From contig NC_043006.1 in the NCBI RefSeq assembly GCF_006345805.1, positions 81,902,001 to 81,966,000 on the forward strand: a stretch of DNA of 64,000 nt, read 5' to 3'. A model generated the notes under the pieces. The model saw only the letters and a list, made by a program, of their open reading frames with translations, had not been told where the DNA came from and searched no databases. Positions 1-64,000 of this stretch are shown here, in pieces (the first letter of the stretch is position 1; each line of letters starts with the position of its first letter). The stretch comes from Octopus sinensis. Taxonomy: Eukaryota. A program made the position numbers and the translations under genes.

Positions 1-70
1 ATAGCTTACAGCTATTTATAGTTGCTACATATTATGACTTCTCTAAAAATGTTACTCTGATTTTGTTTAA

Positions 71-250
71 CACTTTAGCATTTAAACCGACCATATCCGG
101 CCAAAAGTATTCTACCTGTTTTATGTTCAAACTGACCAGATCTGGCCTCTCACACCAGCCCTACAATATCGTTTTAAAAATTAACAGCTACCTCATCAAA
201 ATCTCATAGCATCAAGATAATGCATGATGAGTTCAAAACAAAGTGGATAA
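71..250 (+). mobile_element. Non-autonomous TTAA-type (piggyBac-like) MITE, 5' part only
   Basis: Starts TTAA|CACTTTAGCATTT; reverse complement of the complete copy at 22956-23176; cut off on the right by a SINE at 261. Confidence 0.65.
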
Positions 251-260
251 AAAAAAACAT

Positions 261-665
261 AGGCGCAGGAGTGGCTGTGTGGTAAGTAGCTTGTTTACCA
301 ACCACATGGTTCTGGGTTCAGTCCCACTGCATGGCACCTTGGGCAAGTGTCTTCTACTATAGCCTCGGGCCAACCAAAGCCTTGTGAGTGGATTTGGTAG
401 ATGGAAACTGAAAGAAGCCCGTCGTATATATGTATATATATATATATATATGCGTGTGTGTGTTTGTGTGTCTGTGTTTGTTCCCCTAGCATTGCTTGAC
501 AACCGATGTCCCCGTCACTTAGCGGTTCGGCAAAAGAGACCGATAGAATAAGTACTGGGCTTACAAAAGAATAAGTCCTGGGGTCGAGTTGCTCGATTAA
601 AGGCGGTGCTCCAGCATGGCCACAGTCAAATGACTGAAACAAGTAAAAGAGTAAAAGAGTAAGAG
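261..665 (+). mobile_element. tRNA-derived SINE, family A (full length)
   Basis: tRNA-like head (TGGCTGTGTGGT ... GGTTCAGTCCC), CCTTGGGCAAGT core-like motif, internal TA/TG microsatellite, 3' (GTAAAAGA)n tail; many homologous copies in the window. Confidence 0.85.
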
Positions 666-896
666 TATTAATTTTGGCAGAATAATGTGAACACTATAGA
701 GTTAAAAGTATGCTCTTGATAGAGTGGATAGAGTTAGTTTTGGAGGCAATTTACTCAAAATGTGTGTTGTTGAGTTTCATGCAAAGCAAGTAGTGAATGT
801 GGAAGGTTTTTCTACAAGAGTAATGCTTACAGAATCATCATGGTTGGGTAGAAGAAAGAAGGATTCTACAGAGTTAGCAGAAATTTTTTAAACAAA

Positions 897-1115
897 GGCA
901 GCGAGCTGGCAGAAACGTTAGCACGTAGGGTGAAATGCTTAGCGGTACTTCGTCTGCTGTTATGTTCTGAGTTCAAATTCCACCGAGGTCGACTTTGCCT
1001 TTCATCTTTTCAGGGTTGATTAAATAAGTACCAGTTACGCACTGGGGTCGATATAATTGACTTAATCCATTTGTCCCCTCTATATCTAGCCCCTTGTGGG
1101 CAGTAAAGAAATAAG
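897..1115 (+). mobile_element. tRNA-derived SINE, family B
   Basis: GGCAGCGAGCTGGCAGAAACGTTAGC head, GAGTTCAAATTCC B-box-like motif, GACTTTGCCTTTCATC...AAGTACCAG body; more than 15 homologous copies in the window. Confidence 0.85.
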
Positions 1116-1424
1116 AAATCTTTTAAACAAGAGACTAAAAGGATTGTCTGTTGTTTAGGAGGTGGGATTATTAGAAGGCAGTATGATGCATGGAGACATC
1201 CTCCTCAGCTCAGATGATGGTTATGCAGGGTTGCAGTAATGGATAAAAGTGCTGTAGATGTGGGTGATTTAGTGCTGGGTAAGGGTGATGTAGGGATGGG
1301 TGATTTTCTCCAAATGTTATATCAAGTATGATCTGCTGTACTTGATAAGACATGTCAAGCAGAATAACATCGCTGTCTTCTACACATATAGGTTTGTCCT
1401 TTTGGGTGTTGGTGCCACTTAAGA

Positions 1425-1666
1425 AGCACCCATGCTGATACTGTGTTAGCACATCTGTGCCAGTGCTGCATCTACACATCCATGCTAGTGGCAGTGGTAA
1501 AAAGCACCCAGCATACTCTGTTAAGTGGTTGGTGTTAGGAAGGGCATCCAGCCATAAAAACCATGCTACAAAAAACAGGTGGAGTCTGAACATCTCCCTG
1601 CTAGCCAGTTCCATGTCAAACTGTCCAACCCATGCCAGCAAGGAAAGCGGACATTAAATGATGATG
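1425..1666 (+). mobile_element. Isolated RTE 3'-UTR tail
   Basis: AAAAAGCACC...GTTAGGAAGGGCATCCAGC...CCAACCCATGC...(GAT)n, matching the 3' ends of the RTE copies at 2783-4401 and 4437-6867. Confidence 0.75.
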
Positions 1667-2721
1667 CTGTTGTGGGCCATGTCTTTTTCAGCCTGAACTG
1701 TAATCAATGCTTAGAACTCTGTGTTTGTTCCTTTATATAGTTCAAGCAACACACCCATAAAGGGAAATCAAATTATATTTCAAAATATCTAGCTATCTTG
1801 AACACAGAAAATATTTAACAAATGCTAGAGTGAAATAAATTCATACATTTATTCAAAACATCCTTACATATACTTGATTATGAATAGATCAATTATGTAG
1901 AAGCTTATCTAAGAAACAGATTACATCATCAAATCATCAGAGTGTGAATAATATATGAATCTCAGCTTTAAAAGAAAGGCTAAATACTGTAGACACAATG
2001 TATCTGACACACAACTATGAATTAACTTAATGCTAATATTTTGTTTATTATGCAAGCTCTGATGATTTGATGATGCATTCTGATTATAAAGTAATTAATG
2101 AGGTTAGAATCAGATTGTAAGGTAAACTAGAAATAATGGATTTATTTATTAATGAAATGTATGTAAGTATGCATTGAATAAACACATGAAATTATCTCCA
2201 TTCTTGTTTTCCCATGTGCTTATATAGATACACACACACATGTATATGCATACAGATATATTAATATATATATATATATAAATGCATACATATATAAATA
2301 CATGGACATATATACACATAGACAAATATACACACACATATATATAAAAACAATATGCGTGCATGTACATACTTATGCATGGACACATATTTATTACAGA
2401 CTGGAACCTTACAGATACAAATCTATTTCAGAAGTTGATTATCAATGAAAAATATAGCTTTCCTCTGATAATCAGCCTTGCCTTGTGACATAGATTTCTA
2501 TCTGTAATGATTCTTGAATAAATCTGCATATTGGGTTACGTTCTATTAGATATTTCTGATCAGTCTTTCAGTGAAAACTTTGATTAATTGTTGCTAATCT
2601 CCTAACTGTCAGTCAGTACACACACACATGCATATATATGCACAGATAGATATGTATATACTTAGATACATACATATATATATTCATACATATATATATA
2701 TTCATACATATATATACATAC

Positions 2722-2767
<46 letters not shown>

Positions 2768-2782
2768 TATATAATATATATA

Positions 2783-3787
2783 CAGGCAATAACAGAGGAA
2801 TTCAAGACAGGATGCCCTTGGGAGCTCCTCTATGCTGATGACCTTGCTCTAATTGCTGAGTCGCTATCAGAACTGGAGGAGAAGTTTCAGGTGTGGAAAC
2901 AAGGATTAGAATCGAAGGGCCTCAGAGTCAATCTAGCTAAAACCAAAGTCGTAATCAGTAGGAAGGTAGACAAATCACAAACACCTTCAGGTAGATGGCC
3001 CTGCTCGATCTGTAGAAAAGGTGTAGGTAGAAACTCTATAAGATGCACCAAGTGTAAGCTATGGACACATAAGAGATGCAGCAATGTCAAAGGAAGGCTA
3101 ACTAGGAAGATGGTTTTTGTATGTGGCAGATGCTCAGGAACAATAAACACTGAAAATGCTCTGAGACCAACTTCCGTCACTTTCCAGGGAGAAAAACTAG
3201 AAATAGTTGATAGTTTCCGTTACCTAGGTGACCAAGTCAGCAGCGGGGGCGGGTGTGCTGAAAGTGTAACTGCTAGAGTAAGAATAGCTTGGGCAAAGTT
3301 CAGAGAGCTCTTACCTCTGCTGGTGACAAAAGGCCTCTCGCACAGAGTGAAAGGCAGACTGTATGATGCGTGTGTACGTACAGCCATGCTACATGGCAGT
3401 GAAACATGGGCCGTGACTGCTGAGGATATGCGTAAGCTCGCTATAAATGAAGCCAGTATGCTCCGATGGATGTGTAATGCCGGTACTCACACTCGGCAGA
3501 GTGTAAGTACCTTGAGAGAAAAGCTGGACCTAAGAAGCATCAGTTGTGGTGTGCAAGAGAGACGTTTGCGCTGGTATGGTCATGTGGCGAGAATGGATGA
3601 AGATAGTTGTGTGAAAAAGTTCCACACCCTAGCGGTTGAGGGAACCTGTGGAAGAGGCAGACCCAGGAAAACCTGGGACGAGGTGGTGAAGCACGACCTT
3701 CGAACTTTAGGTCTCACTGAGGAAATGACTAGAGACCGAGACCTCTGGAAGTGTGCTGTGCGCGAGAAGACCCGGCAGGACAAGTGA
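2783..3787 (+). CDS. RTE reverse transcriptase C-terminal remnant with embedded PHD-like finger (5'-truncated, stop-free)
   Basis: Frame is open from 2783 (QAITEEFKTGCPWELLYADDLALIAES...) to TGA at 3785-3787, extending the listed 2891-3787 ORF; C4HC3 pattern CSIC...CTKC...HKRC...CGRC. Confidence 0.9.
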   Translation, partial: QAITEEFKTGCPWELLYADDLALIAESLSELEEKFQVWKQGLESKGLRVNLAKTKVVISRKVDKSQTPSGRWPCSICRKGVGRNSIRCTKCKLWTHKRCSNVKGRLTRKMVFVCGRCSGTINTENALRPTSVTFQGEKLEIVDSFRYLGDQVSSGGGCAESVTARVRIAWAKFRELLPLLVTKGLSHRVKGRLYDACVRTAMLHGSETWAVTAEDMRKLAINEASMLRWMCNAGTHTRQSVSTLREKLDLRSISCGVQERRLRWYGHVARMDEDSCVKKFHTLAVEGTCGRGRPRKTWDEVVKHDLRTLGLTEEMTRDRDLWKCAVREKTRQDK

Positions 3788-4401
3788 GTCCATAACCCGT
3801 GGCCTTCTACATGGGATGGAGCCAGCCTACGTATGCATACCTTCCCTTCTTGGGACACAAAACTCTACTTGTGAAGACGTGATGAGGCAAGTGAGGATCA
3901 GAATCGAAATCGATCAATGGAAATTGCGGATGTGCTACCAGTGCCGGTGGCATGTCAAAACTCTGCTTGTGAAGACCCGTTGAGGCAAGTGACGATCAGA
4001 ATCGAAATCGATCAATGGAAATCGATCAATGGAAATTGCAGATGTGTTACCAGTGCCGGTGGCATGTAAGAGAACTTTCCGTTTTGCGACCGTTGCCAGC
4101 ACCGCCCCGTTTCGTGTCCGTTGCCAGCCTCGCCTGGCCCTCGTGCCGGTGGCACATAAAAAGCACCATCCGTTCATGGCCGTTTGCCAGCTCTGTCTGG
4201 CACCAGTGCGGGTGGCACGTAAAAAGCACCCACTACACTCACGGAGTGGTTGGCGTTAGGAAGGGCATCCAGCCGTAGAAACACTGCCAGATTTGACTGG
4301 GCCTGATGAAGCCTTCTGGCTTCACAGACCCCAGTAGAACCGTCCAACCCATGCTAGCATGGAAAACGGATGCTAAACGATGATGATGATGATGATGATG
4401 A
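2783..4401 (+). mobile_element. 5'-truncated RTE-clade LINE, copy 1 (ORF remnant, 3' UTR, (GAT)n tail)
   Basis: RT YADD motif, RTE C-terminal motifs (MLHGSETW, RRLRWYGHV, GRGRPRKTW), 3' UTR ending in (GAT)n at 4378-4401; begins inside a (TA)n tract. Confidence 0.95.
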
Positions 4402-4436
4402 TATATACATATATACATATACATATATATATACAC

Positions 4437-6867
4437 TGCGCTAAATGAGGATGCAAAGAGAGAGGTTTGGAGACGCCACTATGAAAGGTTGCTGAATGAG
4501 GAAAATGAATGGGATAAAGAGAGTCTGCCGAATGACGACCCGACAGAGGGACCAGCAATCCGAGTTGACAGTTCCTTAGTAGTTAAGGCAATTACAAGCA
4601 TGAAAACAGGGAAAGCCCCAGGCCCATCAGGAATTACTGCAGAGATGCTCAAAATATCTGGTAGTGTCGGCTATAGCCTAGTCACCCGTATAGTTAACCA
4701 GGTGATACACGAAGGAGTCATACCCAATGACTGTTGTAGCAGCATAATAGTCAACTGCTACAAAGGTAAAGGTGACGCCCTAGATACAAATAACTACAGT
4801 GGTATCAAGCTGCTGGATCAGGTAATAAAGGTTACGAAGAGGGTTATAGCCCAACTAATTAGAGAGAGAGTTAGCTTAGATGAGATGCAGTTTGGGTTCG
4901 TGCCAGGGAAAAGTACTACTGATGCTATATTCCTGGTAAGACAGCTGCAGGAGAAATACCTAGCCAAAGATAAGCTCCTGTACCTGGCTTTTGTTGACAT
5001 GGAGAAAGCCTTCGACAGGGTCCCCCGATCCCTTATCTGGTGGTCAATGAGGAAACTAGGGATAGATGAATGGTTAGTGAGAGCTGTGCGAGCCATGTAC
5101 AGAGACGCTGCTAGTAAGGTGAGGGTTGGCAACGAGTACAGTGAAGAATTCCGGGTAGAGGTTGGGGTCCACCAAGGTTCAGTCCTCAGTCCCCTCCTAT
5201 TCATCATAGTCCTCCAGGCAATAACGGAAGAATTCAAGACAGGATGCCCCTGGGAGCTCCTCTATGCTGATGACCTTGCTCTAATTGCTGAGTCACTATC
5301 AGAACTGGAGGAGAAGTTTCAGGTGTGGAAGCAAGGTTTAGAATCGAAGGGCCTTAGAATCAACCTAGCCAAAACCAAAGTCCTAATAAGTAGGAAGATA
5401 GACCAATCACAAACACCTTCAGGTAGATGGCCCTGCTCGATCTGTAGAAAAGGTGTAGGTAGAAACTCTATAAGGTGCACCAAGTGTAAGCTATGGACAC
5501 ATAAGAGGTGCAGCCTTCAAAGGAAGGCTAACTAGGAAAATAGTTTTTGTCTGTGGCAGATGCTCAGGAGCAATAAACACTGAAAATGTGCAGAGATCAA
5601 CTTCTTCTACGTTCCAGGGAGAAAAACTAGAAGTAGTTGATAGCTTCCGCTACCTAGGTGACCAAGTCAGGTGGGTGTGCTGAAAGTGAAACTGCTAGAG
5701 TAAGAATAGCCTGGGCTAAGTTTAGAGAGCTCTTACCCCTGCTGGTGACAAAAGGCCTCTCGCTCAGAGTAAAAGGCAGACTGTATGATGCATGTGTACG
5801 TACAGCCATGCTACATGGTAGTGAAACATGGGCTGTGACTGCTGAGGATATGCGTAAGCTCGCAAGAAATGAAGCCAGTATGCTCCGATGGATGTGTAAT
5901 GTCAGTGTTCATAATCGACAGAGTGTAAGTACCTTGAGAGAAAAGTTGGACCTAAGAAGCATCAGTTGTGGTGTGCAAGAGAGACGTTTGCGCTGGTATG
6001 GTCATGTGACGAGAATGGCTGAAGATAGTTGTGTGCAAAAGTGCCACACCCTAGCAGTTGAGGGAACCTGTGGAAGAGGTAGACCCAGGAAAACCTGGGA
6101 CGAGGTGGTGAAGCACGACCTTCGAACTTTAGGTCTCACCAAGGAAATGACTAGAGACCGAGACCTATGGAAGTATGCTGTGCGTGAGAAGACCCGGCAG
6201 GACTAGTGAGACCATAACCCGTCGCCTCTACCTGGTATGCAGCCAGTTGACTTATACATACCTTTCCTTCTTGGGACACAAAACTCCACTTGTGGAGACC
6301 CGTTGAGGCAAGTGAAAATCAAAAAATCAAAATATCAAGATCAAAATCAAACCAAATCAAATCAGATATCAGAAAGCAGAACCAAAATCAAAGTCGATCA
6401 ACATCAATGGAAATTGCAGCTGTGATACCAGTGCCGTAACAAGTAAGCGAACCATCCGATCGTGGCCGTTGCCAGCGTCGCCCCGTCTGGCCTCTGTGCC
6501 CGTTGCACGTAAAAAGCACCATCCGTTCGTGGCCGTTGCCAGCCTCGCCTGGCCCCCATGCCGGTAGCACATAAAAGCTCCATCCGTTCGTGGCTGTTGT
6601 CAGCCCCGCCTGGCCCCCGTGCCAGTGGCACATAAAAAACACCATACGTCCGTGGCCGTTTGCCAGCTCCGTCTGGCACCTGTGCGGGTGGCACGTAAAA
6701 AGCACCCACTACACTCACAGAGTCGTTGGCGTTAGGAAGGGCATCCAGCCATAGAAACACTGCCAGATCAGACTGGGCCTGATGCAGCCTTCTGGCTTCA
6801 CAGACCCCAGTTGAACCATCCAACCCATGCTAGCATGGAAAGCGGACGCTAAATGATGATGATGATA
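4437..6867 (+). mobile_element. 5'-truncated RTE-clade LINE, copy 2
   Basis: Same family as copy 1 but longer; 3' UTR with internal ~60-bp repeats and (GAT)n tail ending near 6867. Confidence 0.95.
4438..6208 (+). pseudogene. Frameshifted RTE reverse transcriptase ORF
   Basis: RT motifs QFGFVPGKSTTDAIF, FVDMEKAFDRVP, GVHQGSVLSPLLF, YADD in ORF 4489-5535; frame breaks near 5516 and 5665 relative to copy 1; continues in ORF 5658-6206. Confidence 0.92.
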
Positions 6868-6930
6868 TACATATATATATATATATATACATATACATAC
6901 ATACATGCACACATGCATACATACATACAT

Positions 6931-6963
<33 letters not shown>

Positions 6964-7028
6964 ATATATATATAATATATATATATACATATACATACAT
7001 ACATGCACACATGCATACATACATACAT

Positions 7029-7061
<33 letters not shown>

Positions 7062-7085
7062 ATATATATATATATATATATATAT

Positions 7086-7390
7086 CCATGAATAGTCTGT
7101 GATGCATTATAACCACAGACCAGCTGTGCAAGAAACTCACAGATTGTAACTCATTTGTCTACATGAATCAGTTTAACCCCTTGGTGGCAATTTGTGTCAA
7201 TGGTTACAGTTGGTGGTCTCCCACTGCAGAGCTTATCTTCAGTCCAAGTTCCTGCTTATTTAAACTTCATCTTTTGTTTTTACACAGCTCTTGGCAATGG
7301 CATCATCTCCATTAACAGCTTTTTGCATTCTGTGGATACCAAACAGTCTACATTCCTTCTTGGTCAAAAATTCAATGATGGCATGCTTAG
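7086..7390 (-). pseudogene. Degenerate mariner transposase N-terminal (HTH) fragment
   Basis: Manual translation HAIIEFLTKKECRLFGIHRMQKAVNGDDAIAKSCV / EDKLCSGRPPTVT...[27 protein letters not shown] matches the mariner HTH and ED.PRSGRP motifs; has stops and a frameshift. Confidence 0.8.
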
Positions 7391-7496
7391 ATGGCTCCTT
7401 AGATCCCTTTATTTGCATGCAATGAAGAAGAACAAGAAGAGCTACTATAGAGGAAGAATTTCTCTATCAACATGTGTGCAATATGAATGCCAGCTT

Positions 7497-8000
7497 AAGG
7501 TGGTAAGCTGGCAAAATCATTAGCACAGTGAGCAAGATACTTAGTGGCATTTCATCCATCTTTATATTGTGAGTTCAAATTCTGCTGGGGTCTACTTTAC
7601 TTTTCATCTTTCTGAGATCAATAAAATAAGTACCTATTTCTTTACTACCCACAAGGGGCTAAACACAGAGGGGACAAACAAGGACAGACACACGGATTAA
7701 GTCGATTACATCGACCCCAGTGCGTAACTGGTACTTATTTAATCGACCCCCGAAAGAATGAAAGGCAAAGTCGACCTCGGCGGAATTTGAACTCAGAACG
7801 TAACAGCAGACGAAATACCACTAAGCATTTCACCCGGCATGCTAACGTTTTTGCCAGCTCACCGCCTTTCATCATTTCATCAATTTCATCATTTCATCAA
7901 TAAAATCAATAAAATAAGTACCATTGAGTACTGGGGTCAGTGTATTTGACTTGACCCCTCTCCCGAAATTTATGGCCTCATGCCACAGTTTGAGACCAGT
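7497..8000. mobile_element. Nested family B SINEs (minus copy ~7635-7865 inside a plus copy)
   Basis: The plus-strand body breaks at AATAAAATAAGTACC and resumes near 7905 after a complete reverse-oriented copy. Confidence 0.75.
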
Positions 8001-9529
8001 ATAAATGACCAATGTCAGTTAATAAAAAGTTATGCCTATTCCGCATTACCTTTGGTACAATTTACCTCAGTGATCTTTCATGCTACTGCAGAATGTAAGC
8101 ATTGAGATAGACACAGACACCACAGGCTGAATTACTAGATATATGTATGGGACAGGCTTTGTGTGGTTGCAGCATATTAAATTCACAAGGTATTGATCAG
8201 CCAGAAACTACAGTAGAAGAAACAAGCTCAAGATGCAGTACAATGGGACTGAACCTGAAACCACATCATTGTGAAACAATCTTCTTAACCACACTCCTAT
8301 GCCTGCACTTCATCCATGGCTACACCGTTTACACACGCATGCTTACTCAGAGACATGGAGACAGACAATCAATCAGGCAGCCAGACAGACAGATATACAT
8401 CCAAACATCCAATCAGAGAGGAAGTATTACCCTCTCTGTCAGTTTCAGCCTTTTGCTTTTACAAGAGAAACTTAATGAGAGACATTATTTACTTTACCAT
8501 TTATTTATCCCTAAACAGCCATTTTGTCTGCAGCTATCTCCAATTAATCTGGATTAACAGAAAACCTGTGTGTAAACATACTATTCATGCTGGACAACTA
8601 ACAGTCAAGAGTGCTCCATCCTCCACCTCTCTTTCCCTTTCTCTTTCTCTTTCCATTCACCCTGACAGGAATTTATTGCGAGGGTGGAGTGTGGAGTGAG
8701 GGTATAGTTTGGATTTGAGTGGCACCAGATGGTTGTGTCATCAAGTGCTGAAATCTTTTAAGAGAAAGATAGGAACCAAGATAAGCAGAGAGTGAAGTGT
8801 GCGCATGCATACATGTGTGTGTGTGTGTGTGCGCATGCATACATGTATGTGTGTGCGTGCGCGCGCGCGCGCGTGCTAGGTAATGACATACAGACAGTTG
8901 TAAATAACAGAAATGATGTTTGCGGTCCCTTCCTTATTATTGCTGCTGTTTAGCCCCGGGTCAGTTCTAATCAAGCAAACTTTATGATCAAAAGTCTTCA
9001 GAGTACATTCCCAGTCATGGCCATCACGTCTTTTGTTTTTTTAGAAATAGTATACCCAGGATTATATTATCTAATATGTTCTTCCATTTTATTTTTTAGT
9101 ATGCACTGAGTTAAATTTGGCTGTTATTGCTAGCAGGCTGAACGGTCACATGTATGTTTCCACATTGGTATATGTAATCTATTTATTAGCTCTTGTTTCC
9201 TTGATGGTGTCAAAACCCAAAGGGTTTTTCCATCATGGCATCCAACTGTAGTGAGGGTTTATTCATACTCATCACCATCATTATTCTAAAGTCCACTTTC
9301 CTAATTCATTGAAGCAGATTTTCTATGGCTAGATGAACGTCTTGTCACTAGCCCTCACCTGTTTCCAGGTATGGTAAATATTTCCCCTTGGCCGGACATG
9401 TATTCATGGAAGACTGAAAATGAATGATACCACTTGCAGTGACATTTGCTTACAACTATCATGCAAAGCCAAGATAAGGAGACACAACACACACACACAC
9501 ACACATAAATATGGATATATATATATATA

Positions 9530-9942
9530 TGAGGGGGTACTGAAAAGCTCCGGGATATAGGTAATAGAAAATACAGGAAGATCAATTAATTATGATTTTC
9601 TCCCCTGGCACCTGTGCCAGTGGCACGAAAAAAGCACCCACTACACTCACGGAGTGGTTGGCATTAGGAAGGGCATCCAGCTGTAGAAACACTGCCAGAT
9701 CAGACTGGAGCCTGGTGCAGCCTCCTGGGTTTTCCAGACCCTGGTCGAACCGTCCAACCCATGCTAGCATGGAAAACGGACGTTAAACAATGATGATGAT
9801 GATGATTCCCCTCTCAGATTCACGCACTTATTGCAGCGGTCCTTCAGTCTTTCTAAGCCCTGTAAAAGAACTCAGAAGGTTGGGCCTCAAACAAGGCTTT
9901 TTGCAATACCCTTAAAGCCAGGAACTTTTCAGCACCTCCTTG
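9530..9942 (-). mobile_element. Internally deleted mariner element, split by an RTE tail
   Basis: TA|TGAGGGGGTACTGAAAAG ... CTTTTCAGCACCTCCTTG|TA terminal inverted repeats; minus strand reads QGLERLKDRCNKCVNLRGE, typical of mariner C-termini. Confidence 0.8.
9607..9804 (+). mobile_element. RTE 3' tail inserted in the mariner relic
   Basis: Near-identical to 4195-4401 including the (GAT)n tail. Confidence 0.85.
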
Positions 9943-10615
9943 TATATACACATACACACATACGATGGGCATATTTCAATTTCTGTCTACCTAATCCACT
10001 CACAAGTCTTTGGTCAACCCAGGATTATAGTAGAAGATACTTGCTCAAGGTGCCATACAGTGGGATTGAACCCAAAGCCATGTAATCGAACAGTGAAATT
10101 CTTAACTACATATCCTTGCCTGTGCTTATCCATGCTGGTCCCTATCTCTTCCCCCCTGGTTTTCAGACATAGTACAATATTTAGAAATTCATTATTGTTT
10201 AACATTACTAATGCTATTTTTAGCAGGTCATAGTAACAAGTTTCCTATGCTGGCCCTGTTGGTGGTACTAGTATTGTTGTTATTAGTGGTGGTAGTGATG
10301 GAGGTGGTGGTGGTGATGGTAGTTTAATTTCTGTGAGATTTGGTGGGTATTAATGATGATGGTGGTGCTGATGAAGTTTACTGAGTTTGACATTTTTTGT
10401 AGGTTACCCGCACTTTTAATGAAAAAAATTTGGTTTATTTATAAGTTCAATCCCAACCTGGGTAGAGGAACATAAAAATGGCAAACCATACAGATCAAGT
10501 CTTTAGAAACAGCATTTAAAGAAACAGAAATGATAAGATCAACAAAATTTAAAACAAACTAAAAAGAAATCATTGTACCAATATGTATTGTGGATAAGCA
10601 AAAATCTTTATAACA

Positions 10616-10775
10616 GGTGCAGGTGTGGCTGTGTGGTAAGAAGCTTACTTCTCAATCATATGGTTCGAGGTTCAGTCCCACAGTGTGACACCTTGGGCAA
10701 GTATCTTCTACCATAACCTCAGCAGACCAAAGCCTTGTGAATGGGTTTGGTAGATGGAAACTGAAAGAAGCTCTT

Positions 10776-10868
<93 letters not shown>

Positions 10869-11105
10869 CTGTATGTATGTATATATCTATGTGTGGGTGT
10901 CTCCGTATCTGTGTTTGTCCCCCACTACAACATGACAACTGGTGGTGGTGTGTTTACATCCCTGTAACTGAACAGTTTGGCAAAAGAAACTGACAGAGTA
11001 AGTACTAGGCTTCAAAAAATAATATGCCCTAGAATCAATTTGCTTGAGTGAAATTGTCCAAGGCAGTGCCCCGGCATGGCCGCAGTCAAATGACTGAAAG
11101 AGTAA
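10616..11105 (+). mobile_element. SINE family A (full length, expanded TA/TG centre)
   Basis: Homologous to 261-665. Confidence 0.8.
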
Positions 11106-11753
11106 ATGATAAACAATAAACAAAATGCCATGCAAAAGTGGTGAAAATAGAGGTGTTAAGATGTGAGGGAGAACCTTCAGGGTACAAGGTGGGTAGAAAT
11201 GTGTAGGGTAGAGAGACCAGAGATTGGGAATGGGTGAGGGAGGAGAGGTAGGTGACCACTGTAAGACTTTGGTAGGGTTGAAGGATGGATGCAGTGAATG
11301 GTGAATGACCAACAATGAAAGGTTTAGGCAAGGAAGTAGGAGATGACAGAAAATTGTTTATGAAGGCTTGAGTAGAACAACAGGAAAAATTTCCCCAGGA
11401 TGCTTCATTCCATCTCTTAATGTTTAGCACCTATTCATTTAATCCATCTGTTACCATATTCTATTGAAATACACTGCCTTTTGTTTCATTTTCTTTGTTT
11501 TCTATTTTTGTTTAAATAATGAAGAATTCAATAAAATAATTTTGTCATTATTAAGCTATCAATGCCTTCACATTATCTATCACAGTCCACTCTCAGAACC
11601 GCTCCTATATCTTTTACATTCACTTGCTACAGTCACCTCTACCCCATCTCTAACCTACCCCCTTGCCACTCTTATGAAATATCTCCACCCCATTAACACC
11701 ATCCCCACACTGCTCACTCACCCTGTCTGAACCACATCACTTATATTCACATA

Positions 11754-11799
<46 letters not shown>

Positions 11800-11802
<3 letters not shown>

Positions 11803-12010
11803 CGGGAAGCTTTATGAAAATAGACAAAAGACGAAGGCAGGTGGAAAACAAACGAACAATTGTATTAGTATGGCGCTCAGGAAATATAAATAAAACAAGT
11901 CTTTAACGTTTCGAGCCTACGCTCTTCAACAGAAAGATACACAGAGAGAAAAAAAACACAGAAAGAAGGAGAGAAAAAAAATGCGTGCAGTAACTAACAA
12001 ATCAACATGG

Positions 12011-12012
<2 letters not shown>
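11800..12012 (-). mobile_element. Penelope-like terminal repeat fragment with minimal hammerhead-like motif (11900-11937)
   Basis: Minus strand TCTTT CTGTTGA A GAGC-GTAG-GCTC GAAA CGT T AAAGA; second copy at 17925-18143; flanked by (TA)n. Confidence 0.55.
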
Positions 12013-12057
<45 letters not shown>

Positions 12058-12785
12058 CATATATATCTTTTTCTCTAACTCTCTCTGTTCATCTATCTTT
12101 CTCTTTAACTCTTTCTCTCTCTGTCTATCTTTCTTTCTCTCTAACCCTCTCTCTATCTATCTATCTATCTATCTATTTAGCTATATTTCTCTCTAGCTCT
12201 CTCTGTCAGTTTATCTTTTTCTCTAACCTCCCTCTCTCTCTCTCTTTCTAGCTATCTATGTTTCTCTCCTTTCTTCCCTAATTGTGGTAGCCATGTTTCT
12301 CCTCCACTACAAAACACCTACCTCTATCCTTCTATTACAATTTTAACCACTTATAACTGGACACAAAGCTACCTCCCTCAATACTACCACTTCCCCTCCC
12401 AGTCAAGGAGTCTTTGTTATGCAAGTCATTTTGTAGCCCTGCTGGTGCTGGTGCCACATATTAAGCATTCAGTACACTCTGTAAAGTGGTTGGCATTAGG
12501 AAGGGCATCCAGCCATAGGAATTATGCCAAGTCAGTCAATGAAACTTGGCACAGTCCTCTGGCTTGCAAGCTCCTGGTAAACCATCCAACCCATGCCAGC
12601 AAAGAAAACAAACATTAAATAATAATGATGATGAAGCTGGTGTCTGAAACATAAATTAATACGAAATTTCCATAGTTTTTAATTTAGATCACTTTAAAAC
12701 AAGAAGCCTGAACAGTCTCAGGTGGGTTGTATCAAAGAAGTTACAGTGTATATTTCTTAACTCACTTCTAACTTTAGTCTGAGAC

Positions 12786-13117
12786 CCCCTTCGGTCACGA
12801 CACTGACCATGGGATTGCACCTAGAAAGTTACCCTCCCAGGCACAAGTCCGGGCAACGTTGTTTATGGAAGACCAGCAGTTGCCCATTCATACCGGCCTC
12901 CCCTCTCTACACCACCAGTGTTATCCAAGGGAAAGGCAAGGGCCAATACAGCTTGGCACCAGTGACGTTGCAACTCATTTCTACAGCTGAGTGAACTGGA
13001 GCAATGTGAAATAAAGTGTCTTGTTGAAGAATACAACATGCACCCCGTCCCAGGATTTGAGCTCACAACCTCACAATTGTAAGCTCGACGCTCTAACCAC
13101 TAAGCCATGCGCCTTCA
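12786..13117 (-). mobile_element. tRNA-derived SINE, family C (full length)
   Basis: Minus-strand head GAAGGCGCATGGCTTAGTGGTTAGAGCGTCG with A/B boxes; homologous to 17581-17896, 40106-40400 and 60176-60508. Confidence 0.85.
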
Positions 13118-13326
13118 GTAGGAGGTATACTACTAACTTTAGTAGTATACCTATATTGTTAGTCAGAATGAAACTATTAGATGTGGTCTGTTTGGATGCT
13201 GTCAGTTTGGTACAGCTGACTGGATATTCAGTCTGGTTTAGGCAACAAAACATTTTGGTGCTATAGGCAAACACGTATGCACACACACACACACACACAC
13301 AGGCACAGAAATATATACATTCAAGG

Positions 13327-13742
13327 TGACGAGCTAGCAGAAACGTTAGCACGCCAGGCGAAATGCTTAGCACTATTTCGTCTACTGTTACGTTCTGAGT
13401 TCAAATTCCACAGAGGTCAACTTTGCCTTTCATCCTTTCGGGGTCGATAAATTAAGTACCAGTCACGCACTGGGGTCGATGTAAGTGACTTAATCCGTTT
13501 GTCTGTCCTTGTTTGTCCACTCTGTGTTCAGCCCCTTGTGGGTAGTAAAGAAATAGGTATTTCATCTGCCGTTATGTTCTGAGTTCAAATTCCGCCGAGG
13601 TCAACTTTGCCTTTCATCCTTTCGGGGTTGATAAATTAAGTACCAGTTATGTACTGGAGTCGATGTAAGCAACTTAATCCGTTTGTTTGTCCTTCTTTAT
13701 CCCCTCTATGTTTAGCCCCTTGTGGGCAATAAAGAAATAAGA
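13327..13742 (+). mobile_element. Head-to-tail dimer of SINE family B
   Basis: Second, 5'-truncated unit starts at GGTATTTC overlapping the GAAATAGGTATTTC end of the first. Confidence 0.8.
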
Positions 13743-14280
13743 AATATATACATTCAGATAGAGAGAGGGGAGGAGAGAAAGGCAAGAAAGAAAAAGAGAA
13801 AGAAGGAGACAGAGGGGGTAGAAAGAGAAAGAGAGAGAAAGAGCGACATTACTCATACTTACAAACATAACTAGATGTTCACACATAACTTGAGACAGGG
13901 GAGAAGCGAATGAGAGAAACATTACATGTGATGTCAAATAAGTGAGTGTAGAATCAGCAATGCCAAATAGGTGACGCCTACCAAAACGTCTTATACCCAT
14001 TTTAAGTGGTCTTCTGTTAAAAATCCTTATTGATGGCCTCTGGAGAAAGACAGGCAAAACTTCCTGTAATACATCATTCTGTCACTTCCCTGTTTGTTTC
14101 TCGTATTTGGTAGTTGTTCATTTAAATGTGATAGTTTTTTTTTTTTAACTACCTTCCAGTTTTTAGTATGCTGTTTCAAACTTATTTGTTTTTAAGTGTC
14201 TTTAAAATACTTTTTCAATTCTTTTGTTTGGAACATCAAGCATTCAGAAACTTCTTTTATGTCACACTACTTTTTATATG

Positions 14281-14560
14281 TGGAGGCACATGGCCTAGTG
14301 GTTAGAGCAGCAGACTCAAGGTTGAGGGATCGTAGGTTCGAATCTCAAACTGAGCGATGTGTGTGTTTATGAGTGAAACATGTAAGCTCCACGCAGCTCC
14401 TGGCAGAAGGTAATGACGAACTTCTGACTCTTTCGCCACAACTTTCTCCCACTCTTTCCTCTTGCAGCTCACCAGTGATGGACTGGCGTCCTATCCAGGT
14501 GAGGAACCTATATGCCAAGAAAACCGGCCTTGATGAGCCAGACATGGCTTCAGAGGGAAC
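14281..14560 (+). mobile_element. tRNA-derived SINE (family C-related head, different body)
   Basis: TGGAGGCACATGGCCTAGTGGTTAGAGC ... GGTTCGAATCTC internal promoter boxes. Confidence 0.65.
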
Positions 14561-15818
14561 AAACAAAAGGATGAAACAACAACTTTTTATACACACATAT
14601 ACATATTCTGTTTTTACTTTGTGTGTTTTTATGATATAAAAAGCTGTGTATGTATGTAATATTTTATTTACATTTGAAGCATATAAATAGATTTTGCTTC
14701 TAGGTATAATTACATTTTCATCTTTAGCAAGCTGAAACAATGAAACTTAAAATTTTCAGGAATTGCAACAATGAGATTAATGCTTTCATCATTTGAATAT
14801 GCATTACTTCTCATTATTTTGATAACAACTAATATGTCTATTATGAGTTATTTGTATTTGTTATCCAAGTAACTGATACAGAAATAAACATTCAAAATAA
14901 CATTTATAAAGCATTGGATTGTCGCTCAATTTTACTGTTTTCTTTTTAAAAGGTAAATACTTTTTATGTTGTTTAAAAATAAATGGAAAGGTTTTTTGCA
15001 TGTTCTGAATCTTATATTCATTACGTAAAAAGAAAAAAATATGAAGACTGGAATGAAAGGAAAAGAGTTGGGGCATGGTATAAAAATACGCAGATGACTA
15101 AGGAAGTGCCTTATAGAATGTGTTCATATTTTACCATTCCATTAGGACAGCCAGCTGGCAGAATCATTAGCAAGCAGGTCAAAATGTTTAGCAGCATTTT
15201 GTCCATCTTTACATTCTTGGTTTCAAATTCCATTGAGGTCAACTCTGCCTTTCATCCTTCCAGGATTGATAAAGTAAGTACCAGTTGAACACTGGGGGCA
15301 ATGTAATCATGTTATCCCTTCCCCAAAAATTGCTGACCAAATGACAAAATTTGAAACCAATATTTTACCGTTCAACATTGATTATCCAGTTTTACATCCA
15401 TGGTCAATAAAAAAAGTACCAGTCAGTTACTGGGTTTAATATATTCAACTGTCCACTCTCTAACTCCAGAACAGAAGGCGTGGTGCTGTACTGAATTTAG
15501 AAATCAATAACTGATCAAAATAATTTAGTCATACAATGTCTTTACCACTACTATTACAATGACAAAATGTTAATAATAATTCATAAAAGTACCAAGGATG
15601 GTTGATTAGTAGATTCACTAAAGTACTGAAAAAAAAACAAAAGAAAAGAATTGCTGCATTTAGTTTATAGCCCTTTGCATTGTGAGTTCAAATCCAACAA
15701 AAGTCAACATCAACTCACATTCTTCTAGCAGTACATGTATTTTTCTGTCGCAGATTAGTCCTTTTAATGTCTTATATGATTTATACTATAATCTTAGCTG
15801 TTAATTAGTAATTCATAA

Positions 15819-16235
15819 GGCGGTGAGCTGGTAGAAATGTTAGCATGTTGGAGAAATGCTTAGTGGTATTTTGTCTGTCTTTACATTCTGGGTTCAAATT
15901 CCACCGAGGTCAACTTTGCCTTTCATCCTTTCAGGATCAATGAATTAAGTACCAGTTGTGTACTGGGGTCGACTTAATCGACTGGCTCCCTCCTCAAAAA
16001 TTTTGGGCCTTGTGCATAGTGTAGAAAAGAATAGTTAGCAGACCAGGCAAAATGCTTACCAGCATTTCCTCCGTTATTATGTTCTGAGTTCAAATTCTGT
16101 GAAAGTTCACTTTGCTTTTCGTCTTTTCAGGGTTAATAAAATAAGTACCAGTTGTACCCTAGGGTCGATTTAATTGATTTACCACCACTCACCCACTGCA
16201 CCCCGAAATTGCTGGCCTTATGCCAAAATTTGAAA
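15819..16235 (+). mobile_element. Two tandem family B SINEs
   Basis: Two successive GAGTTCAAATTC...CTTTCATC/GTC...AAGTACCAG bodies. Confidence 0.75.
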
Positions 16236-17053
16236 CCAGCATATTAATAATCCAAATGCGGATGTGTTGTTGAGAAGCTTGCTTTGAAACTGGTTTCAGG
16301 TTCAGTTCCACTGTGTAGCTCCTTGGGCATGTGTCTTAGATCTCAAGTCAACCAAGGCCTTGAGACAGGATATGGTAGATGGAAACTGAAAGAAGCTTGT
16401 CATATGTGTGTGTCTTTTGTGCATACCCTTGTCTTAACATCACATGATAGTTGTAAACAAGCTTGCTGCCATACAAGCAATGTTGTGTATTTCCGGTGTT
16501 TTATGAGGAACATGACTAGCTATGGGAAGATATTACAATGCTTGGAAACATGTGAAGGTTGACAACAGGAAGTGCATCTGGCTGTAGAAAATCTGCATCA
16601 ACAAATTCCTCCTGACCCATGCAAGCAAAGTGGACATTAAGCAATGTGGACAATGATAATGATGTTAGGGGATTAATTCTCACCAGAGATTTAGAACAAA
16701 ATTGTGATACTTCACTGTGTTTTACAGAAGTAGAACAGATTATCTGTTGTGTATGTTGGATGGTGAAAGAGTATAAGTGAATTATAAATTATCTAAGAAA
16801 CAAATGTTGTCATTGTGGACGTAGACATGTTAGTTTATGGCTTAATTTGAAATGTGACAGGTACTCTGAGATATACTTGATACTTAGCAAGAATGTGCTA
16901 CTTACAACTTTCAAGTGCTATTGAAAAGCTTGTTCTTTGCTCAGTTCCAAATGTAAGTGCTAATGTTTTATAACATATATATTACAATATTATCTGCTTC
17001 TTCATAACGCTCTCCCCATCCTATATATATATATATATATATATAAATATATA

Positions 17054-17245
17054 TCATCATCATCATCATCATCATCGTTTAACATCCGTTTTCCATGCTA
17101 GCATGGGTTGGATGGTTCGACCGGGGTCTGGGAACCAGGAGGCTGCACCAGGCTCCAGTCTGATCTGGCAGTGTTTCTACAGCTGGATGCCCTTCCTAAC
17201 ATCAACCACTCCGTGAGTGTAGTGGGTGCTTTTTACGTGCCAGGG
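17054..17245 (-). mobile_element. RTE 3' tail
   Basis: (ATC)n followed by the reverse complement of the RTE 3' UTR. Confidence 0.85.
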
Positions 17246-17277
17246 GAGGCTGGTAACAGTCAGGGGAGATATATATA

Positions 17278-17320
<43 letters not shown>

Positions 17321-17360
17321 CAAATGAAAGACGGAAGATGGAATATACAAGAATTTATTA

Positions 17361-17472
17361 TTAATTACGATAATTGTTTCGACACATCCAGCATCAATTC
17401 CTCTTGGGTTGGACACTCAACAACTGGTTCAGGAGCATCCAGTGATGCAGATGTATCTCGTCAGGTGATAAA
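17361..17472 (-). ncRNA. Degenerate type I hammerhead ribozyme with long stem II
   Basis: CTGACGA core (17464-17458), stem II GATACATC/GATGTGTC, GAAA, stem III ACAATT(A)T with C17 at 17369, imperfect stem I TTTATCAC/GTAATTAA. Confidence 0.55.
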
Positions 17473-17580
17473 GAAATACAACTCGTTAAAATGACTGTTC
17501 CACAGTATATACAGGTGCAGGAGTGACTGTGTGGTAAGTAGCTTGCTTACCAACAACATGATTCCGGGTTCAGTCCCACT

Positions 17581-17896
17581 GACCATGGGCTTGCACCTAG
17601 AAAGTTACCCTCTGAGGCACAAGCCTGGGCAAGGTTGTTTTTATGGAAGACCAGCAGTCGCCCATGCATACCAGCCTCCCCTCTCCACATCACCAGTGTT
17701 ATCCAAGGGAAAGACAAAGACCGATACAGCTTGACACCTGTGATATCGCGACTCATTTCTACTACTGAGTGAACTGGAGCAACGTGAAATAAAGTGTCTT
17801 GCTCAAGAACACAACACACAGCCCGGTTCGGGATTCGAGCTCACAACCTCATGATCGTAAGCTCGACGCTCTAACCACTGAGCCACGCGCCTTCAC
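17581..17896 (-). mobile_element. SINE family C inserted after a family A head (17514-17580, plus strand)
   Basis: Family A head truncated at CAGTCCCACT, followed by a full reverse-oriented family C copy. Confidence 0.8.
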
Positions 17897-17924
17897 TATA
17901 TGTTAAACGTTAAACCCTCCTTCT

Positions 17925-18143
17925 TCCCTTCCTTCCTGAGCGTCCAATAATACTATATATATATATATATATATGTAGCCACTACACACATTTTTTTCTC
18001 TCCTTCTTTTCTGTGTTCCTTTCTGTGGAAAAGAGTAGGCTCGAAACGTAAAAGACTTTTTCTATTCCTGAGCGTTATACTAATGCATCTGTTTGTTTTC
18101 TATATCACCTGTCTTCGTCTTTTGTTTTTTAATGAATTCTCCC
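17925..18143 (+). mobile_element. Penelope-like terminal repeat fragment with degenerate minimal hammerhead-like motif (18018-18055)
   Basis: Homologous to 11800-12012; CCTTT CTGTGGA ... GGCTC GAAA CGT A AAAGA. Confidence 0.5.
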
Positions 18144-18174
<31 letters not shown>

Positions 18175-18717
18175 GGCTTCTTTCCATCTCTGTCTATGAA
18201 ATTCATTCACAAGTCTGCTTTTGGCAGAAGATTAAACCTGGAACCCTGTGGATGAGAAGCTAACTTCTTACCACAAAGCCATGTCTACACACACACACAC
18301 ACACATAAATATATGACAGGCTTCTTTAAATTTCCATACTAAATCCATTCACCAGAATTTAGTTGGCCAGGGGTTATAGTAGAAGACACTTGCCCAGGGC
18401 ACTATGCATTGGTCCTAAACCCCAAACCACATTACGAAGCAAACTTCTAAGCTAGACAGCCATGCTGTAACATTACACTCCTGAAAATCTCACTAAAAGG
18501 TAGAACTATGTAATGCAAAGTATATTTCTTTATTTGAGTTCCAACTCACACAGAAGTTGGTGAGGAAATAGGTTTTAGGAAACAGAATTTGGCAAGGAAA
18601 TCAGTAATGCCATACTGCTGTAATGCCATTGTCAGTGTTTCGGTGTTTAGTTTTCCATGCTTGCATGGATGGGATGTGAGTAAGTTGGAGCAGAAGAGGA
18701 ACAATGAAAACACATGA

Positions 18718-18941
18718 GGTGATGATGATGATGATGATGATGATGGAGGAGGAGGAGAGGAAGCAGAGTAGGAGAGGAAACAGAGGAGGAGAGGAAACAG
18801 AGGAGGAGGGGAAGAAGACAAGGAGATGGAGAGGAAAGAGAAGAATGAGAAGAAACAAAGAAGAAAATGAAAAAGGTGAAGAAGAGGAAGAAGAAAAAGA
18901 AGAAGAAAAAGAAAAAGGAAAGTAGATAAGGCAGCAGCAAC

Positions 18942-19021
<80 letters not shown>

Positions 19022-19040
19022 CAGCAGCAGCAGTAGCAGC

Positions 19041-19071
<31 letters not shown>

Positions 19072-19072
19072 T
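18718..19072. repeat. Compound triplet/purine-rich microsatellite (GAT, GAG, GAA, CAG, TAG)
   Basis: Visible directly; accounts for the poly-L/Y/C ORFs. Confidence 0.9.
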
Positions 19073-19966
19073 AGTTTTCCTTGTTTCTGAGAGGAATTCT
19101 TGTTCTGTATTCTTGAATGTTTGTGTCCTTCCTTGTCCAATACTCTGTAAAACCATGAGGCTTCTGGCTTCCAAATCTTATTTATCTCAGTTAAGCCATC
19201 ATTTTTCTCTCTTTTTTTGTTTTTGTCCCCCCCCCCCCGAGTTATTGCTATAGCTATAATGAGCAGTTTGCTTGTGTCATGTTATATAATTTATCATCAG
19301 CAAACGTGTTTCATAGAGTTTATTATCATAATTGATGGACTTATTCCAGCATCATTTTTTGTGTTTTGTTTTATTCTTTTTATTTACTTATATTACAAGC
19401 TATTCAATTAAGATATGATACCTGCCTTCCTTAATTACAATCTTCTGTGTCCTAGTTTCTACAATCTTGTTTCCCACCAACCCAACCCCCTGGATATTAA
19501 TACTGATGATGATGATAATGATGATACTGCTGCTGCTACTACTACTACTACTACTTCTACTACTACTGCTGCAACTACACTTTCGCTACCACAACTGTTA
19601 CTACAACCACACAACCACACCCACTACAATCAACCTATAAAAAACCCTGCGTTTTGGGATATCAGTCCTATAAATCTAGTGACAAGAAACTAATAAAATA
19701 CTAAATTAATGACCCACAACAATTTAAATAGGGAAAATAAGATTGTGTGTATGTGCATGCACATGTGTGTGTGGTGTGTGGTGTGCGTGTGTATGTATGT
19801 ATAAGAATCTAGCAGTGACGGGTTTTCAAGGTGATTTCATTAAAGCAATGCTTGGTTTACTATTTATCTCCTTTTATACACAGCCCTAAAAATGTCACAT
19901 ATTTTATGCTCTGGTTACTAACAAACATGATGAATCAAGACCATCATCATTATCATGCTGCTGCTG

Positions 19967-20005
<39 letters not shown>

Positions 20006-20026
20006 TAAATAATAATAATAATAATA

Positions 20027-20597
20027 AATGCCCTGATGCAGTACCAGGCAACTGCTCTCGTGGCTTCTGATCGTAACTGATTGGAAGTGTTATCATGTAC
20101 ATTGTTTTGTCTTGGTATAAAAGATGGGCTACAGCAAATATTCTGCTCAGTACCACAGATTTGCTTGTCAGTTGTTTGACCCTAACCAGTTGACCATGTC
20201 CCTTAGTGGCTGACGATATGTGCATCTCTGATCACGAGCAGAAGTTGTGGGGGAGCATCATAGCCATGTGTTGAGAGGGATTCTTAGGGGTTTGAATAAT
20301 TCACCTCCGGAAACTTGGGAGTTTCGTTCGACATCTTTAAACAACCCTTATTCAGGGTCCTTTTGCGTGGGATGGGTTACTCAAGCAGAACAATATTCCA
20401 ACTGGGTCTCAACTGCAAGGTCATGTGCTGTTTATCTTGATATGAGATCACCATGTTGCGCATATATGGTTGTGATGCATGTGCCTGGTGTACTCTTATC
20501 AGACGGGTAGTCATGATGGGTATACTGGGCTTCATATATTTTACCCCAGTGTCACTTTGATGGCATGCACTGCTCTCTCACTCAATAATAATAATAA
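20027..20597 (+). mobile_element. Unclassified interspersed repeat, probably a LINE 3' end with (AAT)n tail
   Basis: High-complexity segment between (AAT)n tracts and ending in (AAT)n; no second copy in the window, so family assignment is inference only. Confidence 0.35.
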
Positions 20598-20598
<1 letters not shown>

Positions 20599-20628
<30 letters not shown>

Positions 20629-20855
20629 AAGAAGAAGAAGAAGAAGAAGAAGAAGAAGAAGAGAAGAAGAAGAAGAAGAAGAAGAAGAAGAGAAAAGAAG
20701 AAGAAGAAGAAGAAGAAGAAGAAGAAGAAGAAGAAGAAGAAGAAGAAAAGAAGAAAAGAAGAGAAGAAGAAGAAGAAGAAGAAGAAGAAGAAGAAGAAGA
20801 AGAAGAAGAAGAAGAAGAAGAAGAAGAAGAAGAAGAAGAAGAAGAAGAAGAAGAA
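20599..20855 (+). repeat. (AAG)n microsatellite, ~257 bp
   Basis: Nearly pure AAG with a few AAAAG/GAG interruptions. Confidence 0.97.
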
Positions 20856-21837
20856 TGGCTTCAAATTTAGGTACAAAGCCAGAAGGTTCGTGAGAGGGAG
20901 TAACTCTACATAAAAATTCTGCCAGCTTACCACCTTTTTCAGAAAAAGGATAATGATCCTTCTCAAGTCATATAGACTCAGAGTGTCAGTTTCCTAGTTT
21001 CCATGGTATATACATTCTCTAGCTGTACAAGTCACCAGTCAGTTACAGGATGACTCAGGGGGCTAAACACAGAGAGGACAGACAAAGGGATTAAGTCGAT
21101 TACATCAACCCCAGAGTGTAACTAGAACTTATTTAATCCCGGAAGGATGAAAGGTAAAGTTGATCTCGGCGGAATTTGAACTTGGAACATAACAGCAGAT
21201 GAAATATCGCTAAGCATTTCACCTGGCATGCTTGTGTCTCTGTGATACAAGCTGTTTCATTCATTTTCCACTTGTTATCAATATTCCATGGAAACATGTT
21301 TGACCATGGCGAATTATTACTTTGCTGAGAAAGGCAACTGAAAGGGCATCCACCTGTAGAAAATCTGCATCAATAAGCTCCATCCGACCAATGCATGCAT
21401 GATATAATGGTAAAATGGATGTTAAAATGATGATAATGATGATGCACACATACATTATATAGATATACAAATGCACATACATTATATACATGCATACACT
21501 TTATACACACATACACACACATAAACATATATGCATACAGAACAGACAAAGAAGCAGACATGTACTTGTGTGTATTACTACACAAGCCTGTGTTTATGTA
21601 ATGTAATTATGCAAGTACAGAGAGCCAAACACACACACACGCACATTAATGCACAAGCAAGCTCACACACAAACACACATAAACAATCCTCTTTGGTAAG
21701 CAACTTAAGCAGCCATTGACAAATGTGATATTGATATTCCAGAGTTATAAATAAATACAAGCAAATAAAAAAAAAAAAAACTCATTAAAATTATTATACA
21801 AGTGCAACATGTGTGTATGCGTGTATCTCTCGCTCTT

Positions 21838-22366
<529 letters not shown>

Positions 22367-22955
22367 CTGATTAAAAGTGAAAACATATCTGACTGAATTC
22401 TTTAAAGTTAGCAGCTCCAGTTTCACCATACTATTGAATAGCACCGAGGTATTATGACCTGCAACCATACAGTTAGTTACTAGGTAACCTACGACAAGAT
22501 GATATACACCTAAATTTATATGCAACCTGCATTGCAGATATCTTTTGTACGAATCTCTCCGACAAACAGGAAATCAAAGCCTGAGGTCTTTTTTTATCTT
22601 TAATTTGATTTATATATTTCCCTTACAGACTTCCATAAATTTCTTGATTTATAGCTTGCGGGAAAGAGAGGAAAAAAATTGGTTCTTGTTGGTTTAAACG
22701 TATTGATTTCTTGTGCAGAAACAAGGACTAGCATTTAACTGCAGAAGCTCTTAGAAAGTTCTGGCTGTCAGATTGATAGACATTCTCTCAAATGATGAAG
22801 CAGTAAGGAAGCAAGCTAATTAAAACAACTGATGTTCTTACGAGCCAACGAGGGAACTTCAACAATGAGGTTTGCTCAGGTTACTACAAAGAACAACAAT
22901 GAAACCTCTATCATTTCATAAACCATAACATCTTGAGACTTGAAGAACACATCAA

Positions 22956-23176
22956 CCTTTTCGCATTTGGATTACTCTGTCAAACTGTAATGTTTATTTA
23001 TTCACATTGTTTTGAATTAATCATGCATTATCCTGTAGCATCAAGATTTTGATGATGTGATTGTATATTTTTAGAATGACATTGTAGGATAAGAGTGAGA
23101 GGCCAGATCTGGCTGCTTTGAACATAAAACAAGTAGAATATTTTAGCTAGATATGTTCAGTTTAAATGCTAAAGTG
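22956..23176 (-). mobile_element. TTAA-type (piggyBac-like) MITE, same family as 71-250
   Basis: TCAA|CCTTTTCGCATTT ... AAATGCTAAAGTG|TAAA degenerate TIRs and TTAA-like flanks. Confidence 0.7.
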
Positions 23177-23243
23177 TAAATGGTATAGTCCTTGTGTATG
23201 CACTCATTATGCTTAAAAATTTTTTTTTAAAAATTTAATAATA

Positions 23244-23605
23244 ATCATCATCATCATCATCGTTTAACGTCTGTTTTCCCTGCTAGCATGGGTTGGATGG
23301 TTCGACCAGGGTCTGGAGAGCCAGGAGGCTGCACCAGGCTCCAGTCTGATCTGGCAGTGTTTCTACAGCTGGATGCCCTTCCTAGCACCAACCTCTCCGT
23401 GAGTGTAGTGGGTGCTTTTTGCGTGTCACCAGCACAGGTGCCAGGGGAGGCTGGCAATGGCCACGATCAGTTGGTGGTTTTTACGTGCCATCGACATGGA
23501 AGCCAGTCAAGGCAGCGCTGGCATCAGCCACGTATGGATGGTGCTTTTTACATGCCAGGGTAGGCTGGCAACGGCCACGAATGGTTGGTGCTTTTTACGT
23601 GTCAC
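23244..23605 (-). mobile_element. RTE 3' UTR fragment including the ~60-bp UTR repeats
   Basis: Reverse complement of approximately 6500-6867. Confidence 0.85.
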
Positions 23606-24540
23606 GAATAAATAAAATAAAAAATGTATGATTAAAGCTGCAACACATAAGCCAACTCGATGAATGATGACCAAGGACTAAACAAATACAACCATGGAAA
23701 AGATAAAAGGTTTCCTCAACTAAGACAGAATTTGAACTCAAAACACAGAAACATGGAACTAAGCACTGCAAACAAGAACAGCAGCAGCCATAGATGTTTT
23801 GACTATGATCTCTACCATTGCAATTACTGTAACCATCAACCATAGTGTCCCAAACAGTATTTGAATAGTATGCCAGGCTAGCAAGGCCATGTCCCAAGCA
23901 AGTAAATGCTTATAAATGAAGGCCAGTAAATGAAGCTTTTCTCAGCGAGAGAGAGACAGACAGACAGACACTCAAATGTGAACTAGAAGTAGGAAAGGAA
24001 TTCTGGATAACAAAACGCAATATCTGCAAAAAAAAAAGCATAGAGGGAATGATCACGAATGGATCGCTTTTGATCTTGCATCTGTAAAATCATGGTTAAT
24101 CGTTACTCAAATATCAGTAACAATGATCCTGGAAGGATAAAAGGTCACATTAACTCTGACAGGGTTTGAACTCAGAATATGGAGATTTGAAGCAAAAATT
24201 ATTGTTGTTGTAATATTTCTGCCATTTTACCACATTCAAAAAGCATTATGAAGATTGATATCAACTAGAAAATTATATGCCAAATAGTGCCCCTGTGTCT
24301 TTTTTTTTAAAATTCTTTTTAATCTTTTTTTTTTTTATTGTTTTCCTTTTATTTATTTAGAAAAAATAATTTCCAGTTGTATCAAGTAAGGCTAATCTGT
24401 CCACCCCACCCCACCATAACTTTTTAATCAACATTCCTAAAATACCAAAGCTTGACACTGATGTTCCACAGAGTCCTGCAGCTTGTCAGATTCTGTGACA
24501 TCAGCCAACTCATACCAGCATGGAAAACAGACATTATATG

Positions 24541-24690
24541 CTGACGATGACGATGATGGTGATGACAATGATGACGACAACAATAATGATGATGATGATG
24601 GTGATGATGACGACAATGATGATGATGACAACAATGATGATGATTATGATGATGAAGACCATGATGATGAAAATGATGATGAAAATGATG
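24541..24690 (+). repeat. Expanded (GAT/GAC/AAT)n tail of an RTE 3' fragment
   Basis: Follows CCAGCATGGAAAACAGAC, the RTE tail terminus. Confidence 0.8.
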
Positions 24691-24902
24691 CCAGTTTCGA
24701 ATTAATAACAGTTATTTTCCCTGAGTAAGCAACTAGTCTAAACAATTCAGATATCATCTCTGATTTTTTTTGCTTTTTCTTAATAAGATTACTCTGATAA
24801 ATAGACTAATATTAAATTTCTTATCAAAACAATGCTTCTTCTGTTTAAACAGTATCTGAATTATAGGTGGTAGGTAAGAAAATAGTTAAACAAACACACA
24901 AA

Positions 24903-24918
24903 TATACATACATACATA

Positions 24919-24949
<31 letters not shown>

Positions 24950-25355
24950 CATACATACATATATATACATATATACATACACATATACATACATATATAC
25001 ATACATATATACATATATATATATACATACATACATATATATATACATACATATATATATATATACATACATATATATATATATACATACATATTATATA
25101 CATACATATTATACATACATATATATATACATACATATAGATATACATACATATATATATACATACATATATATATACATACATACATATATATATTATA
25201 TATATATACATACATACATATATACATACATATATACATACATATTACATACATATATATATACATACATATATATATATACATATATATACACACATAT
25301 ATATATATATACATATATATACACATATATACATACATATATATATATACATCAT

Positions 25356-25388
<33 letters not shown>
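24903..25388. repeat. Compound (TA)n/(TACA)n microsatellite
   Basis: Visible directly. Confidence 0.95.
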
Positions 25389-25865
25389 CTGACAAACAGG
25401 CAGATAGATAAATATTCAGAGAGATTTATAGATTAAATACTTACTGGCACATTGAGTGTTTTGTCTCCATGCTATACCATAAATGAAAAAGCATGATCAG
25501 ATTATCAGCAGTCACGATATGTGTTTTTACAGGAAATTTCTTCATGAAAAGAAAAAAGGGGCCAACCAGACTAGTTTCAGTCCTATGTTGAGAATTCATC
25601 AGCAACTGAGTACCCTCTGTAACTTATCATGAAGACACTGCTTGTAAACAAAACACTCTATTAATGTGCGCTGAAATAAACTGAATAAACCGCTTAGCAT
25701 ATATAGCACATTCTTGGCAGTTAGTCTGACCGATAAATTACTGGTGTGTTAAACAATGCTTTGTTTGAATATATTTATAAATCTTTAGAATATATCTATA
25801 GATTTTTTAAACCAAAACTGTATAAGTGGACAGATGTGAAAATCTGTTTATATCTCTACCATTAA

Positions 25866-25950
25866 GTTGTTTAGCTTAATGGTAGAGCACTCAGTCAGTA
25901 TCTAAGAAGTATAGGTTCAACTCCAGTAGCTGCCTGTTGGCAACTTTTTT
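25866..25950 (+). pseudogene. tRNA-Thr(AGT)-like head of a SINE-like element, copy 1 (element continues to 29158, interrupted by the hammerhead array)
   Basis: A box TAGCTTAATGG, B box GGTTCAACTCC, anticodon loop around AGT, T6 tract at 25945-25950; body shared with copy 2 at 29885. Confidence 0.6.
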
Positions 25951-26206
25951 CCATTTCATAAGGGTAAATACCAAATCTGTCTTTGCTGTTCTTACAGCTT
26001 TACTTTGAAATTTACTTTCTGTAAAATACCAAACATATTCAACACTTACAAAATTTGTTTATAATATATATATATATGTATATCACAATCAAGGAACGGC
26101 CATAATAGGCCATTCACCCACTAGAAATAACAGCCAAAAAGCTTCAACCGCAAAATAACATTAATTCCGTAAACCAGGAGAAAATTAAAAAAACATTTAC
26201 CCTGAA

Positions 26207-26313
26207 ATTCCTTATACGATGCACCGTTTCGTCTACTGTTTAATGGTAAACTAACCTGATTAAATTAAATCAAGCCAATCTACCATAGGCCCTTAGATTC
26301 ATCAGTAAGGAAT
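26207..26313 (-). ncRNA. Type I hammerhead ribozyme (inverted monomer 1)
   Basis: Reverse complement of the motif at 27309-27415. Confidence 0.85.
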
Positions 26314-26697
26314 AGCCAAATCGGAACAGATATTTTTCACGAGGCATTCTCGTCCATGCCTCGCCAATATCTGACCTAAAATTTTCAAATCGTCGCACTC
26401 GCGCCAAATTATCGGCAGCAAATAAATATAAGCCGCCGATTCCATTACGGAACCAACCAGAAAATTCATAATTAATCAATATAGGGAGGCAAAAAAATTT
26501 TGTAGAATTCTTTTGCCCCCAGCGGCCTAGTGGGAAAAAATTAAATAGTCATAAACCATTTTTAAGTTCAATATCACAATCAAGTAACGGCCATAATAGG
26601 CCATTCACCCACTAGAAATAACAGCCAAAAAGCTTCAACCGCAAAATAACATTAATTCCGTAAACCAGGAGAAAATTAAAAAAACATTTACCCTGAA

Positions 26698-26804
26698 ATT
26701 CCTTATACGATGCACCGTTTCGTCTACTGTTTAATGGTAAACTAACCTGATTAAATTAAATCAAGCCAATCTACCATAGGCCCTTAGATTCATCAGTAAG
26801 GAAT
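26698..26804 (-). ncRNA. Type I hammerhead ribozyme (inverted monomer 2)
   Basis: Reverse complement of the motif at 27309-27415. Confidence 0.85.
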
Positions 26805-27308
26805 AGCCAAATCGGAACAGATATTTTTCACGAGGCATTCTCGTCCATGCCTCGCCAATATCTGACCTAAAATTTTCAAATCGTCGCACTCGCGCCAAAT
26901 TTATCGGCAGCAAATAAATATAAGCCGCCGATTCCATTACGGAACCAACCAGAAAATTCATAATTAATCAATATAGGGAGGCAAAAAAATTTTGTAGAAT
27001 TCTTTTGCCCCCAGCGGCCTAGTGGGAAAAAATTAAATAGTCATAAACCATTTTTAAGTTCAATATCAAGGAACGGCCATAATAGGCCATTCACCCACTA
27101 GAAATAACAGCCAAAAGGCTCCCTATATTTTGCCTCCCTATATTGAATAATTATGAATTTTCTGGTTGGTTCCGTAATGGAATCGGCGGCTTATATTTAT
27201 TTGCTGCCGATAAATTGGCGCGAGTGCGACGATTTGAAAATTTTAGGTCAGATATTGGCGAGGCATGGACGAGAATGCCTCGTGAAAAATATCTGTTCCG
27301 ATTTGGCT

Positions 27309-27415
27309 ATTCCTTACTGATGAATCTAAGGGCCTATGGTAGATTGGCTTGATTTAATTTAATCAGGTTAGTTTACCATTAAACAGTAGACGAAACGGTG
27401 CATCGTATAAGGAAT
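27309..27415 (+). ncRNA. Type I hammerhead ribozyme (forward monomer 1); predicted cleavage after GUA at 27407
   Basis: Stem I ATTCCTTA/TAAGGAAT (8 bp), core CTGATGA, stem II (A)TCTA/TAGA(C) capped by a 19-bp hairpin, GAAA, self-complementary stem III ACGGTGCATCGT, A17. Confidence 0.88.
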
Positions 27416-27798
27416 TTCAGGGTAAATGTTTTTTTAATTTTCTCCTGGTTTACAGAATTAATGTTATTTTGCGGTTGAAGCTTTTTGGCTGTTATTTCTA
27501 GTGGGTGAATGGCCTATTATGGCCGTTCCTTGATTGTGATATTGAACTTAAAAATGGTTTATGACTATTTAATTTTTTCCCACTAGGCCGCTAGGAGCAA
27601 AAGAATTCTACAAAATTTTTTTGCCTCCTATATTGATTAATTATGAATTTTCTGGTTGGTTCCGTAATGGAATCGGCGGCTTATATTTATTGCTGCCGAT
27701 AAATTTGGCGCGAGTGCGACGATTTGAAAATTTTAGGTCAGATATTGGCGAGGCATGGACGAGAATGCCTCGTGAAAAATATCTGTTCCGATTTGGCT

Positions 27799-27905
27799 AT
27801 TCCTTACTGATGAATCTAAGGGCCTATGGTAGATTGGCTTGATTTAATTTAATCAGGTTAGTTTACCATTAAACAGTAGACGAAACGGTGCATCGTATAA
27901 GGAAT
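27799..27905 (+). ncRNA. Type I hammerhead ribozyme (forward monomer 2); predicted cleavage after 27897
   Basis: Identical motif to 27309-27415. Confidence 0.88.
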
Positions 27906-28287
27906 TTCAGGTTAAATGTTTTTTTATTTTCTCCTGGTTTACGGAATTAATGTATTTTGCGGTTGAAGCTTTTTGGCTGTTATTTCTAGTGGGTGAATGG
28001 CCTATTATGGCCGTTCCTTGATTGTGATATTGAACTTAAAAATGGTTTATGACTATTTAATTTTTTCCCACTAGGCCGCTGGGGGCAAAAGAATTCTACA
28101 AAATTTTTTTGCCTCCCTATATTGATTAATTATGAATTTTCTGGTTGGTTCCGTAATGGAATCGGCGGCTTATATTTATTTGCTGCCGATAAATTGGCGC
28201 GAGTGCGACGATTTGAAAATTTTAGGTCAGATATTGGCGAGGCATGGACGAGAATGCCTCGTGAAAAATATCTGTTCCGATTTGGCT

Positions 28288-28393
28288 ATTCCTTACTGAT
28301 GAATCTAAGGGCCTATGGTAGATTGGCTTGATTTATTTAATCAGGTTAGTTTACCATTAAACAGTAGACGAAACGGTGCATCGTATAAGGAAT
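28288..28393 (+). ncRNA. Type I hammerhead ribozyme (forward monomer 3); predicted cleavage after 28385
   Basis: Same motif with a 1-nt deletion in the stem II apical loop. Confidence 0.88.
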
Positions 28394-28776
28394 TTCAGGG
28401 TAAATGTTTTTTTAATTTTCTCCTGGTTTACGGAATTAATGTTATTTTGCGGTTGAAGCTTTTTGGCTGTTATTTCTAGTGGGTGAATGGCCTATTATGG
28501 CCGTTCCTTGATTGTGGTATTGAACTTAAAAATGGTTTATGACTATTTAATTTTTTCCCACTAGGCCGCTGGGGGCAAAAGAATTCTACAAAATTTTTTT
28601 GCCTCCCTATATTGATTAATTATGAATTTTCTGGTTGGTCCGTAATGGAATCGGCGGCTTATATTTATTTGCTGCCGATAAATTGGCGCGAGTGCGACGA
28701 TTTGAAAATTTTAGGTCAGATATTGGCGAGGCATGGACGAGAATGCCTCGTGAAAAATATCTGTTCCGATTTGGCT

Positions 28777-28883
28777 ATTCCTTACTGATGAATCTAAGGG
28801 CCTATGGTAGATTGGCTTGATTTAATTTAATCAGGTTAGTTTACCATTAAACAGTAGACGAAACGGTGCATCGTATAAGGAAT
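28777..28883 (+). ncRNA. Type I hammerhead ribozyme (forward monomer 4); predicted cleavage after 28875
   Basis: Identical motif to 27309-27415. Confidence 0.88.
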
Positions 28884-29167
28884 TTCAGGGTAAATGTTTT
28901 TTTAATTTTTTTAATTTTCTCCTGGTTTACGGAATTAATGTTATTTTGCGGTTGAAGCTTTTTGGCTGTTATTTCTAGTGGGTGAATGGCCTATTATGGC
29001 CGTTCCTTGATTGTGATATTGAACTTAAAAATGGTTTATGACTATTTAATTTTTTCCCACTAGGCCGCTGGGGGCAAAAGAATTCTACAAAATTTTTTTG
29101 CCTCCCTATATTGATTAATTATATATATGTATATATATATACACACACATACTTTACTGCCAAAGGT

Positions 29168-29432
29168 CAGTGGTTCTCAAATGGAGTCCACGGGACCTTA
29201 GGGAGTCCACTTGACCCTTGGGTGGGGTCTATATAAGATTCAGTTGTTAAAAATTATGTGCAATCAATTAGTTATACTTCTGTTATACACAAAATATTTT
29301 AACAATTATTTTATGCAATACCTGCTATTTAATTATCAAAATATAATGAGATTTTAAGGACTTCAATTGGCTATGGGGGTCCAGTATAGTAAAATATCAA
29401 ACAGAAAGCAAAAAAATTATTGAAAACCACTG
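29168..29432. mobile_element. hAT-like MITE
   Basis: TIRs CAGTGGTTCTCAA / TTGAAAACCACTG; no intact 8-bp TSD seen. Confidence 0.6.
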
Positions 29433-29884
29433 GTCTATACAAACAGTATTGTGTGAAAAATCTATAGATTTATCCTGCAGCCAATTTAGTCTCTTTCATC
29501 TTCCCTTGGTATTATATATATATTACTGAGGAATGACCTCAGTAAGCTGAACTTCTCGGGTCACATGACTAAAGACTGAGATACTTGGTGCCTGTCCATA
29601 CTCAAAAAGACCCATACACCACAGCAGAAGTGTTAAGACGGATCCTTCAGGTGGTGTAAAGCACTTGTGACAGTGTCATGTAAAAGCACCCAACACACTC
29701 TGTGAAGTGGTTGGCATCAGGAAAGGCATCCAGCCATAGAAACCATGTCAAATGAGACTAAAGTCTGGTGCAGCTCCCACCAGCTTGCAAGCTCTGGTCA
29801 CACCATCCAACCCATGCCAACATGGACAACATGCATTAAATGATCAGGAACATGATGATATATAACAAGAGAAATTTCTATCAA

Positions 29885-30507
<623 letters not shown>

Positions 30508-30876
30508 TATTAGCATGTGACTGCTGATTTGTCTTTTAGCAGCAAAATAAAAACATTGTTTTTAACACAGTAATGGTAAAAAAAAAACTTTGGCAAGTTC
30601 AATCAGTATATAAGAGACAACAAAAACACCAACTCGTTAACCAGGTGTTGTTCAATTCATTAACCAAGTGTTGTTCCAGTTGTGACCAACCTATTTTTTT
30701 ATCCTTCAAGATAACAGACTAGGGTGGCAGTGGATGATTTGGCTCTTATTTTAGTAGGTCAAGCCATTGCATAGAGGCTCCTTACTAATTTGCAAAGTGG
30801 TATTAAATCATATACAGGAGTGTGGATTTCTTCAACTAGACAGAGTGCTAGCCTATTACGGAGTATGCTTGTTTTG

Positions 30877-30929
30877 CATAGAAGCTGTTGAATACAGCAC
30901 TGGAAATTCATAGCATACTCGTCAATTAA
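30877..30929 (-). CDS. Candidate next alkaline-ceramidase exon (LIDEYAMNFQCCIQQLL); donor site not found
   Basis: Phase-0 acceptor CATTGCTTTGCAG; peptide aligns positionally with ACER3 LLDELPMIYSCCIFVY; no GT/GC at the expected 3' end, so the end coordinate is provisional. Confidence 0.4.
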
Positions 30930-31784
30930 CTGCAAAGCAATGTAATGCAATTTCTCATTTACCAACATTGCTGCATTTAGCAGATGACAGGTAAGTCAAC
31001 GCCAGGTTACACTCTTACATGATTGATGCGCGTGTGTGTGTGTGTGTGTGTGTGGACATGGCATAGGCATGGCTGTGTGAGTAGGAAGTTCATTTCCTAA
31101 CCACATGATTTCAGGTTCAGTCCCACTGCATGGTACCTAGAACAACTGTCTTCTATAATAGCCCCAAGTTGGCCAAAGATTTGTGCATGGGCTTGCGCAA
31201 TGAAAACTAATAAAGGCCCATCATATATGTATGTGTGTAAAAAACATCTCCTTGTCCTGACATAACACAATAGATATAGAAGCATGCAATTGTGTCACTG
31301 CTATACAAGTAGGGTCCTTTGTTTCCAGTCTTCTGCGAAAACGTATTTGGTTATGGGGAAATATCACCCAGCTTGGGAAAAAAGCTGGGGTTGGTGACAG
31401 CAAGAGCATCAGACTGTAGAAAACCTGCTTCAACAAATCCATTTAATACAGACAAGCATGGAAAAGTAAACATTAACATGATGATGGTGGTGGTGGTGGT
31501 AGTTGTGGTGGAGGTGGTGGCAGCAATGGCAAGGAAGAAGTAGAGGAGGATTAATTTGAACTATTAGTGTGGCCATTTATTTCAGTTGGAAAGTTGCATG
31601 AAACTGGACATTTGTACTGAGATGTTTGTACTGAACCATTCATATATACTAAAGATTTTTCAGAGAAGCTGAACAATTGCCTGAAATCAGTAAAAAATTA
31701 CATAAAATTATAATACTCTACTAAACCAGTAAAGAATTTTTTCATGACACTTTGTAGTGTGTATGTGTGTGTGTGTGTATATAT

Positions 31785-31865
<81 letters not shown>

Positions 31866-32132
31866 TGTATGTATGTATGCATGTACATACATACATACAT
31901 ATGTATAGGTGTATAGGCCTAGGTGTGGGATATAGGAGCAGGTGTGGTTGTGTGGTAAGAAGCTTGCTTCCCAACCACAAGATTTTTGGTTCAGTCCCAC
32001 TGTGTGGCACCTTGAGTAAGTGCCTTCGACTATAGCCTTGGGCCGATCATAGCCTTGTGAAAGGATTTGGTAGGTGGAAACAGAAAAAAACCTGTTTTAT
32101 ATATATATATATTTTGCCAGCTCACCACCTTA

Positions 32133-32188
<56 letters not shown>

Positions 32189-32554
32189 GGCTTAGGTATG
32201 GTGGTGTAGTTGAGAATATCACTTTGCAACCATATAATTTTAGTTTCAGTTCTGTTGTGTGACAGTATGGGTAGGTATTGGCAGTATTGGCTACTATCAC
32301 TGAAAGTAGCCAATGCCTTGTAAAAGAACACGGCACACCGAAACTGCAGGAAACTTTTTTTGCATGTGTGTGTGTGTGTGTGTAAACGGATGTATGATCA
32401 CCAATGTGTGCATGTGTGTGTGTGCGCGTGTGTACACAGATGTATGACTGCCAATGTGTGTGTGTGTGTCTTGATATTCCATGCTCGTTGCCACTTGAAT
32501 GATAAAGTTGACATTCCTTGTTGACATTATGACCAGCTGTTTTGCACGGCTGTA

Positions 32555-32790
32555 GTTTAATGGAATATAAAAAACAAAAAACCTTAATTGCAAAACAGGA
32601 AAAGCAACAGGAAAAGTATCCATCACAGAATCTTGCCAGATATATCTCTCTCATCAAACCCATACTACCATCAAAAAAACACATGCTAAAGAAATGGATA
32701 AGCAAAAATCCTCCACAAAATGGATACCCAACTTGATTGAAAGGGCTTCCAGAACAGAGAAACTTAATGAAGCTCAAAGATGGTTTTACA
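32555..32790 (+). pseudogene. Possible highly decayed mariner transposase fragment
   Basis: Frameshifted peptides ...KTLIAKQ...QNLAR / HTTIKKTHAKEMDKQKSSTKWIPNL resemble the mariner region ending in KWVPHEL; weak match. Confidence 0.3.
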
Positions 32791-33332
32791 ACTAATGAGT
32801 TTTTGCATTATCCAGATTATACTTGGGTTACAACCATAAGAAGGTTTCCAAGATATCCTAATTAATATTGAACACATGAAATTTCCTGAGAAAAATTAAT
32901 TAAGATTATGAATGCGAAAATATTAATAATGATGCTTCACAATCGAGATTAGGTTAATGATGATGGTACTGGTGATGGTAGCAGTAGTGGTGGTGATGAT
33001 GATGATGATGATAATGATGATGATGACGGAGCGGAGAAACTAATGTGATGTTTTTTAAAGAAAGGTAATCAAAAATGGAAATTTTGATTAAACAAATGAA
33101 TTACTTTTCCTGAAAATAAAACAGGAATAACACTCCCCACCCACAAAAAAAAACATTATGAAAACCAAAAATATAAAAGCAAAAATGAAAAAGAAACTGG
33201 CTGAGCTAAAATATTAGATTAATTAAATATTAATTTAATTGAAATACATTAGGAGGAAAAAGAAAGTTAAAATTTTTAAATGAAGAACAGAAAAAGAACA
33301 AGAAGTAGGAGAGAAAGAAAATTTTTCAGTAC

Positions 33333-33385
33333 CTGCATACTGTAGAGCAAGGTCATATGAAAGCACCAAGATCCTACACCAACCA
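33333..33385 (-). CDS. ACER3: Alkaline ceramidase (ACER3-like) internal coding exon, 53 bp
   Basis: Acceptor TTTTGTTTCTTTTCAG, donor GTACTG, phase 1 to 0; encodes (V)VGVGSWCFHMTLLYSMQ, matching the ACER3 motif VVGMGSWCFHMTLKYEMQ with the conserved Ser and Zn-binding His. Confidence 0.88.
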
Positions 33386-33466
33386 CTGAAAAGAAACAAA
33401 ATAAAGGAATCGTTTATTATTGTTAAGCAGTTAAAACAGGTGAGTGAGTGAAGGTAAAAGTGTTAG

Positions 33467-33735
33467 CCCTCTTGATACAAGAGCCTGAGACAAGAATGTG
33501 AAAGCATCTTCGATACGAAACCTGCTTCTTTTAAAATGCACTCATTAACATATTTCTAATAAAATACACGGTATTTGAATTAATTTTGAAGATAATCGTT
33601 GCAAGAAATTTTAGTGATTTAGTGAAATAAATAAATTGTTCTTATATAAAAATATAATTAGAAGTTTTAATTTAGAATCAGGAGAAGCGTATCACCAAAG
33701 CCAGAGGTGATCTCAGATGGCCTGGGATCAAAAAG
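33467..33735. mobile_element. Degenerate TTAA-type MITE
   Basis: TTAG|CCCTCTTGATAC ... GGATCAAAAAG|TTAA termini. Confidence 0.4.
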
Positions 33736-34029
33736 TTAATGTATTCATTCTCTAATTAAAATCTGTTATGATTTCCTGTTTGAACTTTTTTGTTCAATTA
33801 TGTTCCAAACACCAGCCTTGTGGTACTTCGTTCTGTCTGTTTACCTTCTAAGTTAAAATTTCACCGAGGTCATTTTTGCCAGTCGTCCTTCTGGGAAAGG
33901 GGATCAATGAAATAAAATACTTGTCAAGTACAAGGGACTGGGGTTGATATTATCATCTATTTTCCTCCCCACAAAATTACTGACCTTGTACCAAAATGAG
34001 AAATTATTATTATTGTTGTTGGATTTAAA

Positions 34030-34670
34030 GTGATGAGCTAGCAGAATCATTAGCAAGCCAGACAAAATGCTAAGCACTGTTTCATTCATTTTTACATTCT
34101 GAGTTCAAATCCTGCCAAAGTCAACTTTGCTTTTCATCCTTTCAGGACTGATAAAGTAAAGGAACAGTCAAACACTGGAATCAATCTAATAAATTAGCTC
34201 CCTCCCCAAAAATTTCAGGCCTTGTGCATATAGTACAAAAATTATTATTGGATTTGCAGCATTTCGCAAAATGTTTAGAGGTATTTCGTCGGTCTTTATG
34301 TTCTGAGTTCAAATTCTGCCGAGGTCAACTTTGCCTTTCATCCTTTCGGGGTCAATAAATTAAGTACCAGTTGCATACTGGGGTCGATCTAATCGACTGA
34401 CCCCCTCCTGCCAAATTGTGCCTATAGTAGAAAGGATTATTGGAATTGCAGAATCATTAAAGTATCAGACAAAACAGTTTGCAGTGTTTGTTCCAACTCT
34501 TTATCGTTTCGAGTTCAAATCCTGTTAAAGTTAATATAGCTTTTCACCATTCAAAGAGAGATAAAATGAACTACAAGTCAAATACTGGTATAGTTCCCTC
34601 AAAATTAAGAACATGTAATCAACACCCCACCTCAAAAACTCTGGCCCTGGAGCCTAAATCAGAAACAATT
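34030..34670 (+). mobile_element. Three tandem family B SINEs of increasing decay
   Basis: Three GAGTTCAAAT...CTTTTCA bodies at ~200-bp spacing. Confidence 0.7.
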
Positions 34671-35464
34671 ATTTAACAATGGCATCTTATGTGGCAACAC
34701 TTTGAGTGTCCATGACAACAGTATAGACAATAACAGCAAAACAGAATCTGTAGAAACAAGCGATGGTTTACATTGATATATAGTAAGTACAAAAACCTTC
34801 AGAAAGAGAAATATATCATAATGCCAGCAGAGAAGAGAGTGAAATCTTAGAATTTCAAGCAGAGCTCTTTATCATAGGAGAGAGAAAAATTAACTGCTGC
34901 TGTTGTTGTTGTTGTTGTTTAGCCTGCAGGTCAGTCAACCAAGATTGAACAGACCTAAGATCAAATGTATTGCAGTTATGAACATCTTGCATTTTATTCC
35001 AGACATTATATATCTAAGACTACAATATCTTACATACTCTTAAGGTGGTAAGCTGGCAGAATTGTTAGCATGCCAGGCAAAATGCTTAGTGGCATTTCAT
35101 TTGTCTTGACATTCTGAATTCAAATCACACTGAGGTCCACTTTGCCTTTCATCCTTTCGGGCTTGATAAAATAAGAACCAGCGGAACACTGAGGGTTGAT
35201 GTAATCAACTTACCCCCCAACCCCCATCAAAACCACTGGCCTTCTGCCAAAGGAAGGAAGGACTGCACCCACCATAGTGGAGATCTTGCCTCCAACTCCA
35301 ATGCTGGACTTGACTGGTACTTTGTCGATGATGAAAAGATGAAAGGCAAAGTGTTGGCTTCACCAGTATTTGAACTAAAAGAAGAAAGCTGAAAGAAATA
35401 ACACTAAGTATCCCAGGTTGTAATGACTCTGCCAGCTCACTGCCCCAATGTACATAATAAGTGA

Positions 35465-35650
35465 TGGTCTTACAGTTCTATATTTAAGAGATGAGGAATT
35501 ATGTACACTATTTACATTATTTACATTCGACGGATATTTGTCCTCATCTTGTTTGTTGTTAACACATTTCCACTGATATACCCTTCAGCCTTCTTCAGGT
35601 GTCTTGGGGAAATTTTGAACCTGGGTTCTCATTCCTAAGGTATTTTTTGA
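35465..35650 (-). mobile_element. Penelope-like terminal fragment with broken hammerhead core
   Basis: Minus strand GACAC CTGAAGA A GGCTG...CAGTG GAAA T GTGTT; related plus-strand relic at ~57606-57735. Confidence 0.45.
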
Positions 35651-35811
35651 TGTTATTATTATTATTATTATTGTTATTATTATTGTTGTTGTTCAGGTCT
35701 ATATTTAAGACATTAAGTGTTGGTTTTAATGTCTCCCTCAATACATGTACAGAACAAGATGCATCATACAACTCACCACCACATTAAATTTATAAGCTGA
35801 TGCATAGGGAC

Positions 35812-36149
35812 CAATAATTCTCAACTGGGATCCACATAAGTTTTTTTTTTGGGGGGGGGGGTCAGTGTAAACAAAATAGTAAATTGGGGACCCACAGTAA
35901 TTTAAAGGTCCACGAAAAAAAAGAAATTTTGCTTTAGGAGTATTTATTCACAGAAACAGCTAGGTTTCTTTTAAAAACACTTCACAAAGTTCAATCTACA
36001 CATGTTAATGTGTGAAAAACAAAATAGGAATTTTGAAAGAAAAATCTATAAAACTAGCTTTTAAACATGGAATCACTACAGGGGTGGGGTCCATCAGAAT
36101 GGAATAGTAATCAAAGGGGTCCATAAACAAAAATGGTTTATAACCACTG
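35812..36149. mobile_element. Degenerate hAT-like MITE
   Basis: CAATAATTCTCAAC ... GTTTATAACCACTG termini resembling those of 29168-29432; GGGGTCC subterminal motifs. Confidence 0.45.
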
Positions 36150-36692
36150 ATGTAGACACTGAGCTGTGATTATCATATTCAAGAGACAGCATATACCCTA
36201 CCTGACATTTGTTCTGTCAGCAATTGAGAAATAGCAACAGACAGCCATAAATCTTGATAACAAGCAACCCATGTATTATGTCCACTTTACCTGTATTATG
36301 TTCATTTAACCTATATTATGTCCATCTATACTCCTGTCATCAACTATGTATGTGGTTGTCATCAACAAACACTAAAGCCACTAGTAATATAAATACTCTC
36401 ACCTCTATCAACCACAGTCACTTAGGTGGCTACAACAATTTGTCAGCACTTCAGTTAATTGTCATACAAGGTAATTAATTTCACATGTAGCTATAAACAT
36501 TACAACCCACCATCTGGGCCAACCACCTTGTCTCCCCCCCCTCCTCCAGCCCAGTACATAGGAAAACTGGTTCAGAATTTGTTGTTTGTATAAGAAAATA
36601 TTTATGAGGGATGACATAAATCTCTAGAGAAAAAAAAATTCAAAAAAAAAAGGAAAAATTCTGCAAGAGTGATATTGAGAAAAGCACTATAC

Positions 36693-36892
36693 TCTTTTAC
36701 TTGTTTCAGTCATTTGACTGTGGCCATGCTGGAGCACCGCCTTTAGTTGAGCAAATTGACCCCAGGACTTATTCTTTTTAAGCCTAGTACTTATTCTATC
36801 GGTCTCTTTTGCCGAACCGCTAAGTTACGGGGATGTAAACACACCAGCATCGGTTGTCGAGCGATGTTGTGGGGACAAACACAGATACACAA

Positions 36893-36935
<43 letters not shown>

Positions 36936-37110
36936 CATATATACGATGGGCTTCTTTCAGTTTCCGTCTAAATCCACTCACTACCAAATCCACTCACAAG
37001 GCTTTGGTCAGCCCGAGGCTATAGTAGAAAACACTTGTCCAAGATGCCACGCAGTGGGACTGAACCCAGAACCATGTAGTTGGTAAGCAAGCTACTTACC
37101 ACACAGCCAC
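36693..37110 (-). mobile_element. SINE family A (full length)
   Basis: Reverse complement of 261-665. Confidence 0.85.
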
Positions 37111-37859
37111 TCCTATGCCTATATGGCAACAATCTCTACAGCCTTTAATTGATGTTGCAGTTGTTGTTATTGCTGTTGTGTGAGTTTCAGCAAACTAATA
37201 ATCAAGAAACATTCCAGGAGTAAGAGTTCCCTCACTTTTTTTAAAGGTTTTTTTTCCCCCTGCCCTACCACTGATACTGACTATCAAGAACCACATCGAC
37301 CAATGTGTCCTTTTTCTTAAGATGATAGTGTGTAATTTGAATGTAATTCGGTTGATATTTCTAACAAAATGAGTGACTGAGTGACCATGCCAGAGGCTTT
37401 CTCATAAGCAGAGAAGGCTGGTTGGTATACCAGCTTAAAATAAATACCTTGCCCACACCTGTATTTTGATACAGATCCTTTACATCCTTACTTTAATTAT
37501 TGAGTTGACAATGGCTTAGCATTTCAGGTTGTGGCGGGAGGTAGGGGAGTCAATAAAATGAAGTACCAGTCAAGTACAGGGGTCAGCAAAATATCCTGTT
37601 AGACAAATTTTTGTGCCTACAGAAGACGTTATTATTATTTCATCAGAATGAAGTGAAAGACAGAATTTGTAGTGTTTCACGAAATACTTGGTAGTTGCTC
37701 TTTTGTGACATTCCTACTCTGAGTTCAAAACCTGCTGGGGTTAACTTTACCATTTGTCTTCTAAGGTCACTAAAATCAAAGTAATTGGATCAACACAAGG
37801 AATATTATAATCCCAGCCACAGAATTTTAGGCCTTGTATAAAAATAAATAAATGCGCCC

Positions 37860-38103
37860 CTTTTTAAAGCCTAGCCAGGCTCATGGGCCCGGTTTCCCAG
37901 TTTCTATGGCGTATGTGTTCCCCAGCTGGACGGGATGCCAGTCCATCACAGCGTTACTCATTTTTGCCAGCTGAGTGGACTGGAGCAATGTGAAATGAAG
38001 TGTTTTGCTCAAGAATACAACGCGTCGCCCAGTCCAGGAATCGAAACCACAATCTTATGATCATGGTGCTGACACCCTAACCACTAAGCCACGTGCCTCC
38101 ACT
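37860..38103 (-). mobile_element. tRNA-derived SINE (family C-related variant)
   Basis: Minus-strand head GTGGAGGCACGTGGCTTAGTGGTTAGGGTG, B box GGTTTCGATTCC. Confidence 0.75.
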
Positions 38104-39136
38104 GAGGCCTTGTATACATGTTAGGAAATTTATATCACATCAAAGAATGATAATTTGAATTCAGAATGTAAAAATGGCTGAAAAGATGCTCAGTATTTTG
38201 CCCAGCAAGATTACAATTCTGCTCGTTTGACAACTTAATGATAGTAATAACAATTTCAAATTTTGGTACAAGGCCAAGAAGGTCAGGGAAGTGAGTAAGT
38301 CAATTACATTGACTCCAGTACTCAACTGGTACTCATCTTCATAGTCATCATTATTCAACATTATTACCATCATTGTTGTCAGCATCATCATCTTAACATC
38401 CACTTTTTTGTGGTAGTATGGATCAGATGGAATCTGTTGAGTCAGATTTTCTACAGCTGGATGCAGTTTCCTATCAGCAAACCTCACCTGTTACCAAATA
38501 AGATTATAATCTCCTAATTTATCGATCAACAAAATAGCCTGGACACACTTAAGAGTCTCTCTTGTTTACAAAGATTGCACAACATCTTAAGATATGCCAA
38601 GAAGACCAAAGAAGCTTTTGTGGTTGATAGTAAATATATGATACTACTGCTTGTATTGATAGTGAGGCTGTTGCTTTGTTTACAGATACTGAACATGTAA
38701 AAGCAGGGAGAAAACACACACACACGCACGCACACACACACACACACACACACACCACACACACACACACACAATTTCTACCAACCTATTTCCCTCACGA
38801 GGAGGCTCTAGTATAGAATGTTAGCCAACAAAATTCACACAGTGGGACTGAACCCCTTACCATGTGGTTCTGAAGCAAACTTCTTAGTCACAAAGCCATC
38901 CATGTCTTTGCCATACCTTTACCTATGTATACGTTTATTTGTTCTCTGAGACAGTCCCAGAGTGAATGCCTTTTGCATTCTTGTATGCAGAAATGTGTTA
39001 GATATAAAAGTACACATCATTAATTTGATGCTCACCACTTTGTGTGCTTATACTGAACACTGGATCATGTAAATCAGGACATACTATACTTTAAAAAAAA
39101 AGAGAGTTGAGACGGTCATGGTTGGAATGCCTTTAA

Positions 39137-39357
39137 CCCTTTTGTTACCATATTTCTGTTGAGATGCTCTGTGTTTCTTTCAATTATTTAAAATATAACA
39201 AAGAATTTAGTAAAATAACTTTGTTATCATTAAGCTAGTGTTAGGAACATAAATTGCGTATAAGATTTGGTGGAAGATTTTAATTCAAAACTTCTGAAAA
39301 CAAGACATTTATGCTACAGAGCCAGAGCTGGTTTCAGCCGGGTTGGTAACGAAAGGG
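39137..39357 (+). mobile_element. piggyBac-type MITE, 221 bp, perfect TTAA TSD
   Basis: TTAA|CCCTTTTGTTACC ... GGTAACGAAAGGG|TTAA; reverse copy at 56583-56796. Confidence 0.88.
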
Positions 39358-40105
39358 TTAATCATAGACCTGCTCAATCAAGATTTACTTGGGGTTAAAC
39401 AGCAAGAGTAGCTAATGATTTCAGGGTAACTCAGTTAACTTAATTGAATTTAGCCCTTTTTTTTCTAATTTTCAGAAACAGGCTGTCACATTTTATTGAC
39501 TTTTCTATTCCTTATGTATATTTACACACAAACACAGCAAGAGTAAAACTCTAAACATTAACAATCAACTCCTACCACTACCACTAAAGTACATCCCACT
39601 ATCTTTAAAAAAATTGAAGGCTATTTGCATAGTGTAATCCTAAATACAATATATCAGCAAAAAAATATGAAATAAAATTGTCACAGCTGGAACATCTCTG
39701 TCCAATCAGCAGCCTAGCTCAACGACAACATCACAAATACTCTCAATTTAAACATAAACACAATATGCAAATCAGTTTATTTGGTTTCTAAGAAACAAAA
39801 AACAAAAATAAAATTTCACATACAAACATTTTGAAAATATTATATCTAGTTTACGAAGCAAACAAGGACAAGGTGCAGCTACACAGTTCAACATTTGCAT
39901 GTGGTTTGTTGGAACAGCTAATGTTTTATACATTCACTTGTGAGCCCATGCTATCAATAACGGTAGCAAATATATTTAGCTTACTTAAAAATATTGAAAA
40001 TAATTATGAAATGAGGTTAAAATGCAGAAAATTTTATTCAATTGTAGCAGTAGATATTTGAAATATATTTATTTGTACAATAGTAAACATGTGCAATAGT
40101 ACAAT

Positions 40106-40400
40106 GTGAAGGTGCATGGCTCAGTGGCTACAGCATTGGGCTCACAATCATGAGGTAGTGAGTTCGATTCTTGGACCAGGCTGTGTGTTATGTTTTTGAG
40201 CAAGACACTTTATTTTATGTTGCTCCAGTCCACTCAGCCGTGGAAACAAGTTGTGATGTCACTGGTGCCAAGCTGTATGGTCATTGTTGTTCCCTTAGAT
40301 AACATTGGTGGAAGGACTGGTGAGCCCAGACTTATGCCTCAGAGGGGAATTTTCTAGGTGCAAACCCATGACCATTCATGACCAAAGGAGATCTTTGCTC
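40106..40400 (+). mobile_element. SINE family C
   Basis: Homologous to 60176-60508. Confidence 0.8.
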
Positions 40401-40752
40401 TTTTAGTAAACAAGGCAGATAACTCTAATATGACTGAAATATATAAATACACAATGGTATTTATTATAAGAGTGATAGTTTATTCAGCATTAATGTTTTG
40501 GTTTTAGTAGTAATCAATAAAATTGATAGTGGGTTGGGCAAGATATCTTGTGGTATTTAGTTATCTCCCTTTACATGCAGAATACAAATCTCAATAATGT
40601 TCATACTTTCCCTTTCACACTTTTGAAATTAATAAAATAGGTTACCCATCAAGAGCTGGGGTTCATGTAAACGGATATATACACCACCCACCACCCACAT
40701 CATGTGAGGGCCTAATGCCAACGTTTGAAATCAATACTAATGATTTAGACAA

Positions 40753-40985
40753 GGCGGAGAGCTGGCAGAATTGTTAGCATGCCAGGCGAAATGCTTAGCT
40801 GTATTTCGTCTGCTGTTACGTTCTGAGTTCAAATTCCGCCGAGGTCGACTTTGCCTTTCATCCTCTCGGGGTCAATAAATTAAGTACCAGTTATGAACCG
40901 GGGTCGATGTAATCAACTTAATCCCTATGTCTGTCCTTGTTTGTTCCCTCTATGTTTAGCCCCTTGTGGGCAATAAAGAAATAAG
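40753..40985 (+). mobile_element. SINE family B (full length), followed by a decayed copy to ~41195
   Basis: Homologous to 897-1115. Confidence 0.85.
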
Positions 40986-41532
40986 ATTTGTGAGCACAAC
41001 TAGCAAAAGGCTTAGTGACATAGCTTTGGTCTTTATGTCCTGAGTTCAAATTCCGCTGAGGTTGACTTTGCCTTTCATCCTTTCCTTTCAGGATCAATGA
41101 CAGTAGTACCAGTTGCAGACTGGGGCCAATGTAATCAACTAGCCCCACCCCACCAAAAAAATTTTTCAGGCATTGTGCCTATAATAGAAAGGAATATCAA
41201 AATAATATATTAAGGTCTTTTTGTATTATCACAACTATTACTGACAGTAAGTGGCAGAAAGAGCAAGCATTGTACAGCCAAACAGTCACTCCTATGCCTA
41301 TTCATTATATATATTGTTTCCAGTATAAATTAATATTATTAAGAAATATTACCGGTCCCTGGTACATTGGAAAAAAAAACTGCCAGTACACCGCATGAGA
41401 TAGTTTGAGAAACACTGACCTACAGTACTTATTCTTTATAACACTGGTATGTATTCAAACAACTGTTGTCAAACAGTGGAGGAGACAAACACAAGGACAT
41501 GCATATATATACACACATGCATACACAAGCAT

Positions 41533-41570
<38 letters not shown>

Positions 41571-42968
41571 CAGGCTTCCACACAGTTTCTACTTACCAAA
41601 TTTACTCACAAGGCATTGGTTGGCCTGGGGCTATTGCAGAAAATGCTTGCCGAAGGTGGCATGCAGTGGGACTGAACCTGAAACTAATGATTGTGAAGTG
41701 AACCTTGCATATGTGTGAGTATGAGAGAGAGAGGTAAGTTATCATTCCAGATTACACACACTGTGGTTGTACACCTTAATAAAAATGCTTGCACAGCTGA
41801 CAATCATTGTGTATCAGTCTATAAATAAGATACATACTCCTCTCATGTCTTGTGAGTGGTTAGGGTGTTGGACTTACGGTTGTAAGATTGTGGTTTCGAT
41901 TTCTGGATCAGGTGAGGCATTGTGTTCTTGAGGAAAACACTTCATTTCATGTTGCTCCATTCCAGTCACCTGTAGAAATGAGTACCATGAGTGGAGGCAC
42001 ATCACTTAGGGGTTAGGGTGTTGGATTCACAACCATAAGATTGTGGTTTCGATTCTTGAACAGGGCAATCCATTGTGTTCTTGAGCAAAATGCTTCATTT
42101 CATGTTGCTCCTGTTCACTCAGCTGCAGAAATGAGTTTAGCCTGGAGAGGGATGGGCTCTGCTAGGCTTTCTTGTCCTAGATATGCTGCATGGTTGCGGT
42201 GCCCCAAAGACTCCGAAGGAGTTAAGGGACTTGTTATTGTCATGTTAGGTTTCTACAATCTTTCCAAAACGATTAACAATAGACATAGGACTGAATCCCA
42301 ATCATGGCTGCCATAGCATTAAGCATATGTGAGAGAAATTTGCACCTACACAAGAAACCTGTCTATTGCAAGTTGACTTTCCACAGAAACTTGTTTGATA
42401 ACCAGACAGTGGTCAGATGAACAGAGGTAATGTAGAACATAGTATCCAGTGCTCCAGGTTCAGTTAGACCACACAGCACCTTGGGCAAATATCACAGCCC
42501 TTGGGCAAATATCACAGCCCTTGGGCAAATGTCGCAGCCTCAGTGGGTTAACAACACAGACCTAATATGCTACCCACTTAGCAAGGAAATATTGTCTCTC
42601 CTACAACTTATTTTCAGAAACAATGGAGAATCAAAACAAATATTATTGTCTTTGATTCCATGAGAATTGCTATATAAATTGATTTATTCGTAACACGTAC
42701 AAGTGCAACAACTTGAAGACAGTAATATTAAATAAGATGACATGTAATAAAACAAAATACATGACTTTCTTTTTTGTCACTTGGAGCTAAACTGCCGGGT
42801 TTTTAATCTCCAAAGGATCTCAAAATAAATAACTAACTTGCTGCTGATGTAAAGAAACCACCAATGCTATTTCTTTTCAGCATAGTACAGATAAACACAT
42901 ATGTACACACACATCATCATCATCACCACCACAACCACAACCACCACTGCTACCATCACCATCACCAA

Positions 42969-43006
<38 letters not shown>

Positions 43007-43091
43007 GAAACTCTTTTCTCCCGAGGATAGATTTCATGATTTTGTAAATTATAAAAATGGAAACTATCTACACACACAACTCTCCTGAATC

Positions 43092-43165
<74 letters not shown>

Positions 43166-43755
43166 CTCTATACGGAGTGAGAGAGAGAAATATATATATA
43201 TATATACATATATATAAAAACAAGTAGTCACATATATAAATGTATACATGTATGAATATAGATGAGTGTGTGTGCATGCATGCTTATGTGCGCACTCCTT
43301 CTCCATATATATATATATATAGACATATATATGGAGGGAGAAAAAGATCACTAGATAGAGTGAGAGAGATATGAATATATGTATACATTTAAATGTATTA
43401 TGCACGCATACACACACGCACACACATATCTATATTCATGCATGCATGCATGTATGCAATTTAGGCAACCAAGTTGCTAGGGTAGAAAATCAACAATTCA
43501 AAAGAATTCAGTTCTAATTACAGAGTAGGTATGATTTATTCATATTTTTCTTGAAAATGTGATTTCTTCTTTTTCAGCTATTAACAGCATTCCCTATATA
43601 TGTGTATGCTAAGAAAGTAGATTTAAATATATCATTAAATTTCAATTATGCCATCCTATAGGAATGCAATGAAAGAGATGTATAAAAAATATATAAGCAT
43701 TTTTATGCATAGCATATTTCAAAATTTAGTGTATAAAAATATAAGTCTCTGTGAC

Positions 43756-43804
<49 letters not shown>

Positions 43805-43947
43805 TAACATTGATAATGAGGATGGTGGATGCAGTGGTAATGCCAATTTCTCACAGTGCCATAAGAACATGCAAAGAACAAAATCACAATATAATTGACT
43901 AGTTAACAGAACACACACACACACATGTACATATATATATATATATC

Positions 43948-44302
43948 TTTATTTGTTTCAGTCATTTGACTGTGGTCATGCTGGAGCACCACCTTTAGTT
44001 GAGCAAATCGACCCCAGGACTTATTCTTTGTAAGCCTAGTACTTATTCTATCGGTCTCTTTTGCCGAACCATTAAGTTACAGGGACGTAAACACACCACC
44101 ATCGGTTGTCAAGCACAGACACAAACACATACATATATATACAACGGGCTTCTTTCAGTTTCTGTCTACCAAATCCACTGACAAGGGTTTGGTTGGCCCA
44201 AGGCTATAGAAGACACTTGTCCAAGGTGCCACACAGAGGGACTGAACCCGGAACCATGTGGTTCATAAGCAAATTATTTACCACACAGCCACTCCTATGC
44301 CT
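43948..44302 (-). mobile_element. SINE family A
   Basis: Reverse complement of 261-665 with a short internal deletion. Confidence 0.85.
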
Positions 44303-44427
44303 ATATATATATATATCCACATACATACATATGTATAATACACATGCATGCCAACATGCAAACTTTAATATGTGCGTGTGTATATATACATATGTATACA
44401 CATATAGTGAATATATGCTGAGATATG

Positions 44428-44880
44428 GATGTTGAAATCTCAAATAGCATAAGAGCAAGATGGAAGGCACTTAACTCAATAAAGGATGCACTCCAAACAA
44501 AGGTAGACAATGCTATATGAACCAGAATCATCAATAACATCATCCTACCTTCACTTCTATATGCAAGGGAGATGTGGGCTACTACAGAGAGGACAGAACA
44601 TCGATTGGCTATGATGCAAAGGGCCATGGAAAGACCTATGCTAGGAACATCACTTAAGACAGCTCATCCGAAATGAGATGTTTTGAAAATGAAGTGGAGT
44701 GAACAATATGATATACAAGAAATCGGAAAAGGCTACTTGGAAGGCATCCAAGATGCGGGGAAGACAATTTAGTCAAGCAATTTGGGTCAAAATGGAAATG
44801 AATGGTGCAATCAAGACAAAATTGGAAGCGCATTATGACCAGCAGTGTATAACAGCATCTGATGACCTGGTCAATACTGT
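44428..44880 (+). pseudogene. Decayed C-terminal fragment of a second RTE lineage
   Basis: Translation VEISNSIRARWKALNSIKDALQTK...ILPSLLYAREMWATTERTEHRLAMMQRAMERPMLG has RTE-type LP.LLY.SETW and QRAMER.MLG motifs, distinct from the 2.8-6.9 kb family. Confidence 0.75.
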
Positions 44881-45144
44881 GATATATATATAGGTGCAGG
44901 AGTGGCTTTGTGATAAGAAGCTTGCTTCCCAACCACATGGTTCCAGGTTCAGTCCCACGGTATGGCATGGGCAAGTGTCTTCTACTATAGCCTCGGGCCG
45001 ACCAAAGCTCTGTGAGTGGATTTGGTAGGCAGAAACTGAAATAAACTTGTCAGATATATATATGACAACTGATAACTAAAATAACTAAAACCTTCAAGAA
45101 TGTTCTTGTATTTTATGGAAAAGAAAAAACGAAAAATTTTAAAA

Positions 45145-45551
45145 TCTTTATATATAAAAGTGAAGTTGTGTGTCTGTCTCCTACGATTTAGATTCCTAAC
45201 TACTCCCACATTTTGCAGTGCAGTTTAACCAAAACCGGGTATCTTATAGTCGTGATTCATATCGAGCCCTTCTGGGTATTAGCGAGCGTCTACGATGAGT
45301 CTACGATTTTAAAAATAATTTACCATCATTTTTTTCCATTTTAACGCATTTTTTCGCTATTATATAAGGGAAGTAACTCTCTAAAAATGTCTACGATGAG
45401 TCAACGATTTTTAAAAAAATTTACCAAAATTTACCATCATTTTTTTTCATTTTTAATGCATTTTTTTGCTATTTTTTGGCTATGACTCTCTAAAAATGCT
45501 TATATAGTTATTTCCCTTACAAACCCGAGCAACGCTGGGCGATACTGCTAG
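45145..45551 (+). mobile_element. Non-autonomous Helitron, 407 bp
   Basis: A|TCTTTATATATAAAAG start, subterminal hairpin CCCGAGCAACGCTGGG (45524-45539), CTAG|T end; internal ~100-bp duplication. Confidence 0.8.
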
Positions 45552-45844
45552 TTAGAAATAAAATTATGCATCTTCTTGAACTTAGCTTAGTTTAACCTAG
45601 AAGAGATTCTCTCTTCTATAATGGTAAATCACCACCTGAAGCAAACCATGCATTGCCAATAATAGACCTATCTGTTATAAAATAGAATGAAATTTCCAAG
45701 CTCACAAGAGAACCTCTACATGGCTGCTGAAGCTGCAAGGAAAAACAACCAAATCACTCAAATCTCTCCATCTACCACACAGCCTTTTAGAAGAAAAAAT
45801 ATAAGCCTAAGATGAGGCAGTTCTGGGTCAGTTGCACATAGGAA

Positions 45845-48800
45845 AACAACAGGTTGATCATGGCTGGAATGCCTTTGATCATAGGTCTAATGCTAGATAG
45901 TAACAAGAACGAGAACAATACCAAGGATGACAACACCAACAATAGCAATAACATCAACAACAGGTTGATCATGGCTGGAATGCCTTTGATCATAGGTCTA
46001 ATGCTAGATAGTAACAAGAACGAGAACAATACCAAGGATGACAACACCAACAATAGCAATAACATCAACAACAGGTTGATCATGGCTGGAATGCCTTTGA
46101 TCATAGGTCTAATGCTAGATAGTAACAAGAACAATACCAAGGATGACAACACCAACAATAGCAATAACATCAACAACAGTTTAATCATGGCTGGAATGCC
46201 TTTGATCATAGGTCTAATGCTAGATAGTAACAAGAACGAGAACAATACCAAGGATGACAACACCAACAATAGCAATAACATCAACAACAGGTTGATCATG
46301 GCTGAAATGCCTTTGATCATAGGTCTAATGCTAGATAGTAACAAGAACGAGAACAATACCAAGGATGACAACACCAACAATAGCAATAACATCAACAACA
46401 GGTTGATCATGGCTGGAATGCCTTTGATCATAGGTCTAATGCTAGATAGTAACAAGAACAATACCAAGGATGACACACCAACAATAGCAATAACATCAAC
46501 AACAGGTTGATCATGGCTGGAATGCCTTTGATCATAGGTCTAATGCTAGATAGTAACAAGAACGAGAACAATACCAAGGATGACAACACCAACAATAGCA
46601 ATAACATCAACAACAGTTTAATCATGGCTGGAATGCCTTTGATCATAGGTCTAATGCTAGATAGTAACAAGAACGAGAACAATACCAAGGATGACAACAC
46701 CAACAATAGCATAACATCAACAACAGGTTGATCATGGCTGGAATGCCTTTGATCATAGGTCTAATGCTAGATAGTAACAAGAACAATACCAAGGATGACA
46801 ACACCAACAATAGCAATAACATCAACAACAGTTAATCATGGCTGGAATGCCTTTGATCATAGGTCTAATGCTAGATAGTAACAAGAACGAGAACAATACC
46901 AAGGATGACACACCAACAATAGCAATAACATCAACACAGGTTGATCATGGCTGAAATGCCTTTGATCATAGGTCTAATGCTAGATAGTAACAAGAACGAG
47001 AACAATACCAAGGATGACAACACCAACAATAGCAATAACATCAACAACAGGTTGATCATGGCTGGAATGCCTTTGATCATAGGTCTAATGCTAGATAGTA
47101 ACAAGAACAATACCAAGGATGACAACACCAACAATAGCAATAACATCAACAACAGGTTGATCATGGCTGGAATGCCTTTGATCATAGGTCTAATGCTAGA
47201 TAGTAACAAGAACGAGAACAATACCAAGGATGACAACACCAACAATAGCAATAACATCAACAACAGTTTAATCATGGCTGGAATGCCTTTGATCATAGGT
47301 CTAATGCTAGATAGTAACAAGAACGAGAACAATACCAAGGATGACAACACCAACAATAGCAATAACATCAACAACAGTTTAATCATGGCTGGAATGCCTT
47401 TGATCATAGGTCTAATGCTAGATAGTAACAAGAACGAGAACAATACCAAGGATGACAACACCAACAATAGCAATAACATCAACAACAGTTTAATCATGGC
47501 TGGAATGCCTTTGATCATAGGTCTAATGCTAGATAGTAACAAGAACGAGAACAATACCAAGGATGACAACACCAACAATAGCAATAACATCAACAACAGG
47601 TTGATCATGGCTGGAATGCCTTTGATCATAGGTCTATGCTAGATAGTAACAAGAACGAGAACAATACCAAGGATGACAACACCAACAATAGCAATAACAT
47701 CAACAACAGTTTAATCATGGCTGGAATGCCTTTGATCATAGGTCTAATGCTAGATAGTAACAAGAACGAGAACAATACCAAGGATGACAACACCAACAAT
47801 AGCAATAACATCAACAACAGTTTAATCATGGCTGGAATGCCTTTGATCATAGGTCTAATGCTAGATAGTAACAAGAACGAGAACAATACCAAGGATGACA
47901 ACACCAACAATAGCAATAACATCAACAACAGGTTGATCATGGCTGGAATGCCTTTGATCATAGGTCTAATGCTAGATAGTAACAAGAACGAGAACAATAC
48001 CAAGGATGACAACACCAACAATAGCAATAACATCAACAACAGGTTGATCATGGCTGGAATGCCTTTGATCATAGGTCTAATGCTAGATAGTAACAAGAAC
48101 GAGAACAATACCAAGGATGACAACACCAACAATAGCAATAACATCAACAACAGGTTGATCATGGCTGAAATGCCTTTGATCATAGGTCTAATGCTAGATA
48201 GTAACAAGAACGAGAACAATACCAAGGATGACAACACAACAATAGCAATAACATCAACAACAGTTTAATCATGGCTGGAATGCCTTTGATCATAGGTCTA
48301 ATGCTAGATAGTAACAGAACGAGAACAATACCAAGGATGACAACACCAACAATAGCAATAACATCAACAACAGTTTAATCATGGCTGGAATGCCTTTGAT
48401 CATAGGTCTAATGCTAGATAGTAACAAGAACGAGAACAATACCAAGGATGACAACACCAACAATAGCAATAACATCAACAACAGGTTGATCATGGCTGGA
48501 ATGCCTTTGATCATAGGTCTAATGCTAGATAGTAACAAGAACGAGAACAATACCAAGGATGACAACACAAACAATAGCAATAACATCAACAACAGGTTGA
48601 TCATGGCTGGAATGCCTTTGATCATAGGTCTAATGCTAGATAGTAACAAGAACGAGAACAATACCAAGGATGACAACACCAACAATAGCAATAACATCAA
48701 CAACAGGTTGATCATGGCTGAAATGCCTTTGATCATAGGTCTAATGCTAGATAGTAACAAGAACGAGAACAATACCAAGGATGACAACACCAACAATAGC

Positions 48801-51475
48801 AATAACATCAACAACAGGTTGATCATGGCTGGAATGCCTTTGATCATAGGTCTAATGCTAGATAGTAACAAGAACGAGAACAATACCAAGGATGACAACA
48901 CCAACAATAGCAATAACATCAACAACAGGTTGATCATGGCTGGAATGCCTTTGATCATAGGTCTAATGCTAGATAGTAACAAGAACGAGAACAATACCAA
49001 GGATGACAACACCAACAATAGCAATAACATCAACAACAGTTTAATCATGGCTGGAATGCCTTTGATCATAGGTCTAATGCTAGATAGTAACAAGAACGAG
49101 AACAATACCAAGGATGACAACACCAACAATAGCAATAACATCAACAACAGGTTGATCATGGCTGAAATGCCTTTGATCATAGGTCTAATGCTAGATAGTA
49201 ACAAGAACGAGAACAATACCAAGGATGACAACACCAACAATAGCAATAACATCAACAACAGGTTGATCATGGCTGAAATGCCTTTGATCATAGGTCTAAT
49301 GCTAGATAGTAACAAGAACGAGAACAATACCAAGATGACAACACCAACAATAGCAATAACATCAACAACAGGTTGATCATGGCTGGAATGCCTTTGATCA
49401 TAGGTCTAATGCTAGATAGTAACAAGAACGAGAACAATACCAAGGATGACAACACCAACAATAGCAATAACATCAACAACAGGTTGATCATGGCTGAAAT
49501 GCCTTTGATCATAGGTCTAATGCTAGATAGTAACAAGAACGAGAACAATACCAAGGATGACAACACCAACAATAGCAATAACATCAACACAGGTTGATCA
49601 TGGCTGAAATGCCTTTGATCATAGGTCTAATGCTAGATAGTAACAAGAACGAGAACAATACCAAGGATGACAACACCAACAATAGCAATAACATCAACAA
49701 CAGGTTGATCATGGCTGGAATGCCTTTGATCATAGGTCTAATGCTAGATAGTAACAAGAACGAGAACAATACCAAGGATGACAACACCAACAATAGCAAT
49801 AACATCAACAACAGGTTGATCATGGCTGGAATGCCTTTGATCATAGGTCTAATGCTAGATAGTAACAAGAACGAGAACAATACCAAGGATGACAACACCA
49901 ACAATAGCAATAACATCAACAACAGGTTGATCATGGCTGAAATGCCTTTGATCATAGGTCTAATGCTAGATAGTAACAAGAACGAGAACAATACCAAGGA
50001 TGACAACACCAACAATAGCAATAACATCAACAACAGGTTGATCATGGCTGAAATGCCTTTGATCATAGGTCTAATGCTAGATAGTAACAAGAACGAGAAC
50101 AATACCAAGGATGACAACACCAACAATAGCAATAACATCAACAACAGGTTGATCATGGCTGGAATGCCTTTGATCATAGGTCTAATGCTAGATAGTAACA
50201 GAACAATACCAAGGATGACAACACCAACAATAGCAATAACATCAACAACAGTTTAATCATGGCTGGAATGCCTTTGATCATAGGTCTAATGCTAGATAGT
50301 AACAAGAACGAGAACAATACCAAGGATGACAACACCAACAATAGCAATAACATCAACAACAGGTTGATCATGGCTGAAATGCCTTTGATCATAGGTCTAA
50401 TGCTAGATAGTAACAAGAACGAGAACAATACCAAGGATGACAACACCAACAATAGCAATAACATCAACAACAGGTTGATCATGGCTGAAATGCCTTTGAT
50501 CATAGGTCTAATGCTAGATAGTAACAAGAACGAGAACAATACCAAGGATGACAACACCAACAATAGCAATAACATCAACAACAGGTTGATCATGGCTGAA
50601 ATGCCTTTGATCATAGGTCTAATGCTAGATAGTAACAAGAACGAGAACAATACCAAGGATGACAACACCAACAATAGCAATAACATCAACAACAGGTTGA
50701 TCATGGCTGAAATGCCTTTGATCATAGGTCTAATGCTAGATAGTAACAAGAACGAGAACAATACCAAGGATGACAACACCAACAATAGCAATAACATCAT
50801 CAACAACAGGTTGATCATGGCTGAAATGCCTTTGATCATAGGTCTAATGCTAGATAGTAACAAGAACGAGAACAATACCAAGGATGACAACACCACAACA
50901 ATAGCAATACACAACAACAGGTTGATCATGGCTGAAATGCCTTTGATCATAGGTCTAATGCTAGATAGTAACAAGAACGAGAACAATACCAAGGATGACA
51001 ACACCAACAATAGCAATAACATCAACAACAGGTTGATCATGGCTGAAATGCCTTTGATCATAGGTCTAATGCTAGATAGTAACAAGAACGAGAACAATAC
51101 CAAGGATGACAACACACCAACAATAGCAATAACATCAACAACAGGTTGATCATGGCTGGAATGCCTTTGATCATAGGTCTAATGCTAGATAGTAACAAGA
51201 ACGAGAACAATACCAAGGATGACAACACCAACAATAGCAATAACATCAACAACAGGTTGATCATGGCTGGAATGCCTTTGATCATAGGTCTAATGCTAGA
51301 TAGTAACAAGAACGAGAACAATACCAAGGATGACAACACCAACAATAGCAATAACATCAACAACAGGTTGATCATGGTTGGAATGCCTTTGATCATAGGT
51401 CTAATGCTAGATAGTAACAAGAACGAGAACAATACCAAGGATGACAACACCAACAATAGCAATAACATCAACAAC
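45845..51475. repeat. 111-bp minisatellite, ~51 copies
   Basis: Unit GGTTGATCATGGCTGGAATGCCTTTGATCATAGGTCTAATGCTAGATAG plus degenerate AAC/AAT triplets; AACAAC microhomology at both ends. Confidence 0.97.
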
Positions 51476-52029
51476 GACAACAACATCATCAAAAATAATA
51501 AATGCAAATGCAGCTCAATTCTATTTCAATTCATTTAAAATCTAATTCACAGAAAATTAGCAAGGGAATTGAGTGAGTTAGTGTTGCACAAATAAATGTA
51601 TTTAGAGAAAAAAAAAAAACAAAACAAATATGAAAAAGTAAAAATTTTTAAAGAGCAAAAAAGCAAAAAAGAAAAGTTATTAGATTAAACTAAACATCAA
51701 ACTGAGTTAGATCCTACTTCAAGATAAGTAACAAAAAATAAATTACAAAATGTAGAGCTGCACAGTTTCATCACCAACACCACCACCACCATCATCATCA
51801 TCATTGTTGTTGTTGTTTAATGCCTGCAATCCATGCTGCCATGGGTTAGGCGGTGTGACAGGAGCCAGCCAGTTAGAAGACTACACCAGACTACAGTATC
51901 TGCTTTGACATGGATTTTATGGCTGGATGCACTTAATAACACCAACTACCCCACAGAATTTGTGTTTAAAAGATTATTCTCTATGCATGTATGTATGTGT
52001 GTGTGGTGTGTGTGTATACATATACATAT

Positions 52030-52091
<62 letters not shown>

Positions 52092-52308
52092 AAATAATGT
52101 GACAATTATTCAGTAGCCATCAGATAACCAAAGAGATGGTGGTGTGGATTCCATCTTGGCATCCGAAACTCAGAGTTTTATCTTGGCTACTGAATAATTG
52201 TCACATATTATTTTACAGATAAATTCCTCTATTTACATAATATTGAGGTCTCTTTCTTTCTTTTGTTATCTTACCGTTTTTACCAATATATATGGTATTG
52301 TGTGTATA

Positions 52309-52350
<42 letters not shown>

Positions 52351-53077
52351 GACATATACACACACACACACATTTGCATATACATGTGTGTATATGCTGG
52401 AAATACTAACACACACATGTAAAAGGCATTCATGCTGGTGCCATGAAAAAGCAGCTGTGTTGGTACCATGTAAGAAGCACCCATGCTGGTGTCACATAAA
52501 AGGCATCCAGTACACTCTGTAAAGTTGTTGGCACTAAGAAGGATATCCAGTCATAGGAACCGGGTCAAAACAGACAGTTGGAGCCTGGTGGAGCTCTCCA
52601 ACTTGATAGCTCCTGTCAGATTGTCCTACCTACAACAGTACAGAATACAAATGTTGGTTGGTTGGTTGGCTGGTTGGCTGGATGGATGGATGGAGAGATA
52701 GAAAGATAGATAGATAGATATGTTTCTTTATTAGCCACACAGAGCTGCACGCAGACGGGACAGATTACAAAGTAGAGCTTTTCTTTTTGGGGAGAAAAAA
52801 AAAGTGGGGTAGGTTTTCGATCAAATGGGATTGTAAAAGGGGAGGGAAAAAAAGGAAAGAAAAAAAAGAAAAAACAATCAATAGGGATCCTGTATCACAG
52901 AAATGTCATGATGTAAAGTGTAAAGAGGGAAGCGGTGAAGGTTTATCCGTGGAAAGAAAAGCTTACGGAAAAGACCATGGTAACCTTGGTCAATAATGTT
53001 ACATGTTACCACATTTGTTTGCAAGTAGGTAAACCTCCGTTTAAATTTTTCCGGATGGATGGTGGTGGTGGTGGTGT

Positions 53078-53133
<56 letters not shown>

Positions 53134-53287
53134 ATGATGCTATATCAGGCAGTGAGTTGGTTCATTTCAGAAAGCTGTCACCTCTCACTTGCAATGTATT
53201 CATATTCTGGCTATCTATCCAGCCATCTATCTATCTAACATTAAGAAAAAAAAAGATATATCATAAAACGAAACAAAACTGGTATTG

Positions 53288-53821
53288 GAGTAAAGATTAT
53301 TTGCCAACATAACATGACAGTCCTGGTTTAGGACGAATGTTGCTGTAATTTAGCTCCAGGAGACATCGTCCTAAACCAGGACTGCCATGTTATGTTGGCA
53401 AATAATCTTTACTCCAAAGTACTGTTGTTGAATATCTCTACTTGTGAGATTTACCAATAGTAATTTTCTAATTTATAGATCAGTGACTAGGTGTCACTTT
53501 GAAAACTATATATTTCGAATGGGAATTTAGCAGTGCCACCACTAGCTGAACAATTATTCTGTGCTGATGAAGGGAAATAACCTGGAAATCGCAATACACA
53601 GATATTGTTTTGAGCTAAGTGAGAGTGCTAGATTCCCTTGTTTGAAAATATAAGGACACAGATCATGTTGTATAGCCAGCTGGAGACGATCTCTCTTGGG
53701 GCTAAATTACAGCAAAATCCATTCTAAACTAGGACTACCATGTTATGTTGGCAAATAATCTTTACTCCAAAGTACTGTTGCTGAATATCTCTCATTGTGA
53801 GATTTACAAATAGCAATTTTC
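53288..53821. mobile_element. Second hammerhead-bearing insertion: 5' inverted segment plus ~1.3 copies of a ~353-bp unit
   Basis: Flanked by 14-bp direct repeat CAAAACTGGTATTG (53274-53287, 53822-53835); 53371.. repeats at 53724..; 52-bp inverted repeat 53285-53336/53366-53417. Confidence 0.7.
53558..53602 (+). ncRNA. Minimal type I hammerhead ribozyme (slightly degenerate); predicted cleavage after AUA at 53596
   Basis: Stem I TCTGTG/CACAGA, core CTGATGA, stem II AGG-GAAATAA-CCT(G), GAAA, near-palindromic stem III ATCGCAAT. Confidence 0.65.
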
Positions 53822-55278
53822 CAAAACTGGTATTGTAACTCTACAAGGACCTAGTTGCAGTTAACCTTTTTGAGACACACAATGTTTTGGTATGTGTAGC
53901 CAAAAAGACCAAAGTTTTTTCTTTCTGTTGAGATTGAATTTGATGAGTGCATGTAGAAAACAAAGGATAAAATACCTAAAACTACTTTATTAGTATGTAA
54001 ATCTATATATATCATATAGCTTTATATTATATCTACTGAAAGACTATTCCTGATTGGCTACTACACCTCAAAACGTTTGTTTCATTAGGCCAATGGATCA
54101 GCCTCAAAGTACTTTCAGTCTGTGTCCCTTGGGTTGATCAATCGGCCTGGGTGTCTCAAGAGGGTTAAAAGAAGAAGGTTTGCAGAGAAAGGAGAGTAAG
54201 AATTCTTGTCTGGAATATGACGAAAGGGTATCCAAAGGCCACAATCTTGCAGGAAGCTCTGGAAGGCAGAGCCTTTAGATTATGAAAGGAAACAAATACA
54301 TCTTGTAGATTTATTTAAATGACCTCCACCCCCACTTTCTCTCTCTCTCTCTCTTTTGCACACCCTCACTTCACCTTCTCTCTCTTGTACTCTTCACTTC
54401 TCGCTCTCTTTCTTTCTCTAGTACTCCCTCACTTCTCTCTCTTTCTTGCACTCCCTCACTTCTCTCTCTCTCTTCTCTCTCTCTCTCTTTCACCAAGCTG
54501 TGATGGTGGAGAGAGCAACAATACACTGAGTCACTGAATCACCATCATAGTCTTGATTATTAGTGTGTTATGCGTAAAGCAAGTAAATCTAGAGGAGCCT
54601 AACCCTCTCCCAGTAGCAAGCACCTTGCAAATTGCCTACATTCTATTGTCTTCCTTGCAAATATTCAAGAGTTGTGTGATCATTACATGAAACAAACTCC
54701 TCTAAGATGGCCTCAAAAACCATGGGTGACACAACAGAAAAACAAAAGCAGATCCTGGACACTTTGAAGTTAACATTAAAAGTGCAAGTAGGTTAGCAAT
54801 CCTAATCATGGCTATGTTCAATGAACAGATGCCATGTACATGGAGTCTACTTCATGAATGTATCCATAGAAACACAAGTGGATTCATATATTCATTTGTA
54901 GCAAAATGAATGTATTTGTATTGTCCCTTTCATTTATATTGTTTATATTGTCCCTTTGATTACAAATCATTATTAAGCAGCCCATCTATTTAATTCCAGA
55001 TCTTAATAGTTGTATACATCATCGAGAAACCAATTTTACAACTAACACACACACACACACACACACCACACACACACACACACACACACTCACACTCATG
55101 CACATGCACGTAGGCACACACACACATGCACATACCATTCAAACACTGAACATTGAAACCTATAGTTAGCTCCGCAAACTGAGGCAACGAGGGTATATAA
55201 TTTTCTAAGGCTGTAACAGTAGACTGAGATAGCTTTCGTCCACATGAACAATAATCCAACAACTTGACCCCACAAGCT

Positions 55279-55666
55279 TTATTACCTCTGCCTTAGCAAA
55301 AGCAGAGGTATTGTTTTCAGTCATGTTTGTTTGTTTGTCTGTGAACAAGATATTTCAAGAACCACTGAGTAGATTCGAATGAAACTTTCAGGGATGTTTG
55401 GCCTTGTGACTGGCATGAACTGATTAGATTTTGGGATCAATCTGGTACCAGACAAAAATTCTGGATTATTTTTCCATTTTTAAAAATTAATTTTTGAGAG
55501 CGGTCAGGTTCATTTTTAGTATTCTCGTTTGCGAGAGCAGCCGAGTTTATTTCAGTCATTCTCATTTTTAAAAATCATGTCTGGTTAATCATCAAGAGGA
55601 CGTTGGTGTTGCTTTGGCAGAGTTGGGGTTAGGGTTAGGGTTAGGGCTCTCTGAGTGCTTTTGTTA
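55279..55666 (+). mobile_element. Helentron-associated (HINE/DINE-like) non-autonomous element
   Basis: 5' TTATTACCTCTGCC with inverted copy GCAGAGGT, (GTTT)n microsatellite, 3' subterminal TTGGCAGAG and terminal GCTCTCTGAGTGC-TTTT. Confidence 0.6.
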
Positions 55667-56582
55667 CTTCATGAATTTCTTTGTAGGTTTCTAGCAAACA
55701 AATACAGAGTTTACTTCAAGTAGACTGCTAGAAAACAGCTTCCATGAAACTATTCCATTCACAATTCTTCTTTTCAATGTAAATGCACTTCAAAAATACA
55801 AGAACATCAACAAGCATCATATAGCTTTCTCTTTTGTTCTGCAGTTCAATTTACTACAAACAAAATGTCATATGAATCCAGCTACGTTTCTATATCTCCA
55901 TTCAGGAAGTAGACACTTGATGACAATTCAAAATAAAGAAAAAAGCAAAACAACCAAAACAAAGAGACTGGTATAAATATTATAGTATAGGCACTGTCTC
56001 CATTGACCAGAGATTAGGAACCAGTATGGTAGTGAGAGACTTAAGGGACAAGTGATGAGCAGAAGGGTTTTAGCAAAGAATTCTCTTCATGCAAGTGTTT
56101 TGGCCCTTAACTCCTTACAGTTTAAAGGGCCCAGGCCACATCCAGGTCATGACTCCTGGATACCCCTCTGTTGCCATGTTCTGTGCTTCTGTCTGCCTTG
56201 TAACCCTCCTGGGTAGTTAAAGTGTCTTAGTGCCTGCGATAGTTAAGTTCAATCAGTTGAATGCCGAGTAAACTTGGTCTTTTGAAATTTATATAGGAAA
56301 ATTATAATCTGAACGGTAATCAATATTTTACTGCTGAATGATTATGAATAATAAAGAAAATACATCAATACTTAAAAGTATCTGTTTTGAAAAAAGCAAA
56401 CCGATATCTCAAAAAAAAAAAGATTAAAATCAAACATTTAAAAATTCTGAATCAAATATTCTAATCGGTGTCATGACCATACAAAATGAAATAATATGTA
56501 AATACTTTCAATAAGGTACACTGACATAATTGTAATATTGTTGAATAAAACAACTGTATTGATTGATTCATTCAAATTTTAA

Positions 56583-56796
56583 CTCTCTTGATACCAACCC
56601 ATCTGAGACTGCTCCTGATTCTAGAATACAATCTTCTTGTATCTAAATAAAAACCTTCTATCAAAATTTCATATTAATTTATGCTCCAGCTACCAGCTTA
56701 ATAATGTCAGAGTTATTTGACTGAATTCTTCATTATTTTTAGAAATTAATAGAAATGAAAGCAGTGTATTTCAGAAGAGATGTAGTAATAAAAGGG
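56583..56796 (-). mobile_element. piggyBac-type MITE (older copy of 39137-39357)
   Basis: TTAA|CTCTCTTGATACC ... GTAATAAAAGGG|TGAA; reverse-complement homology. Confidence 0.75.
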
Positions 56797-57046
56797 TGAA
56801 AAAGCCAACTTAGACTTAATATTTGGTTTATTTCAATTGCATTTGGTGAGAAAAATAGGGCTGTTGGTTGCTAATTTCCATGGTCCAATGACTTGTTCAC
56901 TGCATTTGCAGTAACAAGAGCAAGAAGGAACTGTCTTTGAAATTTGGGCAAACACCACCTAGTGTATTTTTATAAAAAGAAGCTCTCATTTATTGGTTAT
57001 TGGTCTCCAATGGTTACTTCTTTTGAAAAATATGTAGACGCATACA

Positions 57047-57400
57047 CTTTTACTTGTTTCAGTCATCTGACTGCGGCCATGCTGGAGCACCATCTTTAGC
57101 CGAACAAATCGACCTCAGGACTTATTCTTTGTAAGCCTAGTACTTATTCTATCGGTCTCTTTTGCCGAACCGCTAGGTTACGGGGATGTAAACACACCAG
57201 CATCGGTTGTCAGGCGATGTTGAGGGGACAAACACAGATACACAAACATACACACACACACACACATACGACTGTGTCTCACTCTATCGGTCTCTTTTGC
57301 CAAACCACTAAGTTACAGGGGACATAAACACACCACCATCGGTTATCAAGCAATGTTGGGGTGGGGGACAAACACAGACATACAAACATATACACAAATA

Positions 57401-57439
<39 letters not shown>

Positions 57440-57604
57440 TACGACAGGCTTCTTTCAGTTTCCGTCTACCAAATCCACTCACAAGGCTTTGGTCAGCCCG
57501 AGGCTATAGTAGAAGACACTTGCCCAAGATGCCACGCAGTGGGAATGAACCTGGGACCATGTGGTTGGTAAGCAAGCTACTTACCTCACAGCCACTCTTG
57601 CACC
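57047..57604 (-). mobile_element. SINE family A with internal duplication of its 3' domain
   Basis: CTATCGGTCTCTTTTGCC...ACAAACACAGA occurs twice (~57148 and ~57283). Confidence 0.8.
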
Positions 57605-57944
57605 TATGAAGAAGGCTGGAGAATACAATAACTGACTGTAGTAAAAGCAACAATCAGGATGAGGACATCAATCCGACTAAAATAAACAGTATACCTAATA
57701 TAAATTCCTCGTCTCAAAAATATAGAATTGTACTGTAACTGTATTCTGTAATCTATCCATCCTTTCTATGAAATGGCATTTCATTAAAACACATACACAT
57801 GTTTAAATCACAGAATACTATGGCTATAAATAGTGTAAAAATGTTAAAGAGATTGGAATTGTGTAGAAATATTTAGTGTTACGAACATGCTCAGAAAATG
57901 TGTATCTGGTGAAGTATTTAAGAAGAATCACACACCACTAGCTT

Positions 57945-58130
57945 CTGCTAGAAATAGCAGGCATTTCTCCCAACAAATTGCATCCAATTTGCCTTGTGTA
58001 AAAAAAAAAAAAAAAGGGAATGATACATTGGATAATGTTGTTTATAAAGAAAAATAAAGGTGGGATGGTCATGGCTAGAATGCTTTCGGTCGAAGGTCTA
58101 TTTTTGACCTATGGCTAAAGAACAACAGCA
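57945..58130 (+). mobile_element. Interspersed repeat family F (source family of the 111-bp minisatellite unit)
   Basis: GCTAGAAATAGCAG ... GGGATGGTCATGGCTAGAATGCTTT...GGTCT ... AACAAC tail; homologous pieces at ~8945-9160, ~34900-35030, ~39100-39405 and ~45695-45890. Confidence 0.6.
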
Positions 58131-58429
58131 TCTACTACTACTACTACTACTGCTGCTGCTGCTACTGCTGCTAACACCACCACCACTGCCAACAACAACA
58201 ATAATTTCTGACACATCTAACAAAAACACACACACACATGAAATATTGGTTTCAAATTTTGATTTTAGGCCAGCAATTTCAGAGGAGATTACATCAACCT
58301 CAGTGCTTGGCTGGTACTTATTTTAAGTGAACCCCAGTGCTCAGCTGGTACTTATTTTATCAACTCTAAAAGGATTAAAGACAAAGTCAACCTCGACGGA
58401 ATTTGAAACACGGATAAAATATTCTTTTC

Positions 58430-58680
58430 TACTCTAGGCACAAGGCCCGAAATTTTTGGGGAGGAGGTCAGTCAATTAGAGGAGTCAATTAGAGCCAGTC
58501 AATTAGAGGAGGCCAGTCAATTAAGTACCTAGTATCCAACTGGTACTTAATTTATCAACTCCGAAAGGATGAAAGGCAAAGTCAACCTCAGTGGAATTTG
58601 AACTCAGAACATAGCGACAGACAAAATTCCACTAAGCATTTTGCCTGGCGTGCTAACATTTCTGCCAGCTTGCCGCCTTA
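58430..58680 (-). mobile_element. SINE family B with internal slippage repeats
   Basis: Reverse complement of family B; AGTCAATTAGA-like motif repeated four times at ~58485-58525. Confidence 0.8.
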
Positions 58681-58919
58681 ACAAGCATAAAATATTAATA
58701 ACTACTATATTACTGGGCTGCTTTTTATGAAGAAATGTCCTTTGTGTGACCCACCCCTGGTTCACTTACAAGTAAGGTATCTCTTTCCCTGATTTCTTAT
58801 ATGACAAGCCAGGTGCACACATAATGTACAGGATACCATTCTGTCACAGGGTTAAAATACAAATGCTGCCAGCTGTTGTTGCAATACTTTTTTCTCAGAT
58901 GAGTGGACTGAAAAAAAAG

Positions 58920-59250
58920 ATTCCCTTTGGTCATGAATGACCATGGGATTGCACCTAGAAAGTTACCCTCCAATGCACAAGTCTGGGTAAGGTTATTTAT
59001 GGAAGACCTACAGTTGCCCATGCATACCAGCTATCATTCACCATGTCACTGATGTCATACAAGTGAAAGGCAAATGCCGATACAACTTGTCACCAATGAT
59101 GTCGCAACTCATCTCTACAGGTGAGCAAACTGGAGCAACATGAAATAAAGTGTCTTGTTTAAGAACACAACACAGAACCTGGTCTGGGAATCAAACTCAC
59201 TCCCTCATGATTGTAAGTCAGACACTCTAACCACTGAGCTATGCACCTTG
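58920..59250 (-). mobile_element. SINE family C
   Basis: Homologous to 12786-13117. Confidence 0.8.
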
Positions 59251-59545
59251 GACTGGAGTTATGTGAAACGAAATGTTTTTGCTTGAGAGACACAATGCAC
59301 TGTCTGATCTGAGACTTGAAACCATGACCTTAACCTGAGTCCAACACTCTGACCACCAGGCCACATAACCATCACATAACTGAGATATTTTGTCATTCTA
59401 TTGACACTTAAATGCAGAGTTGCATTAGAAAGGGGAAGGTGTGATTGCAAACAAACAACTACTACCACTGTTGCTACTACTGCCACCACCACTACCACTA
59501 ATACTATTATCGTTATTATCATTATTATTATTTTTATTATTATTA

Positions 59546-59576
<31 letters not shown>

Positions 59577-60175
59577 AATTATTCATTCTGGCTGCAGACA
59601 TGTAAGAAATTTCAAGGTCTAGGACTCTGCAACAGCTATCAACATATTTTGAATAATTTCTAACACAAAACAATTTGTCAATGATGTCAAAGTTTAAGGT
59701 TGTAAAAATAACCCTTTCCCTACTCCATGAGATTAAACAGATTATCACAATAGCTATACATATATATATATATTATCATTCATTAAACTTGAAATATAAA
59801 ACCACTAAGTTGCCTCAGAAATATGTTAAATATTCACTACAGAGTTACTAAAATCTAATAAAATATTGTTTGTTACAATGCTCTTATCCAAAATTCCAAA
59901 CATTCTATATTTGATGAGAAACATTACGCATTTGACAGAACTGCACACCATTAAATAACTTAGTTTAGTATTGCAAATCAATAAGAGAGCTTCTATGTTG
60001 GGTCAGTGGGAAACTTCTTTTAGTGCTAGAGGCAAATTGCAGATACATAAAAATCTGTGAGAGGGTTACCGGCTGTGTTAGGAAAAAAATAATGAACCCC
60101 TAATTTGGCAAAATTCAGGGCTATGCCTTGAAATTTTAATATTTATATATGTATGTATATATATATATGTACTGT

Positions 60176-60508
60176 GAAGGCGCATGACTTAGTGGTTAGA
60201 GTGACTATCTTACGATCATGAGGTTGTGAGTTCGGATCCTGGACCGGGCTGCGTGTTGTGTTCTTGAGCAAGACACTTTATTTCACATCTTCCCAGTTCA
60301 CTCAGCTGTAGAAATGAGTTGCGACATCACTGGTGCCAAGCTGTATTGGCATTTGCCTTGCTCTTGGATAACACTGGTGCCATGGAGAGGGGAGGCCGGT
60401 ATGCATGGGCAACTACTGGTCTTCCATAAACAACCTCGCCCAGACTTGTGCCTAGGAGGGTAACTTTCTAGGTGCAATCCCATAGTCATTCATGACCGAA
60501 GAGGGTCT
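60176..60508 (+). mobile_element. SINE family C (full length)
   Basis: GAAGGCGCATGACTTAGTGGTTAGAG head through GACCGAAGAGGGTCTC end. Confidence 0.85.
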
Positions 60509-62782
60509 CAGCATATATACTAGGGACCTTCTGTGTCTGTCTCCCATCTGGTTGTACACTCAGTGTATGTTATACACACACACACACACACACACATACA
60601 TATATACATATATGTGTGTGGTAGTTGCAAAATGACTGTGACTGTCATACAAGTAGTGTCATTCATTTCCAATGTTCTGCAAGAACATGCTTGGTCTTGG
60701 GGAAATATTATCTTGACTGGAGAAAAGTGAGGGTTGACAAAAGGAAGGGCATCCAACCATAGAAAATCTGTCTCAAATAGATTCTGTCCAACACATGCAG
60801 GCAAAGGAAAGCAGATATTAGATGAGGAGGAGGAGAAAGAGGGAGGGAGAGAGAAGGGAGGAGGAGAGAGAGGGAGGGAGGAGAGAAAGAGAGAGGGGGA
60901 CACTACCAGAAAGCATAGGTGATGAATATCTTTTTGTATGTGGTACTTGGCTAGAATTGCACCAAAAACTGGTGGAGTAGAAATAAACAACTAGTATTAT
61001 TATAATCCAAGATGAAAAATAAATAAATAAATAAATCTGACAATTCCTCCCATAATTATTGAAGTAAATCAATAAAAGAAATATTGGTATGTTAATCCAA
61101 AACAGACATTTTATAAGTACAATACAGGAGAAAACTGTGCTGATTATATCAATGAGAAATATCAAACAGACATTCTTCTTTAATTCACACCCGAAGTTAA
61201 TCATACAGGGAAGTATGTTTAATTGAACTATTACAATTATTGTTTTGTTATATATAACAGGCCCTAACCCAGCCACTGGCACTGCACTTAAATCTTAAAT
61301 GATGCCACTTTGGAAACTTGATAACCATGACATAACTGAACCAATTACCAGAGCCAAAGTGGAAAAGGCATATTTTATGTAAGAATACTCGTTGAGCTAA
61401 TTGAATAATACCATTATGGACATGTTACCAAAGAAATAGACAGATGAGAGAAATTCTTGTGTTTCACAACATAAAAGGCTAACTGTGATCAACTTCCTTT
61501 TATTTTTCTATGAATTTATTGAGAACAGAACCGGATAAATGCTTTGATTTCATGAAGTGTTCACCAGGACACTACTTTCACTACCATAATCAAATTGAAT
61601 GATGAATAAAAAGAATGATTTTGATTTGCTTTCATACTTTGCTTTTTTTTTAAAATTTATCATCATCATCATCATCATTGTCATCATCATCATCATTATT
61701 ATTATCTCTTCTCTTTATGTAGTTTTCAATTCGTCCGTTTTTATCTTCTTTCAATCTTGTGGAACGGTTCAAAATTGGCATAGCAACAATGGTAGGCAAA
61801 TATTAAAAGTGTGGAGATAACAGTGATGATAATGGTGATATTGACGATAACAGCAACAACGGATATCATAACCATTTCATTGCTGGTGCTGTTGTTGTTG
61901 CTATCATCATCATCATCATTGTCATCATCGTCGTCACCTCATCCTTAAATGTTGCAGCATGTGGTTCCATTTCTCGAAATGACATTTAAAATACAGAAAT
62001 CATTCATGAAATACTACAGTTAATATAGCAATTATATATAATACACACACACACACACACACACACCACACCACACACACACACACACATAAACATACAA
62101 ACAAACCCACACTGATCCAGTGTGACAGTATAATGAAAGTATTGGCTAAAAAAAAGTTATGTTTTTGATTCAATTTGATTTCATTCTCTATCTTCCGAGG
62201 GAATTGTTTTAAGCTTAATTTTTTAAAAATCTAACGTTTGTAGTTAATATAAAGGGACAACAGGGCACAGTAGGGGTAGGACATGAGAGAGAAATGAAAC
62301 TGATAATGATAGGGGCAGAAGGGAGCCGTGCATATGGTGAGCAAATTCAAAGAGATGAGAGCAATTTGCCGGCTATGCTGTTGCTGCAGCTGCTGCTGCC
62401 GTTGGTAATGATGGTGATGATGATGATGGTGATGATGATGATGGTGATGATGATGATGGTGATGGTGATGATGGTGGTGGTGGTGGTTTCATATGTCAAT
62501 AGAGATGGGGGACCATCATAATCATCATCGTCGTCATTTAATGTCTATCTTCCATGCTATCTTGGTTTGGACAGTTCAACAGGATCCGGCAAGTCAGAGG
62601 ATTGCACTGGTCATGGACAACCAGTGGCTAGCAGGACTTACTGAACGACATTACCTTGAATTTCTTTTTGGTTTATTTTTTTGGTAGTGTGGCCCACCTG
62701 ATGATGAGCCATGATTCCCTATACTAAAAAGCTGCTCACACCTGGACAATACCACACCAGGCTCAGATGTCTGCTATTTACT

Positions 62783-63152
62783 CTTTTACTTGTTTCAGTC
62801 ATTTGACTGTAGCCATGCTGGAGCACCGCCTTTAGTCGAGCAAATCGACTCCACAACTTATTCTTTGTAAGCCTAGTACTTATTCTATCAGTCTCTTTTG
62901 CTGAACCACTAATGTTATGGGGACATAAACACACCAGCATCGGTTGTCAAGCGATGTTGGGAGAACAAACACAGACACACAAACACACACACATGATGGG
63001 CTTCTTTCAGTTTCCGTTTACCAAATCCATCCACAAGGCTTTAGTCAGCCCGAAGCTATAGTAGAAGACACTTGCCCAAGGTGCTACGCAGTGGGACTGA
63101 ACCCGGAACTATGTAGTTCGTAAGCAAGCTACTTACCACACAGCGACTCCTA
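62783..63152 (-). mobile_element. SINE family A
   Basis: Reverse complement of 261-665. Confidence 0.85.
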
Positions 63153-63221
63153 CACTATTGTATGGTTTCTGTGGTTGCATGGTTTCCTAATACCAACAAC
63201 TTTTCTGAGAGTACTTTGTCT

Positions 63222-63597
63222 TTTACTTGTTTCAGTCATTTGATTATGGCCATGTTGGAGCACCATCTTATTCTTTGTAAGCCTAGTATTTATTCTATTA
63301 GTCTCTTTAACCAAGCCAATAAGTTATAGGAATATAAACACATCAGTTATCAAGCGATGATGGGGTGGAGTGGAATGGGGGACAAACAGACACACAAATA
63401 CATACATACATACATACTTATATATATATATATGATGAGTTTATTTCAGTTTCCGTCTACCAAATCCACTCACAAAGCTTTGATAAGCCCAAGGATATAG
63501 TAGAATACACTTGCCCAAGGTGCCACGCAATGGGACTGAACCTAGAACCATGTGATTGGGAAGCAAGCTTCTTACCACACAGCCACTCCTGTGCCTA
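63222..63597 (-). mobile_element. SINE family A (more diverged, internal deletions)
   Basis: Reverse complement of 261-665. Confidence 0.8.
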
Positions 63598-64000
63598 CTG
63601 GGATGTAATTGAATGTCACAGAGAATTTAATCTGTTACCCAACCTGTTTTGTCAGATCAGCACCATACACAGTATTCAAAAGTTTAATAAAAATCAATAA
63701 AAATTTAATAAAAATTAAATGAATATAACTGAAGCATATTTAAATATATTTACTTTTTATTAATACAGAGCATCTCCAAATATATAAATATATGATATCA
63801 ATATCATCATCTTCATTTTAATGTCAAGTTTTCCATAATTATTAGGTTCAGATACTGATTTTCTATGACTGGATACTCTTCCAGTTACCAACCATCACTA
63901 TTTTCCAAGCTAGGTAATATGTCCCCATAGCTAAACTTGCTTTTCAAGGAAGGTTAAAAATGAACAACAATACTTGTGTAACAGTGGCCATCATATGATG

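What the first reader, a model, noticed from the sequence alone, without database searches (positions are those of the whole stretch)
26084..29120. Tandem ~490-nt monomers each carrying a complete type I hammerhead: candidate cephalopod retrozyme / circular RNA family
Seen: six hammerheads, each with perfect 8-bp stem I (ATTCCTTA/TAAGGAAT), canonical CUGAUGA and GAAA, a GUA cleavage triplet and self-complementary stem III (ACGGTGCATCGT). Predicted cleavage sites are spaced 490, 488 and 490 nt apart, and the monomers are nearly identical. Established: tandem type I hammerhead repeats (newt satellite 2, schistosome Sm-alpha, metazoan non-LTR retrozymes) are transcribed, self-cleave to monomers and can circularise. 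Inference: an active non-coding retroelement. The 68-nt stem II domain and the monomer length look unusual, and I cannot tell from sequence alone whether the family is already described.
Basis: partly seen in the sequence, partly recalled or inferred. Interest (0 to 1): 0.95.

Follow-up and report, generated by a model that had tools for sequence, protein, structure and literature searches.

The report
Octopus hammerhead-ribozyme retrozyme array
A young, non-coding mobile element in an octopus genome is built of ~490-base units that each carry a self-cleaving hammerhead ribozyme; it belongs to the known animal "retrozyme" class, but its insertion scars point to which machinery copies such elements.

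Summary
Six identical 106-107-nt type I hammerhead (HHR) motifs sit in ~490-nt units at 26080-29122.

- Only four units are head-to-tail on the + strand. Two lie in an inverted block on the - strand.
- The 10.1/11.1 position at the base of helix II is an A·C mismatch, not G-C.
- No Rfam hammerhead model detects the motif.

New evidence shows a retro-insertion, not a satellite:
- A 15-nt target-site duplication flanks the array.
- The array splits the (TA)n(CA)n tail of a tRNA-like SINE. An intact paralogous SINE serves as an empty-site model.
- Both blocks have their 3' ends facing outward, and their unit counts are non-integer (2.1 and 4.07).
- This "inverted 5'-truncated copy plus partial tandem" layout is the published hallmark of Penelope-like element insertion.

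The + strand RNA is very structured (z = -8.9) and rich in G·U pairs. A two-unit transcript folds into a double hammerhead through a 12-bp intermolecular helix III.

The host is Octopus or a close relative. A second, unrelated HHR element at 53285-53821 has the same layout.

Verdict: a new cephalopod member of the known non-LTR retrozyme class with an atypical HHR. Cleavage, circular RNA and copy number were not tested.

The parts
25865..26083 (+). tRNA-like SINE copy (tRNA-like head 25865-25935, body, start of its (TA)n tail); this is the target the array inserted into
   Evidence: Rfam tRNA hit, 30.5 bits. It is 91% identical over ~210 nt to the paralogue at 29886-30092. Alignment.
26069..26083 (.). 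Left copy of the 15-nt target-site duplication TATATATATGTATAT; its last 4 nt overlap the element end (microhomology)
   Evidence: Longest common flank string. The intact paralogous SINE tail shows the uninterrupted (TA)n(CA)n.
26080..27113 (-). Inverted block, ~2.1 units with the HHR strand on the - strand. Read on the - strand it starts at unit position ~78 at the central junction and ends at unit position ~138 (…GATTGTGATAT) against the left TSD
26698..26804 (-). Hammerhead motif (helix I 5' strand to helix I 3' strand); predicted cleavage after A17 = 26706
26207..26313 (-). Hammerhead motif; predicted cleavage after A17 = 26215
27114..27127 (.). Head-to-head junction scar: GGCTCCCTATATT, an imperfect 13-nt duplicate of the first bases of the direct block (GCCTCCCTATATT)
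   Evidence: Sequence read. BLAST block ends.
27128..29122 (+). Direct block, 4.07 units. It starts at unit position 212 and ends at unit position 238 (…GATTAATTAT) against the right TSD
27309..27415 (+). Hammerhead motif; cleavage after A17 = 27407
27799..27905 (+). Hammerhead motif; cleavage after A17 = 27897
28288..28393 (+). Hammerhead motif (1-nt deletion in the helix II loop); cleavage after A17 = 28385
28777..28883 (+). Hammerhead motif; cleavage after A17 = 28875
29120..29134 (.). Right copy of the 15-nt TSD TATATATATGTATAT, followed by the rest of the interrupted SINE tail (TA)n(CA)n to ~29150
29886..30125 (+). Intact paralogous SINE copy with an uninterrupted (TA)n(CA)n tail; used as the empty-site model
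   Evidence: Rfam tRNA hit, 38.2 bits..
53285..53821 (+). Separate, unrelated HHR-bearing element with the same architecture, used as corroboration. Inverted block 53285-53370, direct block 53371-53821 (1.28 units of 353 nt), HHR-like motif 53558-53602, 14-nt TSD CAAAACTGGTATTG at 53274-53287 and 53822-53835

Best explanation
This is a recent insertion of a non-autonomous, non-coding retroelement of the metazoan non-LTR retrozyme type in an Octopus genome.

Proposed life cycle:
1. A multimeric + strand transcript forms double hammerheads between neighbouring units. The 12-nt palindrome ACGGUGCAUCGU of one unit pairs with that of the next to make an extended helix III.
2. The transcript cleaves after GUA and releases 488-491-nt monomers.
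3. A host RNA ligase closes the monomers into a highly base-paired circle. The monomeric hammerhead in the circle is nearly inert, because helix III alone is worth only -0.2 kcal/mol.
4. A reverse transcriptase supplied in trans copies the circle round and round.
5. At this locus both 3'-OH ends of a staggered break in a SINE's (TA)n tail primed synthesis on AU-rich stretches of the RNA (twin priming). That gave one 4.07-unit block and one opposed 2.1-unit block, joined head to head and flanked by a 15-nt target-site duplication.
6. The layout is that of Penelope-like element (PLE) insertions, so a PLE is the most likely helper.

Shown: motif, unit structure, TSD, empty-site paralogue, block geometry, predicted folds, host genus.
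Inferred: transcription, self-cleavage, circularisation, rolling-circle reverse transcription, PLE as helper.
For: Motif and unit:
- Six identical HHR motifs have a complete core, an 8-bp helix I and a stable helix II. No other descriptor hit occurs in the window, against 0.02 expected by chance.
- Units are 37% GC.
- The longest ORF is 69 aa, is broken by indels between units, has no homologues and is not on record.

RNA structure:
- The circular + strand MFE is -159 kcal/mol (z = -8.9) against -106 for the - strand. The + fold has 26 G·U pairs of 161, the - fold 5 of 121, which points to the + RNA as the functional strand.
- Only the + polarity carries a ribozyme motif.
- Helix III is worth -0.2 kcal/mol as a hairpin but -17.5 as a 12-bp duplex.
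- The MFE of a two-unit transcript forms the intermolecular helix III (28373-28384 with 28863-28874). It also pairs the upstream helix I 5' strand with the downstream 3' strand.

Insertion:
- A 15-nt TSD is present.
- The flanks re-join into the (TA)n(CA)n tail seen intact in the paralogous SINE.
- Both blocks run seamlessly through the cleavage site. They have non-integer unit numbers and different internal 3' end points, with 3-4 nt of microhomology to the TSD.
- Divergence from consensus is about 0.6%.

Corroboration and literature:
- A second, unrelated HHR element in the window has the same inverted-plus-direct layout and a 14-nt TSD in a non-microsatellite target.
- PLE insertions are described as partial tandems, often with an adjacent inverted 5'-truncated copy, variable TSDs and (TA)n bias (PMC8557442).
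- O. vulgaris has 336 recently active Penelope-like insertions (PMC13282606).
- Published retrozyme features match (PMC7229834). A PLE origin has been proposed (2026 preprint).
Against: - No Rfam hammerhead model scores the motif even at E<=10.
- 10.1/11.1 is an A·C mismatch where G-C is highly conserved, and helix II is 67-68 nt long, so catalytic competence is not assured.
- All six copies stem from one event. There is no covariation and no significant excess conservation of the HHR (1 variant event observed, 3.8 expected).
- No further copy was found in the window or in 142 kb of O. vulgaris. None was found in the viral, metagenome or prokaryote collections either.
- Family status, copy number and expression are therefore unknown.
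- The TSD lies in TA-rich sequence, where a 15-nt match is less improbable than elsewhere.
- No PLE lies in the window. The only reverse transcriptase there is a LINE.
Confidence: 0.75

Rival explanations
1. The unit is not an independent non-autonomous family. It is the pseudo-LTR (or a pLTR-derived remnant) of an octopus Penelope-like element, here present as tandem or solo pLTR copies without the internal ORF.
For: PLE pLTRs carry type I HHRs with palindromic helix III and enlarged helix II, and often an unpaired nucleotide after A9 (PMC4209133). Xenopus retrozymes are sister to PLE pLTRs. The insertion architecture is PLE-like. O. vulgaris has recently active Penelope families.
Against: The array holds six consecutive ~490-nt units with no ORF between them. 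No RT/GIY-YIG ORF lies nearby; the only RT in the window is a LINE 20 kb away. No similarity to any other sequence in the 207 kb examined. This rival largely overlaps the main explanation, since retrozymes may be PLE derivatives.
Confidence: 0.2
2. It is a decayed or never-functional tandem repeat. The hammerhead-like motif no longer cleaves because of the A·C at 10.1/11.1 and the oversized helix II. The array is just a dead insertion or a local duplication.
For: No Rfam HHR hit. The G10.1-C11.1 pair is described as highly conserved (PMC4209133). There is no covariation or significant HHR conservation among the copies, and no other copies were found.
Against: The rest of the core, all three helices and the 12-nt palindrome are intact in all six copies. 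The + strand-specific, G·U-rich structure at z = -8.9 is hard to explain for junk DNA. The axolotl HHR_Amex2 has a U·U mismatch at the base of helix II and still cleaves, better as a dimer (PMC7229834). Three of the four other octopus HHR-like motifs inspected also depart from a plain G10.1-C11.1 pair (A-U, an unpaired A, or A·G), and three have a helix II of 26-53 nt. The insertion is very young at 0.6% divergence, so its template was recently propagated.
Confidence: 0.15
3. It is a retrozyme, but a LINE mobilised it rather than a PLE. One candidate is the LINE that also mobilises the (TA)n-tailed tRNA-like SINEs. L1-style twin priming would explain the inversion.
For: Twin priming is an established LINE-1 phenomenon (general knowledge). 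The window contains a LINE reverse transcriptase. O. vulgaris has 2,533 recently active LINE insertions against 336 PLE insertions. The direct block ends in …TTAT next to (TA)n, like the SINE tail.
Against: [quoted passage not shown] HHRs and tandem organisation link retrozymes to PLEs. Neither block has a poly(A) or a fixed 3' tail.
Confidence: 0.2
4. The inverted block is an assembly artefact (fold-back or chimeric long reads in a repeat). The true locus is a simple head-to-tail array.
For: Complex tandem/inverted PLE-type structures are known to cause assembly problems (PMC8557442). Several differences between units are 1-nt homopolymer indels typical of long-read error.
Against: The arrangement is not a true palindrome. 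The two blocks meet at different unit positions (78 vs 212) with a specific 13-nt scar. The inverted block has private variants, including a 6-nt deletion and substitutions. Its outer end abuts a matching TSD copy. An independent element at 53285-53821 shows the same layout.
Confidence: 0.05

Closest known systems
Metazoan non-LTR retrozymes (Cervera & de la Peña 2020, NAR; e.g. Mytilus galloprovincialis 350-390-nt repeats, Acropora millepora 220-240-nt repeats)
   Same: Head-to-tail units of a few hundred bp, each with one type I HHR on one polarity only. GC below 50%. No ORF, LTR, PBS or PPT. TSD longer than 4 bp. RNA predicted to be highly self-paired. Short arrays of a few units. Found in a mollusc. 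Co-exists with PLEs in the host genus.
   Different: The unit (488-491 nt) is longer than the ~170-400 nt first described, though it falls within the 51-972 bp reported in 2026. Helix II is 67-68 nt instead of ~4 bp plus a loop. There is an A·C at 10.1/11.1. Helix III is a 12-nt palindrome. The locus has an additional inverted block. Expression and circularity were not shown here. Cephalopods are not mentioned in the retrozyme papers I could search.
Newt satellite 2 / axolotl retrozymes Rtz331 and Rtz353 (HHR_Amex1/2)
   Same: Type I HHR with a helix III too weak to act alone and a palindromic loop, so cleavage is efficient only as a double hammerhead in multimeric transcripts. HHR_Amex2 also has a mismatch (U·U) at the base of helix II.
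   Different: Vertebrate host. 330-350-nt units, about 126,000 HHR motifs in the genome. Short helix II with the conserved loop1-loop2 contacts. No sequence similarity.
pDo500 satellite of Dolichopoda cave crickets
   Same: About 500-bp tandem unit carrying a hammerhead that is proposed to act as a double hammerhead. Changes at G10.1/C11.1 occur in that family.
   Different: A true satellite (~5% of the genome) in long arrays. Compact 49-nt HHR. Insect host. No TSD-bounded short insertions have been described.
Penelope-like element pLTR hammerheads (Cervera & de la Peña 2014; Lünse et al. 2017) and PLE insertion architecture (Craig et al. 2021)
   Same: Type I HHR with enlarged helix II, an A directly after A9, and a palindromic helix III that works as a dimer. 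Insertions are partial tandems with an adjacent inverted 5'-truncated copy, a variable TSD and a (TA)n target.
   Different: No RT/GIY-YIG ORF. The unit is repeated six times. PLE min-HHRs keep G10.1-C11.1 and usually lack a helix III loop. Helix II here is far longer than the 6-8 bp of PLE min-HHRs.
Schistosoma Sm-alpha SINE-like elements
   Same: Short non-coding retroelement in an invertebrate carrying an active type I HHR.
   Different: Sm-alpha has a canonical compact HHR with loop-loop contacts. This description of Sm-alpha rests on general knowledge and was not tested here.
Plant LTR retrozymes and Avsunviroidae / viroid-like satellite RNAs
   Same: HHR-processed small circular RNAs. 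For retrozymes, reverse transcription of a circle gives more than one unit of cDNA.
   Different: Plant retrozymes use type III HHRs, LTRs, PBS, PPT and 4-bp TSDs. Viroids carry ribozymes in both polarities and have no DNA stage. Here there is one polarity only and a genomic insertion with a TSD.

Membership tests
Hammerhead ribozyme, type I | Conserved core C3-U4-G5-A6-N7-G8-A9, G12-A13-A14, A15.1-U16.1 pair, H17 (not G) at the cleavage site | tested here: met
   CUGAUGA … GAAA … U-A (GUA triplet) in all six copies.
Hammerhead ribozyme, type I | Three helices around the core, with helix I open-ended (5' strand before CUGAUGA, 3' strand after the cleavage site) | tested here: met
   Helix I is 8 bp. 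Helix II is UCUA/UAGA, an internal loop, then a 19-bp distal stem. Helix III is ACG/CGU (+G·U). See the constrained fold, the descriptor and the dimer fold.
Hammerhead ribozyme, type I | G10.1-C11.1 pair closing helix II (highly conserved, not absolute) | tested here: not met
   A10.1·C11.1 in all copies. No register shift restores a pair.
Hammerhead ribozyme, type I | Recognised by curated covariance models (Rfam hammerhead families) | tested here: not met
   No hammerhead hit at gathering score or at E<=10, even on a 126-nt stretch. The other octopus HHR-like motifs were also missed.
Hammerhead ribozyme, type I | [quoted passage not shown] | not testable with these tools
   Needs in vitro transcription of monomer and dimer constructs.
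Hammerhead ribozyme, type I | Loop 1 - loop 2 tertiary contact between helices I and II | tested here: inconclusive
   Candidate internal loops exist: UUCA 8 bp up helix I, and AGGGCCU/UAAACAG after 4 bp of helix II. No 3D or covariation test was possible.
Metazoan non-LTR retrozyme | Head-to-tail repeats of a few hundred bp, each with a type I HHR on one polarity | tested here: met
   4.07 units direct and 2.1 units inverted, period 488-491. No ribozyme motif on the other polarity.
Metazoan non-LTR retrozyme | Low GC (<50%), non-coding, no LTR/PBS/PPT | tested here: met
   GC is 37%. The longest ORF is 69 aa, is frame-broken between units and has no homologues. The element is a pure tandem repeat. 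PBS and PPT motifs were not searched for specifically.
Metazoan non-LTR retrozyme | Insertion flanked by a TSD longer than 4 bp | tested here: met
   15-nt TATATATATGTATAT on both sides. The paralogous SINE gives the empty site. Caveat: the target is TA-rich.
Metazoan non-LTR retrozyme | RNA predicted to be stable and highly self-paired | tested here: met
   Circular MFE -159 kcal/mol, z = -8.9, 66% of bases paired.
Metazoan non-LTR retrozyme | Dispersed multi-copy family in the genome | tested here: inconclusive
   No other copy in the 64-kb window or in 142 kb of O. vulgaris. A whole cephalopod genome could not be searched.
Metazoan non-LTR retrozyme | Expressed as linear and circular monomeric RNA | not testable with these tools
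   No RNA-seq access.
Metazoan non-LTR retrozyme | Co-occurrence with PLEs in the host genome | tested here: met
   By literature only: O. vulgaris has 31 recently active Penelope-like families and 336 insertions (PMC13282606). No PLE is present in the window itself.
Autonomous Penelope-like element | ORF encoding RT plus GIY-YIG endonuclease between pLTRs | tested here: not met
   No ORF longer than 73 aa in the array. The window's RT ORFs are RVT_1/PHD LINE fragments at 2891-6206.
Viroid-like / symmetric rolling-circle RNA replicon | Self-cleaving ribozymes in both polarities; no genomic DNA copy | tested here: not met
   Only one polarity has a ribozyme motif. The element is integrated with a TSD.

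The most novel reading that the evidence does not exclude
Two linked readings are not excluded by my evidence.

1. The two TSD-bounded 'inverted 5'-truncated block plus more than one direct unit' insertions in this window may be fresh footprints of Penelope-type target-primed reverse transcription. Twin priming on a circular RNA template would explain them. That would be locus-level structural evidence for which machinery mobilises animal retrozymes, a point the retrozyme literature calls undeducible from the sequence repeats themselves.

2. Octopus hammerheads may form a distinct structural subclass. Most of the motifs show an A directly after A9 that is unpaired or mismatched at 10.1/11.1, a helix II of 26-68 nt and an 8-12-nt palindromic helix III. 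Current Rfam models miss this subclass, and it may be abundant: 5 extra motifs in 207 kb against 0.2 expected.
Probability: 0.4. Interest if true: 0.65.

Novelty: new member of a known kind. Interest (0 to 1): 0.5.

Why it matters
- Retrozymes are a recently recognised route to abundant circular RNAs in animals. Their helper retrotransposon is still argued from co-occurrence and sequence similarity.
- A very young insertion has intact junctions, a paralogous empty site and a PLE-style inverted-plus-tandem layout. It offers concrete, checkable evidence on how these elements integrate.
- The finding would extend retrozymes to cephalopods. The recent detailed O. vulgaris repeat annotation does not mention ribozymes.
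- It shows that standard covariance models miss this type of hammerhead, so HHR elements may be under-counted in such genomes.
- It is not a new kind of system. The class, the dimeric-hammerhead logic and the PLE link are all published.

Tried and rejected
- **Rfam cmscan.** I ran it at gathering score and at E<=10 on the window, the array, a 126-nt HHR stretch, the second motif and the O. vulgaris loci. There were no hammerhead hits. The only significant hits were two tRNA-like SINE heads and mir-9 in L005. Weak hits (mir-297, RalA, snoRNAs, mir-154, ES056) are noise.
- **Exact or degenerate pattern scans** of viral contigs, metagenome contigs (22, 31) and prokaryote genomes (30) found nothing. 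One 22-mer hit (L001, 56% GC) was chance, with no extended similarity.
- **Using the 69-aa ORF as a handle** to find copies among predicted proteins gave no homologue and no record.
- **Host identification through the LINE RT** was uninformative, with best hits at 55-81% identity in mixed invertebrates. The SINE-derived ORF worked instead.
- **Seven O. vulgaris loci** (142 kb) hold no copy of the 490-nt unit.
- **Compact PLE-type min-HHR search** (short helix II closed by G-C) found none in 207 kb. Searches had scanned only L002 because of the file layout. This was corrected.
- **Excess conservation of the HHR among the six copies** was not significant (1 event observed, 3.8 expected).
- **Register shift** treating the A after A9 as a bulge, to rescue a 10.1-11.1 pair, does not work for this motif.
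- **Pol III A/B boxes** in the unit, checked by eye, gave no convincing match. Read-through from the upstream SINE promoter is unlikely because a T6 run follows the tRNA-like head and the first block is antisense.
- **The supplement of the O. vulgaris repeat paper** holds no sequence library.


Full report
**1. The observation**

The stretch 26080-29122 consists of ~490-nt repeats. TRF reports period 491 x 2.1 copies at 26080-27120 and period 490 x 4.1 copies at 27128-29122, both at 98% matches.

An exact search finds six copies of ATTCCTTA-CTGATGA-(67/68 nt)-GAAA-CGGTGCATCGTA-TAAGGAAT. Four are on the + strand, with A17 of the GUA triplet at 27407, 27897, 28385 and 28875. The other two are on the - strand, with A17 at 26706 and 26215, spaced 491 nt.

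A hand-written hammerhead descriptor tests for the core, helix I >=5 bp, helix II >=3 bp and helix III >=3 bp. It finds only these six motifs in the 64-kb window on either strand. Simulated windows give 0.02 hits. The six copies count as one independent event, but that event is not chance.

**2. Anatomy of the ribozyme**

| Feature | Finding |
|---|---|
| Core | Canonical: C3-U4-G5-A6-U7-G8-A9, G12-A13-A14, A15.1-U16.1, cleavage triplet GUA |
| Helix I | Perfect 8 bp |
| Helix II | An A10.1·C11.1 mismatch, then UCUA/UAGA, then a 7x7 internal loop, then a 19-bp distal stem with five G·U pairs and a 6-nt loop. It spans 67-68 nt in all and contributes -26.3 kcal/mol |
| Helix III | ACG/CGU plus a G·U closing a UGCA loop |

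As a hairpin helix III is worth only -0.2 kcal/mol. The 12-nt segment is self-complementary, and two copies form a 12-bp duplex of -17.5 kcal/mol.

When a two-unit transcript (28280-28895) is folded without constraints, the minimum-energy structure is a double hammerhead. Segment 28373-28384 pairs with 28863-28874. The helix I 5' strand of the upstream unit pairs with the 3' strand that follows the downstream cleavage site. The upstream CUGAUGA stays unpaired.

This is the dimeric mode described for newt, axolotl, avocado sunblotch viroid and PLE hammerheads (PMC4209133; PMC7229834). It implies cleavage in multimers and protection of the monomeric circle.

Departures from the canonical motif:
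- The A·C at 10.1/11.1 is a real departure, because G10.1-C11.1 is called highly conserved. There is precedent for tolerance. The axolotl HHR_Amex2 has a U·U mismatch at the base of helix II and still cleaves, better as a dimer.
- No Rfam 15 hammerhead model reports the motif. This holds at gathering score, at E<=10 on 3.4 kb and at E<=10 on 126 nt.

Identification as a hammerhead therefore rests on the descriptor, not on a curated model.

**3. The unit as an RNA**

- The 490-nt unit is 37% GC.
- As a circle, the + polarity folds to -159 kcal/mol. Dinucleotide shuffles give -114 ± 5, so z = -8.9. The complement reaches only -106 kcal/mol.
- The + fold has 26 G·U pairs among 161. The - fold has 5 among 121. 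G·U pairs become A·C mismatches in the complement, so this asymmetry says the structure exists at the RNA level, in the strand that carries the hammerhead.
- Helix I continues into the body of the molecule, as in published retrozyme circles.
- The unit does not appear to encode a protein. The longest ORF is 69 aa, and indels between units break or shift it. It has no homologue among 5.8 billion protein clusters and no gene record.
- No ribozyme motif is found on the - polarity.

**4. Evidence that this is an insertion, and how it was made**

A 15-nt string, TATATATATGTATAT, occurs at 26069-26083 and at 29120-29134, directly outside and slightly overlapping the two ends of the array.

The sequence to the left of the array (25865-26083) is a ~210-nt tRNA-like SINE. 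A 91%-identical paralogue lies at 29886-30092 (tRNA-like heads). In the paralogue the SINE ends in an uninterrupted (TA)n(CA)n tail. At the array, the left flank supplies the start of that tail and the right flank supplies the rest, …TATATATATACACACACA. The array has therefore split a SINE tail, and the paralogue serves as an empty-site model.

In unit coordinates, numbered from the cleavage site:

| Block | Starts at unit position | Ends at unit position | Units |
|---|---|---|---|
| Direct | 212 | 238 (…GATTAATTAT) | 4.07 |
| Inverted (read on its own strand) | ~78 | ~138 (…GATTGTGATAT) | 2.1 |

Other features of the junctions:
- Both 3' ends face outward and abut a TSD copy, with 3-4 nt of TA microhomology.
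- Both 5' ends meet in the middle, at a 13-nt scar that imperfectly duplicates the start of the direct block.
- Both blocks pass through the cleavage/ligation site without any scar.
- Neither block has a poly(A) or a fixed 3' terminus.

The simplest reading follows. A staggered break 15 nt apart left two self-complementary (TA)n 3' overhangs. Each annealed to an AU-rich stretch of the RNA and primed reverse transcription (twin priming). The template was a circle or an uncleaved multimer, because synthesis ran through the unit boundary several times. This step is inference.

The units differ from their consensus at 18 events in 3,018 nt (0.6%). Ten of these are indels, mostly single bases in short nucleotide runs, and may be sequencing errors. 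The insertion is therefore very young.

**5. A replicate in the same window**

A more relaxed descriptor, run on the window plus 142 kb of Octopus vulgaris DNA, gives five extra motifs against 0.2 expected.

One lies in the window at 53558-53602:
- Sequence UCUGUG-CUGAUGA-A-GGG-AAAUAA-CCU-G-GAAA-UCGCAAU-A|CACAGA.
- It sits in a 353-nt unit (53371-53723) that is unrelated in sequence to the 490-nt unit.
- That element has a direct block of 1.28 units (53371-53821). An inverted block (53285-53370) that copies unit positions 315-353 plus 1-49 precedes it.
- A 14-nt TSD, CAAAACTGGTATTG, flanks it at 53274-53287 and 53822-53835. The target is not a microsatellite, so this TSD is unambiguous.

Fragments of this family ending at the same unit position occur in two O. 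vulgaris loci.

The O. vulgaris motifs also fit the pattern:
- They have 8-12-nt palindromic helix III segments.
- Their helix II spans 26-53 nt.
- In two of the three with such a palindrome, an A directly follows A9.
- Two of them sit between 52-56-nt inverted arms flanked by TA repeats.

The unusual features of the hammerhead under study, and the inverted-plus-direct layout, are therefore recurrent in this genome rather than accidents of one locus. None of the motifs tested is seen by Rfam.

**6. Host**

- An ORF read through a dispersed repeat (6404-6823, - strand) hits eight database proteins. Seven are "Hypothetical predicted protein [Octopus vulgaris]".
- Seven 20-kb O. vulgaris loci fetched through those proteins share 358 BLAST HSPs of about 85-90% identity with the window.
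- The window therefore comes from Octopus or a very close relative. The species cannot be determined.
- The LINE reverse transcriptase in the window was not informative.

**7. Comparison with what is known**

The element matches the published definition of metazoan non-LTR retrozymes. That definition covers short tandem repeats with a type I HHR, GC below 50% and no LTR/PBS/PPT. It also covers TSDs longer than 4 bp and highly self-paired RNAs. A mussel example has 350-390-bp units (PMC7229834; review PMC7761336).

The monomer length is not exceptional. A 2026 preprint reports consensus lengths of 51-972 bp and at most seven units for 75% of families. The cave-cricket pDo500 hammerhead satellite is about 500 bp.

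The review states that the retrozyme repeats themselves show no motif from which to deduce the helper element. The NAR paper and the 2026 preprint argue for PLEs from co-occurrence and pLTR similarity.

The insertion layout found here is an inverted 5'-truncated copy next to a partial tandem, with a variable TSD and a (TA)n target. It matches the description of PLE insertions, which the authors single out as distinguishing PLE TPRT from that of LINEs (PMC8557442).

O. vulgaris has 31 recently active Penelope-like families. The same repeat-annotation paper contains no mention of ribozyme, retrozyme or hammerhead. The only papers with both "hammerhead ribozyme" and "octopus" do not describe such elements. 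I found no prior description for cephalopods, but I cannot search Repbase, Dfam or subscription journals.

**8. Limits**

- I could not find a second copy of the 490-nt unit in the window or in the O. vulgaris sample. None turned up in the viral, metagenome or prokaryote collections either.
- All six units descend from one event. There is no covariation evidence, and the lower variation in the HHR (1 event against 3.8 expected) is not significant.
- Transcription, cleavage, circularisation and the identity of the helper are inferences.

**9. Verdict**

The sequence feature is real and is not due to chance. It is best explained as a young insertion of a hammerhead-bearing non-LTR retrozyme in an octopus genome, made by PLE-like twin-primed reverse transcription.

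It is a new member of a known class. Two aspects are worth following up: an atypical hammerhead that escapes curated models, and unusually legible insertion scars.

Noticed in passing
window 53274-53835: A second, unrelated hammerhead-bearing element. The unit is 353 nt (53371-53723). The direct block spans 1.28 units and is preceded by an 86-nt inverted block. A 14-nt TSD, CAAAACTGGTATTG, flanks it. The HHR-like motif at 53558-53602 has A·G at 10.1/11.1, a 2-bp helix III and a CGCA loop. Rfam does not detect it.
   Followed up: partly
L004:4436-4744 (O. vulgaris OX597840.1) and L002:8963-9203 (OX597836.1): Two ~240-310-nt elements with 52-56-nt terminal inverted repeats, flanked by TA repeats. 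Each carries a central HHR-like motif with a palindromic helix III (CUGAUCAG, or CAUAUG with a GUC site) and a long helix II (33 and 53 nt). They could be twin-primed HHR insertions or MITE-like hairpins; this is undecided.
   Followed up: partly
L002:20311-20359 (- strand): An HHR-like motif with a 6-bp helix I, an A10.1-U11.1 pair, a 26-nt helix II and the 12-nt palindromic helix III AUCGGGUCCGAU. It lies 146 nt from the end of the fetched locus, apparently in an intron of a myotubularin-related gene, so its context could not be seen.
   Followed up: no
window 25865-26083 and 29886-30125 (also 30084-30486): Two copies (91% identical) of a ~210-240-nt tRNA-derived SINE with a (TA)n(CA)n tail. 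A (TA)~205 microsatellite follows the second copy. The first copy is the target of the retrozyme insertion.
   Followed up: partly
window 45845-51475: A 111-bp minisatellite with 51 copies at 97% identity. Because 111 = 37 codons, long ORFs stay open on both strands (repeat peptides such as …MAGMPLIIGLMLDSNKNENNTKDDNTNNSNNINNRLI…). It shows strong AT skew (0.32-0.36).
   Followed up: no
window 2891-6206: Two partial tandem copies of a LINE. There is an RVT_1 reverse transcriptase ORF at 4489-5535. PHD-finger/C-terminal ORFs lie at 2891-3787 and 5658-6206. The best database relatives are 55-81% identical and come from mixed marine invertebrates, plus a mislabelled 'Herbaspirillum MAG' contig.
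   Followed up: partly
window 26080-29122: A transcript crossing the head-to-head junction would fold into a ~1-kb near-perfect dsRNA hairpin (arms 99-100% complementary). That is a plausible substrate for small-RNA or ADAR pathways. Four of the eight substitutions that separate units from the consensus are A/G changes on the + strand.
   Followed up: no
L005:7027-7103: A mir-9/mir-79 precursor (62 bits, above the gathering score) in the O. vulgaris locus fetched for comparison.
   Followed up: no
window 295-660, 6400-6870, 13320-13745, 36690-37130, 62775-63160 and others: Many copies of ~400-nt dispersed repeats (SINE-like; ORF artefacts contain the motif …FLWLDALPN…). They are shared at about 85-90% identity with O. 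vulgaris, and they are what identified the host.
   Followed up: partly
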